A DNA stretch of 64,000 nucleotides, from contig CAVRAV010000001.1 in the NCBI GenBank assembly GCA_963719165.1, positions 1,433,478 through 1,497,477 of the forward strand, written 5' to 3'. Positions 1 to 64,000 of this stretch are shown piece after piece (the first letter of the stretch is position 1; each line of letters opens with the position of its first letter). The position numbers were made by a program, and so were the translations under genes. Source of the DNA: an uncultured Actinomycetes bacterium (GTDB lineage Bacteria > Actinomycetota > UBA4738 > HRBIN12). A model generated the notes under the pieces. The model ran no database searches. It saw nothing but the letters and a program-made list of their open reading frames with translations, and had not been told where the DNA came from.

Positions 1-884
1 CCGCTCGTCGGCCGCCGGAACGTAGGCACCGTGCATCAACGCGGCCAAGGCGGCCGCGCCCCCGGGCTCGGCGACCAACCGCAGCTCGCGCCAGAGGGCG
101 CGTTGGGCCTCGCGGATGGCCGCGTCTGGCACCAGGGCCACCCGCTCGACGTAGGCGCGCGCGGATCCGAAGGCGATCGTCCCCACGCGGCGGACGCCCA
201 GGGAGTCCGCGGCGATCGAGTCCACCGTCACATCCACGGGCGCGCCCGCCGCGAGCGCGGCGTCGAGGCACCGCGATCCCTCCGGTTCCACGGCGATCAC
301 GCGAACGTCGCCCCGAAGCCACGCCGCGATCCCACCCACGAGCGCGCCGCCGCCGCAGGCCACGATCACGGTGTCGGCGTCGGGCGCCTGCCGCGCGAGC
401 TCGATCCCGATCGTGCCCTGGCCGGCGACCACCTCCGGCTGGTCGAAGGGGTGCATCGCGAGGGCCCCGGTCTCCGCCTGGTGGGCACCCGCCGTCGCCG
501 AGGCGTCGTCGTAGTACCCCGGCACGACGTGCACCGCGGCGCCCAGCGCCCGGACCCGGTCGATCTTGGACGCAGGCGAGGTGGAGGGCACGAAGATCTC
601 GGCGGTGTATCCCAGACGCCGGCAGGCGTAGGCCACCGCCAGGCCGAAGTTCCCGCCGCTCGCTGCGACGACCCCGGCCGGCGGGACGTCGGAGGCCAGC
701 AGCTTGCTGAAGGCTCCTCGCGGCTTGAACGATCCCGTGTGCTGAAGCAGCTCGAGCTTGAGGGTCAGCGCCACGTCCATGCCGAACGCCCCGGCGCCGG
801 TCCGGATCACGGGCGTCGTGCGCACGTGCGGCGCGATACGTTCGCGCGCGGCCTCGATCGCGTCCCGCGACGGAACCACGCCGG
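1..884 (-). CDS. PLP-dependent threonine/serine dehydratase family protein, C-terminal end runs off the window
   Basis: Minus-strand translation gives MVGAGVVPSRDAIEAARERIAPHVRTTPV...HTGSFKPRGAFSKL...SGGNFG, a Trp-synthase-beta fold with the lysine-PLP motif SFKxRG. The ATG is the reverse complement of cat at 882-884. It is not in the supplied ORF track because it is truncated by the window edge. Confidence 0.6.
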
Positions 885-896
885 CGCCGACCATCG

Positions 897-1754
897 TTAC
901 CGTTCCCGCGCCGCACGGAAGAGGGCGCGCAACTCGGCCTCGGGCGCGGTCTCCACGTCGATGCCCCGTTCGGCCGCCATCTCCGTGAACCGTTCGTAAC
1001 GCACCGCGAACGTTCCCACGGTCCGTCGCAGGGCGCTCTCCGCATCGACGCCGCGCTTGCGCGCCACGGCCACCGCCGCGAACAAGACGTCGCCGAGCTC
1101 GGCCTCGGCTTCTTCGGCGCCCTGAGCACGCCCGAGCTCGTCGACTTCTTCGCGCAGCGCCTCCATGGCACCGTCCACGCTGCGCCACTCGAACCCCCAC
1201 CCAGCGGCGCGGCGCTGGACCTTGGCGGCGCGCGCGAGCGCCGGCAGGGTGGCCGGGATGTCGTCGTTCACGCCCTTGCGACCGCCCGACTCGGCCGCCT
1301 TGAGTTTCTCCCAGTTCACGAGGACCTCGTCGGCGTCCGCCACGTCGACGGTGCCGAACACGTGGGGGTGCCGGTAGACGAGCTTGTCGACGAGCCCGCG
1401 CGCCACGTCGTCGACGTCCCAGCGACCCTCGGAGGCCGCGATCTGCGCGTGGAAGACGACCTGCAGCAGGACGTCCCCGAGCTCGTCGCGGATGGCCTCG
1501 TCGTCCTCGGCCTCGACCGCTTCGATGAGCTCGTGCGTCTCCTCGAGGAGGTGCGGGGCGAGGGTCCTGTGGGTCTGCTCGGCGTCCCACGGGCAGCCGC
1601 CCGGCCCGCGCAAGCGGGCCATCACCCTCACCAGATCGAGCAGGCGCCGCCCCTCTTGAGACGAAGGGACCGGGCCCTCGCCGACCCGGGGCTCGGCGTT
1701 CGGGCCTCCGGCGGCCGGCGGCCTGTCGTCGGGGTGGCCGGACGCCTCGGTCAC
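897..1754 (-). CDS. mazG: nucleoside triphosphate pyrophosphohydrolase MazG
   Basis: Has the MARLRGPGGCPWDAEQTHRTL...EETHELIEAVE motif and a tandem MazG domain. The GTG start overlaps the upstream gene stop as GTGA. Confidence 0.85.
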   Translation of the reverse strand: MTEASGHPDDRPPAAGGPNAEPRVGEGPVPSSQEGRRLLDLVRVMARLRGPGGCPWDAEQTHRTLAPHLLEETHELIEAVEAEDDEAIRDELGDVLLQVVFHAQIAASEGRWDVDDVARGLVDKLVYRHPHVFGTVDVADADEVLVNWEKLKAAESGGRKGVNDDIPATLPALARAAKVQRRAAGWGFEWRSVDGAMEALREEVDELGRAQGAEEAEAELGDVLFAAVAVARKRGVDAESALRRTVGTFAVRYERFTEMAAERGIDVETAPEAELRALFRAARER

Positions 1755-2800
1755 GGCGTGGGACTGATGGCGGCGCTCGGGACGTCCGTCGCCGAGCCGG
1801 TGGCGCTCGGGTCCGTGCTCGTGACCGCGACCACCGTCAGGGTCGGGATGTCATAGCGACCGTACTTCGGGTTCACCTCGACGCCTTGGTCCTGCGCCTG
1901 CTTGGTGAGCCAGTCGTTGAAGATCTTGGAGGCCCCGCTTTGGACGAGCTGCGACTTGGCTTTGTCGAACGGCGTGACGGTCTTGTCGAGCAGCTTGATC
2001 ACGTGCCATCCGTACTGGGTCTTGACCGGCTTGGAGACCTCGCCGACCGCCAGAGCGGCGGCGGCCTGTCCGAACTCGGCCACATAGCCCGAGGCCGGGG
2101 ACGAGGGGAGCTTCCCCCCGTTCGTCTTGGCGCTCGGGTCGATGGACACGTCGTTGGCAAGGGCGGCGAAGTCGGCGTCGGTGAAGCCCGGCGCGGTGAC
2201 CTTCTTGTAGACGGCCTGCGCCTCCGCCTGGGTCTTCACGAGGATGTGCTCTACCTCGACGTTCGTGAAGTCGAGGATCTGCTGCTGATACAGGGCCCTC
2301 AGCTGCGCGTCGGTCGACCCGGCCTCGCCGAGCTTCTTCTGGACGTCCTGGAAGAGCAGGACCTCGCGTCCCAATTCGTTGAGGTCGTCGCGTGAGAGGC
2401 CGCTCGACTGGAGCTGCTGGTCCACCTTGTCCGCCCCCAACTGCTGGTCGAGGCTCGCGATGATGGCGGTGAGCGCCTGATCGGTCACGGTAACGTCGTT
2501 CTGGTCGGCGAACTCGCGCACGAAGGCGCCCTGGATCAGGTTGGAGAGCGCGAACCGGTTGCACGCCGCCTCGGCGGACTCCCCCGCCGTCGGCTGGCCG
2601 CATCCGCTCTGATTCAGCGCCCCGATGAAGGTGAACAGCTTCGCCTCGTGGGCCACCTGCTCGTCCGTGATCTGCGTGGATCCGGCGGTCGCGGCCGTCG
2701 TGCCGCTGACAGCCCCGTCGCCCTTGCTGCAGGCAGAGAAGAACAGGGCCGGCACGACGATCGCGGACACGACGATGAGGCGGTTCGTTCGGGGATGCAC
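1751..2800 (-). CDS. parvulin-type peptidyl-prolyl cis-trans isomerase lipoprotein (SurA/PrsA-like)
   Basis: Parvulin motif YGWHVIKL near the C-terminus. Lipoprotein signal MHPRTNRLIVVSAIVVPALFFSAC if the GTG at 2800 is the start. The longest ORF extends to a GTG at 2845. Confidence 0.7.
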   Translation of the reverse strand: MHPRTNRLIVVSAIVVPALFFSACSKGDGAVSGTTAATAGSTQITDEQVAHEAKLFTFIGALNQSGCGQPTAGESAEAACNRFALSNLIQGAFVREFADQNDVTVTDQALTAIIASLDQQLGADKVDQQLQSSGLSRDDLNELGREVLLFQDVQKKLGEAGSTDAQLRALYQQQILDFTNVEVEHILVKTQAEAQAVYKKVTAPGFTDADFAALANDVSIDPSAKTNGGKLPSSPASGYVAEFGQAAAALAVGEVSKPVKTQYGWHVIKLLDKTVTPFDKAKSQLVQSGASKIFNDWLTKQAQDQGVEVNPKYGRYDIPTLTVVAVTSTDPSATGSATDVPSAAISPTP

Positions 2801-2852
2801 GGCAACGAGTTTACGTGAAGCCCACGCCCGGGCCCCCACCGTCACAGAACCG

Positions 2853-5800
2853 TCACGAGACCGGTTCGTCGTCCCCCTTGACCGCTTCCAGTAGCCACCG
2901 CTCGACGAAGCGCACGAGGTCCGTGCCGAAGACGCGCTCCGGCACGAGGTTCAGCGTGTGCGTCTCCTCATGGTAGGTGGCCTTGAAGACGCGTTCCTCG
3001 AGGTCGAAGCGCAGCTCGGGCGGGATCGCCACCGGGCTCAGCCGGACCTGGTCGCGGTACGTCGCTACGTCCTCGATGCCCAGCGCGCGGGCCGTGACCC
3101 GCAGGGAGGCGATCGCGAACAAGGTCTCCACCTGTTGGGGAAGCGCGCCGTAGCGGTCCACGGTCTGCGCGCGGATCTCCTCGAGAGCCGCATGGTCGGC
3201 GGCGAGAGAGATACGGCGGTAGAGCTCCAGGCGCAGCGCCTCCTGAGCGACCCACCCCGGAGGGATGTATGCCTTCACCGGCAGGTCGATACGCAGTTCC
3301 TTGTCCTGGGGGATCTCCTCGCCCTTCATCTCCGCCATGGATTCCTGGAGGATCCGCGCGTACGCATCGAAGCCCACCGCCGCGATGTGACCGTGCTGCT
3401 CGGCGCCCAGGATGTTCCCCGCGCCGCGGATCTCCAGGTCCCGCAGCGCGATCTGGAACCCGCTGCCCAGCGCCTGATGCTTGCTGATCGTGGCGAGCCG
3501 TTCGCGGGCCTCGTCCGTCATCTCGCGCTGCGGTGGGAAGAAGAGGTAGGCGAAGGCCCGCTCCGTCGAGCGGCCCACGCGTCCCCGCAGCTGGTACATC
3601 TGCGCCAGTCCGAGCCGATGCGCGGAGTCGACGATGAGGGTGTTCGCGTTCGGCACGTCGAGGCCCGATTCGATGATGGTGGAACACACGAGGATGTCGG
3701 CGTCTCGGTCCCAGAACCGCATCATCTGGGCCTCGAGGACGTCTTCGTCCATCTTGCCGTGCGCCACGACCACCCGGACGCCGGGCAGCTGGTCCTGGAG
3801 CCAGGCAGCCTGGCGATCGATGGTGGCCACGCGGTTGTGCACCCAGAAGACCTGTCCCTCACGCAGGAGCTCGCGGCGGATCGCACCGAGCGCGAGCCCC
3901 TCGTCGTAGGCGCCCACGTAGGTGAGGACCGGTTGACGGTCCTCCGGCGGGGTATCGATCGTCGACATCTCCCGGATGCCCGTGAGGGCCATCTCGAGCG
4001 TGCGCGGGATCGGCGTGGCGGTCATGGTGAGCACGTCCACGCTCGCGCGGAATTGCTTCAGTCGTTCCTTGTGCCCGACCCCGAAGCGTTGCTCCTCATC
4101 CACGACCAGGAGCCCGAGGTCCTCGAACGCCATGTCCTTGCCGAGGAGCCGGTGGGTACCGATCACCACGTCCACCTTGCCCGCCACCACCTCGGCGACG
4201 ATCGCCTTCTGCTCGGTGGGGCTCACGAATCGGCTGAGCATCTTCACCGTCACCGGGAACGGGGCGAATCGCTCGCTGAAGGTGATGAAGTGCTGCTCGG
4301 CCAGGAGGGTGGTGGGGACCAGCACGGCGACCTGCTTGCCCTCCATCACGGCCTTGAACGCCGCTCGCAGCGCGATCTCTGTCTTGCCGAAACCCACGTC
4401 GCCGCAGATCAGCCGGTCCATGGGCCGCGGCCGTTCCATGTCGCGCTTGACCTCGTCGATGGCCGTGACCTGGTCCCCGGTCTCCTCGTGCGGGAAGGCG
4501 TCTTCGAGCTCCGCCTGCCAGGGGGTGTCGGGCCCGAACGCATGGCCGGGCACCGCCATGCGCACCGTGTAGAGGCGGACGAGCTCGCCGGCCATGTCCT
4601 TCACGGCCTTCTTGACCTTGGCCGTCGCGCGCGTCCAGTCCGAGCCTCCCATGCGATGCACGCGCGGGTGATCGCCGCCCACGTAGCGGGCCACCATCCC
4701 CACCTGGTCCGACGGCACGAACAGCCTGTCCCCCGCCGCGTATTCGAGGATCAGGTAGTCGCGCTCGGCGCCGGCGAGCTCCCTGTGGGTGATCCCCACG
4801 TAGGTGCCCACGCCGTGGATCCGGTGCACCGCGTAGTCGCCCGGCTCCAGCTCATCCGCGATCGACTCGGTCCGCCGGCTCGTGAAGCGCGGTGCCGTTC
4901 GGGTGTGGCGTCGCGAACCGAACAGGTCCTCCTCCGTGGCGACCGCGAGCCGCTCGGCCGGGAACACGAACCCTCGCGTCAGCGGGGCCTCCACCGTCTC
5001 AACCTTTGCGTCCGCGACGACCTCGCTCACCCTGGCGAGCGAGCCGTGGCCCCGAGCGGACAGCACGAGCCGGTACCCCTGCGCGGAGAGCTCCGTGAGG
5101 CGCGCGGCGAGCTCCTGCGGGTTCCCCTGTGCCGTTCCCCAGTGATCGAGGCCGAGGTCCACGCCCTCGGTGAACTCGGTCAGCCTGAGTTGCACGCGAT
5201 CGCCCAGCGCCTCCTCGAGGGGATGGAGGGCCCGCGCCGCAGGCCAGGCGATGGCGTCGGCGAGCGCCTCCCCTTCCTCGTGCGCTTGACGGGCCCGGTC
5301 CAGGGTCCGGTGTGCCTGTGTGACGACCGTCCACGCGCCGTCGGGGAGCAGCTCCGCGGGGGTCGGCAGATGGTCGAACAGGAACGGGGCGAGCGTCTCG
5401 GCCCCCTCAACGAAGAGGCCGTCGGCGAGGCGCTGGAGCTGGTCGGCGAAACGCTCGGCGTGCACGGACGCGGCTTCCCCCGCCCGCGCGCGAAGCGCAT
5501 CGTCCGGGATCAGCTCGCGCACGGGCGGGACATCGACCCGGGCGATCTTCTCGGTGGACAGCTGCGTCGAGGGGACGAACGCGCGCAGGGACTCGATCTC
5601 ATCACCCCAGTACTCCAGCCGAACGGGCCGGCGCGCCGTTCCCGGGAACACGTCCATAACGCCGCCGCGCACGGCGAACTCTCCCCGGTGTTCCACCACG
5701 TCGGCGCGCGCGTAGCCGAGGTCCACCAGCGTGCCGGCGAGGGCGTCCGGAGGCAGTTCGCGGCCAGCCTCGAGCACGAGCGACTCGACGGTGCCGAGCG

Positions 5801-6188
5801 TGGGGATGACACCCTGCATCGCCGCGAGCGCGGGCGCGACCAGGACGAACGCTCCCTCGGCCGCGCGCAGGCGCTCGAGCGCGCTCGCGCGGCGAGCGGC
5901 CACTTCGGGCGCGGGCGAGATGCCTTCGTACGGGAGAGCCTCCCAGGCGGGGAGATGCGCCACCGACGCCGGGCCGAGGTAAGCGACGAGGTCGGCCGCC
6001 AACGATTCCGCCTCATGGGGGCCGGGTGTCACCGCGAGGACCGGCGCCTCGAGCGCCACGGCAACGGCGGCCGTCACCAGATCCTCGGCGGCCTGGGCCC
6101 GGGCCACGACGGGGCGCGCCCGCTCGAGCAGCAAGCGCTCGAACGGCTCCGACGCAACCATGGCGTCGACGATCTCCCGCAGGCTCAC
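2853..6188 (-). CDS. mfd: transcription-repair coupling factor Mfd
   Basis: 1111 aa with UvrB-homology, RNAP-interacting, DEAD/DEAH helicase (GFGKTE, DEEQRFG) and TRG motifs. Confidence 0.95.
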   Translation of the reverse strand: MSLREIVDAMVASEPFERLLLERARPVVARAQAAEDLVTAAVAVALEAPVLAVTPGPHEAESLAADLVAYLGPASVAHLPAWEALPYEGISPAPEVAARRASALERLRAAEGAFVLVAPALAAMQGVIPTLGTVESLVLEAGRELPPDALAGTLVDLGYARADVVEHRGEFAVRGGVMDVFPGTARRPVRLEYWGDEIESLRAFVPSTQLSTEKIARVDVPPVRELIPDDALRARAGEAASVHAERFADQLQRLADGLFVEGAETLAPFLFDHLPTPAELLPDGAWTVVTQAHRTLDRARQAHEEGEALADAIAWPAARALHPLEEALGDRVQLRLTEFTEGVDLGLDHWGTAQGNPQELAARLTELSAQGYRLVLSARGHGSLARVSEVVADAKVETVEAPLTRGFVFPAERLAVATEEDLFGSRRHTRTAPRFTSRRTESIADELEPGDYAVHRIHGVGTYVGITHRELAGAERDYLILEYAAGDRLFVPSDQVGMVARYVGGDHPRVHRMGGSDWTRATAKVKKAVKDMAGELVRLYTVRMAVPGHAFGPDTPWQAELEDAFPHEETGDQVTAIDEVKRDMERPRPMDRLICGDVGFGKTEIALRAAFKAVMEGKQVAVLVPTTLLAEQHFITFSERFAPFPVTVKMLSRFVSPTEQKAIVAEVVAGKVDVVIGTHRLLGKDMAFEDLGLLVVDEEQRFGVGHKERLKQFRASVDVLTMTATPIPRTLEMALTGIREMSTIDTPPEDRQPVLTYVGAYDEGLALGAIRRELLREGQVFWVHNRVATIDRQAAWLQDQLPGVRVVVAHGKMDEDVLEAQMMRFWDRDADILVCSTIIESGLDVPNANTLIVDSAHRLGLAQMYQLRGRVGRSTERAFAYLFFPPQREMTDEARERLATISKHQALGSGFQIALRDLEIRGAGNILGAEQHGHIAAVGFDAYARILQESMAEMKGEEIPQDKELRIDLPVKAYIPPGWVAQEALRLELYRRISLAADHAALEEIRAQTVDRYGALPQQVETLFAIASLRVTARALGIEDVATYRDQVRLSPVAIPPELRFDLEERVFKATYHEETHTLNLVPERVFGTDLVRFVERWLLEAVKGDDEPVS

Positions 6189-6214
6189 CCGACCTCCCGA
6201 ACATGCACGAAGAG

Positions 6215-6235
6215 CCCCGCCGCGGTGCGGCGGGG
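6215..6235 (-). terminator. GC-rich hairpin (CCCCGCCGC ggtg GCGGCGGGG) between pth and mfd, a possible terminator or attenuator
   Basis: Perfect 9-bp inverted repeat with a 4-nt loop, read directly from the sequence. It has no clear U-tract, so function is uncertain. Confidence 0.2.
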
Positions 6236-6317
6236 CGAAATCACACCCATCCTACCGGCGACCGACCGGATGGGTGGCTCCGACGTTCGGCCCAGACCCT
6301 CGGTTCGTCGCTAGGTT

Positions 6318-6899
6318 TCAGGCGCCCGGCCCGGAGCCGTTGTATCGATCCTGGGTCGCCTCGAGGCCGTCGGCGATCAGGGAGCGAACGGCGTCGGCCG
6401 CGTGCTCGGCGAGGATCGCGAGGTCGGTCTGAAGGCGCTTGGGGGTTGGCTCCAGTACGAAATCCGCCGGGTCCTGGCGCCCGGGCGGTCGCCCGATCCC
6501 CACGCGCACCCGAGAGAAGTCACCCGTGCCGAGGGCCTGCTGCAGCGAACGCAGGCCGTTGTGACCGCCGTTGCCACCGCCCGCTTTCACACGCAGGGTG
6601 TCGGGCGGGATGTCGAGCTCGTCGTGCACGGCCACGATCTGCCCTGCGACGATCCCGTGCTTCTTGGCCAGGCTCGCGTAGGACGGGCCCGACTCGTTCA
6701 TGAACCGGGTCGAGCGCGCCAACAGGACCCGTTCGCCGGCCTCATGCGTCTCCGCGACCTCGACCGGCAGGAAGCGTGACTTGCGGAACCGGGCACCGTC
6801 GTCGCGCGCCAGCGCCGCGATCACCAGACGGCCGATGTTGTGGCGGGAGGTCGCGTACCGGTCGCCGGGGTTGCCGAGACCCGCGACGAGCCACGGCAT
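6318..6899 (-). CDS. pth: peptidyl-tRNA hydrolase
   Basis: Starts MPWLVAGLGNPG...SRHNIG...GGHNGL, typical of Pth. Confidence 0.95.
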   Translation of the reverse strand: MPWLVAGLGNPGDRYATSRHNIGRLVIAALARDDGARFRKSRFLPVEVAETHEAGERVLLARSTRFMNESGPSYASLAKKHGIVAGQIVAVHDELDIPPDTLRVKAGGGNGGHNGLRSLQQALGTGDFSRVRVGIGRPPGRQDPADFVLEPTPKRLQTDLAILAEHAADAVRSLIADGLEATQDRYNGSGPGA

Positions 6900-6902
6900 C
6901 GA

Positions 6903-7601
6903 TCAGGCCTCGTCCCCGCCCTCCTCGGGGGCGGGCGCCTCGTCGGCGCCCTCCTCCTCCGCGGCCTCGGGCTCTTCGCCCTCTTCCGCGGCGGGCACCG
7001 CCTCGACGCCCTCTTCGCCGGGAACGGAGAGGTCTGCCTCCACGCGCAGCACCGCGGGCGTGATGATCGACAGGACGGCGTCCTCCGGGCTCGTGACGAT
7101 CAGCACGCCATCGGGAGCCGCGAGGTCGCTCACGTGGACCATCCCGCCCAGCTCGATGTCGGTGACGTCCACCTCGATCTGATCGGGGACGTCCTGCGGG
7201 AAGCACTCCACGGTCACCTCGCGCAGGTGGTGCTCCACGACACCGCCCTCCTTCACGCCGGCGGCCTCGCCGGTCTCCACCACCGGCACGCTCGCCGTGA
7301 TGGTCTGGGTTCTGCTCACGGCAAGGAAGTCGATGTGCAGCAGGGTGTTGTGGACGTGGTCGCGCTGGATCTCCCGCGCCATGGCGAGATGGTCCTGCCC
7401 GTCGACGACGAGATCCACGAGCGCGTTCGAACCCGCGCCGCCGTGGAGGACGCGGAACATCTCGCGTGCGTCGACGGACAGCGCGACAGGGTCGACGCCC
7501 TGTCCGTAGAGCACGCCCGGGACCCGTCCGGCCGCGCGTAGCTTCCGCGCCACGCCCTTACCTGTGTCCTCACGTTTGTCTGCATGCAGCTTGGTTTCCA
7601 T
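6903..7601 (-). CDS. rplY: 50S ribosomal protein L25 / general stress protein Ctc
   Basis: Begins METKLHADKREDTGKGVARKLRAAGRVPGVLYG, the L25/Ctc N-domain, with an acidic C-terminal tail. Confidence 0.9.
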   Translation of the reverse strand: METKLHADKREDTGKGVARKLRAAGRVPGVLYGQGVDPVALSVDAREMFRVLHGGAGSNALVDLVVDGQDHLAMAREIQRDHVHNTLLHIDFLAVSRTQTITASVPVVETGEAAGVKEGGVVEHHLREVTVECFPQDVPDQIEVDVTDIELGGMVHVSDLAAPDGVLIVTSPEDAVLSIITPAVLRVEADLSVPGEEGVEAVPAAEEGEEPEAAEEEGADEAPAPEEGGDEA

Positions 7602-7693
7602 GGCGAACGGATCCTCGCGACGAAGGGGAACGCGCCGATTGTACGGAAAACCGGACCCATGCAGACCGGGATCGGGCCGGAGCCCCGATCGGC

Positions 7694-8674
7694 TCAGACC
7701 TGGTTGTGGCCGCCGAAGATCTCGCTAACGCTGGAGTCCTCGAAGACGGCTCGCAGGGCGCTCGCGATGAGCGGAGCGATGGACAGGACCCGCAGCTTGG
7801 CGAACGAACGCTCCTGCGGGATCGGCACCGTGTTCGTGACCACCACCTGCGAGATCGGGGCCTCCTCGAGGGCTTGGCGCGCCTTGCCGCTGAAGATCCC
7901 GTGCGTGGCGCCCACGAAGATGGGACCCGCTCCCTGGGCCGCCAGCGTCTGGGCGCCCTTGGCGACGGTCCCCGCCGTGTCGATCATGTCGTCGACGATC
8001 ACGCACGGACGACCCTCGACCTCGCCCACCACGGCCATCTCCTCGATCTTGTGCGCCTCCTTGCGCGAACGACGCTTATAGAGGAACGCGAGGTCGGCGT
8101 GCAGGTACTCGCGCAAGCGCTCGGCGGTCTTGATGCGGCCCGCGTCGGGGGCCACCACCACGAGATCGTCGCCGTGCAGGCCGACCTCGTCCTTCAGGTA
8201 GTGCGACAGGATCGGCAGCGCGGTCAGATGATCGAACGGGGCGTCGAAGAACCCCTGGATCTGGCCCGAGTGAAGGTCGACGCTCACGACCCGGTCGGCC
8301 CCGGCCGTGGTGAGGAGGTCGGCCACGAGCTTGGCGCTGATCGGCTCACGGGCCATCGCCTTCTTGTCCTGGCGCGAGTAGCCGTAGTAGGGGATCACCG
8401 CGCTGATCCGCTTGGCCGAGGCACGTTTCAGCGCGTCGATCATGATCAGCTGCTCCATGATGGCCTCGTTGAGCGGCTCATAGTGCGTCTGCACCACGAA
8501 GCAGTCCGCCCCACGCGCGCTCTCCTCGGCGCGGAAGTAGATCTCCCCGGAGGCGAATCGTCGCAGCTGGGCCTCGCTCACCGGGATGCCGAGGCAGTCG
8601 GCGATCTCGTGTCCTAGCGCGGGATGGATCGTGCCGGTGAACAGCATCATCCGCTTCTTCGTGATGATCTCCAC
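7694..8674 (-). CDS. prs: ribose-phosphate pyrophosphokinase
   Basis: Has the PRPP synthetase motifs (LFTGTIHPALGHEIADCLGI...; VDLHSGQIQGFF; DDMIDTAGT). Confidence 0.95.
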   Translation of the reverse strand: MEIITKKRMMLFTGTIHPALGHEIADCLGIPVSEAQLRRFASGEIYFRAEESARGADCFVVQTHYEPLNEAIMEQLIMIDALKRASAKRISAVIPYYGYSRQDKKAMAREPISAKLVADLLTTAGADRVVSVDLHSGQIQGFFDAPFDHLTALPILSHYLKDEVGLHGDDLVVVAPDAGRIKTAERLREYLHADLAFLYKRRSRKEAHKIEEMAVVGEVEGRPCVIVDDMIDTAGTVAKGAQTLAAQGAGPIFVGATHGIFSGKARQALEEAPISQVVVTNTVPIPQERSFAKLRVLSIAPLIASALRAVFEDSSVSEIFGGHNQV

Positions 8675-8683
8675 GGCGCTCTC

Positions 8684-10094
8684 CTAACCTCGCTCGGTCC
8701 GGGCGCGGTGCTCCGCGTCCTTGCGCTTGCGATACCCCTCGATCACCCGCTGCTCCCCGCGCTCGACCGCCAGGGCCCCCGGCGGCACGTCCTTCGAGAT
8801 CACGGACCCCGCCGCCGTGACGGCCTCGCGGCCCACGCGCACCGGCGCCACCAGGATGGTATCCGAACCCGTGCGGGCTCCGTCCTCGACGACCGTGCGG
8901 TGCTTGGCATAGCCGTCGTAGTTCGCGGTGATGTTTCCGGCCCCGATGTTCACACCGTCCCCGATGTCGGCGTCGCCCACGTACGACAGGTGCGGCACCT
9001 TCGATCCGCGGCCCACGCTCACGTTCTTCAGATCCACGAACGCCCCCACCTTGGCCTCGTCCGCTAAGACGACCCCGGGGCGCATGCGCACGAACGGTCC
9101 CACGGTCACGTCGCGACCCAGACGAGCACCCAGGAGCACGGCGAAGGTCACCTCGCTGCCGTCTCCCACCTCCGCGTCCACCAGCCGCGTCGACGGCCCG
9201 ATCGCGCAGCCGACCCCCACCCGCGTTCGGCCCTCGAGGAAGGACATCGGACGGATCACGGTGTCGGGTCCGATGGCCACGTCCACGTCGATGTACGTCG
9301 TGGCCGGGTCGATCAGCGTGACGCCGCCCGCGAGGTGCCCGGCGTTGATCCGACCGCGGACGACGCGCTCCACGGCGGCCAGCCCGGCGCGCGAGTTGAG
9401 CCCCATCGCGCCTCCCGTGTCCACCGGCACGACCGTGACCCTGAGGCCGTCGGCGAGCAGGAGCGGGATCACGCGATTCAGGTAGTACTCCCGCTGCCGG
9501 TTCTTGCGATCCAGCCGGGGAAGGGCACGGAAGAGCTCGGAGCGGCGAAACGCGAACAGCATGATCGAGACCTCGCGGATCGCCTGCACGTCCGGAGGCG
9601 CGTCCTCCTGCTCGACGATCTCGACCAGGCGGCGGCCCTCACGAACCACCCGGCCGTAGCCGCCCGGATCGTCCAACTCGGTGGCCGCGATGGTGGCGGC
9701 GACGCGCGAACGCCGATGCGAGGTGACGAGCGCCTTCACATCGTCCGCGGTCACCGGATCGAAGTCACCGCCCATCACGAGCACGTCGTCGACCCGGCCG
9801 ACCTTGGACCGGGCGACGCTGACGGCGTCGCCGGTGCCGAGCTGGCGGGGCTGCCGGACGAACACGGGGGCGGGCGAGAGCGTCCAGGAGCGCACCGCGG
9901 CCTCGACCTCGTCGGCGCCGTGGCCGACGACCACCACGACCTTCTTGGGTCGCGCCGCCATGCCGGCTTGCAACACGTGCCAGAGGGCGGGACGGCCGCA
10001 CACGGGTTGGAGGACCTTGGGTGTGGAGGACTTCAGGCGCTTGCCCCGGCCCGCGGCGAGTACCACGAGGGCCAGGGAGCGGGAGGACTTGGAC
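8684..10094 (-). CDS. glmU: bifunctional UDP-N-acetylglucosamine pyrophosphorylase / glucosamine-1-phosphate N-acetyltransferase GlmU
   Basis: LAAGRGKRLKS nucleotidyltransferase motif plus C-terminal left-handed beta-helix hexapeptide repeats. The longest ORF reaches 10267, but its first ~58 codons are low-complexity S/R/P. The GTG at 10094 (MLTEPTTSKSSRSLALVVLAAG) is the more plausible start. Confidence 0.88.
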
Positions 10095-10307
10095 GTCGTC
10101 GGCTCGGTCAACACGCTTCCCGGGTCGAGGGGTCCGTATCGTCCCACATCGACGAGGGGGCGGCGACCCACCGCACGGAAGGCGGAGAGCCTCGGCGGCG
10201 TCGCGGAGATGCTGGAGGAGCTTCGCCCCGCCGTGCGAGGAACGGACCACGCTGCCTTCGTGGACACGACGATCAGTCAGACGCGGCAGAAGCGCGTTCC
10301 AGCGTTG

Positions 10308-10378
10308 TTCCGGGGGGAGGGGTCGAACCTCCATCCCAGGCTCCAAAGGCCCGTGTCTTGCCGTTAGACCACCCCGGA
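10308..10378 (-). tRNA. tRNA-Gln (anticodon UUG)
   Basis: Manual cloverleaf fold: acceptor TCCGGGG/CCCCGGA, D-stem GTCT/AGAC, anticodon stem CGGGC/GCCTG, loop CTTTGGA (U33 then TTG), T-arm GGAGG-TTCGACC-CCTCC. CCA is not encoded. Confidence 0.75.
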
Positions 10379-10497
10379 TCGCCACACAGATTAGGCGCTC
10401 GGACGGCCCGAGCACGCGTGCGCGGCGGCGGGCCGAGGCATCCCTCCGCTCAACGGTCGCGCTGGGCACCACGCATCGACCCTGGCACGATGCGAGG

Positions 10498-11058
10498 ATG
10501 CTGCGAACGGCTCGGCGGGGCGACGGTACGGCTGGCTCTCGGATCTGGGGAGTCGTTGCCGCAACGATGCTGCTGGCGCTCCCGGCCTGTGTGTCGCTTT
10601 CGACAGGAACGACTTCTCCTTCGGCGGAGACCTCCGCGGACGCGAGCGCTCCCTCGACGGGCTCGTCCTCGGGACGCCTGCCGCCGGAACTTGCCCGGCG
10701 GACGCTCGCGTTCGCCGGGCGTGACGGCATCTACGTCGGGAGGGCCGACGGCTCGAGCCTTCGCGCGCTCACCCATGGCCCGGCTGAGAGCAACTGGCCC
10801 GAATGGTCGCCCGACGGAACCAAGATCGTCTACAGCTACCGAGGCGGCGAGCTCTGGCTCATGAACGCGGACGGTTCCGACGCCCGCTTCCTCGCTCGTG
10901 GAGGTGAGCCGTCCTGGTCGGGGGACGGACGGTGGATCGCCTTCGATTGCGCTCCCTCCTCGGACCCCGATGGCCAGATCTGCGCCATGCACCCGGACGG
11001 GACGGGGAGGGAGCCGATCCTCGATACACGCGGTTCGTTCCCGTCCTGGCGCCCGTGA
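10498..11058 (+). CDS. lipoprotein with TolB-like beta-propeller (PD40) repeats
   Basis: Lipobox LLALPAC, and WSPDGTKIVYS / SWSGDGRWIAF / MHPDGTG repeats. The ATG at 10498 lies inside the longer track ORF 10021-11058, whose 5' part overlaps the tRNA. Confidence 0.6.
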   Translation: MLRTARRGDGTAGSRIWGVVAATMLLALPACVSLSTGTTSPSAETSADASAPSTGSSSGRLPPELARRTLAFAGRDGIYVGRADGSSLRALTHGPAESNWPEWSPDGTKIVYSYRGGELWLMNADGSDARFLARGGEPSWSGDGRWIAFDCAPSSDPDGQICAMHPDGTGREPILDTRGSFPSWRP

Positions 11059-11095
11059 CGGGGGGCTCGTCGGGCCCCGTCTGCACCGGACCGAT

Positions 11096-11975
11096 TCAGA
11101 TCGGACGCGGCGCCGCGGGGGGGCCGCTGGTGACGAACGAACCTTCGACGGCGGTCGCCAGTTGGTCGGCATGGCCGAGGTGGCGCGCGAGCGCGACGAC
11201 GGTGGGACCGCTCCCCGTCATCACGGCGCCGAGGGCGCCCGCCTCGAGGAAGGCATCGACCGCACTCGCGATCTCCGGATGCCTCCCTGCGACGGGGCCC
11301 TGGAGATCGTTGAAGAGCGCGCTCCCGAGCAGGACGTCGTTGCCCGTCTCGGCCGCGGCGATCACGGCCCCGCCGTCGGGGCCGGTCCGGCTCGTCTCGT
11401 CCCACCAGTCGTACGCGTCCGGCGCGCGCACCGCGAACGGGAAAGGGCGCACCACCCACCACGTCGTGACGACGTGAACGGGTTCCACGCGCTCGCCCCT
11501 GCCGCTCACGTACACGGCGCCACCGGGCAGGAGCGCCGGGACGTCGGAGCCCGTCGTCGCGGCCACCTCGCGCAGCGCGACGGGGTCGAGGCCGCGGCCC
11601 CAGAGCTCGTTCAAGGCGCGCAGGACTGCCGCAGCGTCGGCGCTGCCTCCACCCATGCCCGCCGCCACCGGGATCCGTTTGTCGATCGCGACGGCCGCGC
11701 CCGGCGTGTCCCGACCCACCGCACGCGCCAGGGCGACGGCCGCTCGCATCGCGACGTTCTCCATCCCGTCGGGCACGGACGCCGAGGTGGGGCCGCGCAC
11801 CGACAGGGACCACGCATCGGCGCCGTCAACGGTGACGGCGTCCGCGAGCTCCAGGGGCAGCACCAGGCTCTCGACGTCGTGATAGCCGTCGGAGCGACGC
11901 CCGAGGACGCGCAGGAATACGTTCAGCTTCGCATGGGCGAGCGCGGTCACCGACCCGTGCCCGGCCTCGCTCACG
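11096..11975 (-). CDS. ispE: 4-diphosphocytidyl-2-C-methyl-D-erythritol kinase
   Basis: AHAKLNVFLRVLGRRSDGYH and KRIPVAAGMGGGSADAAA GHMP-kinase motifs. The GTG at 11975 overlaps the ksgA stop (GTGA). The track ORF extends to 12157 inside ksgA. Confidence 0.85.
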
Positions 11976-12927
11976 CCGGCATCTTCCGGGCGATCGCCGC
12001 GAAGGTCTCGAGCGAGAGCTCCTCCGCTCTCGCCGACGGGGCGACCCCACAGGAGTTCAGGACCTCGTCGGCTCGTTTCCCGTCCAGCCCGAGGCGACGG
12101 AGCGCGTTGCGCATCGTCTTGCGTCGCTCCGCGAAGCCTGCGTCTACCACGCGCCACAGCCGATCCTCGGACACGTCAACGGGCGGCGCCGACCGACGCT
12201 CGAAGCGCACCACCACCGACCCCACGCGCGGGCGTGGCCAGAAGACGGTGGGCGGCACCTTGCGCACCTTCGTCGCGATCGCCCGGTACGCCACCCGCAC
12301 GCTCACCGCGCCGTATGCGTCCTCCCCCGGCGCGGCCACCAGGCGATCGCCCACCTCGCGCTGCACCATCACGACCGATCGACCCACCGTGGGAAGGGTC
12401 TCGAGCACCGTGAGCACCATCGGAACCGAGATGTTGTAGGGGAGGTTCGCGCAGAGCGTCCACGGCGCTCCCTCCATCGTGGCTGCGAGATCCATCCGGA
12501 GGGCGTCGCCGTGGCGCACCGTTACGCTCGGGTGAGACGCCACCACCTCGTTCAGCGCCGGGATCAGCGCCCGATCGAACTCGACCGCGAGCACGCGGTT
12601 GGCCCGCGCGGCGACGAGCGCGAGCGTGAGCGACCCGAACCCGGCACCGACCTCGAGGACCAGAGATCCCGGCCCGACCTCCGCGTCGCTCGCGATGGCC
12701 CGGGCGAGGTTGGGATCGATCAGGAAGTTCTGGCCGAGCGCCTTGGAGGGGCGGATGCCATACCGGCGGGCGAGCTCCCGGATGTCGGTCGCCCCGAGCG
12801 TCGTCGGGGCGGATCGCTCACCAGCTGAGGCGGACGTGGAGGACGCCGGCGCCGAGGGGCGAGAGGGCGGCGAACGCCTCGGGCGAGAGGTCGATGATCT
12901 TGCCGGGGGAGAACGGTCCTCGGTCAT
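11971..12927 (-). CDS. rsmA: 16S rRNA (adenine1518/1519-N6)-dimethyltransferase KsgA/RsmA
   Basis: LGQNFLIDPNL...VLEVGAGFGSLT...NLPYNIS motifs. No in-frame start lies after the upstream gene stop. The ATG at 12927 gives a low-complexity N-extension overlapping the upstream gene by ~110 nt. Confidence 0.8.
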   Translation of the reverse strand: MTEDRSPPARSSTSRPRRSPPSRPSAPASSTSASAGERSAPTTLGATDIRELARRYGIRPSKALGQNFLIDPNLARAIASDAEVGPGSLVLEVGAGFGSLTLALVAARANRVLAVEFDRALIPALNEVVASHPSVTVRHGDALRMDLAATMEGAPWTLCANLPYNISVPMVLTVLETLPTVGRSVVMVQREVGDRLVAAPGEDAYGAVSVRVAYRAIATKVRKVPPTVFWPRPRVGSVVVRFERRSAPPVDVSEDRLWRVVDAGFAERRKTMRNALRRLGLDGKRADEVLNSCGVAPSARAEELSLETFAAIARKMPA

Positions 12928-13912
12928 CGATGACCACGGTAACGGAGCGCCCGCTCACGAGGTCCGTGACGGTGACGCGGGTGCCGAAGGGGAGGCTCGG
13001 GTGTGCCGCGGTGAGGCCGCTCCACGGCGGGTCGTACCAGGTGGCCAGCCCCGCCTGCGCGCGGCCGTCGGCGCCGGGCACGCGGGTCGTGCCCCCGTAC
13101 ATCGACTCGGGGCCCGAGACGACACGACGCGGCTCCGGCGCCCGCTCGACCCACCGGCCGATGAGCTCGCGCCGCGTGACCTCGCCGTTGATCTCCGTGA
13201 TCCGGTACGTGGCGCGGCCCACACCGTCACGACCCTCGGACAGCACTCGGCTGCGCCCGGGCGTCATGGTGTCCTTGAAGGTGGTGAGCGTGCGGAAAGG
13301 CACCGTCGTCGCCTCGAGTCGCGTGAGGATCTCCACGCGATCCACGTGCACGATGGAGCCGTCGTGAAGGGGGGTGCTGGGTGATGGCTCGACGCGGTCG
13401 TTCGCATCCGGCGTGATCCCCATGGCCGTAAGGAGTGCTCCGACCGTGTCCGCGTTGGTCAGGACGTCGTGTACCTTCCCCGACACGACGGCCTGCACGG
13501 ACACGGCCGGAGACGTACCGGCGCTCGATGCGGAACCCGAAGACTCGACGAGCCGGTCCGCGTCAGGAGACACCGACCTCGGGCTCGTCCCGTCCACCAC
13601 CCAGACCCCCACACCTGAGGGATCGGGCTCGACCGTGGGGCGATAGGAGAACGGACCCTCGGGCGCCGGACTCACCACCACGGTCATGCCGTCGGCCAGC
13701 GCCGTGGCGGGTGACGGCTCGACGAGGATCGCGGCATCGAGCGAGATGCCCTCGCCCGTGAGCAGCTCCCCGACGTTGGTCGACGTCGTACGAACGGCCT
13801 CCCGCTTGCCGTCCACCACCAGCGTGACGTGCTTGACCAACGCGAACTGCACGACGCCCGCGACGAGCAGCACGCCGACCGCGAGGGTCGTGCCTTGCAC
13901 AGCGCGGCGCAT
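12818..13912 (-). CDS. RpfB-architecture cell-wall protein: signal/TM, DUF348, G5 domain and a C-terminal RlpA-like double-psi beta-barrel (3D) domain
   Basis: Begins MRRAVQGTTLAVGVLLVAGVV (the ATG at 13912 is internal to the 585-aa track ORF, whose first 221 codons are R-rich junk). Has a G5 region GRSRVLSEGRDGVGRATYRITEINGE. The C-terminus ATWYDPPWSGLTAAHPSLPFGTRVTVTDLVSGRSVTVVIDDRGPF matches the RlpA/MltA 3D fold rather than the Rpf lysozyme-like domain. Confidence 0.75.
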   Translation of the reverse strand: MRRAVQGTTLAVGVLLVAGVVQFALVKHVTLVVDGKREAVRTTSTNVGELLTGEGISLDAAILVEPSPATALADGMTVVVSPAPEGPFSYRPTVEPDPSGVGVWVVDGTSPRSVSPDADRLVESSGSASSAGTSPAVSVQAVVSGKVHDVLTNADTVGALLTAMGITPDANDRVEPSPSTPLHDGSIVHVDRVEILTRLEATTVPFRTLTTFKDTMTPGRSRVLSEGRDGVGRATYRITEINGEVTRRELIGRWVERAPEPRRVVSGPESMYGGTTRVPGADGRAQAGLATWYDPPWSGLTAAHPSLPFGTRVTVTDLVSGRSVTVVIDDRGPFSPGKIIDLSPEAFAALSPLGAGVLHVRLSW

Positions 13913-14085
13913 CCGCAACCTGCGGAGCCGCCTAGGACGTGGTGCCAACCTTCCTCCAAGTTCTCGAGGAAGGCTTCGCGGGGAAGCGGCTTGAACCGGA
14001 TCGAAGCCTTCAAGCGCACGGGGGCGGAACCTTAGCAAACCCTCAACCCTCACTGCAACCTTGAGGCCGAACAGATGTTCGAGGG
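13913..14085 (-). ncRNA. structured 5' leader of the rpfB-like/ksgA/ispE operon (candidate regulatory RNA)
   Basis: The 173-nt untranslated leader contains two perfect hairpins on the mRNA strand. One is GCTTGAA...TTCAAGC. The other, CCTTCCTC...GAGGAAGG, sequesters a GGAGGAAGG element. Confidence 0.3.
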
Positions 14086-14907
14086 CTAGCGGAGCCCGGG
14101 GAACGCCTCGCGTGCGTTCGCGGCGGTGGCCGCGACGAGATCGTCCACGTCGACATCGCGTGCGCGGGCGATCGCCTCGGCGATGATCGTGATGTTCGCC
14201 GGCTCGTTGTCGCTGCCGCGGAGTTTCTGCGGGGCGAGGAACGGTGAGTCGGTCTCGGTGAGGATGCGGTCCAGGGGCAGGGCGGCGGCCGCCTGTCGGA
14301 AGTGCTCGTTCTTCGGGTACGTGATGTTGCCCGCGAAACTCACCCAGTAACCGCGCTCGGCGCACTCGCGCGCCAGCCCGACGTCGCCGCTGAAGCAGTG
14401 GATCACCACACGTTCGGCGGAGCCCTCTTCCAGCGCCCGCAGCGTCTGGGGCCACGCATCGCGGATATGTACCACCATGGGTTTCGCCGTCTCGTTCGAC
14501 AAGGCGATGTGGGTCTTCAGGCACCGAAGCTGATCCTCGACGGGCGAACGCATCCGGAAGAAGTCGAGACCGCACTCCCCCACCGCGATCACGCGCGGGT
14601 CGCCCAGCAGTTCTTCGATCCGCGCGGCGGCCGCCTGATCGAAGGTCGCGGCGTCGTGCGGATGCATGCCGGCCGTGGCGAACACTCCCTCCAGCCGCTC
14701 TGCCAGCCCGAGCGATCGAGCGCTCGTGGACGGGTCCACGCCCACGCAGATGATCCGGTCGACGCCCGCCTCGTTCGCGGCCTCGACCACATCTGCAGGT
14801 TCGTGCTCGAGGAGGAACAGGTGGCAGTGGGTGTCCACCGCCCCGCTCTGCACCGACACTTCAGGGTTCTGGTCGCTCACGATCGGCGAGCTTACCGCGG
14901 TCTCCAC
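14086..14907 (-). CDS. tatD: TatD family metal-dependent deoxyribonuclease
   Basis: AVDTHCHL...GECGLDF...DSPF TIM-barrel hydrolase motifs. Confidence 0.85.
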   Translation of the reverse strand: METAVSSPIVSDQNPEVSVQSGAVDTHCHLFLLEHEPADVVEAANEAGVDRIICVGVDPSTSARSLGLAERLEGVFATAGMHPHDAATFDQAAAARIEELLGDPRVIAVGECGLDFFRMRSPVEDQLRCLKTHIALSNETAKPMVVHIRDAWPQTLRALEEGSAERVVIHCFSGDVGLARECAERGYWVSFAGNITYPKNEHFRQAAAALPLDRILTETDSPFLAPQKLRGSDNEPANITIIAEAIARARDVDVDDLVAATAANAREAFPGLR

Positions 14908-14997
14908 ATGGGGTCGACCGGGGGAGCTTCACGTGAAACATGGATCTGGGAAGCCTCACCCCCGAGTGAAGGCGCGGTGGAAAACGCCGAACGCAGG

Positions 14998-16572
14998 CTA
15001 GTCCGCGTCCACGCGGGGAAACAGGGACGCTCCTTTGGTCGTGAGCGTCCCGGGACGCAGTCCGCCCCACGCCGTCGAGGCGGGCAGATGCTGTCCCTCG
15101 AGGGAGCCCGTCTGGCCGAGTTGCTCCCACAGGCGCGCCGCCGCGGAGGGCATGACCGGCTGGATCAAGATCGCGAGGCAGCGCAGCGTCTCCGCGGCGG
15201 CGTAGAGGATCCCCGCCAGCTCTCGGCCGCGACCCGGGTCATTCGCCACGGCCCAGGGAGCCCGCTCCACCAGGTACTGGTTCGCGCGGCCGACGATCTC
15301 CCACACGGCCGTGAGGGCCGGTTGGAGTTGCACGGCGAGCATCGCCTCGTCGTAGCGGGCGGTCACGTCCTCGATGATGGTGGGGAGGTCGGAGGCCTCC
15401 GCGCGATCGTCTCCGGGGTCGGGTACCTCGCCGTCGTAGTTCGACGAGAGCATGGCGAGCACCCGGGCGGCGAGGTTGCCGAGGCCGTTGGCGAGGTCGG
15501 CGTTGTGACGATCGACCATGGACTCCCAGCTGAAGTTCCCGTCCTCGCCGAAGCGCATCTCGCGCATGAAGTAGTAGCGGTAGGAGTCCACGCCGAAGCG
15601 CTCCAGCAGGTCGGCCGGGTGGATCCCCGTGAGGTTCGTCTTGGACATCTTCTTGCCACCGACCGTGAGGTAGCCGTGTGCCCAGACCTGCTTCGGCAGC
15701 GGAACGCCGGCGGCCATGAGCATGGCCGGCCAGTAGACCGCGTGGAACCGGATGATGTCTTTGCCGATCATGTGGATGTCCACGGGCCACATCCGGTCGA
15801 AGCGCTGGGGGTCCGAGGCGTAGCCCGCCGCCGTGATGTAGTTGGTGAGCGCGTCGAACCAGACGTAGGTCACGTGCGCGTCGTCCCACGGGAGTGGCAC
15901 GCCCCAACTCAGGGTGGTCCGGCTGATCGAGAAGTCCTGCAGACCGCCCTCGAGGAGGCTGAGGATCTCGTTGCGCCGGGTCCCGGGCTCGATCGCCCCG
16001 GGGTGCTCCGTGTAGTGGGCGAGGAGCCGGTCGCGGTACGCCGACAACCGGAAGAAGTAGTTCTCCTCCGTCACGTGTTCCACCGGACGCTCGTGGATCG
16101 GGCAGAGCCCGCCCTCCAGCAGGTCTCCCTCGGTGTAGTAGGCCTCGCACGATACGCAGTAGAGCCCCTCGTAGGAACCGAGGTAGATGTCGTCCCGCCC
16201 GTTGCCGTGGACGGCCTCCAGGAGCTTGGCGACCGCCGCGTAGTGACGCGGCTCGGTGGTGCGGATGTAGTCGTCGTAGCCGATATCGAGGCGCGCCCAG
16301 ACCTCCCGCCACTGCGCCTCCATCGCGTCCACCCACGCGCGAGGATCGGTCCCGGCGGCCTCGGCCGCCCGCTGGATCTTCAGGCCGTGTTCATCCGTAC
16401 CCGTGAGATGGAAGACGTTCTCCCCGCGCAGCCGGTGGTAGCGAGCGACGAGGTCCGTCGCCACGGCGTCATACGCGTGGCCGATGTGGGGCGCATCGTT
16501 GACGTAGTAGATCGGGGTGGTGATGTAGAAGACGTCGCGACCCATGACCGGCATCTTACCGACGCCAGGCAT
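14998..16572 (-). CDS. metG: methionine--tRNA ligase
   Basis: FYITTPIYYVNDAPHIGHAY (HIGH) and KMSKT motifs. Confidence 0.95.
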   Translation of the reverse strand: MPGVGKMPVMGRDVFYITTPIYYVNDAPHIGHAYDAVATDLVARYHRLRGENVFHLTGTDEHGLKIQRAAEAAGTDPRAWVDAMEAQWREVWARLDIGYDDYIRTTEPRHYAAVAKLLEAVHGNGRDDIYLGSYEGLYCVSCEAYYTEGDLLEGGLCPIHERPVEHVTEENYFFRLSAYRDRLLAHYTEHPGAIEPGTRRNEILSLLEGGLQDFSISRTTLSWGVPLPWDDAHVTYVWFDALTNYITAAGYASDPQRFDRMWPVDIHMIGKDIIRFHAVYWPAMLMAAGVPLPKQVWAHGYLTVGGKKMSKTNLTGIHPADLLERFGVDSYRYYFMREMRFGEDGNFSWESMVDRHNADLANGLGNLAARVLAMLSSNYDGEVPDPGDDRAEASDLPTIIEDVTARYDEAMLAVQLQPALTAVWEIVGRANQYLVERAPWAVANDPGRGRELAGILYAAAETLRCLAILIQPVMPSAAARLWEQLGQTGSLEGQHLPASTAWGGLRPGTLTTKGASLFPRVDAD

Positions 16573-16586
16573 GACCTCCGAGCGCC

Positions 16587-16607
16587 ACTAGTCTATATCA
16601 GACTAGT
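16587..16607. promoter_or_regulatory. perfect AT-containing palindrome ACTAGTCT-atatc-AGACTAGT, 15-35 bp upstream of the metG start; candidate operator
   Basis: 8-bp perfect inverted repeat with a 5-nt spacer, in the only AT-rich patch of the rsmI-metG intergenic region. Confidence 0.3.
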
Positions 16608-16635
16608 CACGAACCCTCGACCTCGGAAGCCAGGC

Positions 16636-17460
16636 TCAACCGATGAGCCGCGCGTACAGATCGTTCGCGGACCCGCCGCGCCGCTCGGCCACCGCGCGGG
16701 CCGCGTCGCGCTTGCGCATGCCGGCGGCGACGAGCGAACGCGCCTCGGCCAACGACCCCTCGAGGTCGACGCCGGCAGTCCCGGTATCGCCTTCCACCAC
16801 GAGGACCATCTCGCCCTTGAGTGTCGCGTCGTCGAGCCGGCCGAGCACCTCGGACACGCGGCCGCGCAGTACCTCCTCGTGGCGCTTGGTGAGCTCGCGC
16901 GCGAGTGCCACGCGGCGGTCTCCCATGGCGTCGAGGAGGGCGTCGAGGAGGGCGTGCACGCGTCGGGGCGACTCGAAGAACACCAACGTGCGATCGTCGT
17001 GGCATAGCTCCCCCAGGCGCCGGGCCCGCTCGCCGGGCTTCTTGGACACGAACCCCTCGAAGGCGAAGCGATCCGTGGGCAGGCCCGAGACGACGAGCGC
17101 CGCCAGCGCCGCCGAGGGACCCGGCACGACCCGGACCTCGATGTCGTGCTCCACCGCGGCTCGCACGATCCGATATCCGGGATCGGACACGCTCGGCATG
17201 CCGCCGTCGGTCACGAGCGCCACCTGTGCTCCCTCGCGCAGACGCTCCACCAACTCCACGGTTCGCTCGCGTTCGTTGCCTTCGAAATAGGAGACGAGCT
17301 GCGGCCGTGGCCGCAGGCCGATGGACTCCAGCAGGCGGCCGGTCCGCCGCGTGTCCTCGGCCGCGATCAGGTCCGCCGACGCGAGGGTCGCCCGGGCACG
17401 ATCGGTGAGGTCGCCGAGGTTCCCGATCGGGGTTCCGACCAGCCAGAGGATGCCCGCCAT
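16636..17460 (-). CDS. rsmI: 16S rRNA (cytidine1402-2'-O)-methyltransferase RsmI
   Basis: Starts MAGILWLVGTPIGNLGDLTDRA, a tetrapyrrole-methylase-fold RsmI. Confidence 0.9.
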   Translation of the reverse strand: MAGILWLVGTPIGNLGDLTDRARATLASADLIAAEDTRRTGRLLESIGLRPRPQLVSYFEGNERERTVELVERLREGAQVALVTDGGMPSVSDPGYRIVRAAVEHDIEVRVVPGPSAALAALVVSGLPTDRFAFEGFVSKKPGERARRLGELCHDDRTLVFFESPRRVHALLDALLDAMGDRRVALARELTKRHEEVLRGRVSEVLGRLDDATLKGEMVLVVEGDTGTAGVDLEGSLAEARSLVAAGMRKRDAARAVAERRGGSANDLYARLIG

Positions 17461-17542
17461 CCCCCGATGGTCCCAGGCGTCGCGTGCGTTCGGACGCGGC
17501 CGACGAGCCTTCGGCGCTGTCGCGCCCCGCTACCATCTGGCG

Positions 17543-19078
17543 GTGTCCCCGGTCCTGGCGCGCCTCAACCGCCCACTCGTCGCGATCCTCGCGGTCGCCG
17601 CTATCGCCGGTGGCATCCGCTTCTTCCATCTGACGCACCCGCCGGGTTTCGTGTTCGACGAGATCTACTACCCGAAGGCGGCCTGCATCTACGTCGGGTC
17701 CTCCAACGCCACGTGCCACGTCGCCTCGAGCGACGAGAAGTACTGGCGCACGAACCAATGGGACGTGGGCTCGTGGGTCCATCCGCCCTTGGGCAAGTGG
17801 ACGATCGCGATGGGGATCAAGGCGTTCGGGATGAACGAGTTCGGCTACCGATCCATGTCGGCGCTGGCGGGCACGCTCGTCGCCGTGATGGTGGCGCTCA
17901 TGGCGCAGCTGCTGTGGCGCCGACCCATCTGGACGTTCGTGGCCGGACTCCTGATGTCGATCGAGCACCTCAACGTCGTGATGTCGCGCACGGGCCTGCT
18001 CGACATCCACCTCGAGTTCTGGGTCGTCCTGGGGTTCCTGTGCGTGCTCTTGGATCGGCGGTGGATCGGGCGCGAGACGCCTCCACCGCGGGTCCCGCTC
18101 GCCGTCACGGACGTCGGCGGCGTCACGACGATGGTGATGCCGCGCTGGACGAAGGTGCCCTCTCCCCTGTGGCGGCCCTGGCGCTTCGCCGCCGGCGCGG
18201 CGTTCGGCGCGGCCTGCGCCGTGAAGTGGTCGGGGATCGCCGCCCTCGCCGGCGCCGTCATGCTCACCTACATCTGGGAGACCACGCGCCGGCACCGTGA
18301 CGACACATCGCTCCCGCGCGCCCTCGCGAAGGCGTTCGCGTTGGAGACCTTCGGGATGGTGCTGGCCTTCTTGGTGGTGCCCGTCGCCGTGTACCTGCTC
18401 ACGTGGCTCCCCTGGTTCCACCACTTCGGCTGGAGCCTCTCGGGCTTCTGGCAACACCACCTGGAGATGTGGCGCTACCACGCCGGGCTCAAAGCGACCG
18501 CCCTGGACAGCGCCACGCACACGTACACGCCGACCCATCCCTATTACTCGCGGCCGTGGACGTGGCTGCCCATGACCCGCCCGGTCAGCTTCTACGTGCA
18601 GAACGCCGGAAACGACGTCTCGCAGATCATCGCGATCGGAAGCCCCGTCATCTTCTGGGGCAGCATCCTCGCGCTGCCCTACGCGGCGTTCCGCTGGCGC
18701 CGCAGGCGCGACTGGCGTGCGGGCTACGTCCTGGTCCCGTTCCTGGCCCAGTACCTGTCGTGGTTCGCCGTGAGCCGGCCCCAGTTCTTCTTTTACGTCC
18801 TGCCGTGCACGCCGTTCATGGTGCTCGCGGTGGCGATGCTCGTGCGGGACCTGGCCGGGGCACGGATCGTCGTTCGCGACAAGGAAACGGGGGCGGTGGC
18901 GACGAACCCGGACACGGGGAAGCCGGCGATCTCCGTTCGCCGGCCCTACCGTTGGATCGCGTGGGCCATCGTGTTGGGCGCCGTGGGTCTGTTCGTGTGG
19001 TTCTGGCCGGTGCTCACGGCCGGCAGGCTCCCCAACACGCTGTGGCGCGCCCGCGTGTGGTTCCGCGGATGGATCTGA
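17543..19078 (+). CDS. protein O-mannosyltransferase (GT39/PMT family)
   Basis: FDEIYYPKAA motif (the DE loop motif of PMTs) and ~10 TM segments, divergent from rsmI. GTG at 17543 is the proposed start. The track ORF begins at 17321, overlapping rsmI. Confidence 0.8.
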   Translation: MSPVLARLNRPLVAILAVAAIAGGIRFFHLTHPPGFVFDEIYYPKAACIYVGSSNATCHVASSDEKYWRTNQWDVGSWVHPPLGKWTIAMGIKAFGMNEFGYRSMSALAGTLVAVMVALMAQLLWRRPIWTFVAGLLMSIEHLNVVMSRTGLLDIHLEFWVVLGFLCVLLDRRWIGRETPPPRVPLAVTDVGGVTTMVMPRWTKVPSPLWRPWRFAAGAAFGAACAVKWSGIAALAGAVMLTYIWETTRRHRDDTSLPRALAKAFALETFGMVLAFLVVPVAVYLLTWLPWFHHFGWSLSGFWQHHLEMWRYHAGLKATALDSATHTYTPTHPYYSRPWTWLPMTRPVSFYVQNAGNDVSQIIAIGSPVIFWGSILALPYAAFRWRRRRDWRAGYVLVPFLAQYLSWFAVSRPQFFFYVLPCTPFMVLAVAMLVRDLAGARIVVRDKETGAVATNPDTGKPAISVRRPYRWIAWAIVLGAVGLFVWFWPVLTAGRLPNTLWRARVWFRGWI

Positions 19079-19122
19079 ACGGACCCCCCGCAGGCGGGCG
19101 AACGGACCCCGGATACGCGAAA

Positions 19123-19150
19123 CCCCGGCGCTCGCCGGGGCTCGGTCTTG
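19123..19150. terminator. bidirectional hairpin CCCCGGCG-ctc-CGCCGGGG between the convergent PMT and CPBP genes
   Basis: 8-bp GC stem read from the sequence, followed by CTCGGTCTTG. Confidence 0.3.
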
Positions 19151-19231
19151 ATGGGATATCCCAACTACGAGCATACCGTCGCACGCCCACATCGCAAGGC
19201 CGCGGCGCCGAGCGTCACCGAACGTTCACAA

Positions 19232-19993
19232 CTACGAGAACCCCGGCAGGTGGCGGCGGAACAGCAGGAACCCGACGCCGGCGCCGACGTCGAGCAGGAG
19301 ATGGGCGACCACGAAGGGCCACGTGCGCCGCCACCGAAGGAAGAGGAACCCGAACAGCAACCCCATGAGGAGGTTCCCCATGAACCCGCCCCACCCCTGG
19401 TAGAGGTGGTAGCTCCCGCGCAGGAGGGCCGCCCCCGTCACGGCGGCCACGGCGGACCATCGGAGCTGCTGCAAGCGGGTCACGAGGTAGCCGAGCACGA
19501 TGATCTCCTCGAGCAGGGCGGCCGCGGCGGCATTGAGCAGAAGTGCGGGAACGGTCCACCAGTGCCCCAGGGGCGGCACGGGCACCACGAACCGATTCAC
19601 GCCGAGCGCCACCGCCCCGAGGTAGATCGCGAGCCCGCCCGCGGCCACGACGGCGAACAAGATGAGTCCGCGCCCGATGTCCTGGCGGGGTCGATCCGCT
19701 CCGAGGCCGATGGCGCCGATCCCCTCGCCGTCGCGCCGGACGATATGGAGGACGAGGTAGACGGGGGCGAGGCCGAACACGAAGCCCAGGATCTGCTTGA
19801 GGAACTCGTTGCTCTGGTTCCCCGCCGCCACGTAGACCCCGCGCAAGGGCGCGGAGAGCAGGTCGAGGATCGCGTACACCGCGCTCGCGAGCACCGAGAG
19901 CATGAGCACGACGAGCACCTCTTCGGCGAGCGTGCGCGGATCGGCGGGCGCCGGCGGGACGGGAGGAAGGGTCCTGCGGTCGGACAGACGCAT
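19232..19993 (-). CDS. CPBP family intramembrane metalloprotease (CAAX protease/Abi-like)
   Basis: Multi-TM protein with EEIIVLGYL, FVVAH and HLLLD motifs. The ATG at 19993 (MRLSDRR) lies inside the longer track ORF, whose first 166 codons are P/R/S-rich. Confidence 0.7.
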   Translation of the reverse strand: MRLSDRRTLPPVPPAPADPRTLAEEVLVVLMLSVLASAVYAILDLLSAPLRGVYVAAGNQSNEFLKQILGFVFGLAPVYLVLHIVRRDGEGIGAIGLGADRPRQDIGRGLILFAVVAAGGLAIYLGAVALGVNRFVVPVPPLGHWWTVPALLLNAAAAALLEEIIVLGYLVTRLQQLRWSAVAAVTGAALLRGSYHLYQGWGGFMGNLLMGLLFGFLFLRWRRTWPFVVAHLLLDVGAGVGFLLFRRHLPGFS

Positions 19994-20031
19994 CCCGCAA
20001 CGGTACGTCACGTCGGTATCGTGAGTGCGCG

Positions 20032-20295
20032 ATGACCGCCGGGAAAGCCCCCTTCGATCCAGAGACCCTCGAGGTCGGCGGTCGATACCGGGTGGACTAC
20101 CGCCACGATCGGTTGCGCCGGACGTTCCGAGCCGAAGGGACCTACCTCGGCACAGGCGACGGCGCGGCCGAGGACGGAACGCCCGTGCGTGTGCTTCGGC
20201 TCGAGGTGAAACCCCGGTTCGGCCGGTCGTCCGTGCAGAACGTCGACCCCAGCACCGTGGTGGACGTGTTGGACCTCGATGAGGAGTCCGACTAG
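20032..20295 (+). CDS. small hypothetical protein (87 aa) with an acidic C-terminus
   Basis: High third-position GC. The stop lies 2 nt before the start of the downstream oxidoreductase. No family recognised. Confidence 0.45.
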   Translation: MTAGKAPFDPETLEVGGRYRVDYRHDRLRRTFRAEGTYLGTGDGAAEDGTPVRVLRLEVKPRFGRSSVQNVDPSTVVDVLDLDEESD

Positions 20296-20297
20296 GA

Positions 20298-21515
20298 ATG
20301 CGGGAGCGTGCAGACCTGGTGATCGTCGGGGCGGGCACGCTCGGCGGCTGGTCCTCGGTCTTCGCCGCAGAGTTCGGCGTCGGTAACGTGATGGTGATCG
20401 AGCGCGAGACGGCCGGGCTCGGTGCCTCGGGCCGGGCGGCCGGCATGGTCCGCTCGCAGGGTGGCGCGCCCGACACCGTGCGACTCGGCACATGGTCGAT
20501 CGACTTCTACCGCAAGCAGCCGGAGCGCTACGCCGCGACCTCGGGGTTCGAAAGCGCGGGCTACGTGATACTCGCCTCGACGGTCGCCGACGAGCGCGCG
20601 GCACGAGAGCGGATCGCGATGCAGCACGAGGTCGGCCTCGATGTCCGCTGGGTCGATGCCGAGGAGGCCCGCGGCCTGAGCCCATCGCTCGGGCAGGACG
20701 GGTACCGGGGCGGTTCCTACGTCGCCATGGACGGCTGGATCGATCCGCCCCGCAACGTCCGCGCCTACCTACGTGCGATGCACGACGCCTCCGTCGTGCT
20801 GCGCGAGGGCGTGACGTTCCTCGGCCTGCGCACGCGCGCGGTCCGAGGAGGTGGCCGCGCGGTGACCGGCGTGGTGACGAGCTCCGGGACGGTGAGCACC
20901 CCGCGGGTGATCCTGACGGGAGGACCGGCGCTCCAGGCGGTCGCCGACGCCGCGGGGGCCCGCGCCCTCGTGGGGTACGCCCGCCATCAGGTGGTGGTCA
21001 CCGAGCCGCACGAGGCGCTCGCGACCGACCGGTTCGGCGCCATGGTCTTCGATATCCACGCGGGTATCTACTGGCGACCTGAAGAAGGCGGCATCCTCTG
21101 GGGCATGTCGAACCCGCAGGAGCTCCCCGGCCCGGGGCGGGCGATCGATTGGGACTACCTGCGGAAGATGCGGCGCCGGCTGAACCGACTCGTCCCGCTC
21201 ACCGCGGCATTGGGGATCAAGAAGGCATGGGCCGCCACCATCGAGTACACCCCCGATCACCTGCCGCTGCTGGGTCCGCTCGTGCTCCGCGACGGGAACG
21301 AACTCGGTGGCGTCACGATCGCGAGCGCCTGCGGGCACGGGATGATGTGGGGGCCGGCGGTGGCTCGCATCGCCGTGGACCACGCGATGGGCGTAGCGAC
21401 GGACGTCATCGAGCACGCTGAGCACTTCCGGATGGATCGTTTCGACGAGCACGGCCGCTCGCCGTTCATCGATCCGGTGGCGCTCCCCTTCCCGGTCCAG
21501 ATCGCAGGCGTCTGA
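20298..21515 (+). CDS. FAD-dependent oxidoreductase (DAO family; sarcosine oxidase beta / glycine oxidase-like)
   Basis: VIVGAGTLGGWSS Rossmann motif and length typical of the DAO family. Confidence 0.8.
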   Translation: MRERADLVIVGAGTLGGWSSVFAAEFGVGNVMVIERETAGLGASGRAAGMVRSQGGAPDTVRLGTWSIDFYRKQPERYAATSGFESAGYVILASTVADERAARERIAMQHEVGLDVRWVDAEEARGLSPSLGQDGYRGGSYVAMDGWIDPPRNVRAYLRAMHDASVVLREGVTFLGLRTRAVRGGGRAVTGVVTSSGTVSTPRVILTGGPALQAVADAAGARALVGYARHQVVVTEPHEALATDRFGAMVFDIHAGIYWRPEEGGILWGMSNPQELPGPGRAIDWDYLRKMRRRLNRLVPLTAALGIKKAWAATIEYTPDHLPLLGPLVLRDGNELGGVTIASACGHGMMWGPAVARIAVDHAMGVATDVIEHAEHFRMDRFDEHGRSPFIDPVALPFPVQIAGV

Positions 21516-21534
21516 GGCGAGCGGGCTCGAGCAG

Positions 21535-22008
21535 TCACCAGCCCGTGCCGGCGCACTGGGCGGCCGAGGCAGCGTCGACCTTGCCGTAGGTCACCGATCC
21601 GGCGTTCAACGCGGCGCATAGCGGGCCGGTGCCGCCCTTGGTCACGAAGACCACGGTCGCCGGTCCGAGGCCGCGGACGCTGACGCTTCCCGTGGTGGCG
21701 AGGCCGGCCGCATCGAACCGCGCCTGCGGGTCGAACTGCGCGGCCTGTGCGACCCCGTAGCCCAGCAGCGTGCCCTGTTCCGCGTACCAGGTCTGGGCGC
21801 CCACCAGCGCGTTCTTGAGTGAGAGCTCGGCCGACACGTCGTTGGTCCGCCCGATCGCGTCGATACCCGTCTGTGCGGAATCGACTTCCTTGCGGGAGAG
21901 GAATACGTAGGGGACCGCGGCGAAGGCGCCTACCACGACCAGGATCACGACCCAGCCGATCATGCTCAGCTCGCCGGCCTCGCCCCGGAACCTGATCGGG
22001 CGTTCCAT
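21535..22008 (-). CDS. single-pass membrane protein with a pilin-like alpha-beta motif and a C-terminal Cys pair
   Basis: TM MIGWVVILVVVGAFAAV, then SAELSLKNALVGAQTWYAEQGT, then C...C...W at the C-terminus. The start could be 22008 or the internal ATG at 21963. Paralogous to the 42837-43334 ORF. Confidence 0.5.
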   Translation of the reverse strand: MERPIRFRGEAGELSMIGWVVILVVVGAFAAVPYVFLSRKEVDSAQTGIDAIGRTNDVSAELSLKNALVGAQTWYAEQGTLLGYGVAQAAQFDPQARFDAAGLATTGSVSVRGLGPATVVFVTKGGTGPLCAALNAGSVTYGKVDAASAAQCAGTGW

Positions 22009-22059
22009 AGGGACGCCATCGGCGCGTCCCCGGCGCAGCTGTAGGGGGTTTTCGTGTCC

Positions 22060-22293
22060 TCAGAGGAGCAGCACGGGGCAGGTCAGCGTGCGGGTGATGC
22101 CCTCGAGCCCCTGCATGGGCATCACGGTGGCCTTCGCCAGGATGTCGAGGTCGGCGGCCTCGACGCGTGCCACCACGTCGTATGGCCCGGTGACCGGGTC
22201 GACCGCGACGACGCCGTCGATCCCCCGGATCTGTTCGGTGACCTGCGCCGCCTTGCCCACTTCGGTTTGGATGAGGATGTAGGCGTTCACCAT
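22060..22293 (-). CDS. stand-alone Lrp/AsnC ligand-binding (RAM) domain protein
   Basis: 77 aa. The pattern AYILIQTEVGKA...GIDGVVAVDPVTGPYDVVARVEAADLD...GLEGITRTLT matches the AsnC-type effector domain without an HTH. Confidence 0.75.
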   Translation of the reverse strand: MVNAYILIQTEVGKAAQVTEQIRGIDGVVAVDPVTGPYDVVARVEAADLDILAKATVMPMQGLEGITRTLTCPVLLL

Positions 22294-22362
22294 CTGCCGC
22301 TCCCTCTTTCGGCTGGCTACGCTCGCCAGGTCGTGCCCCGGGTCGCCGGCATCCTCGGCGGC

Positions 22363-22899
22363 CTAGCTCTTCGCCTTCCCGCTCAAGATGTCTTTGACCC
22401 TGTCGAAGAAGCCCCCCGTCGCGTCCTTGGCCTTGTCGGTCGCCGGACCAACCGCGTCCTTCGCTTTGAGCGCGGCGTCGCCCGTGGCGCCGAGCGCCTT
22501 GCTCGCGAGACCGCCCGCCGTGTCCACGGCCTTGCTCGTGATCGGGGCCGCCTTGTCCACCAGGCCGCTCGCCGTTCCCTTCGCCTTCTCAACCACGGGC
22601 GCGGCCTTGTCGGCCAAGGTTCCCGCCGCGTCCTTGGCCTTGTCGGCCGCGCTCTGTGCGCCGTCCCCCGTCTTGTCGGTCGCCGCTTGGGCGGCGTCGT
22701 TCGCCTTGTCGGCCGCGCCCTGGGCCGCATCCTTCGCCTTGTCCGCCGCGCCCTGGGTCGCATCGGCGGCCTTGTCGGCCGCGCCCTGGGCGGCGTCCTT
22801 CGCCTTGTCCGCCGCGCCCTGGGTCGCATCGGCGGCCTTGTCCGCCGCGCCCTGGGCGGCGTCCTTCGCCTTGTCGGCGGCGCTCTGTTCGTCGCTCAT
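22363..22899 (-). CDS. LEA-like 11-mer repeat protein (Ala/Lys/Asp amphipathic repeats)
   Basis: Repeats AADKAKDAAQG / AADKAADATQG. The ATG at 22899 (MSDEQSAADKAKD) is chosen over the track start at 22959. Confidence 0.65.
   Translation of the reverse strand: MSDEQSAADKAKDAAQGAADKAADATQGAADKAKDAAQGAADKAADATQGAADKAKDAAQGAADKANDAAQAATDKTGDGAQSAADKAKDAAGTLADKAAPVVEKAKGTASGLVDKAAPITSKAVDTAGGLASKALGATGDAALKAKDAVGPATDKAKDATGGFFDRVKDILSGKAKS
22684..22881 (-). repeat. three near-identical tandem 66-bp coding repeats (22-aa unit) inside the LEA-like gene
   Basis: Visible directly as a repeated GCCTTGTCCGCCGCGCCCTGGGTCGCATCGGCGGCCTTGTCGGCCGCGCCCTGGGCGGCGTCCTTC block. Confidence 0.7.
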
Positions 22900-23068
22900 C
22901 GTTGCTCCTTCACGAGTCGTGGGACCCCCCATCGTTCCGGGACCGGTGGATAACGGCAAACCTGCAGGTCAGGAGGCTAGTTCGAGGGCTCCGAGAGCGC
23001 GGGGATCGAGTGGTTCGCCGAGATGCGCGAAGTTGTCCGCTTATGATCGTTCTGCAACACTTCCGCGC

Positions 23069-24383
23069 ATGGCCAAGGTCACCATCATCGGCGCCGGCAG
23101 CGTCGAGTTCACCCGCAACATCGTGGCGGATCTCGCCTCCTACGAGGAACTGCACGGGACCCTGGAGATCGCGCTTCACGACATCGACGAGGAACGACTC
23201 GCCACGGCCGAACGAGCGGCACGACGTCTCGTCGAGCAGGTGGGCGCCGGGTACGACGTGGCGGCGTTCTTCGACCGTCGCGCCGCCTTCGACGGCGCCG
23301 ACTACCTGATCAACGAGATCCAGGTGGGCGGCTTCGCGGCGACCCTGACAGACTTCGAGGTGCCCAAGACCTACGGCGTGCGGCAGACGATCGCGGACAC
23401 CATCGGGATCGGCGGCATCATGCGCGGGCTCCGGACCATCCCGGTGATGGCGGCGATGGCCGACGACATGGCGGCGCTCTGCCCGCACGGCCTCCTGCTC
23501 AACTACACCAACCCCATGGCGATGGTCCCGTGGGGGATCTGGGCGGGATCGGCGTTCCCCGCCGAGCGCACGATCGGCGTCTGCCACAGCGTGCGCGACA
23601 CGCATCGGTTCCTGGCCGAGACGGTGGGCGTCGCCGAGGAGGATATCTCGTTCATCACCGCAGGCTTCAACCACCAGTGCTTCGTGTACCGGTTCGAAGA
23701 TCGCCACACGGGCGAGGATCTCTACCCCCGCCTGCGGGCGAAGATCGACGCGGACCGAAGAGGGGCTCGGCCGTCGCGTTCGCGTTGAGTTGTTCCGGCG
23801 GTTCGGCTTCTTCCCGACCGAATCCTCCGAGCACTCCGCGGAATACGTCCCATGGCTCCTGCACCACGACGACCAGGTGACGCACTTCCGCAGCGAGATC
23901 GACGAGTACCTGCGACGCAGCGAGGAGAACCTCCGCGAGTTCGACGAGCTTCGAGCCAAGCTCGATACGGGCGAGGAGCTTGAGATCGAGCTCAACAGCG
24001 AGCTTGCGTCCGAGATCGTGCGCGCCGTGGAGTCGGGAGTCGCGCGCGAGGTCTACGGGAACGTGCGCAACGCCGGCCTGATCGAAGGCCTCCCGGAGGA
24101 CGCGTGCGTCGAGGTCCCGTGCGTCGCCGGCAAGAACGGCGTTCTCCCCACCCGCGTGGGGCGTCTGCCGCTCCAGACGCTCGCACTCAACCGCACCTTC
24201 TTGAACGTGGTGGAGCTCACGGTGCACGCGGCGCTGGAACAGCGCCGCGACCTCGTCTACGCCGCCGCGCTCCTGGATCCGAACACGGCGGCGACCCTTG
24301 CCTCGGGCCAGATCGTGGCGATGTGCGACGACCTGATCGCGGCCCACGGCGACCTCATGCCCGAGGGCATCGCCAAGGGCTAG
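23069..24383 (+). pseudogene. glycoside hydrolase family 4 (NAD/Mn-dependent alpha-glucosidase/alpha-galactosidase-like) with an apparent -1/+2 frameshift near 23753-23760
   Basis: N-part MAKVTIIGAGSVEFTRNI...CHSV (23069-23788) and C-part FRRFGFFPTESSEHSAEYVPW... (TTG at 23790 to 24383) are both clearly GH4 but in different frames. Reading the C frame upstream gives ...EEGLGRRVRVELFRRFGFF, so the junction is at gacgcggaccgaagagggg. Confidence 0.6.
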
Positions 24384-25252
24384 CGATCCGCCGCGGCCCG
24401 TTCGCGGATACCGGCGAGGCCCGACGCGACGAACCGATCCTCTCCCGTGTCGAGGCCGTGAGCGACCTCGTGCCAGGGCATGAACAGGAACGAGAAGTGC
24501 GCCCTGCCGTGGAAGCCCGCATCGGGCGGCCCGCCGTACGCGGCGAGGGCGCGTTCCCCGGCGCCGGGGCGCGCGCCGAGGAACCAGGCGAAGTCCCAAG
24601 CGGGATCCCCGATCCCGGCCTCCTCCCAGTCGATCACGCCCGCGAGATCGCCCGACGGGCTCACGAGCACGTGCTCGGGGCCGAGGTCGCCGTGCGTCAC
24701 GCACGTCGCGAAGCGCCAGAGGGCGTCGTCGCCGAGGTAGGCGGCGAAGCTGCTCGCGAACGACGAACGTTCGTCCGGGCGCAGCAACGGGAAGACCCGC
24801 TCGCGCATCATCGCCAGCTCTGCGCGCCGCTCTTCGCGCAGGACCTCCGCCGGCCTGGCGCGCAGCCCCAGGTATTCGGGAGGAACCAGGTGGAGGTCGT
24901 AGAGGAACCGACCCAGCCGTTCGGGCCAGACCCCTTCCTCGCCCGCGTCGGCGACCGAACGTCCTTCGAGCTTGCGGTACCCCATGACCACCGGATCGAG
25001 CGACACGAGCTCGGGTTCGGGCACCGTGCCGCTCACCTCCGCCGCGATCTCCGGGAGCATGTCGATCTGCCCGCGCAGCGTCGCTTCGGCCGCCTCCCCC
25101 AGCGGGAACTGCAGGATCCAAACGTCGTTGACCTCGTACGTGGAGCAGGTCCAGCCCTCGCCGACCGGCGAGAAGGTCGCGATCCTCCCGAGCTCGGGGA
25201 ACCGAGCCTCCGCGAACGCCCGGTGCTCGGCAACGCGCGCCGCCTCGCTCAT
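24380..25252 (-). CDS. phosphotransferase enzyme family protein (APH/choline-kinase-like small-molecule kinase)
   Basis: HGDLGPEHVLV and IDWEEAGIGDPAWDFA (Brenner and DFG-like) motifs. The ATG at 25252 overlaps the upstream MFS stop (ATGA). Confidence 0.75.
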   Translation of the reverse strand: MSEAARVAEHRAFAEARFPELGRIATFSPVGEGWTCSTYEVNDVWILQFPLGEAAEATLRGQIDMLPEIAAEVSGTVPEPELVSLDPVVMGYRKLEGRSVADAGEEGVWPERLGRFLYDLHLVPPEYLGLRARPAEVLREERRAELAMMRERVFPLLRPDERSSFASSFAAYLGDDALWRFATCVTHGDLGPEHVLVSPSGDLAGVIDWEEAGIGDPAWDFAWFLGARPGAGERALAAYGGPPDAGFHGRAHFSFLFMPWHEVAHGLDTGEDRFVASGLAGIRERAAADR

Positions 25253-26490
25253 CCGAGCGGCTCCGGCGGCGAGAACGAGGGATCGGCCGGGACGTCGTCG
25301 GCGCCGGGGCGATCGAGCTCGGGGACGGCGAGCGCGAACCAGGCGACCGCGGCCCCGGCCAGCGCGAGCGCCGAGGCCCCCGTGTACAAGACCACGGGAC
25401 CCGCGTGTTGGTACACGAAGCCGCCGACCCCGGCGCCGAGGATGGGGCCGAGCCCGAACCCTACCGCCTGAGCGATGGAGTTCCCGGTCGAGTAGAGCGA
25501 GGACGGCAGGAGCCGGCCCACCACCACCACGCCGGTCGTGAACAGGAGGCTGAAGGCCAGCCCCTCGAAGACCGACAGCAGCGAGACGATGGTGGGGTCG
25601 TCGATGAGCCCCCATAAGAGGAAGCCCGTCGCGTAGACCAAGGCGCCGAGCACGTAGACCTTGCGCAGGCCGAAGCGTGCGTGCAGCCGGGAGCTGTAAC
25701 GCATCGTCGGGACCTCGATGAGGCCGCCGGCCGCGGTGCCGATCCCCACGAGCAGCGGGCCGCCGCCCTCGCTCACGATCTTGAGCGCGATGAAGTTCCA
25801 CGCGGCGTTGAAGCCGGTCCACACGAGGAACAGCGCCGCGAGGTACCCCCACAGCCGCGGCGCCGCGCGGAAGGCCGCGCCCACGGCGCCGAGCCGCCCG
25901 TCGCCCGAGCTCACGTGACGCGGGAGGTCCCGGCGCACGGTGAAGGACCACGCGAGCACCACGGCGCTCGACATCGAGAAGAACGGCATCGCCCAGCTCA
26001 CTCCCCACGCGCGCAGCAACGCGCCGAACGCGAGGCAGCCGACCGCATAGCTCAGGCTCTCCCAGGCTCGGATGCGGCCGTAGTCCGACATGCGCGCGTC
26101 GCCGAGGTGCTCGAGGGCGATGGCGTCCACGTTGGGTCCGAACGTCACCATGCTCCCGGCCAGCAGGAAGCCCACCACCGCCACCGACATCACGCCGTGG
26201 GCCGTCGTCATGACGAGCGAGAACAGGCACGCCCCCGCCACACCGATCTGCAACGTGGTCCTGCGGCCGAGGGTGGCGTCCGCGAGTTGTCCCCACAGGG
26301 GGTTCAGCAATACCCGCGCGAGCGCCATCGCCGCGATGACGAGGCCGATGTCGCTCCCGCTCAGGCCCTTGCTCTGATCGAGGTAGAGCGCGAGGAACGG
26401 GAAGAACGCGGCGATCACGAACCCCGACGTCAGGAAGAGGCCCTGCACCGCCACCGAGGGCGACGGGCGACGGTCTACGCGCCCACTCAC
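25249..26490 (-). CDS. MFS transporter
   Basis: 12 predicted TM segments. The proposed GTG at 26490 overlaps the amidohydrolase stop (GTGA). The track ORF extends further, to 26823. Confidence 0.8.
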   Translation of the reverse strand: MSGRVDRRPSPSVAVQGLFLTSGFVIAAFFPFLALYLDQSKGLSGSDIGLVIAAMALARVLLNPLWGQLADATLGRRTTLQIGVAGACLFSLVMTTAHGVMSVAVVGFLLAGSMVTFGPNVDAIALEHLGDARMSDYGRIRAWESLSYAVGCLAFGALLRAWGVSWAMPFFSMSSAVVLAWSFTVRRDLPRHVSSGDGRLGAVGAAFRAAPRLWGYLAALFLVWTGFNAAWNFIALKIVSEGGGPLLVGIGTAAGGLIEVPTMRYSSRLHARFGLRKVYVLGALVYATGFLLWGLIDDPTIVSLLSVFEGLAFSLLFTTGVVVVGRLLPSSLYSTGNSIAQAVGFGLGPILGAGVGGFVYQHAGPVVLYTGASALALAGAAVAWFALAVPELDRPGADDVPADPSFSPPEPLG

Positions 26491-27566
26491 CGGCCGAGCC
26501 CCGGCACCAGCCGGAGCGCGTTCTCCGCGTAAACCTTCCGCAGTACTTCGGCAGGCAGGTCGAGTCCCGAGATCGCCCATCGGCCCTGAGGCGGGACGTC
26601 GTCGGACGCGTACGCGAAGTGTTCGTCGTCGGTCTCGAGGAAGCGGAAATGCGTGATGTAGGTCTCCCGGTCCGGGGGGGATGCGTCCGTGCCGAACAGG
26701 ATACGGTCGGGGTGGCGCTCGAAGAGCCGACGAGCGGCGCGCGGCTGGCGACCGAGCTCCGCGATGCGCGCGGCGATGTCGACGTGAAAGTTGGGGTGGG
26801 CGTCGAGCATGCGCGCGACCCACGCCAGATCCTCCACGTACCCGCCGACATGTGCGCCGATGAACGTGGTGCGGGGGTGGCGCGCCACGAGGGATCCCAG
26901 CGCATCCACGATCGTCCGGAACGCCGGGAACCGGCTGCGGTCACCGAACCACCAGTCGGGATGCTCCGCGAGTTCCTCGAGGCGCTCGTTCGTCTCGTCG
27001 AGCGGCTGGAAGAACGCCGCCGGGTCGCCCACGTGGATCAAGACCGGTACCTCGGCCTCGGCCGCCGCGAGCCATAGGGGGTCGAGACGCTCGTCGTCGG
27101 GCATCACCAGAGCGCCGGCCTCATCGCGCACATGCAGGCCGAGGATCTTCCACACTTTCATCCCTCGGGCGCCGCGGTCGACGGCCTCGTGGAGCTGTGC
27201 GGCCATCCGCGACGCGAACGCGCCGCCGCGCGCAGGCTCGTCCCAATCCACCTGGCAGAAGGTGACGAACCGCCCGGGGTGAGCCCGGTCGTACCGCGCG
27301 AGGTTCGCCTCCAGTTCCCCGGCGCGGCCGTCCAGATTCACGATGCTCCGAACGCCGCAGGCGTCCATCAGCTCGACGAGGGCCCCCACGTCGGGCGCGC
27401 CCCAGCCCTCGCTCAGCCACCGTCCGAGGTGGTTGTGCGCGTCCACGACCGGGAACGCCGCCCGCTTCACGCCGTGCGTCGGGAGCTGGAGCGTTGAGCG
27501 CGGGCGATAGTCCCGCAGCGGGAGGTCGCGCAGCCGCTGCGGGAATGACGGGTCGTCGCGATCCAT
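26487..27566 (-). CDS. amidohydrolase family protein (TIM-barrel metal-dependent hydrolase, amidohydrolase-2-like)
   Basis: PVVDAHNHLG metal-binding start, then HVGD and the distal D/H residues. Confidence 0.8.
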   Translation of the reverse strand: MDRDDPSFPQRLRDLPLRDYRPRSTLQLPTHGVKRAAFPVVDAHNHLGRWLSEGWGAPDVGALVELMDACGVRSIVNLDGRAGELEANLARYDRAHPGRFVTFCQVDWDEPARGGAFASRMAAQLHEAVDRGARGMKVWKILGLHVRDEAGALVMPDDERLDPLWLAAAEAEVPVLIHVGDPAAFFQPLDETNERLEELAEHPDWWFGDRSRFPAFRTIVDALGSLVARHPRTTFIGAHVGGYVEDLAWVARMLDAHPNFHVDIAARIAELGRQPRAARRLFERHPDRILFGTDASPPDRETYITHFRFLETDDEHFAYASDDVPPQGRWAISGLDLPAEVLRKVYAENALRLVPGLGR

Positions 27567-27577
27567 CGACGCGGCCC

Positions 27578-28354
27578 TCAGACCGTGGAGACCTCGACCC
27601 CGGCATCGCGCAGGCCGGCCACGCCGCTCGGGTCGGCATCCACGTCGGTGATCAATTCGTGCACGCGGTCGACCCCGCAGATCTGTGCGAACGCCACCCT
27701 GCCGATCTTGGACGAATCCGCCACGACGACCACGCGGCGCGCGCGCTCGATCAGGGCGAGATCGGTGTGCGCCTCCACCTCGTGGTGGGTCGTGAGCCCG
27801 GCCCCGGCGGAGATGCCATCGGTCCCGAGGAAGACCACGTCGAGGTTCAGGCCGGCGAGGGATCGCTCGGCGAGCGGCCCGACGAGCTCATAGGACTCCG
27901 GCCGAGCGTAGCCGCCCGTCACCACGAGTTTCAGGTTCGGCCTGATCGCCAGCTCGCTTGCGATGTTCAGCGCGTTCGTGACCACCGTGAGCCGCTCACG
28001 GTCGATCACGGCGCGCGCGACCTCGGTGGTGGTGGTACCGCCCGTGAGACCGATGGCTCCCCCGTCGGCGACCAGGCGGGCGGCGGCCGACGCGATGCGG
28101 CGCTTCTCGTCTTGGTGCCGCGCGGACTTGTAGCGGAGGGGAAGTTCGTACAGCACGCCCTGGGCGACCGCGCCACCGTGCGTGCGCGCCAAGAGCTTCT
28201 GCTGCTCCAACAGCTCGAGGTCCCGGCGGACGGTGGCCGCGCTCACGCACAGCGTGGCCACGAGCTCCGTGACCCCTACCGTGCCGTCGGCGGAGAGTTC
28301 CTCGAGGATCGCGCTCAGCCGCTCGGCCTGTCGCATGCGCAGGAGTATAGGCAT
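27578..28354 (-). CDS. DeoR/GlpR family transcriptional regulator
   Basis: N-terminal HTH (RLSAILEELSADGTVGVTELVATLCVSAATVRRDL) plus a DeoR C-terminal sugar-phosphate sensor domain. Confidence 0.85.
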   Translation of the reverse strand: MPILLRMRQAERLSAILEELSADGTVGVTELVATLCVSAATVRRDLELLEQQKLLARTHGGAVAQGVLYELPLRYKSARHQDEKRRIASAAARLVADGGAIGLTGGTTTTEVARAVIDRERLTVVTNALNIASELAIRPNLKLVVTGGYARPESYELVGPLAERSLAGLNLDVVFLGTDGISAGAGLTTHHEVEAHTDLALIERARRVVVVADSSKIGRVAFAQICGVDRVHELITDVDADPSGVAGLRDAGVEVSTV

Positions 28355-28464
28355 GCGTGATCGTTCTGGGTTGCGTGGATGCTCGTTCTTGCTCTATCGT
28401 GCGCATTTCCGAGCGTAATCGCGCGAAGGAGCGGTGGGAACCACATGCGAGCGAACGGGACCGA
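28355..28464. promoter_or_regulatory. divergent deoR/SIS promoter region with two copies of a GATCGTTCT-type motif (candidate DeoR operators)
   Basis: GTGATCGTTCTGG at 28366-28378 and GATGCTCGTTCTTG at 28388-28401. The identical 11-mer TGATCGTTCTG recurs at 23044-23054, just upstream of the GH4 start. Confidence 0.4.
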
Positions 28465-29334
28465 ATGAACGACATCGAGCGGGAGATCGCGAGCCAGCCG
28501 TCGAGCTGGACGCGCGCCGCATCGATCACATCGGCCTCGCTGCCCGCTCGGGGAGAACGCGTCATCGCGGCGGGCTGCGGCACGTCGTTGTTCATGGCCC
28601 AGGCGTACGCGGGGCTGCGCGAGTCGCGCGGCCTGGGCGAGACGGATGCGGTTGCGGCCTCGGAGTTTCACACGGGACGCACCTACGATCGCGCGGTGCT
28701 CATCTCGCGCAGCGGCACCACCACCGAGATGGCGAGGCTCGCCGAGGACCTGCGCGGGAACACGCCCACGGTGGCGCTCTGCGCGGTGTCCGATGCCCCG
28801 GTCCCCGAGGCGTCCGCCGAGTTCATCTCCCTGGCGTTCGCGGACGAGCGCTCCGTCGTTCAGACGCGCTTCGCGACCACCGCGCTCGCCCTGCTGCGGG
28901 CGCACCTGGGCGAGGACCTCGGGCCGGCCGTCGCGGACGCCGAGCGAGCCCTCGCGGCGCCGCTCCCCGTCGACGTCGACGGGCTCGATCACTTCGTGTT
29001 CCTGGGGCACGGATGGACGAACGGACTCGCCAACGAGGCTGCGCTGAAGCTCCGAGAGGCGGCCCAGGCGCACACGGAGTCCTACCCGGCCATGGAGTAC
29101 CGACACGGTCCCATCAGCCTCGTGGGATCCCACAGCCTGGTGTGGCTCCTCGGCACGCCCGACCCGACGGTGGCCGCCGACGTGCGCGCCGCCGGGGCCT
29201 CGGTGCGCGAGGCCGAGCTCGATCCCATGGCCGAACTCATCCTGATCCAACGCGTGGCGGTGGCGCTGGCCGCGGCCCGCGGGCTCGACCCGGACCATCC
29301 TCGCAACCTGACCCGATCGGTGGTGCTCTCGTGA
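28465..29334 (+). CDS. double-SIS domain sugar-phosphate isomerase/deaminase/deglycase (AgaS / FrlB / GlmS-C-like)
   Basis: IAAGCGTSLFMAQ...LISRSGTTTE (first SIS) and FVFLGHGWTNGLANEAALKLRE (second SIS). The ATG at 28465 is internal to the track ORF. Confidence 0.8.
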   Translation: MNDIEREIASQPSSWTRAASITSASLPARGERVIAAGCGTSLFMAQAYAGLRESRGLGETDAVAASEFHTGRTYDRAVLISRSGTTTEMARLAEDLRGNTPTVALCAVSDAPVPEASAEFISLAFADERSVVQTRFATTALALLRAHLGEDLGPAVADAERALAAPLPVDVDGLDHFVFLGHGWTNGLANEAALKLREAAQAHTESYPAMEYRHGPISLVGSHSLVWLLGTPDPTVAADVRAAGASVREAELDPMAELILIQRVAVALAAARGLDPDHPRNLTRSVVLS

Positions 29335-29360
29335 CCGCCCCGAAGACCTGGAGGTTCTCG

Positions 29361-30686
29361 ATGAAGCGCACGGTGTTCGCCCTCTTCGCAACGTTCGCGG
29401 TGCTCGCGGCGGCATGCACGAGCGGGGGCTCCGACCAGCCGTCAGGCGGCGCTTCGGCGGGTCCCACCGAGATCACGTTGTGGCACGGGTACGGCATCGC
29501 CGGCAAGCCTTTGCCCGGCGGCGTCGTGAACTACGAGGCCAAGTCGATGGACGACCTGATCACGGAGTTCAACTCGACGCATCCGGACATCAAGGTGAAC
29601 AACGTCTACTGCTGCACCAACGACAAGGCGCTCGACAAGCTCACCGTGGCGCTCCAGGGCGGCCAGCAGCCGGACATCACCTACCAGTACGGGACTTCGC
29701 TCCCGCAGATCGCGAACGCCCCCAACGTCATGGACCTCACCGACCGCGTCACCGACCCCGCCTTCGGATGGGACGACTTCTTCCCCGGCGCCCGGGAATC
29801 CTCCACGGTGGACGGTCGTGTGCTCGGCGTCCCGGCCCTCATCGACGACCTCGCCATCGTCTACAACAAGAAGCTCTTCGCGGACGCGGGCATCGCCGAG
29901 CCGACGGTGGACTGGACCTGGGACGACTTCCGAGCGGCCGCGAAGGCGCTCACCGACCCGGCCCAGAAGCGGTTCGGCTGGGCGTTCCCGATCGATGCGT
30001 CGGAGGACACCACGTGGCACTTCGACGCCATGTTGTGGGAGGCCGGAGGGGACATCCTCAACGCGGACAACACGCAGGCGGTCTTCAACCAGGCGCCCGG
30101 CGTGACCGCCCTCGCGATGCTGCGCGACATGGCGGTCACGGACAAGAGCGTGTACCTCGACCCGCAGAACACCGGCAAGATCGACGACCTCTTCAACACC
30201 GGGTCGATCGGCATGCTCGTCACGGGGCCGTGGGCGCTCTCGGCCTATCCCGACGTCAACTACGGCGTGCAGATCATGCCCTCGTTCCCGGGTGGGAACC
30301 ACCAAACGATCAGCGGCCCGGACATGTGGGTGCTCTTCGACAACGGGCAGCAGCGCGCGGATGCGTCCTGGGAGTTCATCAGCTGGTTGACCCAGAAGCA
30401 GCAGATCCAACAGGACGCCATGACGTCGGGTCACCTGCCCACCAAGGCCTCTGTGCTGAAGATCCCCGGCTTCACCAAGGCGTTCAACGACAAGTACCCC
30501 GGCAACGGCTTGTTCGCGGAGAACCTGAACAACGTACTGAAGGCGCGACCCGTGCTGGCCTCCTACGACCAGATCTCCCGTGCCATGGCGGACGCGGTCG
30601 TCTCCGTGCTGATCGACGACAAGGATCCCCAACAGGCGCTGAACGACGCGGCTCAACAGGTGAACGACATCCTGGCTTCGTCCTAG
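29361..30686 (+). CDS. ABC transporter substrate-binding lipoprotein (family-1 sugar-binding)
   Basis: Lipobox LAAACTSGG. Typical carbohydrate SBP length and motifs. Confidence 0.85.
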   Translation: MKRTVFALFATFAVLAAACTSGGSDQPSGGASAGPTEITLWHGYGIAGKPLPGGVVNYEAKSMDDLITEFNSTHPDIKVNNVYCCTNDKALDKLTVALQGGQQPDITYQYGTSLPQIANAPNVMDLTDRVTDPAFGWDDFFPGARESSTVDGRVLGVPALIDDLAIVYNKKLFADAGIAEPTVDWTWDDFRAAAKALTDPAQKRFGWAFPIDASEDTTWHFDAMLWEAGGDILNADNTQAVFNQAPGVTALAMLRDMAVTDKSVYLDPQNTGKIDDLFNTGSIGMLVTGPWALSAYPDVNYGVQIMPSFPGGNHQTISGPDMWVLFDNGQQRADASWEFISWLTQKQQIQQDAMTSGHLPTKASVLKIPGFTKAFNDKYPGNGLFAENLNNVLKARPVLASYDQISRAMADAVVSVLIDDKDPQQALNDAAQQVNDILASS

Positions 30687-30713
30687 GCGGGTCGGCGGAG
30701 GAAGGAGCGGACG

Positions 30714-31613
30714 ATCGGGACCTTCCGGCGGTTCCTGGCGTCCGACCACGCGGCGGGATGGGCGTTCATCCTGCCGTCGGTCGTGTTGATCTTGCTGTTC
30801 GCCCTGTTCCCGATCGGCTGGGGATTCGTGCTGTCGTTCCAGAAGGCCTCGCTGCTGAACCCCGTGCGCCCATTCGTGGGCACGGAGAACTACCAGAAGC
30901 TGTTCACGGACCCCTTCGTCAAGAAGGCCGTGACGAACACGCTGATCTACACGGCGCTGTTCGTCCCGAGCTCGCTGATCCTCGCGCTCGGCGTGGCCTC
31001 CGCCCTGAACCGCAGGATCCGGTTCATCCGCTTCTACCGCCTCGCCGTGTTCGTGCCCGTGGTCGCGTCGACGATCGCCACCGGGATCATGTTCCTGTGG
31101 CTCTTGGACAAGGACTTCGGCCTCGCGAACTGGGCGCTCGGCAAGGTCGGCCTCGGACCGTTCGGGTTCTTCTCCTCGCCGTCACAGGCGCTGCCCTCGC
31201 TCGTCGTGATGACGGTGTGGGGTTGGCTGGGGTTCGACACGATCGTGTACCTCGCGGCGCTCCAGGGCGTCCCTGCCGAGCTCTTGGAGGCCGCGGCCAT
31301 CGACGGAGCGGGCCGCTGGAGCACGTTTCGCAACGTGACGCTCCCGCTGCTCGGGCCGGCCTCGCTCCTGCTCATCGTGTGGTCGACGATCTCCGCGCTC
31401 CAGCTGTTCGACGAGGTGTATTTCGTGACCAAAGGGGGGCCGCTGCACGCGACCGACGTCGTCGTGTACCGGATCTTCATCATGGCCTTCCAGAGCGGAC
31501 TGCCGCTCGCCGGACGAGGTGCGGCGCTCGCGTACCTGCTGTTCGTGGCCATCTTCGTGCTCACGCTGGGCCAGTTCTGGATGGGCAACCGGGTGGTGCA
31601 CTACCAGGCATGA
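30714..31613 (+). CDS. ABC transporter permease (MalF/UgpA-type)
   Basis: EAAxIDGA permease signature. The frame is open from 30687 after a GGAGGAAGGAG Shine-Dalgarno. The first canonical start is GTG at 30783, but this would cut off the cytoplasmic N-tail and TM1, so the start is uncertain (ATC at 30714 or CTG). Confidence 0.75.
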   Translation: MGTFRRFLASDHAAGWAFILPSVVLILLFALFPIGWGFVLSFQKASLLNPVRPFVGTENYQKLFTDPFVKKAVTNTLIYTALFVPSSLILALGVASALNRRIRFIRFYRLAVFVPVVASTIATGIMFLWLLDKDFGLANWALGKVGLGPFGFFSSPSQALPSLVVMTVWGWLGFDTIVYLAALQGVPAELLEAAAIDGAGRWSTFRNVTLPLLGPASLLLIVWSTISALQLFDEVYFVTKGGPLHATDVVVYRIFIMAFQSGLPLAGRGAALAYLLFVAIFVLTLGQFWMGNRVVHYQA

Positions 31614-32494
31614 GCGCCACGGCGATCGATCCACGCACCCTCCCCGGCGAGACCGGGATGGTGGAGCCGCGTCGCCTCGCGTGGCTCCCGTTCAGCCCGT
31701 GGCACCTCCTGCTGTTCCCCATGGCGTTGGTGATGCTCGTGCCCCTCGTGTGGATGGTGGTGACGTCCCTGGAGACCCTGAGCCAGACGCGCCACTTCCC
31801 GCCGATCCTGTGGCCGGGCTCGTTCCAGTGGTCGAACTACCCGGCCGCGCTGCGCTCCGCTCCGTTCGGCAGGTGGTTCTGGAACACCACCGTCGTGACG
31901 TGCGTGGTGGTTGCGAGCAACTTGCTGCTGTGCTCACTGGCCGCCTACGCCTTCGCGCGCATGGAGTTCCTCGGCAAGAAGGTCGTGTACTTCCTGCTGC
32001 TGGCCACGCTGATGGTACCCCTGCAGGTGATCTTGATCCCGACGTTCCTGATCGTGAAGCAACTCGGCCTGGTCAACCACCTCGGGGCGCTGATCGTGCC
32101 GAACCTCGCGAACGTCTTCGGCATCTTCATGCTCACGCAGTTCTTCCGGACCCTTCCCATCGAGCTAGAGGAGGCCGCGCGGATCGACGGCGCCGGGCGG
32201 CTCAAGATCTTCTTCACCATCGTGGTGCCGTTGTCCACCGCGGCGCTCGCGACGCTCGCCGTGATCCAGTTCATGTGGACCTGGAACGACTTCCTGTGGC
32301 CGCTCGTGACGATCTTCAATGAGCAGGCCTACACGCTGCAGCTCGGGTTGCAGAGCTTCCAGGGGTCGCACACCACCGAGTGGAACCTGCTGATGGCCGG
32401 CAACGTGATGAGCATGATCCCGATGCTCGTGCTCTTCGTGGCGGCGCAACGTTGGTTCGTGCGCGGGATCGCGACCCAGGGCCTGAAGGGATGA
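31610..32494 (+). CDS. ABC transporter permease (MalG/UgpE-type)
   Basis: EAARIDGAGRLKIF signature. The ATG overlaps the upstream stop (ATGA). Confidence 0.85.
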   Translation: MSATAIDPRTLPGETGMVEPRRLAWLPFSPWHLLLFPMALVMLVPLVWMVVTSLETLSQTRHFPPILWPGSFQWSNYPAALRSAPFGRWFWNTTVVTCVVVASNLLLCSLAAYAFARMEFLGKKVVYFLLLATLMVPLQVILIPTFLIVKQLGLVNHLGALIVPNLANVFGIFMLTQFFRTLPIELEEAARIDGAGRLKIFFTIVVPLSTAALATLAVIQFMWTWNDFLWPLVTIFNEQAYTLQLGLQSFQGSHTTEWNLLMAGNVMSMIPMLVLFVAAQRWFVRGIATQGLKG

Positions 32495-32524
32495 CGCGCC
32501 GATGAGGACGCGAGGGACGGCGCC

Positions 32525-33649
32525 GTGGCGAACGTAGCGTTCGAGCACGTGAACAAGGTCTATCCCGGACCCACCGTGGCCGTGGAGGACCTCACGCTCG
32601 AGGTCGGCGATGGGGAGTTCCTGATCCTGGTCGGACCCTCAGGCTGCGGCAAGTCCACGGCACTCCGCATGGTCGCCGGCTTGGAGAAGATCTCGAGTGG
32701 AACCGTCTACGTAGACGGCCGCTCGATCAACGACGTGCCCCCCAAAGACCGCGACATCGCGATGGTGTTCCAGAACTACGCCCTCTACCCGCACATGACG
32801 GTGGAGCGGAACCTCGCTTTCGGACTGCGGCAGCGTAAGACCCCGCGCGCCGAGGTCGCTCGACGGGTCGGCGAGGTGAGCGCCACACTCGGGCTCGAGG
32901 AGTTGATGAAGCGCCGGCCCGGCCAGCTCTCGGGTGGGCAGCGCCAGCGTGTCGCGATGGGCCGAGCCCTCGTGCGCGAGCCGAAAGCGTTCCTGCTCGA
33001 CGAACCATTGTCCAACCTCGACGCGAAGCTCCGGGTTCAGATGCGGGCCGAGCTGAAGAAGCTGCACCACCGGCTGGGCATCACCACGATCTACGTCACG
33101 CACGATCAGGTCGAGGCGATGACCCTCGGCGAGCGCATCGCGGTCATGAGCGCGGGACGGTTGCAGCAGATCGGCGTTCCCCAAGACGTCTACGACCGGC
33201 CGGGCAACGTGTTCGTAGCGGGCTTCATCGGCTCCCCTCCGATGAACCTGTTCCAGGGTGCGGCGACCGAGGGCGTCGTGCAGGTGGGGTCGTTCGCGTT
33301 CGAGCGTTCAGGCGTGCGGGACGGCCCGGTCACCGTGGGCGTGCGGCCGGAGGCCTTCCACCCGGCCGCCGCAGACGCCGACGGGCGACCGCGGATCGAG
33401 GCGCTGATCGATGTCGTGGAACCCCTGGGCGACGAGGTCCTGGTGCACGGGACCGTCGATGCTCGTGCGGCGCAGAGCGGCGCCGAGGAGGAGGACGCGA
33501 TGCTGCTCGCCGACACCGGCACCCGGGCTGCGGTGACGGTGCGGCTGGATCCGGGCATGCGACCCGAGCCGGGGGACCGCATGCCGCTCGTGGCCGAGCC
33601 CTCCGCCATCCACCTCTTCGATGTGGAACACGGCGATCGCCTGGGCTGA
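32525..33649 (+). CDS. ABC transporter ATP-binding protein (MalK/MsiK-like)
   Basis: GPSGCGKST Walker A, LSGGQRQRVA signature, and a TOBE C-domain. Confidence 0.9.
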   Translation: MANVAFEHVNKVYPGPTVAVEDLTLEVGDGEFLILVGPSGCGKSTALRMVAGLEKISSGTVYVDGRSINDVPPKDRDIAMVFQNYALYPHMTVERNLAFGLRQRKTPRAEVARRVGEVSATLGLEELMKRRPGQLSGGQRQRVAMGRALVREPKAFLLDEPLSNLDAKLRVQMRAELKKLHHRLGITTIYVTHDQVEAMTLGERIAVMSAGRLQQIGVPQDVYDRPGNVFVAGFIGSPPMNLFQGAATEGVVQVGSFAFERSGVRDGPVTVGVRPEAFHPAAADADGRPRIEALIDVVEPLGDEVLVHGTVDARAAQSGAEEEDAMLLADTGTRAAVTVRLDPGMRPEPGDRMPLVAEPSAIHLFDVEHGDRLG

Positions 33650-33657
33650 TCGTCGCG

Positions 33658-34161
33658 CTAGAGGTCAAGGTACATGCTCAGGGTGAGGACATCGGATCCC
33701 TCCCGGAGCGGCTCGCGATCGTCCTCGTCGAGGGTGAACCCGGCCGATCCGTAGAGGCGACGCGCCGCCGTGTTCCCCTCGGCGATGCGAAGGACCACGC
33801 GCGATGCGCCGCGTTCACGCGCCCAGCCCACCACCGCCTCGACGAGGGCGCGGCCGAGACCGTTCCCCCTCGCCCGGGGTGCCACCCACATCGCGAAGAG
33901 GTTCGCCGCGAGCGGGTCCTCCCCGAAGATCGCGCCGGTGGCGAGGCCGGTGAACGCCGCGTCCGGAACGGGCTCGATCACGAACGTCACGAGGTCCGCT
34001 CCCCACCCCTCCCCCGTGGCCCAGCCTTCCCACCGCCATCGCGGCTGCCCTTCGGTGGCCTCGAGCGTGGACGCGAACGCGTCGGGTGCGTCGCGCAGGG
34101 CGGACAGACGGACGTCCCGCAATCGCTCCCAATCCTGCGGGAGGGCCGCGCGCAGCGTCAC
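33658..34161 (-). CDS. GNAT family N-acetyltransferase
   Basis: VAPRARGNGLGRALV acetyl-CoA motif. The GTG at 34161 overlaps the upstream stop (GTGA). Confidence 0.7.
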   Translation of the reverse strand: MTLRAALPQDWERLRDVRLSALRDAPDAFASTLEATEGQPRWRWEGWATGEGWGADLVTFVIEPVPDAAFTGLATGAIFGEDPLAANLFAMWVAPRARGNGLGRALVEAVVGWARERGASRVVLRIAEGNTAARRLYGSAGFTLDEDDREPLREGSDVLTLSMYLDL

Positions 34162-35153
34162 GAGATGACCCGGACCTCGGCCCGTGCGGCCAGGGCCTCG
34201 GCGCGACCCCGATCCAGACGCCCGGCACCCGGTACCTCGGCGTTCGCGGTAGCGGCCCCCAGCGCGAGCCTGAGCGCACGTGCCCAATCGGCGTCGAGTC
34301 CGGCGGCGAGTCCGGCGGCGAGTCCGGCGTCGAGTCCGGCGGCGAGCCCGGCGTCGAGTCCGACGGCGAGCCCGGCGAGGAAGGCGTCGCCGCTTCCCAC
34401 CGGGTAGCGTCCTCGCACGTAGAGCGTTCCCTCGAAGAGCGTTCCGTCGGGAGTGATGACGACGACGCCGTCCGCCCCGCGCGTGACGATGCCGGCATGG
34501 CCCTCGCCGCCCGCGAGGGCGCGCAACTTCTGCGCCGCCGCGAGCGCGTCGTCGCGGTGCGCGGTGGGAACACCGAGCAACTCGCTCGCTTCGGCGGCGT
34601 TCACCTTCACGACGTCCGGCTCGGCCTCGAGGGCAAGGCGGAGCCGGTCGCCCTCCGAGTCGAGCGCCACCCGCACGCCTGCGGCGCGGGCCTCGGCGAC
34701 AACCGAGCGGTACCCGTCGCCCGGGGTGCCCCGCGGCGTCGATCCGCTGATCGTGAGCCATCCGCCGGGAACCCATGCGTTCGCGGCGGCGTCGACGAGC
34801 TCCACCCACGCGGCCTCCGGAACCTCCGACCCATGCTCGTAGAACTCCGTGAGCCCTCCCGTCTCCCGATCTGCCACGCTCAGCGACGACCGGTTCTCGC
34901 CATGGGTCCACACGCACTCGCACGGGACCCCTTCTGCGCTCAACATGTCCGTGAGCCACTGGCCCGTGTGCCCACGCATCAGGGCGACCGCCCGGACCTC
35001 GGCACCCAAGGCGCTCGCGGCCCGCGCCACGTTCAGCCCCTTGCCGCCCGCGACATCCACGAAGCCCGTCGGACGGTGGATGGCTCCGCGCACCAACCGG
35101 TCGATCTCGAACAGCTTGTCGACCGACGGGTTCGCCGCGAGGCAGACGATCAC
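34158..35153 (-). CDS. 1-phosphofructokinase family hexose-phosphate kinase (FruK/LacC/tagatose-6-P kinase-like, PfkB superfamily)
   Basis: N-terminal IVCLAANPSVDKLFEIDRLVRGAIHR and C-terminal GSGDAF. The ATG overlaps the upstream stop (ATGA). Confidence 0.8.
   Translation of the reverse strand: MIVCLAANPSVDKLFEIDRLVRGAIHRPTGFVDVAGGKGLNVARAASALGAEVRAVALMRGHTGQWLTDMLSAEGVPCECVWTHGENRSSLSVADRETGGLTEFYEHGSEVPEAAWVELVDAAANAWVPGGWLTISGSTPRGTPGDGYRSVVAEARAAGVRVALDSEGDRLRLALEAEPDVVKVNAAEASELLGVPTAHRDDALAAAQKLRALAGGEGHAGIVTRGADGVVVITPDGTLFEGTLYVRGRYPVGSGDAFLAGLAVGLDAGLAAGLDAGLAAGLAAGLDADWARALRLALGAATANAEVPGAGRLDRGRAEALAARAEVRVIS
34291..34378 (-). repeat. in-frame tandem 12-nt coding repeat (GAGTCCGGCGGC/GAGTCCGGCGTC, ~7 units) encoding (AGLD/AGLA)n in the kinase
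   Basis: Visible directly. The protein reads GLAVGLDAGLAAGLDAGLAAGLAAGLDAD. Confidence 0.7.
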
Positions 35154-36088
35154 GCGGCGGATCCTCGCTCGAGCGTTTCGAGGACTTCATCCATGGACGG
35201 CTGCCCTTCGGTGCCGCCCGGGGTGCGTGTCGAGAGCACGCCGCAGGCGTTGCCGATCTCCAAGCAGCGCCGCAGCGGCATGTCGGCGAGCCACGCGGCC
35301 AGGAAGGCGGCGTCGAACGAATCACCCGCTCCGGTCGTGTCGAGGACGCGGCCCGGCATCGCGCGGACGACCGCCGTCTCACCCGTCGTGGATGCCATCG
35401 CGCCGTCCGGCCCTCGCTTCACTACGACCATCGATGCCATAGCGCGCAGCCGCCCCATGGCGTCGTTGAGATCGGAGATGTGCGCGATGCTCATCGCCTC
35501 CATCGCGTTGGGCAGGAACACGTCGACCCGCGGGAGCAGCGCGTTCAACCCGGCGTCCCATCCGCCGTCGGGATCCCAGTTCGGATCCAACGATGTGCTT
35601 CCGCCGCTCGCGTGCACGGCGTCGAAGATCTCTGGGAGATCCGGCTGGAGCGCCCGCTGGAGGAAGTACGAGCTGACGTGGACGTGGCGAGCGGACGCCA
35701 ACAGCTCCGGGTCGATGAGCTCGGCACGGAGGTCCGCCGCGGTGCCGATCGCCGTGAGCATGGCCCGGTCGCCGGGGAGCGAGAAGACCACGGTGAGCCC
35801 CGACGGCCGCACGGGGTCCGTGATCAGCCCGCGGGTGTTCACGCCGTGGCGCGTGAGCTCCTCGCGGAGGTACCGGCCGAAGAGGTCGTCGCCGACCACC
35901 CCGCAGATCGCCACGCGCAGGCCCAGTCTCGCGGCACCGCAAGCGAGGATGGCCCCGGAGCCTCCCACGGTGAGGGTGGCCTCCTCGACGATGCGCTCGG
36001 CCTGACCGAACGCGGGCACGACCTCGCCGCCGCGCAGCACCAGATCCGGGTTCGCGTCGCCCAGAACCAGCAGGTCGAAATCCACCAC
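35150..36088 (-). CDS. PfkB family carbohydrate kinase (ribokinase/fructokinase/ketohexokinase-like)
   Basis: Two-glycine motif and C-terminal TTGAGDSF. GTG start at 36088. Confidence 0.8.
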   Translation of the reverse strand: MVDFDLLVLGDANPDLVLRGGEVVPAFGQAERIVEEATLTVGGSGAILACGAARLGLRVAICGVVGDDLFGRYLREELTRHGVNTRGLITDPVRPSGLTVVFSLPGDRAMLTAIGTAADLRAELIDPELLASARHVHVSSYFLQRALQPDLPEIFDAVHASGGSTSLDPNWDPDGGWDAGLNALLPRVDVFLPNAMEAMSIAHISDLNDAMGRLRAMASMVVVKRGPDGAMASTTGETAVVRAMPGRVLDTTGAGDSFDAAFLAAWLADMPLRRCLEIGNACGVLSTRTPGGTEGQPSMDEVLETLERGSAA

Positions 36089-36175
36089 GTTCCGAGCCTA
36101 CCCGCGAGATCCGTTCAGCGGCAGAGGCAGACGGGCATGGATCATGCGTTGGGCATCCGTCGCTACCATCGACGG

Positions 36176-37042
36176 ATGCGAAGGCGTCCGGAGATCGAGC
36201 TGGCCCACGGCGATATCACCGCACAGAACGTGGACGCGATCGTGAACGCGGCGAACACCGAACTCGTGCCCGGCGGTGGCGTCGACGGAGCCATCGCGCG
36301 CGCGGCCGGGCCGGGGGCGCTCGCCGAGCGTCTTGCCATCGCGCAGGAGCGCGGCCACCCGCCGCTCGCCACCGGTGAGGCCATCGCCACGAGTGGGGGC
36401 GATCTTCCCGCCCGCTGGATCATCCACACCGCCGGTCCGGTCTACTCCGGAACCGAACGCGATCGGGGGTTGCTCACGGCAAGTCACCGGTCCTGCCTGC
36501 GCGTGGCGGATGAACTGGGCGCCCGGGTCGTCGCTTTCCCCGCCATCTCGACGGGCGTCTACGGCTACCCGCTCGAGCTCGCTGCGCCGATCGCGATCGG
36601 CGCCGTGCTAGAAGCCGAGACGGCGGTTCGGCGGGTCCGCTTCGTCTTGTTCGACACGGTCGCCCTGGAGGCGTTTCGGACCTCGCTGGTAGCATCCGGA
36701 ACTGCGATGGGCGACGAACTCTCCAGCGTCAAGGGCGTCTACGACCGGCTGGGTCAGATCCAGCTGGTGGACTGTCGCGAGCCGTACGAATGGGAAGCGG
36801 GGCGCGTGAAGGGCGCCGTCCACATCCCCCTCAACGACATCATGGCCGGAGCAGGCAAGGACCTGGACAAGAATAGGTCCGTGGCCGTGATCTGCCGTTC
36901 CGGCAACCGCAGCGAGCTCGCCACGATGATGCTGCAAGCGCGAGGGTTCGAGGCGCACAACGTCGAAGGCGGGATGGAGGCGTGGGCCGCAGAGGGCCTT
37001 CCCTTCGAAGCCGCGGACGGCTCGCCGGGAAGCGTGGCCTGA
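36176..37042 (+). CDS. macro domain (O-acetyl-ADP-ribose deacetylase-like) fused to a single-domain rhodanese sulfurtransferase
   Basis: Macro: GDITAQNVDAIVNAANTELVPGGGVDGAIARAAG...IIHTAGPVY...AFPAISTGVYGYP. Rhodanese: IQLVDCREPYEWEAGRVKGAVHIPL...VAVICRSGNRSE with the catalytic Cys. A single continuous frame. The ATG could be 36137 or 36176. Confidence 0.75.
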   Translation: MRRRPEIELAHGDITAQNVDAIVNAANTELVPGGGVDGAIARAAGPGALAERLAIAQERGHPPLATGEAIATSGGDLPARWIIHTAGPVYSGTERDRGLLTASHRSCLRVADELGARVVAFPAISTGVYGYPLELAAPIAIGAVLEAETAVRRVRFVLFDTVALEAFRTSLVASGTAMGDELSSVKGVYDRLGQIQLVDCREPYEWEAGRVKGAVHIPLNDIMAGAGKDLDKNRSVAVICRSGNRSELATMMLQARGFEAHNVEGGMEAWAAEGLPFEAADGSPGSVA

Positions 37043-37049
37043 GCACTCC

Positions 37050-37481
37050 TCAGGCGCGGAACCGCCGGTAGACGGGCGTGTCCCCTTCGTACGTCGTGGC
37101 CACCGCTTCCGTGACGTCGCACACGTAGAAGGCCAGCGGGTACGAGGCCGAGAAAGGACGTGCCTGCGCCGCCGGCTCGTCCGGCTGGACACGCAGCATC
37201 GTCCCCCGCACCATGAACTCGCCCCCGGTGCCCTCGTGGTTGTCCATGGGCGTGTGCAGCGCGTACCGCCCGTCGCGCGCGATCTCCGCGACCTTGGGAC
37301 TTCCGGCCCGGCAGCAGATGGCGAGCTGCCCGCCGCCGAACCACGGAGACACCGGGTGCACGCGGGGCGCGCCGTCGCGCCGCAGCGTCGCATGGAAGAC
37401 GACCGCGCCTCCGATCCGGTCGCGACCGAACGCCGCCAGCTCGGGTGCGGCCGCCTCGAAGGCCTCCCAGGTCATCCCCAT
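37050..37481 (-). CDS. pyridoxamine 5'-phosphate oxidase-like FMN-binding split-barrel protein
   Basis: MGMTWEAFEAAAPELAAF...HPVSPWF pattern. The ATG at 37481 is internal to the track ORF. Confidence 0.55.
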   Translation of the reverse strand: MGMTWEAFEAAAPELAAFGRDRIGGAVVFHATLRRDGAPRVHPVSPWFGGGQLAICCRAGSPKVAEIARDGRYALHTPMDNHEGTGGEFMVRGTMLRVQPDEPAAQARPFSASYPLAFYVCDVTEAVATTYEGDTPVYRRFRA

Positions 37482-37551
37482 CGGGGCATCGTACGTCTGA
37501 GGCCGGGCTTCCTCGTCTCGGCCCGGGGGACTTCGAGCGCATACTGCACGC

Positions 37552-38616
37552 ATGCGCCGCTCGCGTCCCGCGTTCGCCGTCACCGTCTCCGCCGTTGTCG
37601 CCTTGGTGGTCGCCGTCGTCCTCGGGAGCGGCTCACAGGTGGCGGGGGCCGCCCTGCCGCCTCGCATCTCCTACGACACCAACGCGGGTTCGCTCCGGGC
37701 GGCCGCGCTCGACGGCGTCGTCACCGCGGCATGGGCGCACCGGTCGCCGTACGGATCCATGAGTGGCGGGATCGTCGCTGCCGCGCGGCCCGGGGCACAC
37801 GGCGGGAGCAGGGTGATGGGATCCGATGCTGCGACCGGCGCCACGACGTTCACGATCCGCGACGCGTTCTTCCCGCTCATCGGCCGCCACGGATCTCGCG
37901 TCGTGTTCCTGCCCGACGCGAACGCGTCGGGGCCCGGCGACCGCGACAACGCGCTCAACTCCGTCTGGCTGCACGACGTCGTGGCCGGCACCGATCGCCG
38001 GCTGATCCGCTTCAGGGACTCCGACCGTGTCCCCCTGAACCTCGCGATCTCCCCCTCCGGGCGCGTCGTCGCGATCACGCACGGCAACGACCAGGACCTG
38101 TTCGCGTGGGATATCTGGACCGCGCGCACCGACCGGCACCGCGTGCGGCGACTCACCCACGATGGCAACTCGCTGTACCCGTCCTTCGCCCCCTCGGGCT
38201 CGAGGATCGCGTTCACGAGGAAGGACGGTCAGAAAGCCTGCAGCGGGTCAGTCTGGGTGATGGCGTCGGACGGTTCGCGCGCGCGGAGGATCGTGCCCGC
38301 CACATGCACGCGAACGCTGCTGCGTCCCGTGTGGCTGGACCCGAAGACGCTCGTCGCATGGAGCTGGGGCCGCCGTGGCGTGAAGGGGCTCGTCACCGTC
38401 GACGTGCCAACCGGCGCGGTCGCTCCGCTCGTCAAGGGTAGGGTTATGGACTACAGCGTCTCGCGCACCCTTGGGCAGATGGCGATCCGCTTCCGCGGCG
38501 GCGCCGTCTCGCTCGTGGACCTCCGCTCGCACCCGTACGCGATCACGCCGCTCCCGGGATCCGAGCCCAACGGGTTCCGCGTCTTCGTCTCGGGCGCGCT
38601 CGAGCTCGCCTACTGA
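37552..38616 (+). CDS. secreted protein with TolB-like beta-propeller (PD40) repeats
   Basis: Signal peptide, then ISPSGRVVAIT and PSFAPSGSRIAFT repeats. Confidence 0.55.
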   Translation: MRRSRPAFAVTVSAVVALVVAVVLGSGSQVAGAALPPRISYDTNAGSLRAAALDGVVTAAWAHRSPYGSMSGGIVAAARPGAHGGSRVMGSDAATGATTFTIRDAFFPLIGRHGSRVVFLPDANASGPGDRDNALNSVWLHDVVAGTDRRLIRFRDSDRVPLNLAISPSGRVVAITHGNDQDLFAWDIWTARTDRHRVRRLTHDGNSLYPSFAPSGSRIAFTRKDGQKACSGSVWVMASDGSRARRIVPATCTRTLLRPVWLDPKTLVAWSWGRRGVKGLVTVDVPTGAVAPLVKGRVMDYSVSRTLGQMAIRFRGGAVSLVDLRSHPYAITPLPGSEPNGFRVFVSGALELAY

Positions 38617-39779
38617 ACCAGCGAGCGCAGGCGTTCGCCGGCGGCCTCGAGGGTCTCCAGCCGCTTGCAGAACGCGAACCGCACGAGGTGGGCACCGTCC
38701 TGCGGCCGTGAGACGAAGGACGAGCCGGGCACGGTGGCGACACCGACGCGCTCCACGAGCCGATGCGCGGTCTGCACGTCGTCGCCGAGCCCCAGGTGGG
38801 TGCAGTCCGCCATCACGTAGTACGCGCCCGCCGGCGGCCGCGCCGCGAACCCGGTCTCCTCGAGGATCCGCATCATGACGTCGCGTCGCTCCAGATAGCT
38901 CGCCGCCATCGCGAGGAAGTAGGCGGGTGGCAGCTCGAGGGCGTCGATGCCCGCCATCTGCAGGGGCGCGGCCGCTGCCACGGTGAGGAAGTCGTGCACC
39001 GATCGGATCCCCGCCATCAACGGGGCCGTCGCCACGGCCCACCCCACGCGCCAGCCGGTGACCGCGTACGTCTTCGACAGCGCGCTGATCGTGATCGTCC
39101 GCTCCTCCATCCCAGGGATCGTGGCGATCGGTACGTGCGCCGCGCCGTCGTAGCGGATGTGCTCGTAGATCTCGTCGGTGATGGCGACCACGTCGAACCG
39201 CGCGCACAGCGCGGCGATCGCTTCGAGCTCGGCGCGCGTGAACACCTTGCCGGTGGGGTTGTTGGGCGTGTTGATGACGACCGCGCGCGTGCGCTCGTTG
39301 AACGCCGCGCGCAGCCCCGCCTCGTCGAAGGACCAGTCGGGGGCACGCAACCTCACGTAACGTGGGACGGCGCCGGCGAGGATCGCGTCGGGTCCGTAGT
39401 TCTCGTAGAAGGGCTCGAACAGCACGACCTCGTCGCCGGGGTCGAGCACGCCGAGGAACGCTGCGATCATGGCCTCGGTGGACCCGCACGTCACGCAGAC
39501 CTCGGTGTCGGGATCCACGGCCATGCCGTAGTCGCGCGCGTATGCGGCGGCGATCGCTCGGCGGAACGCCGGAACGCCCCAGGTCACCGGGTACTGGTTG
39601 TGGTCCTCGGCGATGGCCCGTCCGGCTGCGTCCTTGATCGCCTGCGGGGCCGGGAAGTCGGGGAAGCCCTGGCCCAGGTTGATCGCTCCGTGCTCGTCGG
39701 CGAGCCGGGTCATGTCGCGGATCACGGACTCGGTGAACGACGATGCCTTGACCGAGGAGCGAAGCTTGGAGACATCCAT
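38610..39779 (-). CDS. PLP-dependent aminotransferase class I/II (kynurenine/aspartate aminotransferase-like)
   Basis: INLGQGFPDFP...NNPTGKVF...SALSKTYAVTGWRVG. The ATG at 39779 (MDVSKLRSS) is internal to the track ORF. Confidence 0.8.
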   Translation of the reverse strand: MDVSKLRSSVKASSFTESVIRDMTRLADEHGAINLGQGFPDFPAPQAIKDAAGRAIAEDHNQYPVTWGVPAFRRAIAAAYARDYGMAVDPDTEVCVTCGSTEAMIAAFLGVLDPGDEVVLFEPFYENYGPDAILAGAVPRYVRLRAPDWSFDEAGLRAAFNERTRAVVINTPNNPTGKVFTRAELEAIAALCARFDVVAITDEIYEHIRYDGAAHVPIATIPGMEERTITISALSKTYAVTGWRVGWAVATAPLMAGIRSVHDFLTVAAAAPLQMAGIDALELPPAYFLAMAASYLERRDVMMRILEETGFAARPPAGAYYVMADCTHLGLGDDVQTAHRLVERVGVATVPGSSFVSRPQDGAHLVRFAFCKRLETLEAAGERLRSLVQ

Positions 39780-39804
39780 CTGCCGCGGATGATACCGACC
39801 GCGC

Positions 39805-40671
39805 CTACAGACGGCTGCGCAGACCCCACAGTTCCGGGAAGAACCGCTTGTCGAGCGTGGAGCGCAGGTAACCCACGCCGCTGCTGCCCCCGGTCCCGCG
39901 CTTCGCCCCGATCTCACGCTCGACCATCAAGACGTGCAGGGAGCGCCATTGCGCCACGGCCTCGTCGTGATCGAGCAGCCCCTCGCTCACGGCGAAGAGC
40001 GGGGGGTGCTCGCGCGCCATCCTCACGAGCGAGCCCTCCCGCACCGCCTCGTCGTCGGCGGGCATCGGCAGCCCGGAACGTTCCAGCAGGGCCCGGAACC
40101 CGTCCCATAGCGTGGGTTCGTCAAGCCGGCGCCGCAGCCGCTCGCGCTCTTCGGGCGCCGCGGCGAGATCCTCGAGGAAGCGTGCGTCCTTCAGCCCGCT
40201 GATGAACTCCATCTCACGGAACTGGGCGGACTGGAAGCCGCTCGCCGGCGTGAGCAACTCCCGGAACTCGAGGAAGTCCTGCGGGGTCATCGTCTCCAAC
40301 ACCTGGATGTGCTCGATCAGCACCCGCTCGATCGCGTGGACGCGCACGAGGTAGTGACGGGCGCGTTCGGCCTCGCCCTCGGTCATGAGATCGCGCACCG
40401 AACCGAGCTCGAACAGCACCTGCTTGAACCACAGCTCGTACGCTTGGTGCACGACGATGAACAGCAACTCGTCGTGCACCGGCGGTTCGGACCGCAGCTG
40501 CTGGAGCTCGAGCAATCCCGGGATGTGGAGGTACGAGGCGTAGGTGACGTCGCTCTCCGCGACGTCCGCGAGGCGTCCGAACCGTCGTTCCTGCGCCCCC
40601 GCGTCCTCCGCCATGGCGCGACGGTAGGGTCCATCGCCCGGCACCGTCAACACCGGGCGGGCGACGCTCAA
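39805..40671 (-). CDS. kynA: tryptophan 2,3-dioxygenase
   Basis: YASYLHIPGLLELQ...HQAYELWFKQ...TGGSSGVGYLRSTLDKRFFPELW heme-TDO motifs. The start may be 40671 or 40614. Confidence 0.85.
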   Translation of the reverse strand: MSVARPVLTVPGDGPYRRAMAEDAGAQERRFGRLADVAESDVTYASYLHIPGLLELQQLRSEPPVHDELLFIVVHQAYELWFKQVLFELGSVRDLMTEGEAERARHYLVRVHAIERVLIEHIQVLETMTPQDFLEFRELLTPASGFQSAQFREMEFISGLKDARFLEDLAAAPEERERLRRRLDEPTLWDGFRALLERSGLPMPADDEAVREGSLVRMAREHPPLFAVSEGLLDHDEAVAQWRSLHVLMVEREIGAKRGTGGSSGVGYLRSTLDKRFFPELWGLRSRL

Positions 40672-40723
40672 GAGAGCTCGGCGTCGCGCGAGCGCCGCGG
40701 TGCGGTGCGGTGCGGTGCGACCT

Positions 40724-42151
40724 TTAGCGCGAGCGGGCGTGGAACGAACGCGCCATCCGCAGGACGCTCGGTGGCAAGGGACCGACGCCCCCGAACGCGC
40801 CGGAGGCCATCGCCGCCATCAACCCGCCCGTGGAGCCCGGATCACCCAGGGATGCGTCCATCGCCCGCCGGGCCTGCAGCCCCGAGACGATGGCCCCGAA
40901 TCCCGTTGGGGCCGCGGCTGCGAACGGCCCCACGCCGAACGCAGGCCGCTTCCCGTAGGGCGACGGATCGACCTCGCCCGGGTCCGGGCCCGGGAGGACC
41001 AGGACGGCGTTCGTGACGGGCCGCTCTCCGGAGCGGTCCGAAGGATGAGACACGATGCCCTGTCCCTGCACCCACATCGTGGCGCCGCCGCCGCCGTCGA
41101 GGTTGACCGCGTACGTCGCGCCCCGACTCATCATGAAGTGCGCGAAGCCGCTGAGCGTCATGCCTACCGAGCTGTGTGACCGCCCGTCCACGACCGCCAG
41201 GATGACCCTGCCGTCCGACGTGACGCCGATGCCCGTGCGCGGGTTCCTCGAGCAGAAGTACGAGTGGCACCTGGATGGAGCGACGGCCCTGCCCTTGTCC
41301 ACCAGCAGCGGCATCCCGCCCACGGAGTCCATGACCCCGGCCCAGCCGAACGACCAGGTGAGCCGGATCATCTCACGCCGGTGCACGCCCTGCAGCTCTC
41401 TGGCGCCCCGCCCCCTAAGTCCCGCCGACAGCACCACCGTGCCGGGCCGGACTTGCAGCACGCTCGTGGCGCAGCGTGCGCGATCGACGACGTAATCCCG
41501 GCTCACGCCCCGGCGATTCGCGGTCCATCGGAGCGTGCCGGCGACCTTCAACCTTACCGAGCACGCGTCGCGCGGCGGATGTTCGGCCGAGCCGCCGTAG
41601 GAGGTGTACCCCACGATGTCCGAGCCCGCCGGATGCCCCGTGTTGAACTCCGACACGGCGAACCGCGCCTTCGTGTCGAGGTTCCGGCCGGAGACACGCG
41701 CTTGCTGCGCGCCCACGTACTCCGACGACTCGTCGTGGGAGATGGCGAAGCTCGCGCCGTTCTGCATGCCCAGTTGACGCAGGGTGCCGTCCTCCGCGAA
41801 CGGATGCAGCGGGCGGCCTGGGGCGATGGTGAAATCGCCGTTGATCGCGGCGATCGCCTGGTGCGCGGCCCCGATCGCGCTCGTGCGCGCGTAGTTCCCC
41901 ATCGCCCCCGCCGCGGTCGCGACGTCGATGGTCACGGGTTTGGACGGGTCGACCGTCAGGACGTACGCGCGGTTCGGCCCCGTCGGGTCCACGATGCGCG
42001 TCAGCTTGAGGCCGGGCGCGATCTTCTGGGTCGTGGAGCTGCGCCCCGCGGCGGGACCCGCGCTGCCGGTGGCCGGTGACACGGCCACGGAGGCCAGGAC
42101 GGCCGCAGCGAGCATCAGGCTCCCAGCGGCCGTCCGACGCATGCCTCGCAT
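40724..42151 (-). CDS. secreted phosphodiester glycosidase family protein (DUF2233)
   Basis: Signal peptide, and an NLDGGGGATMWV motif characteristic of the uncovering-enzyme-like domain. Confidence 0.65.
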   Translation of the reverse strand: MRGMRRTAAGSLMLAAAVLASVAVSPATGSAGPAAGRSSTTQKIAPGLKLTRIVDPTGPNRAYVLTVDPSKPVTIDVATAAGAMGNYARTSAIGAAHQAIAAINGDFTIAPGRPLHPFAEDGTLRQLGMQNGASFAISHDESSEYVGAQQARVSGRNLDTKARFAVSEFNTGHPAGSDIVGYTSYGGSAEHPPRDACSVRLKVAGTLRWTANRRGVSRDYVVDRARCATSVLQVRPGTVVLSAGLRGRGARELQGVHRREMIRLTWSFGWAGVMDSVGGMPLLVDKGRAVAPSRCHSYFCSRNPRTGIGVTSDGRVILAVVDGRSHSSVGMTLSGFAHFMMSRGATYAVNLDGGGGATMWVQGQGIVSHPSDRSGERPVTNAVLVLPGPDPGEVDPSPYGKRPAFGVGPFAAAAPTGFGAIVSGLQARRAMDASLGDPGSTGGLMAAMASGAFGGVGPLPPSVLRMARSFHARSR

Positions 42152-42215
42152 GGACTAGTCATCGGTCGGGGTCCGCAGTTCCTTGAACGGCCCATACGCG
42201 TTGTACGGTAGAGTG

Positions 42216-42250
42216 TTCCGGCTTTTCCTTGACGTCGGGCGCCCGTCCCC
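42216..42250 (+). promoter_or_regulatory. putative sigma-70-type promoter for the RDD gene (TTGACG, 17 nt, TACGGT)
   Basis: -35/-10-like hexamers with canonical spacing, ~40 nt upstream of the TTG start and a GGAGG Shine-Dalgarno. Confidence 0.25.
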
Positions 42251-42289
42251 CTACGGTCGGACCCTTACCCCTCGAACGGAGGTTCCCGG

Positions 42290-42862
42290 TTGCGCTACGT
42301 CGGCGTCGGTCGTCGCTTCTTCGCGACGGTGATCGATTGGATCTTCGCGCTGCTGTGGATCATCCCGCTCAACGAGATCACCAAGGTCGTCACGCACGAC
42401 CCGGGCGGCGCCACGCTCACGAGCTACCGGTTCGAGCTCACCGGATGGCGATTCGTGGCGGCGGCGCTCATCACGCTGTTCTATTACGTGCTGCTCGAAG
42501 GGCTCCTCGGCGCGACGGTCGGCAAGTTCCTCCTCGGACTGCGCGTGGTGCGCATGGACGGGACCAAGATGGGGTGGGGAGGCTCCGTCGTCCGCAACGT
42601 GCTGCGGGTCGTGGACCTGTTCCCGTTCGTGATCCCGTACCTGCTGGGATCGGTGATGATCTGGACGGGCGGCTCCCAGAAGCAGCGCATCGGCGATCGA
42701 GCCGCCGACACGGTGGTGGTCCGCAGCAACGAACCACCGGCGACGGCGCGGGAGTCCTCCGTCCCGGCCGCGCCGGGCGCCGCGCCGCAAGGCCCGCCAC
42801 CGTTGCCGCCTCCGCCGCCCGGAGGCGACGACCCCGCTACCAGCGATCGTCCTTGGATGTGA
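42290..42862 (+). CDS. RDD family membrane protein
   Basis: RRFFATVIDWIFALL RDD signature, 3 TM, and a Pro-rich C-terminal tail. TTG start. Confidence 0.75.
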   Translation: MRYVGVGRRFFATVIDWIFALLWIIPLNEITKVVTHDPGGATLTSYRFELTGWRFVAAALITLFYYVLLEGLLGATVGKFLLGLRVVRMDGTKMGWGGSVVRNVLRVVDLFPFVIPYLLGSVMIWTGGSQKQRIGDRAADTVVVRSNEPPATARESSVPAAPGAAPQGPPPLPPPPPGGDDPATSDRPWM

Positions 42863-43334
42863 GCGCTTGCCTCGCCGTGCATTCGGTGCCGACCCCGTAG
42901 AGCGGGTCCTGTGCGCCGGCGACGAGCTTCAGGTAGAAGCACGCGCCTTCGCGCACCTGAACGGCCGCGGCCCACGTGACGCCGTTGGCGTACACGCTCA
43001 CCTCGCCGAGCCTCGAGGACGACGTGTCCGCATCCACGTAGGTCACGCCGGCACCGGGCTCCGACGAGCCGGCCAGCCCTGCGGCGTCGGCGCTCGCGAA
43101 CGAACCCGTCTCCGCGAAGACCTGTTCGGATGACGCCTGCGCCACCCGGAGGTCGTGCTGAGCGTTGCCGATGTCGTTGGGGATCGACCGGTTCGCGAAG
43201 ATCTCGACCAACAAGAAGACGCACGAGAGCCCGAGCACGCCGACCACGAGGGGGAACCCGTGCCTACGGCGGGGCTGTGGGATCCCGTCCAGCTCCCGCT
43301 CGTACGCCTCGAGGATCTCGTCGTCGTCCTGCAC
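42837..43334 (-). CDS. single-pass membrane protein with a pilin-like motif and C-terminal Cys pair (paralog of 21535-22008)
   Basis: Leader MQDDDEILEAYERELDGIPQPRRRHG followed by FPLVVGVLGLSCVFLLVEIF (reminiscent of a type-IV prepilin G/F junction). Then NDIGNAQHDLRVAQASSEQVFAETGS and C...C...W. Confidence 0.5.
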   Translation of the reverse strand: MQDDDEILEAYERELDGIPQPRRRHGFPLVVGVLGLSCVFLLVEIFANRSIPNDIGNAQHDLRVAQASSEQVFAETGSFASADAAGLAGSSEPGAGVTYVDADTSSSRLGEVSVYANGVTWAAAVQVREGACFYLKLVAGAQDPLYGVGTECTARQALTSKDDRW

Positions 43335-43359
43335 CCCGCCAGCCTACTCGCGACCCCGC

Positions 43360-44566
43360 TCAGGCGCCGAGCACGCGTCCGAGGTGCTCGAGGCTCTCCA
43401 GGTTGTGGCCTGAGAGGAACACGTCCACGCTCGGGCAGCGCGGCCGCCATCCCGCGCGCGAGCGGCTCGTAACGTGGCGAACCCTTGAGCGGGTTCACCC
43501 ACACGACGCGGTAGGCGAGCCGGCGCAGACGCGCCATCTGCAGGCGCAACTGCTCCGGATCGCCGCGCTCCAGGCCGTCGGAGCACAGGACCACCACGGC
43601 GCCGCGGAGCGCCGCGCGCTGGCTCCATCCGTCGATGAGCGCCTTCAGCGATTCCCCGATCCGGGTGCCGCCCTCCCAGTCCTGCACGCGCTCGCCGATC
43701 TCACGCAGCGCGCGGTCGGGATCGTGCGTGCGCAGGATCCTCGTGACGCGCGTGAGCCGAGTCCCGAAGCAGAAGGTCTCCACGCGTCGCCCCGCGAGCA
43801 TCGCGGCGTACGCGAACTGCATCAGCGCCCGCGAGTACGGGGCCATGGAGCCGCTGATGTCGAGGATGAGCACCAACGGGCGGCGGCGCGTCCCGCGCGT
43901 GCGCCAGGCCCGGTCGAACGGTTCACCCTGGGTCCTCAGGGATCGCCGAAGGGTGCGCCGCAGGTCGAACGTGGCACCCTTGGAGGCGGGACGAGTGCGT
44001 CGGGTCCGCTCGACCGGGACGCTGATGCTGAGGCGGCGGATCAAGGCCGCCACCCGCCGGCGCTCGTCGTCGGTGAGATCGCCGAAGGACTTGTGCCGCA
44101 GGACCTCGGACCCGCTCGCCACGATCCTGATCGCGGTGAGCTCTTCCGCCTCCTCCTGCTCAGCCTCCGCGTCCTCGTCGTCGAGGCCGTGCCACTCCGC
44201 CGCCAGAGTGCCCGCGTCGACCTCCAGCCGCGCGAGCGCGGCCGCCTCGTCGGTCACCGGCGGCGACGTGCCCACGCCGGGGATCGTGAGCTCGACGGTG
44301 AGCTCCTCGGTCTCGTGCAGCGAGTCCCACCATCGCGCGAACGCTTCGTCGAACTGCTCGAGGTCCTCGCGGCGGCCGATGAGTGTGGTCCGGGCCGCCC
44401 AGTAGAGCGCGTCGCGATCCACGAACCCCAGGGCCGCCACGGCGCGCACGAAGGTGAGGATCCGGCCGGTGCCAACCGAGAGGCCACGCGCGCGAAGATC
44501 GCGACCGAGTCCTACGAGCGGGGAGATCGGCCCCGCGACCGCGCCCGGGCCGATCGGCTCAGGCAT
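43360..44566 (-). CDS. VWA domain-containing CoxE-like protein, with an apparent 1-nt frameshift near 43440
   Basis: PLVLILDISGSM MIDAS and ...YEPLARGMAAALP. The expected C-terminus VDVFLSGHNLESLEHLGRVLGA-stop is readable in the +1 frame, ending at 43360. The unshifted ORF instead continues as R/S-rich junk to 43043, overlapping the downstream gene. Confidence 0.6.
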
Positions 44567-45437
44567 CGCCGCCGACCACGTCGGCGAGGCGAGCGAGCAC
44601 CAGCTCCTGGTCCTCGTGGTCCTTCACCACGGCGCCGAGCGTGTCGGCGGCCACGGCAGGCCCGAGCCGGGCGGCCCCGAGGAAGGCCAGGGCGTTGGCC
44701 CAATCGATCGTCTCGGCCACGCCTGGGAGCTTCGCGAGGTCCATCTCGCGCAGCCGGGCGACCGCCGAGGCCACGTCGCGGGCGAGGGTCTCGTCCACGT
44801 GCGGGGCGCGGGCGCGCACGATCTGGATCTCGCGGTCGAGGGCGGGATGGTCGATCCAGTGGTAGAGGCACCGACGCTTCAGCGCGTCGTGCAGCTCGCG
44901 CGTGCGGTTGGACGTGACGATCACCGCGGGCGGGGTCTCGGCCGCGACGCGACCCACCTCGGGGATCGATACGGCGAACTCGGACAGGATCTCCAACAGG
45001 AACGCCTCGAACTCGTCGTCGGCGCGGTCGAGCTCGTCCACGAGCAGGACGGCTCGGTCCCCCGCCTTCAGGGCGGCCAGCAGCGGCCGCTCCACGAGGA
45101 AGTCCTCGCCGAAGAGATCCTCAACGTGCGTGGCCGCGTCGGCCGCGTCCATCGCCCGCACGGCGATGAGCTGCCGCGAGTAGTTCCACTCGTACAAGGC
45201 CTGCGACGCGTCGATGCCCTCGTAGCACTGCAGCCGGATCAGCTCGCGATCGAGCAGCGTGGACAGCACCTTGGCGACCTCGGTCTTGCCGACGCCGGCC
45301 TCCCCCTCTAGCAGCAAGGGCTTGCCGAGGGAGAGGGAGAGGAAGATCGCGGTGGCCAGGCCCCGGTCGGCGAGGTACGCGTGCTCGCCGAGGGCGGCCC
45401 CGAGGTCGTCGACCGAGGTGTAGGCGAACCCAGGCAT
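44559..45437 (-). CDS. MoxR family AAA+ ATPase (CoxD-like)
   Basis: GEAGVGKTE Walker A, LLVDELDRADDE Walker B, and a C-terminal lid. The ATG at 45437 is internal to the long track ORF. Confidence 0.85.
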   Translation of the reverse strand: MPGFAYTSVDDLGAALGEHAYLADRGLATAIFLSLSLGKPLLLEGEAGVGKTEVAKVLSTLLDRELIRLQCYEGIDASQALYEWNYSRQLIAVRAMDAADAATHVEDLFGEDFLVERPLLAALKAGDRAVLLVDELDRADDEFEAFLLEILSEFAVSIPEVGRVAAETPPAVIVTSNRTRELHDALKRRCLYHWIDHPALDREIQIVRARAPHVDETLARDVASAVARLREMDLAKLPGVAETIDWANALAFLGAARLGPAVAADTLGAVVKDHEDQELVLARLADVVGGDA

Positions 45438-45478
45438 GGCGCACAGCGTATCCGAGCGGCGCGGCAGGAGCGGGCGGC

Positions 45479-46366
45479 TCAGAGGCCTTGTTCGCGCTGG
45501 GCGGCCGGGGCCACAGTGACGGGCGGGATGCGGATCCCCCGCTCGGTGATGGCCGCGCCGATGCGCTCGCGGAGTTGGCGTTCGATCTCGCTGCGCTGCG
45601 CGGGTCGCGTCTCGGCGATCACGCGGATCACCTGCGCGGTGTCGGTCGTCTGCGTGACGCCGAGGATCTCCGGCTCCTTGCGCAGCCCGCTGTGGAACGG
45701 CTCGAGGTCCACGACGGATCCGAAGACGTCTTGCAGCGCCTCGCGCACCTTCTCCGGATCCTCGTCGATGGCCACGCGAACGTCGACGATCGCTCGCCCC
45801 CACCCGCGGGTGCGGTTGCTCGTGATCTGGATCAGCCCGTTCGGGACGACGCTCAACGTGCCGTCGAAGTGGCGCACCGCGGTCACGCGCAACGTCAGAC
45901 CCTCGATCGTGCCCGACACCTGGCCACCCTCGGTCTCCAGATCCACGAGGTCGCCGACATCGAACTGACCCTCCAGCAGGATGAAGAGGCCGGTGATGGT
46001 GTCGCGCACCAGGGACTGGGCGCCGAAGCCCAGCGCCACGCCCGCGATCCCCGCGCTGGCGACCAACGCGCCCACGCTCACCCCGAAGCCCTGCAGGATC
46101 GTGATCGCGACGGTGAACCACACGATCACCGCGACGGTGGCCACCACGAGGCTCGCGACGGTGGCGGAGCGCCGCGCCTTGCGCCCTTCCAGGTCGCCCG
46201 CGGACTGGGCCCGCCGATGCAGGCGCCGCGCGTACCGCCTGCCCACGACGGACACGAGCAAGCCGAAGACGACGAGGGCCAGGCACAACAGAGCGAACCG
46301 GAACCATTCGGCGCTGGTTCGATCGGGAAGGATCGCTGCGAGGATGCGGGTCACCGGCCCATCCAA
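45479..46366 (-). CDS. mechanosensitive ion channel family protein (MscS-like)
   Basis: 3 TM plus a beta-domain: GTIEGLTLRVTAVRHFDGTLSVVPNG. Confidence 0.85.
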   Translation of the reverse strand: MDGPVTRILAAILPDRTSAEWFRFALLCLALVVFGLLVSVVGRRYARRLHRRAQSAGDLEGRKARRSATVASLVVATVAVIVWFTVAITILQGFGVSVGALVASAGIAGVALGFGAQSLVRDTITGLFILLEGQFDVGDLVDLETEGGQVSGTIEGLTLRVTAVRHFDGTLSVVPNGLIQITSNRTRGWGRAIVDVRVAIDEDPEKVREALQDVFGSVVDLEPFHSGLRKEPEILGVTQTTDTAQVIRVIAETRPAQRSEIERQLRERIGAAITERGIRIPPVTVAPAAQREQGL

Positions 46367-46518
46367 CTAGGGGAACCACCTCCCGTCAAAGACCGACCCG
46401 AAGGGAGAAGGGGGAAGCCGCATGGCGGCCGCGTAGCCGGGACAGAGCGCACATGGAGTAGGAGCACGAGGCTCGACGATCAACGAGAGACTCGACGACG
46501 CGATCACACGTTTCGACC

Positions 46519-46821
46519 ATGTCGGCAACCTTTCCTCCTGTGGTGCACGATGCGGCGATGCAGGTGAGCGATGCCGAGGGGCTCGAACGAACCTACCGAG
46601 ACCAGGCTCCGGCGCTCTGGCGCTCACTCGTCGCGTACACCGGGGACCGGGATATCGCGAGCGACGCTGTGGCCGAGGCCTTCGCCCAGGCGATCCGTGC
46701 CGGTGGTGGGATCCGCGACCGCGAGCGATGGTCTGGAAGGCTCCTCTTCAGCCGCGAATCTCGACACCAGACATGCGTCGCCCGTGGGTCCCTGCGAGAC
46801 GGGGTCAGGCTACCGCCTTGA
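46519..46821 (+). pseudogene. ECF sigma-70 factor N-terminal (region 2) fragment
   Basis: ERTYRDQAPALWRSLVAYTGDRDIASDAVAEAFAQAIRAGGGIRDRERW matches sigma-70 r2. The sequence then diverges, and the reading frame runs into the convergent hydrolase gene. Confidence 0.45.
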
Positions 46822-47659
46822 GGAACTGTGTCCATCGATCCCGGTCGACGAAGCCGTAGTGCCCCGCCCCGGGCCAAACATGCCCTGTGCCATGAGGGAG
46901 CTCCTCGGCCACCCGCTTGGGCATCTCCGGGGAGACGATGTCGTCGGCGTCTCCATAGAAGACGTCGAAGGGCTGCTTCACGTCCTGGAGCCCGAATCCC
47001 CAATCCCATAAGGCCAGCGTCATCTCGTAGGTGCCCTCGCCGTGCTGTTGCATGCCCTGCTCGAAACTGGCTTCGAACATCTCGCGTTGGGCCGGATCGT
47101 CGAGCATCGTGGCGGCATCTGAGGGGTCGTCCTCGGTGACGGATTCCACGTAGCTGGGAACGTCCTTCAGGATCTTCCTCGACTCGCTCTTGTTGGCCCA
47201 TCGCAAGAGGTGGTGGAGCCTGTGGATCTTGGCGATCTGCTTGAGGTCCTTCATCACGAGCTGTTTCCGCATGAACGCGTCGTCGAAATCCCCTACCGGT
47301 GAGGCCAGCACCCCCCGAGAGACGCGATCGGGCAGGTGGTACGCGACGGCGAGGGCGTGCGGTGCGCCTCCCGAATGGCCCGCGACGACGAAGCCTTCGA
47401 GGCGTACGTGATCGGCCAACTGCTCGATATCCGGACCCCAGTCCACGATCTTGCGACCCGGCTGAGGCGAGGAACCGCCAACGCCGGGTTGGTCGGGAGC
47501 GATGAGCCGCACGCCCAGCGAAGCGGTCAGTCGCTCGTCTGGATTGCGGATAAGGCGCGAGTCGCCGAAACCGTGCGTGAAGATGATCGGCGTTCCCGCA
47601 GGATCGCCGTACTCATCGTAGGCGAGCGTCCGGCCATCGGCGAGCTCCATCGTTTCCAT
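46805..47659 (-). CDS. alpha/beta hydrolase fold protein
   Basis: HGFGDS...GHSGGAP nucleophile elbow. Noticeably lower GC and different codon usage than the flanks. Confidence 0.8.
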   Translation of the reverse strand: METMELADGRTLAYDEYGDPAGTPIIFTHGFGDSRLIRNPDERLTASLGVRLIAPDQPGVGGSSPQPGRKIVDWGPDIEQLADHVRLEGFVVAGHSGGAPHALAVAYHLPDRVSRGVLASPVGDFDDAFMRKQLVMKDLKQIAKIHRLHHLLRWANKSESRKILKDVPSYVESVTEDDPSDAATMLDDPAQREMFEASFEQGMQQHGEGTYEMTLALWDWGFGLQDVKQPFDVFYGDADDIVSPEMPKRVAEELPHGTGHVWPGAGHYGFVDRDRWTQFLKAVA

Positions 47660-48025
47660 CTAAGCTCCTCCCACCGACTCGAGGTTGCGGGATCACGGAC
47701 GGAGCATCCGATCCAGCATAGGCGAGAGTAGTCGTGCACAGCCCTCGCATCGCGGCCACGTATGTGGGGGCAACCGCCACGATCACGGCCATGATCACGC
47801 CGACCGTCCTCGCCCACACGGCTCCGGAAAGGACCCCGAACCCAGCGAGCAGGATGATCAACCCCAGCGCCATGTGGATCCATCCCCAAGCCGACGTGTT
47901 GAAGTGGAACACATAGTTTGGGGTCACCGCGTAGAAGTCCTTCTTGAAGAGGCGATCATCCGCAGCGAGGACGGCAAGCTCAAGACGGTGACCAACACCC
48001 ACGCCGTCGGGGCGGGCAGCGCGGC

Positions 48026-48318
48026 ATGTTCTGGGGGTTGCTCTTCGGGATCTTGGTCTTCATCCCGTTCCTGGGGATGGCCGTGGGGGCGGGCATGGGC
48101 GCGCTGATGGGCAAGATGGGCAAGACCGGCATGGACAAGCATTCCAAGACCAGGTCCGGGAGATGTTGCAGCCCGGTACCTCCGCGCTGTTCATCGTCTT
48201 CGAGAAGGTCACCGCCGACAAGGCGCTCGACGCCCTGTCGAAGTTCGGCGGTACCGTCCTGAAGACCTCGCTGTCGGACGAGGCCGCCGCGGAGATCAAC
48301 AAGGAACTGCACGGCTAA
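48026..48318 (+). pseudogene. DUF1269-like small membrane protein gene, frameshifted at ...gacaagcattccaag...
   Basis: MFWGLLFGILVFIPFLGMAVGAGMGALMGKMGKTGMDKH in one frame. It continues as FQDQVREMLQPGTSALFIVFEKVTADKALDALSKFGGTVLKTSLSDEAAAEINKELHG in the +1 frame. Upstream remnants (...EEAIIRSEDGKLKTVTNTHAVGAG) are in a third frame. Confidence 0.45.
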
Positions 48319-48446
48319 CTCGACCCCCAAAGGTCCTCCGCATCGGCTAGCGAGAAGATCCCGGCGCCGACCATCGCCCGACACCGATGAACGCGGCTTG
48401 GCGGACGGTGTAGCGCCGCTCGGCCGGCGAGGAGGTGGAGGTCGAT

Positions 48447-51206
48447 TCAGCCACCGTCGTTCACCGCCACGAGGCTGCCGGCTGCCTCCCGTTTTCGCGA
48501 CCGGGCCAACCGGACGGTCTTGTCGATCCAGACGATCCCCGGAGCGATCAACGACAGCAGCAACACGGTGCCCCATTGCTTCCCCGAGAGCGATACCGTG
48601 TCGAGCAAGCGTTGGAGCATGCCCAGCTCGACGGCCGCCCACGTGAGCGCCCACCCCAGGATGATCCACCCGAAGTACGGGAAGATCGGTGACGACCACA
48701 CGGGCTCCCGCTCCCTCCGCATCACCACCCCGAAGTTCACCGCGCTCATGGCCACGATGGCGAAGGCCATCGTCATCGATATCGAGGGGAGCGTGGTGCT
48801 CGGCTCGTCGGGCCCCCACTCGAGCACCGCGAGCGCACTGGCCGCGACCGCGAAGCCACTGATCGCCCATCGCACGATCTGTGGGCCGGTGACGATCTTC
48901 GTCCCGGGCCTGCGTGGTGGTCGCTGCATGACGCTGGGATCGGGGACGTCGGCGATGAACCCGATCACGACGGTGACGACGACGAAGAACTTGCAGAACA
49001 ACAGCTGCATCGGGAACAGCGCGACGCCGCCGTTGATGTTGAGGATCGTGGCGAGCAGCATCAGCTGCAGCACCGACGAGAGGATCGTGAGCTGCAGTTT
49101 CACGTACGACGTGATCCGCCGGTAGATGTCCCGGCCCAGGTCGATCGCCTTGACGAGCGTGGCGAAGTTGTCGTCGGTGAGCACGATCTTCGCGGCTTGC
49201 TGCGTCACCTCCGAGCCGCTCCCCATCGCCACGCCGATGTCCGCCTGCTTGAGGGCCGCGGCGTCGTTCACGGCGTCCCCGGTCATCGCGACCACGTTGC
49301 CCGCCTCCTGCATCAGGCGAGCGAGCCGGACCTTATCCTCGGGGGCCACTCGCCCGAAGACGTGGAGCTCCGGGAGGCGCTCGACGACCTCGGCGTCCGG
49401 GAGGTGCGACAGGTCGGTCCCCGTGATCACGCCGGGCCCGAGACCGAGCTGATCGGCGATCGCGCGCGCCGTGACCGTGTGGTCGCCCGTGATCATCCGG
49501 ACGTCGACGCCGGCGCTCAGGGCGATCCGCACCGCATCCTTGGCCTCCGCGCGGAGGGGGTCGATGATCCCGACCAGCGCGACCAGGACCAGGTCCGAGA
49601 CGGCTTCCATCGGGTCGTCGATCGCCGCCGTCATCGCCGAGTCGTCGAGGTCGCGGGCGGCGAACGCGAGCACACGCAGCCCCCGCTCCGAGAGCTGCTG
49701 GTTCGCGGCAAGGATCTCGTCGCGGACCTCGTCGATCGGGGTCGTCTCCCCGTGCCAGAGCGCCCGGTCGCACCGCTCGATGACGACGTCGGGCGCGCCC
49801 TTGACGCTCATGAAGTGTGGGTGCTGGATGATTCCGCTCACGAGATGCTCCGGGACGTCGTGGAGCGTGGCCATGAACTTGTATCGGGAATCGAACGGCA
49901 CCTCCGCGCGGCGCGGGATCGTCCGCCGCGTCTCCTCCGCGTCGACCCCGGTCTTGGCGGCGAGCACCACGAGGGCGGCCTCCGTGGGGTCGCCGATGAT
50001 CGATCCGTCGTCCGCCACGGTCGCGTCCGTGCACAGGCACAGGCCGAGCGACAGTCGCCGGAAGTCCGGCGATGGCTGGCCTCCCGCTGCGAGGACCGCA
50101 CCCGTCTTCTGGTAGCCGCCGCCCTCGATCGTGTACCAGTCGCCCCCGGTGAGCATCGAGGTGGCCGTCATCGCGTTCATCGTGAGCGTCCCGGTCTTGT
50201 CGCTGTTGATGACGGTCGTGCCGCCGAGCGTCTCGACGTCGGTCAGCGTCTTGACGACCGCCTTCGACTCGGCCAGGCGTTGCGCACCCGACGACAGCAT
50301 CGCCTGCACGAACGTGGGGAGTCCGACCGGGATCGATGCGATCGCGGTCGAGATGCACAGCAGCAGCAGGGTGTCTCGATCCTGGCCCCGCGCGATGCCC
50401 ACGATCGCGATCACCGCCACGGCCGACCAGGCGAGGACGCCGAAGACCTTGGTCAGTCCGTCCAGCTCCCGCTGGAGCGGGGAGCGTGAGCGCTTCGTCG
50501 CGCTGACCATGTCCGCGATGCGGCCCATCTGCGTCGACTGTCCGGTCGCCGTGACGATGGTGGAGGCGGAGCCGCGGGTGACCTGCGTGTTCTGGAACAC
50601 CATGTCCGTGCGGTCGCCGAGGGCGACGTCGTCGCCGGCGATCGGGGTCGTGTCCTTGGGCACGGGTGCGCTCTCCCCGGTGAGGGCCGCTTCCTGGACC
50701 TCGACCGTCGCCGCGGAGACGAGCCGCCCGTCGGCCGGAACCAGATCACCAGCCTCGAGCAGCACGACGTCGCCCGGCACGAGCTCCCGGGAGTCGATCT
50801 CCTCGGTGCCGGCCGATCGCCGGACGCGGGCGTGAGGCACCTGGAGCTGCGAGAGTGCCTCGACGCTGGCTCGGGCCTTCAGCTCCTGGCTCGACCCCAT
50901 GATGACGTTGAACGACACGAGACCGAGCACGAAGAGCCCGGTGGCCACCTGACCGATCACGAAGCTGGCCACGGCGACGATCAACAACATGATGTTCATG
51001 GGGTTCGAGAGCTGCCCGCGCGCCACTGCCCAGACGCTCGGCGCCGGCTCCGTCGGCAGCTCGTTGGGCCCGTACGTGGCGCGTCGTCGCGCGACCTCCT
51101 CGGCGTTCAGCCCTCGTTCGGGATCCGTCACCAACCGTGTGGCTACCTCGGCTGCCGAAAGGGCATGCCAAGGGATGCGTTCCGACGCTTCCTCGGTCCT
51201 GCTCAT
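48447..51206 (-). CDS. cation-transporting P-type ATPase (P2-type, Ca2+/Mg2+-ATPase-like)
   Basis: DKTGTLT phosphorylation site, TGDAVNDAAALKQADIGVAMG hinge, 10 TM. 919 aa. Confidence 0.95.
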   Translation of the reverse strand: MSRTEEASERIPWHALSAAEVATRLVTDPERGLNAEEVARRRATYGPNELPTEPAPSVWAVARGQLSNPMNIMLLIVAVASFVIGQVATGLFVLGLVSFNVIMGSSQELKARASVEALSQLQVPHARVRRSAGTEEIDSRELVPGDVVLLEAGDLVPADGRLVSAATVEVQEAALTGESAPVPKDTTPIAGDDVALGDRTDMVFQNTQVTRGSASTIVTATGQSTQMGRIADMVSATKRSRSPLQRELDGLTKVFGVLAWSAVAVIAIVGIARGQDRDTLLLLCISTAIASIPVGLPTFVQAMLSSGAQRLAESKAVVKTLTDVETLGGTTVINSDKTGTLTMNAMTATSMLTGGDWYTIEGGGYQKTGAVLAAGGQPSPDFRRLSLGLCLCTDATVADDGSIIGDPTEAALVVLAAKTGVDAEETRRTIPRRAEVPFDSRYKFMATLHDVPEHLVSGIIQHPHFMSVKGAPDVVIERCDRALWHGETTPIDEVRDEILAANQQLSERGLRVLAFAARDLDDSAMTAAIDDPMEAVSDLVLVALVGIIDPLRAEAKDAVRIALSAGVDVRMITGDHTVTARAIADQLGLGPGVITGTDLSHLPDAEVVERLPELHVFGRVAPEDKVRLARLMQEAGNVVAMTGDAVNDAAALKQADIGVAMGSGSEVTQQAAKIVLTDDNFATLVKAIDLGRDIYRRITSYVKLQLTILSSVLQLMLLATILNINGGVALFPMQLLFCKFFVVVTVVIGFIADVPDPSVMQRPPRRPGTKIVTGPQIVRWAISGFAVAASALAVLEWGPDEPSTTLPSISMTMAFAIVAMSAVNFGVVMRREREPVWSSPIFPYFGWIILGWALTWAAVELGMLQRLLDTVSLSGKQWGTVLLLSLIAPGIVWIDKTVRLARSRKREAAGSLVAVNDGG

Positions 51207-51451
51207 CTCTCTGTCCTCCGTGCGGATCGGTCGACGAGTTCATCCTCACGCGGCCTGGGTACATCTGTCCGGGTGAGGTACTCGTAGCGACGCTTGACGA
51301 ACAAGCCCTGGTCCATCCGTCGGGAACGTATCGAGTCTGCCCACGCCACCGCAAACGGAGCCGAAGCGCATTCACGGCGCTGGTGCTCCTCGCGTTCGCG
51401 ATTGGGCGCGGCATAGAGTGGCAACGTCGTTTCAAGGGAAGGGAGGTACCC

Positions 51452-51877
51452 ATGAACGTTCAGGATGGGATCGGAAGCGCGCCTGGGGTGGATGCGGGCC
51501 GTCGACCGTTCGGCCAGCTCGTGGCATCGGTCGTCGGCGGGTTCGGCACCCTCGCACGCCAGCACCTCGATCTGGCCAAGATCGAGGCTGCGGAGGCCGC
51601 AGCGGTCCGAGGCAAGGGTGCCGGGATGATGGCGGGGGCGGCGGTCGCCGCGATGTACGCGGTCGGTTTCATCGCCGCCGCAGGGGCGGCCGCGCTCGCC
51701 TTGGTGTTGCCGGTGTGGGCGGCCATCCTGATCGTGGCCGCCGTAATGCTCGTCGTCGCGTGGGTGCTCGTGATGCTCGGGCGTCGCACGATCAAGTCAG
51801 CTCCCGCGCCGAGCGAGCGAACCCAGGAAAGCCTGAAGGAGGACATTCGATGGCTGAAGCAGCAGATCAAAAGGTGA
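51452..51877 (+). CDS. Holin-X / phage holin family protein (DUF1469-like, actinobacterial)
   Basis: LARQHLDLAKIEAAEAAAVRGKGAGMMAGAAVAAMYAVGFIAAAGAAALALVLPVWAAILIVAAVMLVVAWVLVMLGRR, then SLKEDIRWLKQQ. This matches the Holin-X architecture: amphipathic helix, two TM, coiled C-terminus. Confidence 0.7.
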   Translation: MNVQDGIGSAPGVDAGRRPFGQLVASVVGGFGTLARQHLDLAKIEAAEAAAVRGKGAGMMAGAAVAAMYAVGFIAAAGAAALALVLPVWAAILIVAAVMLVVAWVLVMLGRRTIKSAPAPSERTQESLKEDIRWLKQQIKR

Positions 51878-52092
51878 CGGAGATCGGCGACAGCCGGCGT
51901 CAGCTCGAGACCGACCTCGTCGAGCTCGAGGCGCGTCTGCCGACCTCGCTGCGGTCGTCGAAAGCCATGGCCGGCCTCCTCGTGGGCAGTGGCGCCGTCG
52001 CCGCACTGGTCCTGCGCAAGCGCCGCTCGAAGCGCTCGGCCTCGCCTCCCGCCGCCGAGGTCGTGGTACGCATCGTGCGCGACGACCTCTAG
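51850..52092 (+). CDS. DUF3618-like small protein, the usual Holin-X partner
   Basis: MAEAADQKVTEIGDSRRQLETDLVELEARL..., then a TM segment AMAGLLVGSGAVAALVL and a basic tail. Overlaps the holin 3' end. Confidence 0.55.
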   Translation: MAEAADQKVTEIGDSRRQLETDLVELEARLPTSLRSSKAMAGLLVGSGAVAALVLRKRRSKRSASPPAAEVVVRIVRDDL

Positions 52093-52264
52093 CCCCGCGG
52101 CCGTCGCCTCGGCGCTGAAGGACTGCTCCGCGTCGTGGGAGTGAGGCTCGTCAGAACGGCGTCCGGACATGCTGCAAGGGCAGATCCTGAACGGCTTCCG
52201 CCGGACGTGGTGGCTACACTAGGCCGTCCTCGGCGATGTCCCCGGCCTCCCGGGCTTCCACGAC

Positions 52265-52651
52265 ATGGCGAGCCATCCCGACGCCGCGGCGTCCCCCGGG
52301 CTCGTGCCGTTCCGGTTCGATGCGCCGCTGATCTTCGCGAACGCACGAACCTTCAGCGAGCAGATCCGTGAGCTCGCGAACGGACCGGGGGTCCGTTGGA
52401 TCGTGATCGCCGCAGAGCCGATCACGGATGTCGACACCACCGCCGCCGATATACTCGAGGACCTCGACGAGTGGTTGAATGCCCATGGCATCTCCCTCGT
52501 CTTCGCGGAGATGAAGGACCCGGTACGCGGCAAGATCACCCGGTACGAGCTCACTCGGACGATCGATCCGACCCACTTCGACCCCACGATCCACGCCGTC
52601 GTGACCGCCTACTACGACCTGGATGTCGGGACGCCCGATCCCGCGCCCTGA
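52265..52651 (+). pseudogene. SulP-type STAS domain remnant (C-terminal fragment of a sulfate permease family transporter), or a stand-alone STAS protein
   Basis: LVPFRFDAPLIFANARTFSEQIREL...WIVIAAEPITDVDTTAADILEDLDEWLNAHGISLVFAEMKDPVRGKITRYEL matches the SulP C-terminal STAS. No transmembrane part is present upstream. Confidence 0.5.
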
Positions 52652-52964
52652 CGGGTAGCCATCCGCCGATCGGTCCGCCGCCGCCTGCACTACCCGAAGC
52701 CAGGTGCGTGGTCCCCCTCGGAGCCGCGACTCCGTCTCATCGCCCACTCGTCAGATGGATGGCGACGTCGAACACTCGAGTCAACGTCGTCCTTCCCGCG
52801 CGATCACCGGGCCCGAGGTTCGGTCCAGCCTCATCTATGGCTGAGTCCACCGGGGAACGTAGACGGTCCGTCTGTGCATCGCAAGAGCGGGTAGCCGACC
52901 CACCCGTCATGCCGGTCCCCCGAAGCCAGCTCGATGCTCACTACACTCAAGGAGACAAAGCGAG

Positions 52965-53432
52965 GTGTTCTCCATGGGGTCGAACGTTCAGGCGGATGTG
53001 CCGATGAGGCCGGATGTGGCGACGTACCCCGGCAGGATACTCGCGGCGATCTCGGCCGGCATCGCGTTCGTCATGGTCGTCGTCTATCTCCTCGTGATCC
53101 GAAGCCAGGGCGACGGCATGGGCATTCGCGTGTTCGTGGTTTCGTCCTGCATCGCAGCCGCCGGCGCGTGCGCAGCGGGGGCGTCTTGGTCCTCCTCCCC
53201 GCAACGTCGACTCGTATTGATGGCTGCGGCGGCGGGAGGGCTGATATCGCTCGGCATCATCGGGATGTGGTCCATCGGGTTCCCCCTGTTCGTCGCCGGG
53301 GTACTGATGACGGTCGGGTCGCTGCGGATGGCACCTTCGGTAGAACGCTCACGAGGCTCCCGTCTCCGGGCACTGGTAGCCGGAATCATGGCGTTCCTGC
53401 TGCCCGTGGCGATCCTGTTCACTCCCCGCTAG
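52965..53432 (+). CDS. hypothetical 4-TM membrane protein
   Basis: Hydrophobic segments with coherent codon usage. No family recognised. Confidence 0.45.
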   Translation: MFSMGSNVQADVPMRPDVATYPGRILAAISAGIAFVMVVVYLLVIRSQGDGMGIRVFVVSSCIAAAGACAAGASWSSSPQRRLVLMAAAAGGLISLGIIGMWSIGFPLFVAGVLMTVGSLRMAPSVERSRGSRLRALVAGIMAFLLPVAILFTPR

Positions 53433-53719
53433 ACCCGCATCCCTGGTCGGTGAGCCTTCGGATCGATCGACTCTGAGGCCCTCGCAGGTGCTAGGCCATC
53501 GGGTTCCCGCTCCGTGGGGGCGACGCAGACGCTACGGCTCAGCCGGGACCGTGCGTTAACGGCGGCGGTCCGCACACGAGCGAATCGGGTCCTCGGTAGG
53601 CAGGGGCAGGTGCGCAGGCTCGGAGGCCGACCGGGATGATCAACCGGTATCGCGCCTCACCGACGTGGTAGTTCAACGCGACACCCTCGAACGTGCCCCG
53701 CCCGCCGCCCTCCGCTACC

Positions 53720-54140
53720 AGCCCGATGAATAGCTGTAAGGGATGCGGCTCCGCGTGTCCGCCTGGGGGCACGGGGAACCCCTCGAGCGGCTCATAGGGT
53801 TGGGGAACGGTGGCGGGTACGTTGCCGCGCCATCTCTCTTATCGATCGAGCGTCCCTCGAAGAACGCGACAACGGTACCGACGAGGTGAATCTGATCGGT
53901 GCTGTTCACCAATTCCACGGAGTCGAGAACCGCGTCTTCGTCGCCACGGTTGCGATCATGACGTCTGAGAACGTGAATGGGTGCCTGGTGGAGACCAACC
54001 TGGACGTCGCGTAGGCGTCCGCCCGGGCTCCTTCGCTCGCGGCGAGAGGGCCCGTTCCGCTCGACGACGAGCAGCTGATCGGAAGCAGGGCCAACAGCAC
54101 CCAAACGACCAGGGCGTGTTGGCGTTCATGACCCATTCGG
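53720..54140 (-). pseudogene. possible lipoprotein gene remnant split over two frames
   Basis: Frame 1: MGHERQHALVVWVLLALLPISCSSSSGTGP... (a lipobox). Frame 2: ...DAVLDSVELVNSTDQIHLVGTVVAFFEGRSIDKRDG. Confidence 0.25.
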
Positions 54141-54596
54141 CTTCCGCTTGTTCCCGCTCGGATCGGTCCGCGGGACACGGACGATCTAGTAGAAGTCCTC
54201 TCCATCGGCGGATTCAAACACGCGGAACTCGGGCCCGTTCACCCGCCGAATCACGGTCGCGCTCCTCACAGCCAGGAGTCAGGGACATCGAACAGACGCG
54301 CCACTGACCGACAAGGATCGAGGAGAGCGGCGAGCCTGGGGCCGCAGCTATCATGGTCGCGATGAGCATCAGCATGCATGCGAGCATCCTGCCGCGCACC
54401 GATCTGGCCAGGGCGGCCGCACCCTCGGCCTCCTCGCTACCAAGGGCGCCCTCGAGGGCCAACGAGGAGCGAGGCCGTCGTCGTCCAGGGAGCGCATGGA
54501 GCAGGCGTGGGGTTCGCCCACTGCGCCGGCCGCGACCGCGCCGGCAGCCTGAGCCGCGTCAACGAGCGCGGTAACGTCCGAAGGAGGCGCCTCGAG

Positions 54597-55090
54597 ATGG
54601 CTGAGAAGAAGCCAGCGAAGAAGACCGCCGCACGGAAGTCAACGAAGCGCACCACCGCCACCACCAAGAAATCGGCGGGATTCTCGGACGAAGAACGAGC
54701 GGCGATGAAGGCTCGTGCCCAGGAGATGAAGGCGGAAGCGCGCGCCAAGAAGAACCGGGGGGAGGGGAACGCGCCGCGGTCGCGGCGATCGCCGCGATGT
54801 CGGAACCGGATCGCTCCATGGCCAAGCGGCTCCATGCGATCGTCCAATCCAGCGCGCCCGACCTCTGGCCGAAGACCTGGTACGGGATGCCGGCGTATGC
54901 CAAGGACGGCAAGGTCGTCTGCTTCTTCAAGAGCGCCGAGAAGTTCAGCTCGCGCTACGCGACGTTCGGCTTCGAGGAGGCGGCCAACCTCGACGAGGGC
55001 GCGATGTGGCCGACCTCCTATGCGCTGAAGGAGCTGACCGCAACCGATGAGAAGAAGATCGCCGCCCTCATAAAGAAGGCGGCGAGCTAA
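54597..55090 (+). pseudogene. DUF1801 domain protein gene with a Lys-rich N-terminus, frameshifted inside a G6 homopolymer (~54755-54760)
   Basis: [25 protein letters not shown]...AKKNRGEG in the first frame. It continues in the +2 frame as ...[88 protein letters not shown]. Confidence 0.55.
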
Positions 55091-55225
55091 GCCCCAGCTC
55101 CTGAACCTGCACGGCGCTCCGCTGCCCACGACCGAGCTGCTTCGCTCCCGCTCGGTGCTCGGCAGGTCCGTGCCCTACCCCGGGCGGCCTGTTTCCCGTC
55201 CGGCGGTGGCGGCCTCCGTCGCTTC

Positions 55226-55870
55226 CTACCGGGTTCTCTCGGGGAGCGTCGAGGCGCCGACGTTGGCATCGAGCCAGGCACGGAGCGGCCTCGATGCCTT
55301 GAGGAACTCCACCACCCTGTCCTTCGCCCGGGCGGTCCCGAGCCAGGCGCCCACCGGCCACGAACGCCACGCGACGATGCCCTTGTACCGCAGGAGCTCG
55401 ACCCGCGGGTGGTCCTTCGCGTAACCGCGCGGTGCCGTCTTCAACTCGCCGTGCGCCATGATCTCCGCGTCCGAGGCCCGCGCCTTCGCGACCACCGACG
55501 CCAGCTTCTTACCGGATCGATCGTCGTCCACAGCCTCCCGGTAACGCTCGAGCTGATCGGGAGCCATCTCCCACATGCCGCATCCGGCCGCGAGTCCGCG
55601 TGCATCGAGCTGGACGTAGCCCTCGCCGAGCATGGCCGCGATGTTCGTCTTGTACGGCGACTTGTCGCGGCTGAACCGCAGGTCCCGGTAGGGCCGGAAG
55701 ATGCGGCCCTCGCCCCACTGGGATTCCAGGTCGGCGAGCAACGCCTCCATCGGCGCGCGCACCGCGGTCTCGTACACATCCTTGTGCCGTTGCCAGTACG
55801 GCTTGGAGTTGTCGGCTTCGAGACCCTCGAAGAACTCGAGGGCCTCGGCGGGCCAGCCCCTGAACGCCAT
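55226..55870 (-). CDS. DUF2461 (TIGR02453) family protein
   Basis: FFEGLEADNSKPYW...RIFRPYRDLRFSRDKSPYKT hallmark. Confidence 0.75.
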   Translation of the reverse strand: MAFRGWPAEALEFFEGLEADNSKPYWQRHKDVYETAVRAPMEALLADLESQWGEGRIFRPYRDLRFSRDKSPYKTNIAAMLGEGYVQLDARGLAAGCGMWEMAPDQLERYREAVDDDRSGKKLASVVAKARASDAEIMAHGELKTAPRGYAKDHPRVELLRYKGIVAWRSWPVGAWLGTARAKDRVVEFLKASRPLRAWLDANVGASTLPERTR

Positions 55871-55871
55871 C

Positions 55872-56936
55872 TCAGCCCGCCTTGGCGAACGCGCGCAGGC
55901 TCGCCTTGAGTTGCGAGCCGCTCAGCGCGATCGCGCCGGAGTCGAAGTTCACCGTCACCGTCCCCGCCGACCATGCCTCGGGAGTCTTCGTCTTGATGCA
56001 ATGACGCCCGTGGTGGACCGACGAGGCCCCGTCGGTGAACCGCAACGTTCCTGAGGCGAGCGGCGCCATGTCGGCGGCCTTCACGAGGAATCCCGTGGGC
56101 GTCTTCCGCGCCGGGCGCCCGACGGCCGAGGCCGTCATGCTGTGATCCACGGTTGCCGGTGCGATCCGCTCCACCTGCTCGAACCCGACGGAACCCGCTC
56201 CGAGGGGAGCGAAGACGGTGGCAAGCTGCCCCGCGTCCTGCGCCCTGAACGTCGAGCCGCGGAAGCACCCATGGGGCCGCGGCGACTCGTTGGGGCATCG
56301 CTTGCCCGATAGGAAGAACCGTCCGGCCTGACCCTTCATCGACGTGGCGGCCAGGTCGGGCAGGGTCCCTTCGTTCGGGGTGAACGACAACGTGCCCGTG
56401 AGGGTGCCTCGGCGAACGATCGTCGATTGGAGGACTTCGTGCGTCTTGGGGCAGCGGTACGAGTGCGTGCGGGCGGGTTGGTTCCCGGCGAACGTGAGGT
56501 CGATCTGACCGAACGGGCCGAGGCCCGAGCCGGTGCGCAGGCGCGCCTTGTGCAGGCGGGCGCCCACCCGGAGCGCGCCGGCCGGGAGCTGGAAGAACCA
56601 GGTGTGGGCCTGATACCCGTTGGTCACCTGTTGGTAACCCGACACGATGACGATCGTCCCGCCGCGCACGTCGCCGGCGCCCACCTGCCACCGGTAGGGG
56701 GACCCCGGCATCTTGAACATGCCACCGACACCCACCTGTGTGGTGGGCCTGCCGCGCGAGGCTCGCGTGAGCATGCGCACGCGATCGAGCGGAAGGGCCC
56801 GAGCGTGCCGCGCCACCCGGTGGATGGCCGCGGTCCGAGGCGCTGCCAACGGAGGCGACGCGACCGCAGACGCGGAGCCGAGGACGACCACGAGCGTCGA
56901 GCAAATCACGACCAGTCGGTGCGCACGTAGCTCCAT
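55872..56936 (-). CDS. secreted hypothetical protein
   Basis: N-terminal signal peptide and Cys pairs. No family recognised. Its stop is 2 nt from the DUF2461 start. Confidence 0.5.
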   Translation of the reverse strand: MELRAHRLVVICSTLVVVLGSASAVASPPLAAPRTAAIHRVARHARALPLDRVRMLTRASRGRPTTQVGVGGMFKMPGSPYRWQVGAGDVRGGTIVIVSGYQQVTNGYQAHTWFFQLPAGALRVGARLHKARLRTGSGLGPFGQIDLTFAGNQPARTHSYRCPKTHEVLQSTIVRRGTLTGTLSFTPNEGTLPDLAATSMKGQAGRFFLSGKRCPNESPRPHGCFRGSTFRAQDAGQLATVFAPLGAGSVGFEQVERIAPATVDHSMTASAVGRPARKTPTGFLVKAADMAPLASGTLRFTDGASSVHHGRHCIKTKTPEAWSAGTVTVNFDSGAIALSGSQLKASLRAFAKAG

Positions 56937-57020
56937 GGGTGAGACGGTAGCTCGCCGGCCTCGCCCTCACAAGGGAGCCCTGGCCTCCGGCGCGCCCGGC
57001 CGACCTGGGAGCATGGCGAC

Positions 57021-58073
57021 GTGACCCGGCGTCCCCACGACCCCGCCATCCGCCTGCTTCGACAACGCCTCACGAGCCAGCTGCTGGCCGGCCCTCGAGC
57101 GCGCGACCCCCTCGACGTGGTCGAGCGGCTCCTAGCGGTGCAGGGACAAGACGCCCGCGGGGCGCGGCTCGCGATCCGGTCCCGCTCGCGGGGGCTGACC
57201 GCCGGCGACGTCGATCGCGCGCTCACCCAAGATCGGTCCATGCTCATCACCTGGCTGAACCGCGGCACCCTGCATCTGGTGCGCACCCAGGACTACCACT
57301 GGCTCCACGCGCTCACCACGCCCCAGCTCGCCACGGGGAACGCCCGCCGCTTGCGCCAAGAGGGAGTCTCCGAGCGCGACGCCGACCGAGCCGTCCGTGC
57401 GATCGTTCGAGGCCTCGAGGCCGACGGGCCGCTCACGCGCTCCGAACTCGGCGAGCGCGTGAGCGCCACCAACGTGCGGACCCAGGGCCAGGCGCTGATC
57501 CACATCCTCCTGCTCGCGAGCCTGCGCGGCCTGATCGTGCGCGGTCCCATGGTGGGCTCCCATCACGCGTACGTGCTCACCGCGGATTGGCTGAGGCCCG
57601 CACCCGCGGTCGATGGTGAGCGGGCGACCGCCGAGCTCGCCCGTCGGTTCCTGATCGGCCACGGACCCGCAGACGATCGCGACCTCGCTCGCTGGTCCGG
57701 ACTCACCCTGGGCCGGGCGCGAGCCGGCATGCGCGCGATCGCGACGGAGCTGAAGGAGCGCCCCGACGGTCTCGTGCAGCTCACGAAGCGACCGCGAACG
57801 GCCGCCTTGCCCGGACCCACGCTGCTGGGCTCGTTCGATCCGGTGCTGCTGGGGTGGACCTCGCGCGAACCCATCCTCGGGGCGGCCACGCACATCGTCA
57901 CCAGCAACGGGATGTTCCGCCCCTTCGCCATGATCGAGGGAATGGCCGCGGCGACATGGACCCTGCCCGGCGGCGAAGTGAAGCTCGACCCGCTTCGCGA
58001 CCTCACGCCGCGCGAGCGCGACGCGCTCGATCGCGACGGTCGCGACGTGAGGCGCTTCCTCCGGGCGACCTGA
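57021..58073 (+). CDS. winged-helix DNA glycosylase of the YcaQ/AlkZ (HTH_42) family
   Basis: Length ~350 aa, LAVQGQDARGA (a Q-x-Q-type catalytic motif as in AlkZ), multiple WH repeats, and a C-terminal KLDPLRDLTPRERDALDRD. GTG start. Confidence 0.65.
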   Translation: MTRRPHDPAIRLLRQRLTSQLLAGPRARDPLDVVERLLAVQGQDARGARLAIRSRSRGLTAGDVDRALTQDRSMLITWLNRGTLHLVRTQDYHWLHALTTPQLATGNARRLRQEGVSERDADRAVRAIVRGLEADGPLTRSELGERVSATNVRTQGQALIHILLLASLRGLIVRGPMVGSHHAYVLTADWLRPAPAVDGERATAELARRFLIGHGPADDRDLARWSGLTLGRARAGMRAIATELKERPDGLVQLTKRPRTAALPGPTLLGSFDPVLLGWTSREPILGAATHIVTSNGMFRPFAMIEGMAAATWTLPGGEVKLDPLRDLTPRERDALDRDGRDVRRFLRAT

Positions 58074-59868
58074 GCCCCTTCCCGCTCGAGAGCGCCGGGC
58101 TTCCGCCGACGCTGCGGTACAACAAGACGCCACCGATCCGCCGCGGATGCGCGCCGAGCGCGGCGTCGAGGAACGGGGCCCAGGTGCGAACGGATCCCGT
58201 CATCACCACGATCGCCCCCACGTGGTGCTGTCGGAGCCAGAGCCGGAACCGATCGGGCGCGGGCGGGAGCCGGCCCGTCTGCACGCCCTGCCACAGGCGG
58301 TCGGCCTCGAAGGCCTCGGGCTCCGGCCCCGTATGGCCCTGGGGCATCGAGAAGGCGAACCCGCTCTGCTCCTGCAGCACCATCTCCAGGCCGCGACTCC
58401 TGCGGTCGTGCACGATCAGGATCGTCTCGTTCGGCGTCAACACCCGGCGGTACAGCCCGGCCGAGAAGAACCGCGGCGCGTCGATGGGTCGGTGCAGGCC
58501 CGCCTCGTGCACGTTCGGGATCAGCAGGAGGACGCCGAGTCCCACCGAGCCCCAGCGCACCGTCGAGTCGAACGCGCTCTTCGTGGGCCGCGGCCTCGAC
58601 AACCATCGAGCCACGATCAGGGCGACCCCGAGCCACATGTACATCGTCAACCGGTCGGGCAGGACGTTCATCAGGATCGGCGCGCGGGCCGGAACCGACC
58701 ACGGCATTGGGATCGTCCGGTGCGGGCCCACGAACAACACCGCCCCCATCGACAGGACGGCAGCGAGGGCTACGAAGGCGAACAGCCAGCGGGTGACCCG
58801 CTCACGACGCCCCGCGATGAACGCGGCGGCAAGGACGAGGAGCAACACGGGGCCGAGGTAGGCGCCGTCCTCGCTCACGTTCGTGGGAAAGCGATCCGTC
58901 AGCCGCGCGAACGCGGCGCCGCCCACCAAGGTGCCGTGGCGCGGGATCAGGAAACTGAGCAGATCGCTCGATGACCCGTCGATCCCGCGGATCGGCCCAG
59001 AAGGCAGTCCCGCCGCCGCGTACCAGAGATAGGGCGCGAGCACCGCGGCGGCCGCACCGCAGGCCACGATCGTGGGCCCCGCGGCGGTCCGCAGGAGCGG
59101 CCGCGTCGACGGCATCGCCAGGTAGGCCGTCAGCGCCGCCATGCCCGCGAACATCGTCATGCTCGCGAAGACCTCCGTCGAGATGGAGAACTCCGCGACC
59201 AAGACGGCGGTGAGCAGCAGCACGTACGACCGCCTCGAGAGGCGGCCGTGGACGTATCGCAACACGAGGTAGGCGGCCAGCGGCACGGGAAAGACGAGGA
59301 ACAGGTTCATGTGCCCGCGCATCTCCGCGAATTGGTAGGTCGAGAAACCGAACACGACGCCGCCCATGACGGCGGGCCAGAAACGACGCGTGACCTCGCG
59401 ACACAGGAGGTACGCGGCCCACGTGGCGAGCGCGGGCGAAGCGACCGCGATCGCGTTGGACGTGGCCACGGCGCCGAACGTCGCCGTGAGCGGCCACGCG
59501 GCGAGCGAGGGGCCGGGCAGCCCGGTGACCCACGCCATGTTCACGCCGGTGGGCGCCCATACGAGCGTGGGGTGGAACGGATTCAGTCCCGCGGCGATGG
59601 CGTGGGGCCACCAGGCCAGATCCCAGACGTAGAGCTTCGCGTCCGCGCTCCCCTGCCCCACGAACGACGTCGAGAAGCGCCCGAGGATGGGCACGGCGTA
59701 CAACAGGAACGAGCCGACGACGGCGCCACCGAAGACGCACCACGCGCGTCCGACGGAGCCCAGCGCGACGAACCACCGGTGCCGGGGAACGGGTGGCGCG
59801 CCCACCATGCCGTCGTCCACCCGAAGCGCCGGTGCCGGACCTGCGAACTGGGGGAAGCCGGGCGGCAC
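58003..59868 (-). CDS. large polytopic membrane protein (GT-C-like / YfhO-like fold?)
   Basis: About 12 predicted TM segments. No specific family recognised. The 3' end overlaps the convergent glycosylase gene by 70 nt, and the last ~40 codons are R-rich. Confidence 0.5.
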   Translation of the reverse strand: MPPGFPQFAGPAPALRVDDGMVGAPPVPRHRWFVALGSVGRAWCVFGGAVVGSFLLYAVPILGRFSTSFVGQGSADAKLYVWDLAWWPHAIAAGLNPFHPTLVWAPTGVNMAWVTGLPGPSLAAWPLTATFGAVATSNAIAVASPALATWAAYLLCREVTRRFWPAVMGGVVFGFSTYQFAEMRGHMNLFLVFPVPLAAYLVLRYVHGRLSRRSYVLLLTAVLVAEFSISTEVFASMTMFAGMAALTAYLAMPSTRPLLRTAAGPTIVACGAAAAVLAPYLWYAAAGLPSGPIRGIDGSSSDLLSFLIPRHGTLVGGAAFARLTDRFPTNVSEDGAYLGPVLLLVLAAAFIAGRRERVTRWLFAFVALAAVLSMGAVLFVGPHRTIPMPWSVPARAPILMNVLPDRLTMYMWLGVALIVARWLSRPRPTKSAFDSTVRWGSVGLGVLLLIPNVHEAGLHRPIDAPRFFSAGLYRRVLTPNETILIVHDRRSRGLEMVLQEQSGFAFSMPQGHTGPEPEAFEADRLWQGVQTGRLPPAPDRFRLWLRQHHVGAIVVMTGSVRTWAPFLDAALGAHPRRIGGVLLYRSVGGSPALSSGKGLRSPGGSASRRDRRDRARRARAA

Positions 59869-60001
59869 CTCTTCACCGTCGCACCAGGTCCTCGATCGCG
59901 CAAGGGACGCTTGGGGGGCAAAGGATCAACCGCCGTCCGACCGATGCCTAGGACTTCGGACCGCACCCGGTGGCGCGTGTCGCCACCGGGGCGCCCCACC
60001 G

Positions 60002-61567
60002 TCAGGGTCCGTAGATCGGGATCAGCGGCGTCCGCAGCCGTGGACCCTGCCGCAGCGCGCGCTCGGACTCCGGGGCGGGTTTCGTCAACGGCTTGCACTT
60101 CACGTCCGCGCCGTACCCGGGCTGGCGGGGCGGCAGCGTTCCGTTGGCCAGGAACGCGGCGATCTTGTTGTCGACGCATCCGTTGCCGTAGAGCGACCCG
60201 GCATGCGTCGTGCCGCCGGGCTCCGCGATCAGGCTCGACGCGGGGAACAGATGGCGCACGTACAGGCTGCCGGGGTACGGCGTGGCGGCATCGAGCGTCT
60301 CGTCGATCAGGAGCACCCGTGCTCCCCCGCCGTCGATCGTCGTCGGGGTACCCGCGGACGCGGGCCAGTAGAGACACGGGCCGTTGAACCACGCGTTGCC
60401 CCACGTCTCGAACGGCGCCTTCGCGTACGTTGCCCAGTTGTCCTGGCGCCAGGTGCTCCACGCGGTCGGCCACTGGACGTCCGTGCACTCGACCGCGGCG
60501 TAGACCGCGAACCCGTTGTCATCACCCGGTCCGTCGGCCCACTGGTACGCACCGATGAGCTTCTGGACGTCGTGGTGATGGACCCAGCTGGAGAACACGT
60601 CCGCGAGGTAGGTCCACACCTGCTGGTAGTACCCGGCGTAGAGGATCGCGTCGTTCCACTCGTCCGGACCTACGACGCCGCCCGCCGGCTTCCGCGTGAG
60701 GTGCCGGGACACGGCGTAGTACCGCTTCTCGACCGCCGTGCCAGTCTTGCCCAGCCGGTAGACGCGATGGTACTTCGCGACCCACCGGAACCAGATCTCG
60801 ATGGTGCGTTGGAACGCGATGTCCTGGTCGAGGTTCGCCTCGTACCAGACCCTGCGCGGGTCCACGTTCGAGTCGAACACCGCGCGACGGATCCTCCCGG
60901 GGAACACGCTGGCGTAGACCTGACCGAGGTACGTCCCGTACGAGAAGCCGAAGTAGTTGATCCTGGCGACGCCGAGCGCCTGGCGGATCCTGTCCATGTC
61001 CTTCGCGGCGTCGATCGTGGTCATGTGCGGGAGCAGCGCCGCCGCCTTCGCCTGGCATGCGTTCGCGTACTTCTGGGATCGGCCTCGCCACCGCTTGACC
61101 AGGGCGTGCGTCCGGGGGACGTACGGCGGCCGGTCGCCGTGGAAGTAGTTCGGCAGGCACGACAGGGAGGGCTCGCTCGAGCCCACACCGCGGGGGTCGA
61201 AGCCGATCCAGTCATAGGCGTCGCCCGCGTGACGGGGGACGTAGCCCCCGAGGGTTGCGAGCCCCAGGCCAGACCCCCCGGGCCCGCCGGGGTTGACGAG
61301 CATGACGCCCTGGTACTTGGCGTCCGGCGTCGTGTGCTTGATGCGGGACAGCGCGATCTGGATCTGGGTCCCGCCCGGGTTGGCGTAGTCGAGCGGAACG
61401 TCCAACATCGAGCACCGCGCGCCGGCCCTGCGCAGGGACACGTCGTCGCATCGCCCCCACACGACGGCCGCGCGCGGCGCCTTCGGCGCCGCCCCCGCGG
61501 GCGCGATGGCGGCGACGGCGGTGCCGATCAGCGCCGCGGCCGTGATGACAGCTGCGAGCTTCCTCAT
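60002..61567 (-). CDS. secreted alpha/beta hydrolase, tripeptidyl-aminopeptidase-like (peptidase S33 family)
   Basis: Signal peptide, GFSYGTYLG nucleophile elbow, and a TAP-like C-terminal domain. Confidence 0.75.
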   Translation of the reverse strand: MRKLAAVITAAALIGTAVAAIAPAGAAPKAPRAAVVWGRCDDVSLRRAGARCSMLDVPLDYANPGGTQIQIALSRIKHTTPDAKYQGVMLVNPGGPGGSGLGLATLGGYVPRHAGDAYDWIGFDPRGVGSSEPSLSCLPNYFHGDRPPYVPRTHALVKRWRGRSQKYANACQAKAAALLPHMTTIDAAKDMDRIRQALGVARINYFGFSYGTYLGQVYASVFPGRIRRAVFDSNVDPRRVWYEANLDQDIAFQRTIEIWFRWVAKYHRVYRLGKTGTAVEKRYYAVSRHLTRKPAGGVVGPDEWNDAILYAGYYQQVWTYLADVFSSWVHHHDVQKLIGAYQWADGPGDDNGFAVYAAVECTDVQWPTAWSTWRQDNWATYAKAPFETWGNAWFNGPCLYWPASAGTPTTIDGGGARVLLIDETLDAATPYPGSLYVRHLFPASSLIAEPGGTTHAGSLYGNGCVDNKIAAFLANGTLPPRQPGYGADVKCKPLTKPAPESERALRQGPRLRTPLIPIYGP

Positions 61568-61617
61568 CCAAGTCCTCCCCCGTTGACGGATCTGGGCGCG
61601 AGTCCGGGCTCGCTCGT

Positions 61618-62442
61618 TCAGCCCCCCATCGCCTCCTCCAGGGCTCGGCGCACGAGCACCCTGGAAAGCTCCCGGCGGTACTCCGCGCTCCCGAACGCGT
61701 CGGACGGAGGGGCGGCGCCCTCGTCCGCCCGCAGGGAGGCGGTGGCCGGGTCCGCGCCCCCGGCGAGCGCCTCCTCCACGCCGGCCGCCCGCAGCGGTAT
61801 CTCGCCCATGTTCGTGAGCGCCACGGTGGCGCCGCCGTTGCGCTGGATCGCGGCCACGCCCACCAGCGCCCAGTCCTGCGCCCGCCGGTGGAACTTCAGG
61901 TAGCTCCAGCCTGCGCTCGTCTTGGGGATCCGCACCTCGGTGAGCACTTCATTCGCCGCGAGGTCGGCCGTGAACAGTCCTTGGAAGAAGTCGCGTGCGT
62001 TCACCGTGCGCGAGCCGCCGCCCGCGCCCCGGATCGCGAGGTCGGCCCCGAGGGCCACCAGCACGGTGGGCAGGTCGGAGGCCGGGTCCGCGTGGGCCAC
62101 CGAACCGCCGATCGTTCCCATGTGACGGACCTGCGGGTCGCCGATCTGACCTGCCGTGTCGGCCACGATGGGGCAGGCGGTCTGGACGAGCTCGCTGTTC
62201 GCCACGTCGTGGTGGCGCGTCAACGCGCCGATCGCCACGACGTCGCCGTCCTCGCGGATGTACGACAGGTCGGAGAGCCGGCCGATGTCAACCAGCAGAT
62301 CGGGCCGCGCCAGGCGGAAGCGCATCAGCGGGAGGAGCGAATGCCCACCCGCGAGGATCTTGGCGTCCTCGCTGGTGCCCAGCAGCTCGATGGCGTGGTC
62401 GATGCTCTCCGCCCTGGCGTACTCGAACGGCGCGGGGATCAT
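61618..62442 (-). CDS. xanthine dehydrogenase/CO dehydrogenase family FAD-binding subunit (CoxM-like)
   Basis: FEYARAESIDHAIELL...AGGHSLLPLM...GTIGGSVAHADPASD (FAD-binding PCMH domain). Confidence 0.85.
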   Translation of the reverse strand: MIPAPFEYARAESIDHAIELLGTSEDAKILAGGHSLLPLMRFRLARPDLLVDIGRLSDLSYIREDGDVVAIGALTRHHDVANSELVQTACPIVADTAGQIGDPQVRHMGTIGGSVAHADPASDLPTVLVALGADLAIRGAGGGSRTVNARDFFQGLFTADLAANEVLTEVRIPKTSAGWSYLKFHRRAQDWALVGVAAIQRNGGATVALTNMGEIPLRAAGVEEALAGGADPATASLRADEGAAPPSDAFGSAEYRRELSRVLVRRALEEAMGG

Positions 62443-64000
62443 GCCGCACCTCCCTTCGCGTCCTGGATGGCTCGCCAGACGCGTTCGGGCGACGCAGGCT
62501 TGCCGATCTCCGTGACGCCGAGGTGGCCGATGGCATCGAGGACCGCGTTGACGACCGCGGGCGGGGCGGCGATCGTCCCGGCCTCACCGATGCCCTTGAC
62601 CCCCAGCGGATTGGTCGTGGACGGCGTCTCCTGGCTGGTGTCCGTGACGAGCCGCGGGATCTCGGTGGCCGAAGGCACGAGGTACTGCGTCATGGAGGAC
62701 GTGATGAGGTTGCCGCTCTCGTCGTAGATTGCCTCCTCATAGAGCGCCTCGGCGATGCCCTGGGCCACCCCCCCGTGCACCTGACCCTCCACGATCATCG
62801 GGTTGATGACCGTGCCGCAGTCGTCGACGGCCACGTACTTCACGATCTCGGTCTTGCCCGTCTCCGTGTCGACCTCCACGACGCAGACGTGCGCACCCGC
62901 CGGCCAGGTGAAGTTGGGGGGGTCGAACACGGCCGTTGCGTTCAGGTTGGGCTCGGTCCCCGCGGGGAGGTCGTGGGCGTGCCACGCGGTCAGGGCGATC
63001 TCCGGGATGGTCTTGGCCTTGTCGGGCGCGCCCTGCACCCGCCAGCTGTGCTCCGCCCACTCGAGGTCGTCCTCGCTGACCTCCAATTCGTGCGCGGCGA
63101 TCGTGCGTGCCTTCTCCTTGATCTTCTCCATCGCGAAGTACAGCGAGGCGCCCCCAACGCTCACCGAGCGCGAACCGTAGGTGTCCATGCCGAGCGGCGT
63201 GATCATGGTGTCGCCGTGCAGGACCTCGATGTCGTCGGGCGTCACGCCCAGGCCGTCGGCCACGATCTGCGACCAGCTGGTCTCGTGGCCCTGGCCGTGC
63301 GGCGAGGTCCCCGTCTTCACGATCACCTTCCCGGTAGGCAGGCATTCGATCGTGGCGCCGTCCCAGCCGCCGGCCGCGTAGCGCAGCGCACCCAGGATGT
63401 TCGACGGCGCGAGGCCGCACATCTCGATGTACGTGCACAGCCCGATCCCGAGCTGGACGGTGTCGTTCCGGTCGCGGCGGGCGGCCTGGTCCTTGCGCAG
63501 TTCCTCGTAGCCGCTGAGCTCGAGCGCCTTGTCCAGCAACGGCTCGTAGTTGCCCGAGTCCACGTTGAGCCCGCACACGGACGTGGTGGACTCATCGAAC
63601 GGCGGGTGCAGGTTCATGCGGCGCACGTCGGCGGGGTCCTTGCCCACCCGCCGCGCGAACGCGTCGACGATCCGCTCGAGCACGTAGGTGGCTTCGGGAC
63701 GGCCCGCGCCCCGGTAGGCGTCCGTGGGCGTGCAGTTCGTGAGGATCCCCCGGAACTCGAAGTGGTAGGTCTCGGGGGCGTACGGGCCCATGTAGACCCA
63801 GCCGCCGAGCTCGGGGATGCCGGGCGTGAGCAGCTGGTAGTAGGCGCCCATGTCGGCGATCTCCACGAACTTCACACCGAGGATCTTTCCGTCCTCGGTG
63901 CCCGCGATGGTGCATTCGTGCGTGACGCCGCGGCCGTGCGTGGTGGCGACGTAGTTCTCGCTGCGCTCCTCGATCCACTTCACGGGCATGCCGAGTTCCT
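62439..64000 (-). CDS. xanthine dehydrogenase/CO dehydrogenase family molybdopterin-binding large subunit (CoxL-like), N-terminus beyond the window
   Basis: C-terminal MoCo-binding domains of the aldehyde oxidase/xanthine dehydrogenase family. The frame is open to the window edge. The ATGA overlap with coxM is conserved. Confidence 0.85.
   Translation of the reverse strand, partial: ELGMPVKWIEERSENYVATTHGRGVTHECTIAGTEDGKILGVKFVEIADMGAYYQLLTPGIPELGGWVYMGPYAPETYHFEFRGILTNCTPTDAYRGAGRPEATYVLERIVDAFARRVGKDPADVRRMNLHPPFDESTTSVCGLNVDSGNYEPLLDKALELSGYEELRKDQAARRDRNDTVQLGIGLCTYIEMCGLAPSNILGALRYAAGGWDGATIECLPTGKVIVKTGTSPHGQGHETSWSQIVADGLGVTPDDIEVLHGDTMITPLGMDTYGSRSVSVGGASLYFAMEKIKEKARTIAAHELEVSEDDLEWAEHSWRVQGAPDKAKTIPEIALTAWHAHDLPAGTEPNLNATAVFDPPNFTWPAGAHVCVVEVDTETGKTEIVKYVAVDDCGTVINPMIVEGQVHGGVAQGIAEALYEEAIYDESGNLITSSMTQYLVPSATEIPRLVTDTSQETPSTTNPLGVKGIGEAGTIAAPPAVVNAVLDAIGHLGVTEIGKPASPERVWRAIQDAKGGAA

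Follow-up and report, generated by a model that had tools for sequence, protein, structure and literature searches.

The locus lies in a stretch of 64,000 nucleotides from an uncultured actinobacterium, referred to here as the window. It contains a gene on the forward strand in which a macro domain is followed by a rhodanese domain within one reading frame (Table 1). The frame runs without interruption to a TGA stop codon, in line with the single continuous ORF proposed in the first-pass annotation, and its ATG start matches the N-termini of homologues. Every motif quoted in that annotation was located in the protein: GDIT at residues 12-15, NAAN at 24-27, GGGVDGAI at 33-40, TGVYGYP at 126-132 and CRSGNRS at 240-246. 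The last of these is the rhodanese active-site loop, intact as claimed, and both domains look catalytically competent.

In terms of Pfam domains, both halves score above their cutoffs. Macro (PF01661) covers residues 23-140 with 123.1 bits against a cutoff of 22 (E 7.7e-36) and spans the complete profile, positions 1-118 of 118. Rhodanese (PF00581) covers residues 189-273 with 68.6 bits against a cutoff of 22.2 (E 7.1e-19).

Two PfkB genes lie upstream on the opposite strand, which agrees with the earlier description of a divergent sugar-kinase operon. The next gene downstream is convergent and codes for 143 amino acids. It had been described as a PPOX-like flavoprotein; the gene is indeed there, but its likeness to PPOX is weak, with PNPOx_N, TIGR03667 (34 bits) and the F420-PPOX models all below threshold. 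An Rfam scan of the window reports one tRNA only, far from the fused locus.

Table 1. Features of the fused macro-rhodanese locus and its neighbours, in coordinates of the window.
Feature	Position	Strand	Basis or remark
Second PfkB gene	34158..35153	-	Pfam PfkB
PfkB-family sugar kinase, divergent	35150..36088	-	Pfam PfkB, 174 and 109 bits for the two PfkB genes
TACCAT, -10-like hexamer	36164..36169	+	Exactly 6 nt before the macro start codon
Fused macro-rhodanese ORF	36176..37042	+	288 codons + stop; same architecture in P0001-P0004, 71-90% identity
Macro-gene-derived part	36176..36688	+	Residues 1-171, YmdB/MacroD type; last codon is CTG of the conserved C-terminal Leu171
Macro catalytic motif N27-x6-G-G-V-D37	36254..36286	+	Alignment of 68 macro sequences of the lineage
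Macro motif G127-V-Y-G130, diphosphate and distal-ribose loop	36554..36565	+	G127 and G130 invariant (n=68)
TGGTAGCAT, extended -10-like box of the putative former rhodanese promoter	36687..36695	+	Now inside the ORF
Linker V172-A-S-G-T-A177, six codons	36689..36706	+	Former intergenic/promoter DNA, from DNA alignments of fused and split loci
Met178 ATG, ancestral rhodanese start and possible internal start	36707..36709	+	Aligns with the start of separate 111-aa rhodanese genes
Rhodanese-gene-derived part	36707..37039	+	Residues 178-288; Pfam
Rhodanese active-site loop C240-R-S-G-N-R245-S246	36893..36913	+	Six-residue loop, sulfurtransferase type
Convergent 143-aa gene, weakly PPOX/F420-class-like	37050..37481	-	PNPOx_N 23.8 bits, below the cutoff of 28.1

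The macro half belongs with the MacroD-type macrodomains, represented by E. coli YmdB and human MacroD1 and MacroD2, which are O-acetyl-ADP-ribose deacetylases and mono-ADP-ribosyl hydrolases. Its best PDB match is YmdB (5cb3, E 1.3e-35), and the AlphaFold model superposes on YmdB 5cms/5cb3 with a TM score of 0.91, an rmsd of 1.6-1.7 A and 42-44% identity. The MacroD-type deacetylase signature consists of Nx6GG[V/L/I]D together with G[V/I/A][Y/F]G, and both elements are present, as N27-TELVPG-GGVD37 and G127-V-Y-G130. Among the 68 macro sequences of the lineage, N27, G35, V36 and D37 are invariant and position 34 is Gly in 66. Val, Ile or Ala occupies position 128, and Tyr or Phe occupies position 129.

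The fused protein differs from YmdB and MacroD in the attached C-terminal rhodanese and in two further points. It has Ala41 at the conserved His position after the catalytic Asp, where 46 of the 68 lineage sequences have His and 21 have Thr, and it scores just below the cutoff of the NCBIfam O-acetyl-ADP-ribose deacetylase equivalog NF001664 (196.9 bits, cutoff 200). The domain is expected to bind ADP-ribose and to hydrolyse esters of it, with the activities of an O-acetyl-ADP-ribose deacetylase and a mono-ADP-ribosyl hydrolase.

The rhodanese half has its closest relatives in GlpE and in the rhodanese domains found in persulfide-dioxygenase fusions and CoA-persulfide reductases. Its relatives in the PDB range from 3tp9 (E 1.7e-14) to GlpE (E 8.5e-9) and include BpPRF 5ve3. 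With these proteins and PspE it shares a length of about 100 residues and a catalytic Cys in a six-residue loop. Orthology with GlpE or PspE was rejected, since the respective NCBIfam scores (41.3 bits for the GlpE equivalog and 32.1 for PspE) are under the cutoff of 102 that applies to both. All 68 rhodanese sequences of the lineage share C240, R241, G243, R245 and S246. A six-residue C-X4-R loop has the sulfurtransferase length, while the seven-residue C-X5-R loop is that of Cdc25/Acr2 phosphatases and arsenate reductases. The domain should carry a persulfide on Cys240 and act as a thiosulfate/persulfide sulfurtransferase. The joining of a rhodanese to a partner enzyme is also seen in the PRF proteins. 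Unlike in PRF proteins and CoA-persulfide reductases, the partner is a macro domain and no enzyme of sulfur metabolism, and it sits N-terminal of the rhodanese, across a six-residue linker of former promoter DNA.

We give almost no credence to the view that the C-terminal domain is a Cdc25/Acr2-type phosphatase acting on an ADP-ribose derivative such as ADP-ribose-1''-phosphate: it can point to DNA viruses, in which DUF4326, of the rhodanese-phosphatase superfamily, is fused to Macro, SLOG or NADAR domains (PMC9503650), and to a weak Cdc25 similarity in the PDB search (E ~6e-4, over the N-terminal ~30 residues, query 16-45), but the loop CRSGNR is of the C-X4-R type, the Cdc25-like stretch is away from it, the best matches are the persulfide-related domains and GlpE named above, and DUF4326 has no Pfam match at E <= 0.01. 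The viral proteins offer a parallel in that they too combine a macro domain with a member of the wider rhodanese-phosphatase fold class. DUF4326 is, however, a different family, a predicted phosphatase of viral conflict systems (PMC9503650), whereas the domain studied here is of the canonical PF00581 sulfurtransferase type and lies in a chromosomal neighbourhood of sugar and 2-hydroxyacid metabolism. The surrounding genes encode sugar kinases and transporters or are glcDEF-like, and they are not those of the viral or defence islands that characterise the DUF4326-Macro fusions.

The AlphaFold model of the whole protein has a mean pLDDT of 88, with both domains folded and a helix running through the junction (residues 161-181). 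Its pTM is 0.65, so the model gives no confident support to a fixed orientation or interface between the macro and rhodanese domains. No solved structure that spans both domains together was found, and an exact look-up of the fused protein sequence returned no record.

The same fused frame is present in five further contigs from five samples (L001, L087, L088, L089 and L090). A search of 5.8 billion proteins yielded seven clusters annotated as Macro+Rhodanese. P0001-P0004, from NCBI MAGs (GCA_038249195.1, GCA_036520695.1) and JGI metagenomes (3300080942, 3300031997, 3300031834), align cleanly with the window protein over the full length, through both domains and with no frame breaks. Junction length and frame are identical across the independent fused contigs, and the clade of the window (window, L007, L088 and L089) has accumulated many synonymous differences, with dS up to ~0.9.

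A different picture is seen with other apparent fusions. P0005 (L002/L076) and L037 contain several frameshifted stretches, with the true macro C-terminus and stop codon in another frame, and P0006 and P0007 have frameshifted tails that make them suspect; these are long-read MAGs. Such cases lend some colour to the notion that the window gene is itself an assembly or sequencing artefact, in which a lost stop codon or a frameshift has merged what are two genes in the real genome. For the window clade we regard this as very improbable and rejected it: the junction is a clean in-frame deletion of 39 nt with no frameshift, it recurs in the five other contigs from separate samples, those of the window clade having diverged to the dS given above, and both domains align end to end in an unbroken frame. 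Judging from these alignments, the window-type fusion is genuine and several of the database look-alikes are not. The locus is also a caution, in that several database "fusions" of the macro and rhodanese pair are frameshift products in long-read MAGs.

Genuine fusions of this kind are very rare. The best 150 of 1.84 billion cluster representatives, with scores down to ~130 bits, include no other macro-rhodanese fusion. Two candidates, P0209 and P0248, were rejected, the former being a macro domain only and the latter a multi-rhodanese protein. A scan of metagenome contigs with a junction-specific pattern gave nothing beyond the known L089 contig. The literature searched contains no paper that links macro domains with PF00581 rhodaneses or describes the pairing. 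These searches agree with the earlier remark that no characterised enzyme is known to have this architecture.

Next, the distribution of split and fused forms was surveyed in one genome per species (GTDB), scanned with a rhodanese alignment. Each of the 80 species loci in this census comes from a MAG of uncultured Actinomycetota. In ~68 of them the gene immediately before the rhodanese gene, on the same strand, is a macro gene, and in ~65 of these ~68 the two are separate genes with a spacer of 16-126 nt. Three loci are joined, L007 being genuine and L037 and L076 artefacts, which leaves 1 genuine fusion in 80 species. Other genes are inserted between macro and rhodanese in L009, L039, L079 and L091. 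The possibility that the domains are separate genes, raised in the first-pass annotation as an argument against its own reading, is therefore true of ~65 of ~68 related species and untrue of the window lineage.

The split relatives resemble the fused gene closely. The nearest stand-alone macro proteins, P0008 and P0009, are 72% identical to the macro part, and each gene is followed by a separate rhodanese gene of 111 codons, in the same neighbourhood as in the window, with divergent PfkB kinases upstream. The start of the stand-alone rhodanese aligns with Met178, whose ATG is kept in all fused sequences, and the stand-alone rhodaneses of L003 and L006 are 79-89% identical to the rhodanese part. 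The split pair L003/L008 (CAWEPI010000013.1) is orthologous, with 73% identity in the macro and 89% in the rhodanese, and it matches the window in its PfkB neighbours and promoter boxes. It differs in being two genes with a stop codon and 45 nt between them; the window lacks the 39 nt of the deletion.

From this comparison, the fused architecture is derived and rare, limited to a small lineage of uncultured soil actinobacteria. The fusion is a young and local product of two neighbouring genes and not an ancient, dedicated bifunctional enzyme. Both halves are ordinary, known enzyme types; what is new is the fused architecture, the conserved gene pair and the repeated fusion.

Regarding the wider neighbourhood, the ancestral layout consists of one or more divergent PfkB kinases, the macro gene, the rhodanese gene, sometimes the convergent 143-aa gene, and then GlcD/E/F-like genes. 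PfkB genes adjoin the pair in 41-48 of the 80 species loci, and the 143-aa gene is found in 20. Genes for GlcD-, GlcE- and GlcF-like subunits follow the pair on the same strand in 57-63 loci, a feature of most relatives. They have been lost at this site in the window and in L001, while the fused L087 keeps a GlcD-like gene downstream. Sugar transporters, GH114, an alcohol dehydrogenase, YaaA and pirin also recur near the pair. Within ~4 kb of the species loci there is no recurrent gene for a sirtuin, an ADP-ribosyltransferase or another NAD-consuming enzyme. Clustering of the neighbouring ORFs, which is noisy because of shadow ORFs in high-GC DNA, produced 30 clusters, and the ten gene-like ones that were run through Pfam included no sirtuin or ADP-ribosyltransferase.

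Both genes of the pair are preceded by a promoter-like element. On the macro side, a TAnnnT hexamer of the form TA(C/G)(C/G)AT stands exactly 6 nt before the start codon in 44 of 64 species loci; in sequence terms, this distance is the classic signature of a leaderless transcript. On the rhodanese side, TGnTAnnnT precedes the start in 58 of 66 species loci, mostly by 7-13 nt (expectation at the background rate, 0.004 per interval searched), and we take it to be an actinobacterial extended -10 element. At 7-12 nt from box to ATG, the spacing is longer than in strictly leaderless genes, for which 6 nt is typical. The commonest form of the box is TGGTAGCAT. With such an element before each, macro and rhodanese each seem to own a promoter. 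A scan of positions 35900-37700 for E. coli-type sigma-70 promoters and terminators gave no match, as would be expected of an actinobacterium with 70% GC.

The rhodanese-side box is kept in all five fused sequences, as TGGTAGCAT or, in L088, as TGGTAGCCT. This retention is partly by construction, as the junction falls within the box. The only GTA codon of the gene (V172) lies inside it, and GTA makes up 1.9% of the Val codons in the genes of the window. All fused sequences retain this codon, which is suggestive; with their modest total synonymous divergence it is not decisive. As the ORF still contains both the -10 box and the ATG, some rhodanese may continue to be produced in free form, possibly from an internal, nearly leaderless transcript, and we put this forward as a weak inference.

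The junction itself shows how the two genes were joined. The macro C-terminus of the fused protein is native up to the conserved Leu, with AFRTSL in the window against FRQAL and FRTAL in split relatives. In the fused genes the CTG codon of this Leu runs directly into GTAGCAT, which in split genomes is spacer, within CTGGTAGCAT. The event was thus a deletion between two CTGG microhomologies, of 39 nt when measured against L008. We also considered that RTSL came from intergenic DNA, with CGC as the microhomology, and this was ruled out by the native FRTAL and FRQAL C-termini of the split relatives.

The ancestor had a macro gene of the YmdB/MacroD type, probably leaderless, a short spacer and a 111-codon rhodanese gene with an extended -10 promoter that seems to be its own, an arrangement still present in ~65 related species. 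One microhomology is the CTG-G at the last conserved Leu codon of the macro gene, and the other the CTGG of the rhodanese promoter box CTGGTAGCAT. With the deletion went the final codons of the macro gene, its stop codon and most of the spacer. What is left of the promoter and leader DNA, 18 nt, is now read in frame as VASGTA, leading into Met178. The product would be a two-headed enzyme, with each half working as it did when separate.

In terms of phylogeny, a neighbour-joining tree (579 columns, 500 bootstraps) was built from the adjacent PfkB kinase together with the macro and rhodanese parts. In this tree the window, L007 and L089, all fused, stand together (99.6%) with the split L008 as sister (100%), and L087, also fused, falls with two split loci, L016 and L017 (94%). 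A single origin of the fusion was rejected, as a clade of all fused sequences has 0% bootstrap support. A tree of macro and rhodanese only left the placement of L008 unresolved. Given that a deletion is irreversible, these groupings indicate two independent fusions at the same microhomology, as far as a distance-based tree of short proteins can indicate it.

Taken as a whole, we consider it likely that the window holds a genuine, lineage-restricted fusion that formed by a 39-nt deletion and codes for a two-headed enzyme with a possible internal rhodanese start. The locus illustrates clearly how promoter DNA can become a protein linker, possibly while still serving as a promoter.

Furthermore, we observed low dN/dS ratios in both halves. 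In comparisons within the fused clade with dS of 0.5-0.9, the rhodanese part has dN/dS of 0.05-0.10 and the macro part of 0.14-0.22. Between the window and L007, which are the closest pair, dS is ~0.2 and the macro dN/dS 0.34. The low values in the fused clade therefore place both halves under purifying selection since the fusion.

In a further reading, the two enzymes serve the same pathway, and selection favoured the fusion for their coupling, in the manner of a Rosetta stone. The substrate of the macro domain might, for example, be an ADP-ribosylated or O-acyl-ADP-ribose species with a connection to thiol or sulfur stress, or there might be mutual regulation between ADP-ribose binding and the persulfide state of Cys240. 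Such a coupling draws on the adjacency of the two genes, which persists in ~68 of 80 species, even where protein identity has fallen to ~55%, amid reshuffled flanking genes, on the two fusion events, and on the purifying selection that followed. We nevertheless hold it to be unlikely. Each gene has a promoter-like box of its own, none of the NAD-consuming genes recurs nearby, the pTM of the fused model is low at 0.65, and the CTGG microhomology explains the recurrence mechanically. The fused form is also very rare, with the one genuine case in 80 species representatives and one junction match in the metagenome scan, and the literature searched holds no supporting paper. Rarity, separate promoters and a microhomology hot spot would fit a tolerated, near-neutral fusion equally well.

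The two-headed enzyme formed by deletion thus remains our preferred account of the window gene. For the pair as such, conserved adjacency and repeated fusion suggest a link between macro and rhodanese, while the coupling of ADP-ribose and persulfide chemistry proposed in the first-pass annotation is inferred only. In its widest form, the two genes would be an unrecognised unit that connects the turnover of ADP-ribose or O-acyl-ADP-ribose with persulfide and thiol chemistry, with the fusions selected and the unit perhaps feeding or regulating the adjacent GlcDEF-like 2-hydroxyacid oxidase. We consider this quite unlikely. The ADP-ribose compounds in question would be products of sirtuins or of ADP-ribosylation.

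Lastly, the macro-rhodanese gene pair is conserved in at least 65 species of this uncultured Actinomycetota lineage, and provides a guilt-by-association lead for bacterial macrodomains of the YmdB type. If the pairing reflects a shared function, it would be a first handle on such macrodomains in bacteria without obvious ADP-ribosylation partners, and would connect NAD-derived metabolites to sulfur-transfer chemistry.

The split or fused state is set by the reading frame through the rhodanese -10 box, the extended -10-like promoter element ahead of the rhodanese start. In some split genomes (L010 and L046), the macro ORF extends to a stop codon within or directly adjoining this box, e.g. cgcTGAtaggatt, and at loci of this type the macro-rhodanese spacer is just 16-18 nt.

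GlcD-, GlcE- and GlcF-like genes, assigned with scores below equivalog cutoffs, lie 3' of macro and rhodanese on the same strand in 57-63 of the 80 species loci; at the macro-rhodanese site of the window and of the other fused locus L001 they are absent. Five species carry a YaaA-family peroxide-stress gene (PF03883) between rhodanese and the GlcD-like gene. At L091, the PfkB-macro layout is unchanged and the macro to rhodanese distance is about 2.9 kb; the insert carries genes for two Tricorn-N/PD40 beta-propellers and for a factor of the sigma-70 family. The family label of this contig looks at odds with the otherwise actinobacterial distribution.

Within the macro domain, position 41, after the catalytic Asp37 motif, is most commonly His (46 of 68 lineage members), followed by Thr (21 of 68). 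The window protein alone has Ala. In the window's second PfkB kinase gene, a 12-nt unit is repeated in tandem (7.4 copies, 87% matches) and encodes an (A-G-L-D / A-G-L-A)n insertion close to the kinase C-terminus. As for RNA genes, an Rfam scan of the 64-kb window at the gathering threshold gave one tRNA gene (10308-10378, minus strand) and no other match.

Coordinates of features in the window and at related loci
Feature	Locus	Coordinates	Remarks
12-nt tandem repeat	window	34289-34377	in PfkB gene 34158-35153, minus strand
Ala41 codon	window	36296-36298	after Asp37 motif
PfkB-macro-rhodanese region	L091	996-4556	GCA_050257835.1, labelled Planctomycetaceae
Extended macro ORF	L010	3380-4001	
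GlcD/GlcE/GlcF-like genes	L003	5951-8446	same strand as pair
GlcD/GlcE/GlcF-like genes	L006	5999-8505	same strand as pair
GlcD/GlcE/GlcF-like genes	L087	1854-5448	same strand as pair
YaaA-family insertion (PF03883)	L018-L021, L030	~4341-5126	
Apparent macro-rhodanese fusion	L002 (= L076)	6001-6891	frameshift product
Apparent macro-rhodanese fusion	L037	3353-4330	frameshift product

Some apparent fusions are not genuine. At L002 (= L076, protein cluster P0005) and L037, another frame shows the true macro C-terminus and its stop codon. A frameshift origin is suspected for the protein clusters P0006 and P0007 as well, from their frameshifted tails. All these apparent fusions (L002/L076 with P0005, L037, P0006 and P0007) come from MAG assemblies with “contig_N”-style names. 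Such frameshift-made entries make database counts of the macro-rhodanese architecture too high.

Follow-up and report, generated by a model that had tools for sequence, protein, structure and literature searches.

A probable gene-turnover hotspot between the MscS and DUF2461 genes of an uncultured soil actinobacterium holds acquired genes and gene remnants

Background

Hotspots without recognizable mobile elements, whose flanking core genes often undergo homologous recombination, have been described by Oliveira, Touchon, Cury and Rocha (Oliveira et al. 2017, PMC5635113). An interval in the genome of an uncultured high-GC soil actinobacterium, situated between conserved MscS and DUF2461 genes in the window (the whole stretch of 64,000 nucleotides analysed here), is probably a gene-turnover hotspot, or flexible genomic interval, of this kind. 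Like those hotspots, it shows syntenic core borders, unrelated content between related genomes, an atypical composition and no integrase or transposase; the divergence of its flanking core genes would also fit recombination there. It differs from them in that its two alternative fillings do not demonstrate a high turnover rate, and in the large pseudogenised share of its cargo (six or more broken genes within 8.8 kb).

Classical genomic islands, integrative elements and prophage remnants resemble this interval in their strain-specific DNA, in their deviating G + C content and in a phage-holin family name, but the interval is devoid of the integrase, tRNA, att repeats and phage gene families of such elements. 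A third relevant arrangement is the ATPase/PPK2/SulP/DUF1269 neighbourhood of other Actinomycetota, to which part of the filling is homologous.

An interval with two unrelated fillings

The interval and its neighbours are as follows:

45482-46366, minus strand: MscS, conserved left neighbour
46412-55223, no strand: variable interval between MscS and DUF2461; the closest relative has a non-homologous segment of 10,262 bp here
55226-55870, minus strand: DUF2461, conserved right neighbour

The comparison genome was GCA_038249195.1 (contig JBBRWM010000008.1; about 92% nucleotide identity). The window was collinear with it over 35469-46411 and 55224-64000, with core genes syntenic on either side of the interval. 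In blastn, identity was 91.5% over 35469-46411 and 84.9% over 55224-60086, no match was found between 46411 and 55224, and homology broke sharply at 46411/46412 and 55223/55224, that is, at the end of one gene and in the upstream region of another. Because GCA_038249195.1 holds an unrelated 10.3 kb between these collinear flanks, the 8.8 kb at 46412-55223 constitute a replaceable interval. A sequence-only reading of this DNA had proposed such an alignment with relatives; the borders that it drew (46380-55100) differ from the aligned ones by no more than about 30 and 120 bp, and its view of a recombination-prone region is supported by the different segment found inside.

The two fillings share no homologous genes, with the exception of one weak match, a sigma factor (43% amino-acid identity). 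The left flank was also syntenic in two distant relatives (loci L082 and L083), in which synteny likewise stops at MscS; the distant relatives of this locus differ again in content and bear sigma and DUF1801 genes near MscS. The term hotspot thus refers here to two alternative fillings, seen by comparison with one close relative, together with the distant L082 and L083, and the comparison, which is not polarised by an outgroup, does not distinguish gain here from loss there.

Composition of the interval

The G + C content of 46380-55100 is 66.8%, versus 70.1% in the rest of the window, which makes it the lowest among all 8.7-kb blocks of the window (the minimum begins at 46401). The drop, noticed in the sequence-only reading, is modest and patchy: 64.6% in 46380-48446, 68.6% in the ATPase gene and 66.6% in 51240-55100. 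A shift in codon usage had also been claimed, and this holds for roughly two thirds of it, because the ATPase gene (GC3 0.917) does not share it and is host-like in composition. In the genes of the region minus the ATPase, GAT/Asp is 0.38, GAA/Glu 0.24, lysine 4.9% and GC3 0.837, versus 0.18, 0.12, 2.1% and 0.904, respectively, in the flanking genes; A/T-ending Asp and Glu codons are thus about twice as common. The segment of GCA_038249195.1 behaves similarly, with 66.3% G + C versus 70.8% in the flanks of that genome and GC3 values of 0.59-0.88 versus 0.90-0.93, so that both fillings are GC3-poor and compositionally atypical for their respective genomes.

Gene content of the interval

The left part of the interval contains one intact gene and three broken ones:

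46519-46821, plus strand: ECF sigma-factor fragment, homologous part 46579-46749, region 4 missing
46805-47659, minus strand: alpha/beta hydrolase, intact, 284 aa, GC3 0.80 (Pfam Abhydrolase_1)
47772-47945, minus strand: DUF7144 fragment, lacking both ends, equivalent to residues ~82-139 of a ~176-aa protein
47981-48315, plus strand: DUF1269 pseudogene, N-terminal ~42 residues gone, 1-nt deletion near 48130

All of these except the DUF7144 fragment, which was absent from the earlier reading, had been recognized before, and each was borne out. The sigma fragment covers residues 8-64 of an ECF sigma factor of 156 aa (45.6% identity to that of L082 in tblastn; Pfam Sigma70_r2 positions 2-39 of 71, E=0.004), the gene being cut after region 2; as it is just 43% identical to the sigma factor of GCA_038249195.1, it was rejected as an orthologous leftover. 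The hydrolase matches Abhydrolase_1 over positions 2-244 of 245 (E=2.7e-18), and its homologues with 82-86% identity occupy unrelated contexts, one of them (L166) adjoining IS110 transposase fragments. The DUF7144 fragment covers Pfam positions 23-86 of 115 (E=2e-18) and was aligned with intact homologues by tblastn. The DUF1269 pseudogene is split between two frames, equivalent to residues 43-101 and 77-160 of homologues of 164-168 aa, and its 1-nt deletion lies outside any homopolymer. DUF1269 and DUF7144 each lack the 5' end, at the sides that face one another.

The largest gene of the interval follows, together with a stub that the earlier reading did not contain:

48359-48454, minus strand: amino-acid permease stub, first 32 codons (tblastn with the L001 permease)
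48447-51206, minus strand: type II P-type ATPase, intact, 919 aa, GC3 0.92 (Pfam, motifs)

The intactness of the ATPase, claimed from the sequence, is supported by the full Pfam architecture (Cation_ATPase_N, E1-E2_ATPase, Cation_ATPase, Hydrolase, Cation_ATPase_C). In SERCA-type pumps the M4 motif is IPEGLP, and the glutamate of the canonical PEGL belongs to the Ca2+ site. The protein resembles SERCA/PMR1-type (IIA) Ca2+ pumps in its N- and C-terminal cation-ATPase domains and in the catalytic motifs TGES176, DKTGT336, MITGD571 and TGDAVND642, but its M4 motif is IPVGLP. In NCBIfam, the generic TIGR01494 alone passes its cut-off; the best scores are those of IIA families, yet they fall well under the equivalog cut-offs (TIGR01522, 507.8 bits versus 798.3; TIGR01116, 464.5 versus 703.4). 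Given these scores and the M4 motif without the PEGL glutamate, the type IIA (Ca2+) assignment is not supported, and Ca2+ is not assignable as the ion of this pump.

At the nucleotide level the ATPase gene is 92.2% identical to that of locus L172 and 87.7% to that of L001. The blastn alignment to L001 spans 48349-51234, and in L001 a permease gene lies directly after the ATPase; the stub corresponds to residues 1-32 of this permease (66% identity in tblastn). Among the 54 loci of the ATPase family with full flanks, PPK2 was found in 27, SulP in 19 and DUF1269 in 16.

The next features comprise the Holin-X pair and the remains of a SulP gene:

51452-51877, plus strand: Holin-X family (Phage_holin_3_6) membrane protein, intact, 141 aa (Pfam)
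51850-52092, plus strand: 80-aa ORF, conserved Holin-X partner, overlapping the Holin-X stop by 28 nt
52108-52183, no strand: deletion junction; ~2.9 kb of the L172-like arrangement gone (SulP N-terminus, PPK2, PAP2)
52184-52651, plus strand: SulP C-terminal remnant with in-frame stop, residues ~437-580 of ~570-606; STAS part in ORF 52265-52651

Holin-X matches its Pfam profile over the full length (positions 1-116 of 116, E=1e-27), as its earlier naming implied, and shares 82% amino-acid identity with its L172 homologue. The label DUF3618, previously given to the 80-aa ORF, is not confirmed, as no Pfam family was found at E<=1 and no NCBIfam match; the ORF nevertheless accompanies Holin-X as a conserved partner, with 86% amino-acid identity to the equivalent overlapping ORF of L172. 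The SulP remnant, mapped by tblastn with three intact SulP proteins, matches Pfam STAS (positions 2-104 of 106) and NCBIfam sulP (positions 449-564 of 565), in agreement with the STAS remnant reported before; its in-frame stop was made by a substitution. A working SulP transporter was rejected, since only residues ~437-580 are left, with this stop, and the Sulfate_transp membrane domain had no match anywhere in the region.

The cluster homologous to these genes is best kept in L172 (ENA ERZ25039456 contig_18071), which carries DUF1269, P-type ATPase, PAP2, SulP, PPK2, PAP2, the 80-aa gene and Holin-X; the window holds it in rearranged and shortened form. The 51438-52107 block (Holin-X and the 80-aa gene) equals L172 17460-16790 with 83.5% nucleotide identity, and 52183-52653 equals L172 13903-13434 (79.8% for the SulP remnant), with order and orientation kept. 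The DNA-level identities to L172 thus run from 92% for the ATPase to 80% for the SulP C-terminus, and DUF1269 is present in both. Unlike L172, the window lacks PPK2, the two PAP2 genes and the N-terminal part of SulP, its ATPase has a 3' flank of the L001 type (the permease stub), and its DUF1269, a truncated pseudogene, belongs to a different subtype. The window and L172 have the ATPase on opposite sides of the Holin-X pair, so that the ancestral arrangement is not evident.

The right part is poor in coding signal:

52965-53432, plus strand: small four-helix membrane protein, probably intact, likely start near 52974 (phmmer)
53433-54596, no strand: low-coding-potential stretch, part of the window's longest run lacking coding signal (52.6-54.8 kb)
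53906-54217, minus strand: lipoprotein-like ORF inside the preceding stretch
54597-55090, plus strand: DUF1801 gene, full length, frameshifted, with Shine-Dalgarno site and ATG

The hypothetical membrane protein of the sequence-only reading has full-length homologues (P0282, 152 aa, 66% identity, and 148 more by phmmer); that of GCA_038249195.1 lies on another contig, where only the gene itself matches. Six-frame Pfam found no family in 53433-54596, and a homologue search with the ORF at 53906-54217 found none, so that the supposed lipoprotein remnant is not sustained. The frameshifted DUF1801 gene was recovered, with a 1-nt deletion in G6/G4 runs at ~54752-54768; its C-terminal part is 67% identical to a homologue in L030 (Pfam DUF1801, E=0.004). 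Lying in a G-run, this frameshift could be a long-read sequencing error.

Are the broken genes real?

This leads to the explanation that the apparent decay is an artefact of a metagenome-assembled genome built from long reads, made up of indel errors and chimeric joins. The naming of related loci ('contig_N', with ENA ERZ2503xxxx accessions) is typical of the Microflora Danica assemblies, which are Nanopore-only and were polished with a single Medaka round; the source assembly is probably a long-read metagenome too, and its single-base frameshifts are not certainly real. In addition to the DUF1801 case, an uncompensated 1-nt indel is found outside the region, at the 3' end of a VWA gene (43430), and split genes occur in sister assemblies (VWA in L082, ATPase in L068, SulP in L172). 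Nevertheless, indel errors are unable to remove hundreds of codons, as in SulP, sigma, DUF7144 and the permease stub, or to yield a stop-creating substitution, and no homopolymer surrounds the DUF1269 deletion. Moreover, an independent Logan contig (run ERR11718635) equals 45279-47252 at 100%, across the left junction and through the sigma fragment, and in ~18 kb of flank compared with the relative, indels of a length not divisible by three are nearly all intergenic or compensated. We therefore regard an assembly artefact as very unlikely.

Origin and turnover of the interval

In the comparison with GCA_038249195.1, divergence at 4-fold degenerate sites is 36.9% in DUF2461 and hyp354 (Fisher P=4e-10) and 27.7% in MscS (Fisher P=0.013), versus a background of 19.5%; this is a two-genome comparison, distinct from a recombination test. 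The raised synonymous divergence of these flanking core genes suggests replacement through homologous recombination, although gene-specific mutation or selection could also have produced it.

An alternative hypothesis is that the ancestor had a larger region with both gene sets, from which the lineages deleted different parts without any horizontal transfer. Deletion is demonstrably active in the interval, mobility machinery was not found, the high GC3 of the remnants is typical of Actinomycetota, and sigma and DUF1801 genes lie near MscS in the distant relatives. However, no orthologous sequence is common to the two fillings despite ~92% flank identity, and each filling is compositionally atypical for its own genome. 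The blocks of the window have homologues of 80-93% nucleotide identity in unrelated contexts elsewhere, the ATPase belongs to a 90%-identity cluster of 29 members versus 1-3 for the flanking core genes, and those core genes show the excess synonymous divergence described above. Vertical inheritance with differential loss is thus hardly more than a slim prospect, and the atypical composition and the homologues in unrelated contexts point to horizontal acquisition of the content.

The earlier failure to find integrase, transposase or flanking repeats was confirmed. Six-frame Pfam (46300-48520 and 51100-55500, E<=0.01; the gap is filled by the ATPase gene at 48447-51206) found no integrase, recombinase, transposase or phage structural gene. 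The border search for direct and inverted repeats gave nothing above chance-level short matches, with no att repeats. The interval edges bear no tRNA, the one real tRNA of the window being at 10308-10378; an ARAGORN call at 48393-48479 was unsupported by Rfam. In PHROGs, Holin-X, the 80-aa ORF and the fragments were without match, and the matches in the region were limited to a generic esterase and one marginal hit (E=9e-4). Hence, although the Pfam name Phage_holin_3_6, the atypical composition, the IS110 fragments beside the L166 hydrolase homologue and the 1.2 kb at 53433-54596, which could conceal unrecognisable debris, might suggest a prophage, integrative element or transposon-borne island that has lost its mobility genes, these searches and the position of the borders at a gene end and an upstream region rather than an att-like site make a remnant of a self-mobile element a very improbable reading.

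For the replaceable interval, entry by homologous recombination is inferred because integrase, transposase, tRNA and att repeats are lacking and the flanks show excess synonymous divergence. Foreign DNA would enter, and be swapped, via homologous recombination in the flanking core genes. The pieces have been rearranged and trimmed, as seen in the 2.9-kb deletion, the 32-codon permease stub, the cut sigma gene and the DUF1269 and DUF7144 genes without 5' ends, and point lesions have accrued, namely the SulP stop codon and the 1-nt deletions in DUF1269 and DUF1801. Selection may retain the useful genes only (the cation-pumping ATPase, the alpha/beta hydrolase, the Holin-X/80-aa pair and the small membrane protein), while unused neighbours would be in the course of deletion. 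The sequence-only reading had taken this for an old acquired region undergoing erosion; the gene-by-gene erosion is evident, but the great age is not supported, as no fragment has more than one disabling lesion and GC3 values are still 0.79-0.91, so that the decay seems recent, not ancient. Such turnover is a familiar phenomenon, and the interval between MscS and DUF2461 is an ordinary, real case of the way in which bacterial genomes gain foreign DNA and then erode it.

A flexible interval between conserved flanks

Alignment of the window with GCA_038249195.1, a relative with approximately 92% nucleotide identity in the flanks, shows that positions 46412-55223 form a real, well-delimited flexible interval. 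It holds acquired genes together with neighbours in decay. The relative was found through the 90%-identity cluster of the MscS protein, which has a member from this genome; the CO-dehydrogenase medium subunit (61.6 kb) led, by its own cluster, to a second locus on the same 100,660-bp contig, and the two loci were merged before being aligned to the window. Three blocks were collinear:

35469-46411, 91.5% identity to the relative
55224-60086, 84.9% identity
61608-64000, 93.5% identity

Where the window has 46412-55223 (8,812 bp), the relative has 10,262 bp of unrelated DNA including genes for a 256-aa protein, an ECF sigma factor, a beta-propeller protein, PpoB2, DUF1326, a dynamin-like GTPase, DUF6062 and lipoproteins. 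The limits proposed for the region from the sequence alone (46380 and 55100) were therefore accurate to about 30 and 120 bp, respectively. Both junctions are abrupt: the left one precedes the MscS start by 45 nt, and the right one coincides with the DUF2461 stop. No remnants of the 12 genes in the variable segment of the relative were found in the window. The sole homologue between the two fillings is the sigma factor, and as its amino-acid identity is only 43%, the window fragment is not an orthologous leftover.

In two more distant loci (L082 and L083; MscS 65-73% identity), synteny ends at the same point; tblastx comparisons with both were dominated by high-GC noise. A contig scan with the ATPase of the interval matched only non-syntenic loci and no close relative of the host. 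A metagenome scan with DUF2461 yielded one useful short locus (L086), in which AlkZ adjoins and the DNA downstream is unrelated.

Other indels were observed in the surroundings. A second one relative to GCA_038249195.1, at 60087-61607 between DUF6311 and the CO-dehydrogenase medium subunit, corresponds to a gene absent from the relative (60002-61567, minus) for a 521-aa alpha/beta hydrolase (Abhydrolase_1 with a TAP-like C-terminus). Within it, 64 nt (60199-60262) are 100% identical to intergenic DNA of the relative, and in a JGI contig the hydrolase gene adjoins CoxM with at least 90% identity. The DUF6311 gene itself (58003-59868, minus) is a single intact 621-aa ORF in the window. In the relative (locus L170, 11196-12910), a 1-nt difference at window position 58657 breaks it into two genes, of 396 aa and 183 aa. 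Between NAGPA and tryptophan 2,3-dioxygenase, L082 (15642-18882) and L083 (11815-14087) have a gene for a Fer4/CCG-domain oxidoreductase, accompanied by either an APH kinase or a phosphoesterase; the window (40629-40733), like the close relative, has about 100 bp there, a lineage-specific indel.

Composition and codon usage

The whole window has 69.7% GC. The drop described in the sequence-only reading was borne out: GC is 66.8% at 46380-55100 versus 70.1% elsewhere, the lowest of all 8.7-kb blocks (minimum at 46401), and between 45 and 54 kb tetranucleotide usage likewise lies further from the average of the window. GC is uneven within the stretch, with 64.6% at 46380-48446, 68.6% in the ATPase gene and 66.6% at 51240-55100. 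The accompanying claim of a shift towards GAT, GAA and AAG codons does not hold for the ATPase, which is host-like (GC3 0.917), but does hold for the rest of the region genes (GAT/Asp 0.38, GAA/Glu 0.24, Lys 4.9%, GC3 0.837, compared with 0.18, 0.12, 2.1% and 0.904 in the flanking genes). The segment of the relative is likewise poorer in GC than its own flanks (66.3% versus 70.8%; GC3 0.59-0.88 versus 0.90-0.93). In a codon-likelihood scan, 52.6-54.8 kb was the longest stretch of the window without coding signal.

A second GC-poor spot, at 29414-33649 (64-67% GC), is an ABC-transporter operon (solute-binding protein, two permeases, ATPase) with a GC3 of 0.94 and strong coding signal, and its low GC is due to amino-acid composition, not foreign origin. 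As this operon is as GC-poor as the region yet native in GC3, total GC alone is not diagnostic, while GC3 is.

Gene content of the interval

The interval was inventoried by a six-frame Pfam search with stops masked (X) and by tblastn using intact homologues from the comparison loci.

46579-46749, ECF sigma fragment (homologous part): residues 8-64 of 156; Sigma70_r2 positions 2-39 of 71
46805-47659, minus, alpha/beta hydrolase, intact
47772-47945, minus, DUF7144 fragment: residues ~82-139 of 176
47981-48315, DUF1269 pseudogene: first ~42 residues gone; 1-nt deletion near 48130
48359-48454, minus, amino-acid permease stub, 32 codons
48447-51206, minus, P-type ATPase, intact, 919 aa
51452-51877, Holin-X family protein (Phage_holin_3_6), intact
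51850-52092, 80-aa ORF overlapping the Holin-X gene
52184-52651, SulP C-terminal remnant: residues ~437-580 of ~600; in-frame stop
52965-53432, membrane protein, 152-155 aa; full-length homologues exist
between the membrane protein and DUF1801 genes, 1.2 kb with nothing recognisable
54597-55090, DUF1801 gene, full length, with Shine-Dalgarno and ATG: 1-nt deletion within G6/G4 runs

The DUF7144 fragment and the permease stub are additions to the genes recognised from the sequence alone. The SulP STAS remnant and the frameshifts in DUF1269 and DUF1801 were recovered as first described, whereas two earlier labels were not confirmed: the 80-aa ORF, called DUF3618, has no Pfam match at E<=1, and a supposed lipoprotein remnant (53906-54217, minus) has no detectable homologue in the homology search. 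An STAS-only ORF (52265-52651), called a gene in the source annotation, has an ATG start, a GC3 of 0.87 and retained coding signal, and matches the full STAS profile; it may be either a persisting stand-alone STAS protein or simply a young remnant.

Origin of the acquired genes

The 90% cluster of the ATPase has 29 members, whereas those of the flanking core genes have 1-3. Its closest homologue (P0264, 93.5%) is located in ENA ERZ25039456 contig_18071 (L172), where its neighbours are DUF1269, PAP2, SulP, PPK2, PAP2, the 80-aa ORF and Holin-X. At the DNA level, window 48447-51170 (ATPase) is 92.2% identical to this contig, 51438-52107 (Holin-X and the 80-aa gene) 83.5%, and 52183-52653 (SulP C-terminus) 79.8%. 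The latter two blocks are ordered and oriented as in L172, and SulP is truncated because the intervening 2.9 kb (SulP N-terminus, PPK2 and PAP2) is missing. The ATPase lies on the opposite side of the Holin-X pair relative to L172, and its 3' flank is the beginning of the permease that comes after the ATPase in another comparison locus, L001. In L001 and L046 the ATPase is found within an arginine-deiminase cluster, of which no remnants were found in the window except the permease stub.

Of the ATPase loci from diverse Actinomycetota, 54 had full flanks; 27 of these contained PPK2, 19 SulP and 16 DUF1269, so that the debris around the ATPase of the window fits the usual neighbours of this family. 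ATPase homologues from 80 GTDB species, with 71-77% identity, were distributed over Thermoleophilia, Acidimicrobiia and Actinomycetes.

For the hydrolase (46805-47659), the nearest homologues (82-86%) occur in unrelated contexts, one of them adjoining IS110 fragments. It is also 65-66% identical to proteins of the planctomycete Calycomorphotria hydatis and the gammaproteobacterium Endozoicomonas elysicola (P0156/P0192); this unusually high cross-phylum conservation of the family suggests wide horizontal spread. GCA_038249195.1 carries the nearest homologue of the membrane protein (66%) on a different contig, and the match does not extend beyond the gene itself. As the homologues of these blocks lie in different loci and contexts, the interval is a mosaic of pieces about one gene in size, each with its own history.

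Age and reality of the decay

Genome-wide reductive pseudogenisation was rejected, as the reading frames of the flanks are intact relative to GCA_038249195.1, with the exception of one indel.

The related loci are named in the style of Nanopore-only Microflora Danica assemblies, for which polishing consisted of one Medaka round (PMC12313526), and single-base frameshifts should therefore be treated cautiously. The DUF1801 frameshift, located in a G-run, is ambiguous between a real lesion and an error; the DUF1269 deletion is not inside any long homopolymer. Sequencing error cannot account for the truncations and the nonsense codon, and a separate Logan contig (run ERR11718635) is 100% identical to the window over 45279-47252, a span that takes in both the sigma fragment and the left boundary of the interval. 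Furthermore, approximately 18 kb of flank, compared with the relative by alignment, contains only one uncompensated within-gene indel on the window's side (43430, at the VWA 3' end), indicating that indel error is not rampant. This indel, which lies outside the interval, is a 1-nt length difference from the relative in the VWA CoxE gene (43043-44566, minus) at ~43430, 22 codons before the expected stop. As a result, the VWA protein of 401 aa becomes an ORF of 507 aa overlapping the next gene (42837-43343); this may be a genuine frameshift at the 3' end or an indel introduced by the assembly.

The sequence-only reading had considered this to be an old region, horizontally acquired or recombination-prone, undergoing erosion. 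The non-homologous filling in the relative and the mapped truncations support this, except for the age: no fragment shows more than one disabling point lesion, and GC3 is still 0.79-0.91, which favours fairly recent truncation over old erosion. The 1.2 kb with nothing recognisable may be older than the other debris.

Proposed mechanism of exchange

As first reported, no integrase or transposase was found in the six-frame Pfam search of the region, and no repeats, including att-like ones, were present at its borders; a tRNA search found none at the region edges. An ARAGORN call ('tRNA-???', 48393-48479) with a two-base anticodon was rejected as spurious, since it has no Rfam match and overlaps both the permease stub and the stop codon of the ATPase gene. 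No phage family was matched either, including by the Holin-X protein and its partner, which are better viewed as small membrane proteins of unassigned role.

Genes were compared for how far their 4-fold degenerate sites diverge from those of the relative.

Background genes, 19.5% (337/1731)
DUF2461 and hyp354, 36.9% (106/287); Fisher P 4e-10 versus background
AlkZ, 31%
MscS, 27.7%; Fisher P 0.013 versus background

The interval may have been exchanged via homologous recombination in the flanks, with tracts coming from more divergent donors; the raised divergence is the pattern expected under such recombination, from which we infer this step. Published hotspots without mobile elements show a matching pattern (PMC5635113).

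Function and implications

The ATPase contains the motifs TGES, DKTGT, MITGD and TGDAVND. SERCA-type pumps have the M4 motif IPEGLP, and the corresponding motif here is IPVGLP. The best scores were to IIA Ca2+ families, yet far below their cut-offs.

A broader joint reading would take the recurrent set of type II P-type ATPase, PPK2, SulP, DUF1269 and Holin-X/80-aa pair as an uncharacterised ion- or phosphate-homeostasis module, a cassette that lacks its own mobility genes and travels through soil Actinomycetota. The MscS/DUF2461 interval would be a preferred landing site, with cassettes exchanged by flank recombination and cut back to a single selected gene, and the IPVGLP ATPase would have a new transport specificity; we regard this as improbable.

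Conceptually, our analyses add little, as such hotspots and their pseudogene debris are already well documented. For annotation, the STAS and sigma ORFs and the DUF1269 and DUF1801 pieces should be flagged as pseudogenes or fragments rather than functional genes. Nevertheless, the interval provides a clean, base-resolved case from an uncultured soil actinobacterium of accessory DNA that is swapped within a conserved setting, in the absence of genes from mobile elements, and afterwards eroded. An intact homologous cluster allows single deletion junctions to be placed, and the recurrent ATPase-PPK2-SulP-DUF1269 neighbourhood may merit functional study.

What the first reader, a model, noticed from the sequence alone, without database searches (positions are those of the whole stretch)
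57021..58073. AlkZ/YcaQ-family winged-helix DNA glycosylase with a Q-G-Q motif
The 350-aa product has the HTH_42 architecture. A VQGQD sequence lies at the position of the catalytic Q-phi-Q (AlkZ-type) motif, rather than the Q-phi-D of YcaQ. AlkZ-type enzymes unhook interstrand crosslinks and are often self-resistance genes beside genotoxin clusters. No such cluster is visible in this window, so it may be a general crosslink-repair paralog.
Basis: partly seen in the sequence, partly recalled or inferred. Interest (0 to 1): 0.5.

Follow-up and report, generated by a model that had tools for sequence, protein, structure and literature searches.

The report
AlkZ-like DNA glycosylase outside gene clusters
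This is an intact gene for an AlkZ-type DNA-repair glycosylase with a Gln-Gly-Gln active-site motif, sitting among ordinary chromosomal genes of an uncultured soil actinobacterium; it is a correct but ordinary annotation of a known enzyme family.

Summary
ORF 57021-58073 (+) encodes a 350-aa protein. It matches Pfam PF06224 (AlkZ-like, formerly HTH_42) end to end (E=1.7e-51). A confident AlphaFold model (pLDDT 92.7) matches AlkZ best (5UUJ, TM 0.76), then AlkX/YcaQ (9ZD6, TM 0.72). Q41-G42-Q43 aligns on AlkZ's catalytic Q-A-Q and on YcaQ's Q45-I-D47, so the motif is AlkZ-type (QxQ), not YcaQ-type (QxD).

A tree places the protein on the AlkZ-like side, in a large clade whose motif is Q-[A/G/S]-Q-D. 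That clade is separate from the AlkZ-proper clade (QAQV). Q41, Q43 and D44 are invariant in 50 relatives, and dN/dS against the closest ortholog is 0.18.

The window holds only housekeeping and transport genes, with no biosynthetic cluster. None of 10 relatives' loci (4-10 kb flanks) has one either. Two close AlkZ relatives, used as a positive control, both sit beside an azinomycin-like PKS cluster.

The gene is most likely a chromosomal monofunctional glycosylase for N7-alkylguanine adducts or crosslinks, not linked to toxin production. Substrate and activity are untested. Verdict: new member of a known kind, low to moderate interest.

The parts
57021..58073 (+). Coding sequence of the 350-aa AlkZ-like (HTH_42/PF06224) DNA glycosylase homolog. 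The model's secondary structure indicates three winged-helix units (about residues 8-88, 118-186 and 199-254), a C-terminal beta subdomain (about 267-324) and a final helix (330-348).
   Evidence: ORF; GC3 0.86; Pfam E=1.7e-51; AF2 pLDDT 92.7, pTM 0.90; Foldseek 5uuj E=3e-18 TM 0.76 and 9zd6 E=5e-11 TM 0.72; dN/dS 0.18 against the L006 ortholog.
57007..57011 (+). Shine-Dalgarno-like GGGAG, 9 nt before the GTG start, within the 84-bp divergent intergenic region (56937-57020).
   Evidence: Read directly from the sequence. The N-terminal residues are also conserved as protein in the 88% relative L006, where tblastn starts at 9944, upstream of the annotated start.
57138..57152 (+). V40-Q41-G42-Q43-D44. 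This is the catalytic-motif position (AlkZ Q37-A-Q39, YcaQ Q45-I-D47, TfuAlkX Q56-I-D58). In the model the QGQ lies in a loop and D44 lies at the N-cap of helix 45-53.
   Evidence: Alignments. Q41, Q43, D44, R46, G47 and R49 are invariant in 50 relatives. The motif is QGQD in 103 and QAQD in 12 of the 120 closest clusters. Block 41-51 is the third most conserved in the protein. DSSP.
57258..57275 (+). N80-R-G-T-L-H85, the WH1 beta-hairpin 'wing'. In AlkX the equivalent hairpin buttresses the catalytic motif. The sequence is AlkZ-type (AlkZ MRGTLH), whereas YcaQ-like proteins have AHEA(S/C) here.
   Evidence: Alignment. Residues 76-86 form the most conserved block of the protein. R81, T83, L84, H85 and L86 are invariant. 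The role of the hairpin in AlkX is from PMC13303869.
57486..57503 (+). G156-Q-A-L-I-H161 at the start of the WH2 helix. This region is equivalent to AlkZ helix alpha-I and the AlkX W171-W175 region, a proposed lesion-sensing region. It is 6 residues shorter than in AlkZ, and Q157 and H161 are invariant in the clade.
   Evidence: Alignment; invariants; literature on alpha-I.
57897..57926 (+). V293-T-S-N-G-M-F-R-P-F302, a loop of the C-terminal beta subdomain at the position of the AlkZ beta11/12 hairpin and the AlkX DNA-binding loop that enters the minor groove.
   Evidence: Alignment. G297, F299 and P301 are invariant; T294, N296 and R300 are at least 90% conserved. Model confidence dips here (blocks 271-280 at 71 and 291-300 at 83), as expected for a loop that is disordered without DNA.
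58003..58073 (.). A 71-bp convergent overlap between the 3' end of this gene and the 3' end of the DUF6311 membrane-protein gene (58003-59868, minus strand).
   Evidence: ORF coordinates. The same gene calls appear on the independent contig L001. There is no overlap in the 88% relative L006.

Best explanation
The gene encodes a functional member of the AlkZ-like (AZL) branch of the HTH_42 DNA glycosylase superfamily.

Shown here: the fold (three winged helices plus a beta subdomain forming the AlkZ/AlkX scaffold); the QxQ motif at the catalytic position; AlkZ-type active-site support elements; purifying selection; and the absence of any biosynthetic cluster nearby, both in this window and in relatives.

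Inferred from the characterised enzymes AlkZ, HedH4, LldU5, YcaQ and AlkX: the protein binds duplex DNA in its concave basic cleft without flipping the base. The C-terminal loop (residues 293-302) inserts into the minor groove. Q41 and Q43 position the water or stabilise the oxocarbenium-like transition state, so that the N-glycosidic bond of a cationic N7-alkylguanine lesion (a bulky monoadduct or one arm of an interstrand crosslink) is hydrolysed. The resulting abasic site is then handed to base excision repair.

The gene lies in core chromosomal DNA. Its clade (motif Q-[A/G/S]-Q-D) was never seen next to biosynthetic genes. It therefore most likely protects the genome against environmental or endogenous alkylating genotoxins rather than against a toxin the cell itself makes.
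For: Family and fold: Pfam PF06224 E=1.7e-51 over the full profile. phmmer against the PDB finds AlkZ as the only family member (E=1.4e-13; the other three matches at E<=1 are weak and unrelated). The AF2 model has pLDDT 92.7. Foldseek ranks AlkZ 5uuj (TM 0.76), AlkX/YcaQ-DNA 9zd6 (TM 0.72) and Lhr-CTD as the top hits.

Motif: QGQ aligns on AlkZ QAQ and YcaQ QID. Q41, Q43 and D44 are invariant. The motif block and the WH1 wing are among the three most conserved blocks.

Subfamily: an NJ tree rooted on YcaQ/AlkX puts the query on the QxQ side, in a Q-[AGS]-Q-[DE] clade beside the AlkZ-proper clade. Identity is 26% to AlkZ and 20% to YcaQ and AlkX. The query has the AlkZ-type RGTLH wing and lacks the 9-residue YQL insertion after the FDP motif.

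Functionality: dN/dS is 0.18-0.22 against the four closest orthologs compared and 0.33 against L003.

Context: the window carries mazG, mfd, pth, L25, prs, glmU, ispE, ksgA, tatD, metG, rsmI, PMT, sugar transport and kinase genes, a P-type ATPase, DUF2461, DUF6311 and xanthine-DH-like genes, with no PKS, NRPS or other biosynthetic enzymes. The 10 relatives' loci with 4-10 kb flanks (L003-L012) likewise have none. As a positive control, two 80-83% relatives of AlkZ both abut a type I PKS / P450 / thioesterase cluster.

Catalytic roles of the motif in AlkZ, HedH4, LldU5 and YcaQ come from PMC7367128, PMC9040887 and PMC8934636.
Against: No activity or substrate data exist for this protein or for any member of its clade. 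The window ends 5.9 kb downstream of the gene, and the rest of the 2.66 Mb contig was not available, so a distant cluster cannot be excluded. Small clusters such as RiPPs or terpenes could escape a Pfam-by-ORF survey, and several ORFs had no Pfam match. Published AZLs are described as highly lesion-specific, so 'general' repair is an extrapolation from location, as was argued for YQL and AZL2. The tree is a neighbour-joining tree without bootstrap support. It lacks HedH4, TxnU, LldU and AZL2 sequences, so the position relative to those subclades is unknown. Gly at the middle motif position departs from the published 'small aliphatic' definition.
Confidence: 0.7

Rival explanations
1. It is a self-resistance glycosylase for a genotoxic natural product made by the same organism, with the biosynthetic cluster lying outside this window.
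For: In Streptomyces, AZL genes lie on average 2.3 kb from a cluster and are enriched within them (PMC9040887). The motif is the AZL type. Only 5.9 kb downstream of the gene is visible in the window.
Against: There are no biosynthetic genes in the 57 kb upstream or 5.9 kb downstream. The syntenic 88% relative extends the downstream view to 10 kb and shows only xanthine-DH-like genes. None of 10 relatives' loci has a cluster, while 2 of 2 AlkZ-proper relatives do. In three genomes the gene sits near rsmI and metG, which is core chromosome. The same paper analysed 40 AZL genes outside clusters, so being non-clustered is not unusual.
Confidence: 0.12
2. It is a narrow-spectrum immunity enzyme against one particular exogenous genotoxin made by other soil microbes (resistance without production), rather than a broad alkylation or crosslink repair enzyme.
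For: Characterised AZLs (AlkZ, HedH4, TxnU4, LldU1) are highly specific for one adduct. Q157 and H161 on the putative lesion-sensing WH2 helix, and a strongly conserved minor-groove loop, are invariant in the clade, which suggests one conserved substrate. Gene neighbourhoods vary, unlike the fixed neighbourhood of YQL.
Against: The clade is very populous and widespread. The 120 listed closest 90%-clusters are all at least 61% identical, 7984 scored candidates have E<=1e-5, and hits carry names from Solirubrobacteraceae, Thermoleophilaceae and Acidimicrobiales. This is easier to reconcile with a common lesion type. Nothing identifies a candidate toxin.
Confidence: 0.2
3. It is a non-catalytic winged-helix DNA-binding protein, such as a regulator or nucleoid protein, that merely retains the AlkZ fold.
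For: The fold is built of winged-helix units, and several sources name homologs only as 'winged helix DNA-binding protein'. There is no NCBIfam hit.
Against: The catalytic Gln pair is invariant and sits in one of the most conserved blocks. The supporting WH1 wing and the DNA-binding loop are also conserved. Every HTH_42 protein tested so far, including an AZL2, is a glycosylase.
Confidence: 0.03

Closest known systems
AlkZ (Streptomyces sahachiroi, PDB 5UUJ), the azinomycin B crosslink glycosylase and founder of the AZL subfamily
   Same: It is the best sequence and structure match (phmmer E=1.4e-13, Foldseek TM 0.76). The Q-small-Q motif is at the same position. The RGTLH wing and the LLG-FD-LLG segment are shared, without the YQL insertion. 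Length and single-domain organisation are similar.
   Different: Identity is only 26%. The query falls in a different clade: AlkZ-proper proteins are uniformly QAQV, while the query clade is Q[AGS]QD. The WH2 alpha-I region is 6 residues shorter. AlkZ relatives sit beside an azinomycin-like PKS cluster, and this gene does not.
YcaQ (E. coli) and AlkX (A. baumannii; T. fusca, PDB 9ZD6), the YQL subfamily of general interstrand-crosslink and 7mG glycosylases
   Same: The superfamily and fold are the same (Foldseek TM 0.72). The location is chromosomal and not cluster-associated, so the likely physiological role as a general genome protector may be analogous.
   Different: YQL has a QxD motif, not QxQ. 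Identity is 20%. The query lacks the YQL 9-residue insertion and the YQL-type DNA-binding loop with its tip Tyr, and has RGTLH where YQL has HEA(S/C). YQL neighbourhoods are near-invariant in Streptomyces, whereas this clade's neighbourhoods vary.
AZL2 clade of Bradley et al. 2022, with motif H-phi-(S/T)-(D/E)
   Same: AZL2 is closer to AZL than to YQL, is never within 20 kb of a cluster, and has glycosylase activity on 7mG. It shares an acidic residue at the fourth motif position, corresponding to D44 here.
   Different: The first and third motif positions are Gln and Gln here, not His and Ser/Thr. No AZL2 sequence was available for direct comparison.
HedH4, TxnU2/TxnU4 and LldU1/LldU5, cluster-encoded AZLs specific for hedamycin and trioxacarcin/LL-D49194 adducts
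   Same: They carry a QxQ (HedH4 Q41/Q43, TxnU2, LldU5) or HxQ motif at the same site and are monofunctional, non-base-flipping glycosylases.
   Different: Those genes lie inside their biosynthetic clusters and act on one intercalated bulky adduct. The query is not clustered, and its relationship to them could not be tested because no sequences were held.
Lhr helicase C-terminal domain (PDB 7LHL), an AlkZ-like fold with uracil-DNA glycosylase activity
   Same: It is the third structural match (Foldseek E=4e-4).
   Different: TM is only 0.52. It is fused to a helicase and has different chemistry (the abstract of PMC10953399, as listed).

Membership tests
HTH_42 / AlkZ-like superfamily (Pfam PF06224) | Significant full-length match to the family profile | tested here: met
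   E=1.7e-51, 176 bits against a 25.9-bit cutoff, profile positions 1-329 of 329.
HTH_42 / AlkZ-like superfamily (Pfam PF06224) | Fold of three tandem winged-helix units plus a C-terminal beta subdomain, as in AlkZ and AlkX | tested here: met
   The AF2 model has pLDDT 92.7. Foldseek against the PDB gives 5uuj TM 0.76 and 9zd6 TM 0.72 as the top hits; beyond these only Lhr-CTD has E<1e-3.
HTH_42 / AlkZ-like superfamily (Pfam PF06224) | Monofunctional DNA glycosylase activity on N7-alkylguanine lesions or crosslinks | not testable with these tools
   This needs a biochemical assay. The only support is conservation of the catalytic residues.
AZL (AlkZ-like) subfamily | (Q/H)-phi-Q catalytic motif at the AlkZ Q37/Q39 position | tested here: met
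   Q41-G42-Q43 aligns on AlkZ Q-A-Q. The middle residue is Gly rather than an aliphatic residue; A, G and S interchange at this position in the clade.
AZL (AlkZ-like) subfamily | Groups phylogenetically with AlkZ rather than with YcaQ-like proteins | tested here: met
   In the NJ tree of 112 sequences rooted on YcaQ/AlkX, the query clade is sister to the AlkZ-proper clade. Identity is 26% to AlkZ and 20% to YQL. Caveat: there is no bootstrap support, and HedH4, TxnU, LldU and AZL2 sequences are absent.
AZL (AlkZ-like) subfamily | Location in or next to a biosynthetic gene cluster (an enrichment in the literature, not an absolute criterion) | tested here: not met
   0 of 11 contexts (the window plus L003-L012) have a cluster. 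The positive control with AlkZ relatives gave 2 of 2. Non-cluster AZLs are documented.
YQL (YcaQ/AlkX-like) subfamily | Q-phi-D catalytic motif | tested here: not met
   The third motif position is Q43, not Asp.
YQL (YcaQ/AlkX-like) subfamily | YQL-type DNA-binding loop with a conserved tip Tyr, and the HEA(S/C) WH1 wing | tested here: not met
   The query has RGTLH and a shorter loop, VTSNGMFRPF, and lacks the 9-residue insertion after the FDP motif. The feature definitions are from PMC13303869.
YQL (YcaQ/AlkX-like) subfamily | Near-invariant gene neighbourhood | tested here: not met
   Immediate synteny is kept only in the 88% relative L006. L007-L010 and L003 differ. L005, L011 and L012 share a different arrangement among themselves.
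AZL2 clade | H-phi-(S/T)-(D/E) motif | tested here: not met
   The motif is Q-G-Q-D. Only the acidic fourth position is shared.

The most novel reading that the evidence does not exclude
The Q-[A/G/S]-Q-D proteins may form a distinct subfamily of AlkZ-like glycosylases that is never cluster-associated and is widespread in uncultured soil Actinomycetota, with hits named from Solirubrobacteraceae, Thermoleophilaceae and Acidimicrobiales. Such a subfamily would serve as a housekeeping repair enzyme for alkylation or crosslink damage, functionally parallel to YcaQ/AlkX. Its invariant Asp at the fourth motif position (D44, also acidic in AZL2) might contribute to catalysis, giving a hybrid AZL/AZL2 active site.
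Probability: 0.3. Interest if true: 0.4.

Novelty: new member of a known kind. Interest (0 to 1): 0.2.

Why it matters
AlkZ-like glycosylases are used as 'resistance beacons' for mining genotoxin gene clusters. This case documents a populous AlkZ-type clade (motif Q-[A/G/S]-Q-D) that carries the AlkZ-type motif but was not next to any cluster in 11 sampled contexts. The QxQ motif alone is therefore a poor predictor of a nearby genotoxin pathway outside Streptomyces. The clade also offers a candidate for how soil actinobacteria outside the studied genera handle N7-guanine adducts or crosslinks. Beyond that, the gene is a routine annotation.

Tried and rejected
- NCBIfam gave no hit at E<=0.01.
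- phmmer against the PDB found AlkZ but not AlkX/YcaQ. The relationship to YQL had to be shown by fold search and alignment instead.
The MetG search resolved the host only to 'Actinomycetota bacterium'.
- The supplements of PMC9040887 and PMC8934636 held no motif-level sequences for HedH4, TxnU, LldU or AZL2, so those could not be placed in the tree.
- The promoter and terminator scan around the gene found nothing. Reading the 84-bp upstream region by eye showed no GAAC-N4-GTTC LexA-type box, though no formal motif search for actinobacterial damage-response promoters was run.
- Rfam found only a tRNA in the window.
- I considered using high clade conservation as evidence for a housekeeping role and rejected it. 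The 68% mean identity is partly a selection effect of taking top hits: the AlkZ-proper top hits are equally conserved (67%), and the 50%-cluster representatives average 39%.
- I considered D44 as a catalytic residue. It cannot be tested without coordinates, and its position at a helix N-cap gives a purely structural alternative.

Full report
**Observation.** The window has about 70% G+C throughout. ORF 57021-58073 (+) starts with GTG and encodes 350 aa. Its codon-position G+C is typical of a real gene in such a genome, with GC3 0.86. A GGGAG Shine-Dalgarno lies 9 nt upstream. The same protein is called on an independent Logan contig (L001) and on a 2.66 Mb NCBI/ENA contig. Pfam assigns it to PF06224, 'DNA glycosylase AlkZ-like' (the former HTH_42), over the whole profile (1-329 of 329, E=1.7e-51). 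NCBIfam has no match.

**Motif.** V40-Q41-G42-Q43-D44 corresponds to nt 57138-57152. phmmer against the PDB finds AlkZ (5uuj, E=1.4e-13) as the only family member and aligns query 'vqgq' on AlkZ 'vqaq'. MAFFT alignments that include AlkZ, E. coli YcaQ (taken from NC_000913) and T. fusca AlkX (taken from the 9zd6 alignment) put Q41-G-Q43 on AlkZ Q-A-Q, YcaQ Q45-I-D47 and AlkX Q56-I-D58. My AlkX numbering reproduces the published Q56, E101/A102, W171-175 and F319, so the registers are right. The motif is therefore the AlkZ type (QxQ) and not the YcaQ type (QxD), as defined in PMC7367128 and PMC9040887.

**Structure.** An AlphaFold2 model built from a 50-sequence alignment is confident (pLDDT 92.7, pTM 0.90). 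Foldseek against the PDB returns AlkZ 5uuj (E=3e-18, TM 0.76, 24% identity), then the DNA-bound AlkX/YcaQ structure 9zd6 (E=5e-11, TM 0.72), then the Lhr C-terminal domain. Every other hit has E>1e-3 and is an unrelated winged-helix protein. In the model the QGQ lies in a loop between a short strand and helix 45-53, and D44 lies at the helix N-cap.

**Subfamily placement.** The literature defines three groups: YQL with QxD, AZL with (Q/H)xQ, and AZL2 with Hx(S/T)(D/E). I built a neighbour-joining tree of 112 sequences, rooted on YcaQ/AlkX. It contained the query clade, 77 full-length 50%-cluster representatives from an exhaustive HMMER search, 16 AlkZ-clade proteins, AlkZ, YcaQ and AlkX. The QxQ side of the tree splits into an AlkZ-proper clade, which is uniformly QAQV, and a large clade with Q-[A/G/S]-Q-[D/E]. 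The QGQD group containing the query is nested inside that larger clade. The query is 26% identical to AlkZ and 20% to YcaQ and AlkX.

The alignment shows further AlkZ-type characters. The WH1 wing is TWLNRGTLHL (AlkZ TWAMRGTLHL; YQL has YWAHEA). The query also lacks the 9-residue YQL insertion after the FDP motif. The WH2 helix region, which corresponds to AlkZ alpha-I and has been proposed to sense the lesion, is 6 residues shorter than in AlkZ and carries the clade-invariant Q157 and H161. The loop 293-302 (VTSNGMFRPF) lies at the position of the AlkZ beta11/12 hairpin and the AlkX DNA-binding loop. It is strongly conserved, and model confidence dips there.

**Conservation and selection.** Of the 120 closest 90%-identity clusters, 103 have QGQD and 12 have QAQD. 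Among the full-length top-150 50%-cluster representatives, QAQD dominates (59), with QGQD in 8 and a few S/T variants. In the 50-sequence alignment Q41, Q43, D44, R46, G47 and R49 are invariant. Residues 76-86 (the WH1 wing) and 41-51 (the motif) are among the three most conserved blocks. dN/dS is 0.18 against the 88% ortholog, about 0.2 against three more distant ones and 0.33 against L003. The family is large: 6751 50%-clusters at E<=1e-3. The 68% mean identity in the close clade is partly a selection effect, because the AlkZ-proper top hits are equally tight and the wider clade averages 39%. I therefore do not use it as evidence for a housekeeping role.

**Context.** About 57 ORFs of the window were scanned against Pfam.
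- Core genes: mazG, PPIase, mfd, pth, L25, prs, glmU, ispE, ksgA, tatD, metG, rsmI, PMT.
- Also present: an Rce1-like protease, a DAO oxidoreductase, GH4, MFS, DeoR, SIS, sugar ABC transport, two pfkB kinases, an aminotransferase, tryptophan dioxygenase, NAGPA, RDD, VWA/CoxE, MscS, an alpha/beta hydrolase, a P-type ATPase, STAS, DUF1801 and DUF2461.
- Around the target: a hypothetical secreted protein, the AlkZ-like gene, a DUF6311 membrane protein, a TAP-like peptidase and xanthine/CO-dehydrogenase-like subunits.

The largest ORFs are Mfd (1111 aa) and the ATPase (919 aa). No PKS, NRPS, terpene or other biosynthetic enzymes were found, and no second HTH_42 gene.

The 88% relative (L006) keeps the immediate neighbours and extends the downstream view to 10 kb, which holds more xanthine-DH-like genes. 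Relatives at 61-73% identity (L003-L005, L007-L012) sit in other contexts, all of primary metabolism or transport. L003 lies between leuB/ilvE/leuA/DegT and argH. L005, L011 and L012 share R2-like / AMP-binding | AZL | class II aaRS, LytR, ROK, rsmI, metG.

As a positive control for this ±10 kb test, two proteins 83% and 80% identical to AlkZ both sit at the edge of an azinomycin-like cluster with a 1791-aa type I PKS, a P450, a thioesterase, an ATP-grasp enzyme and a 2OG oxygenase, with a DinB_2 gene next door. The score is therefore 0 of 11 for the query's clade against 2 of 2 for AlkZ-proper.

**Host.** MetG from the window is 95% identical to that of GCA_038249195.1, the same assembly that carries the 88% AlkZ-like ortholog. 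The next MetG hits, at 73-78%, are named only 'Actinomycetota bacterium'. Named AlkZ-like relatives at 61-65% come from Solirubrobacteraceae, Thermoleophilaceae, Solirubrobacterales and Acidimicrobiales MAGs. The host is an uncultured soil-type actinobacterium, not a known genotoxin producer.

**Mechanism.** This part is inferred. By homology with AlkZ, HedH4, LldU5, YcaQ and AlkX, the protein should clamp duplex DNA in its concave basic cleft without base flipping and insert loop 293-302 into the minor groove. Q41 and Q43 would then promote hydrolysis of the N-glycosidic bond of a cationic N7-alkylguanine adduct or crosslink arm, leaving an abasic site for base excision repair. D44 may only cap the following helix, or it may add a carboxylate as in AZL2. 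This cannot be decided without coordinates or mutagenesis.

**Verdict.** The gene is a new member of a known family, on its AlkZ-like branch, in a populous Q-[A/G/S]-Q-D clade that in this sample is not cluster-associated. Non-cluster AZLs are already documented in Streptomyces. The result is therefore ordinary for a specialist, with a modest point of interest for resistance-guided genome mining.

Noticed in passing
window 22388-24383 (+): A family-4 glycoside hydrolase gene looks frameshifted. ORF 22388-23788 carries the GH4 N-domain (aa 230-414) and the first 30 positions of the GH4 C-domain. The next ORF, 23790-24383, is in a different frame and carries C-domain positions 49-211. This could be a pseudogene or a sequencing error.
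   Followed up: no
window 58003-58073: The AlkZ-like gene and the convergent DUF6311 membrane-protein gene overlap by 71 bp at their 3' ends, and the same calls appear on the independent contig L001. In the 88% relative L006 there is no overlap, and the DUF6311 gene is called in two pieces (183 + 396 aa). Pfam did not match the window's 621-aa product at E<=1e-3, although the precomputed annotation of the 601-aa call says DUF6311.
   Followed up: partly
L005, L011 and L012 compared with window 14086-19078: Three distant relatives (61-63% identity) place the AlkZ-like gene 5-7 kb from rsmI, and in L011 and L012 also close to metG. The same core genes lie about 40 kb away in the window. Between these genomes the AlkZ-like protein (61-63%) is more similar than the linked RsmI (49-51%) and MetG (42-43%). 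This could mean unusually strong constraint, different MetG types, or lateral transfer.
   Followed up: partly
L013 11100-11627 and L014 11154-11681: Close AlkZ relatives at the edge of azinomycin-like clusters are followed directly by a convergent DinB_2-family gene in both genomes. This fits the literature note that DinB hydrolases accompany cluster-borne AZLs. No DinB gene accompanies the query.
   Followed up: no
window 55872-56936 (-): A 354-aa protein with no Pfam match is divergently transcribed from the AlkZ-like gene across an 84-bp spacer. It is conserved next to the gene only in the closest relatives (L001 100%, L006 81%).
   Followed up: partly
window 10308-10378 (-): A single tRNA gene is the only Rfam match in the window at gathering thresholds.
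   Followed up: no
window 61618-63998 (-) and L006 13098-20993: Xanthine/CO-dehydrogenase-like subunit genes (FAD-binding and molybdopterin-binding) lie downstream. In the syntenic relative L006 there are two sets of these subunits plus XdhC.
   Followed up: no
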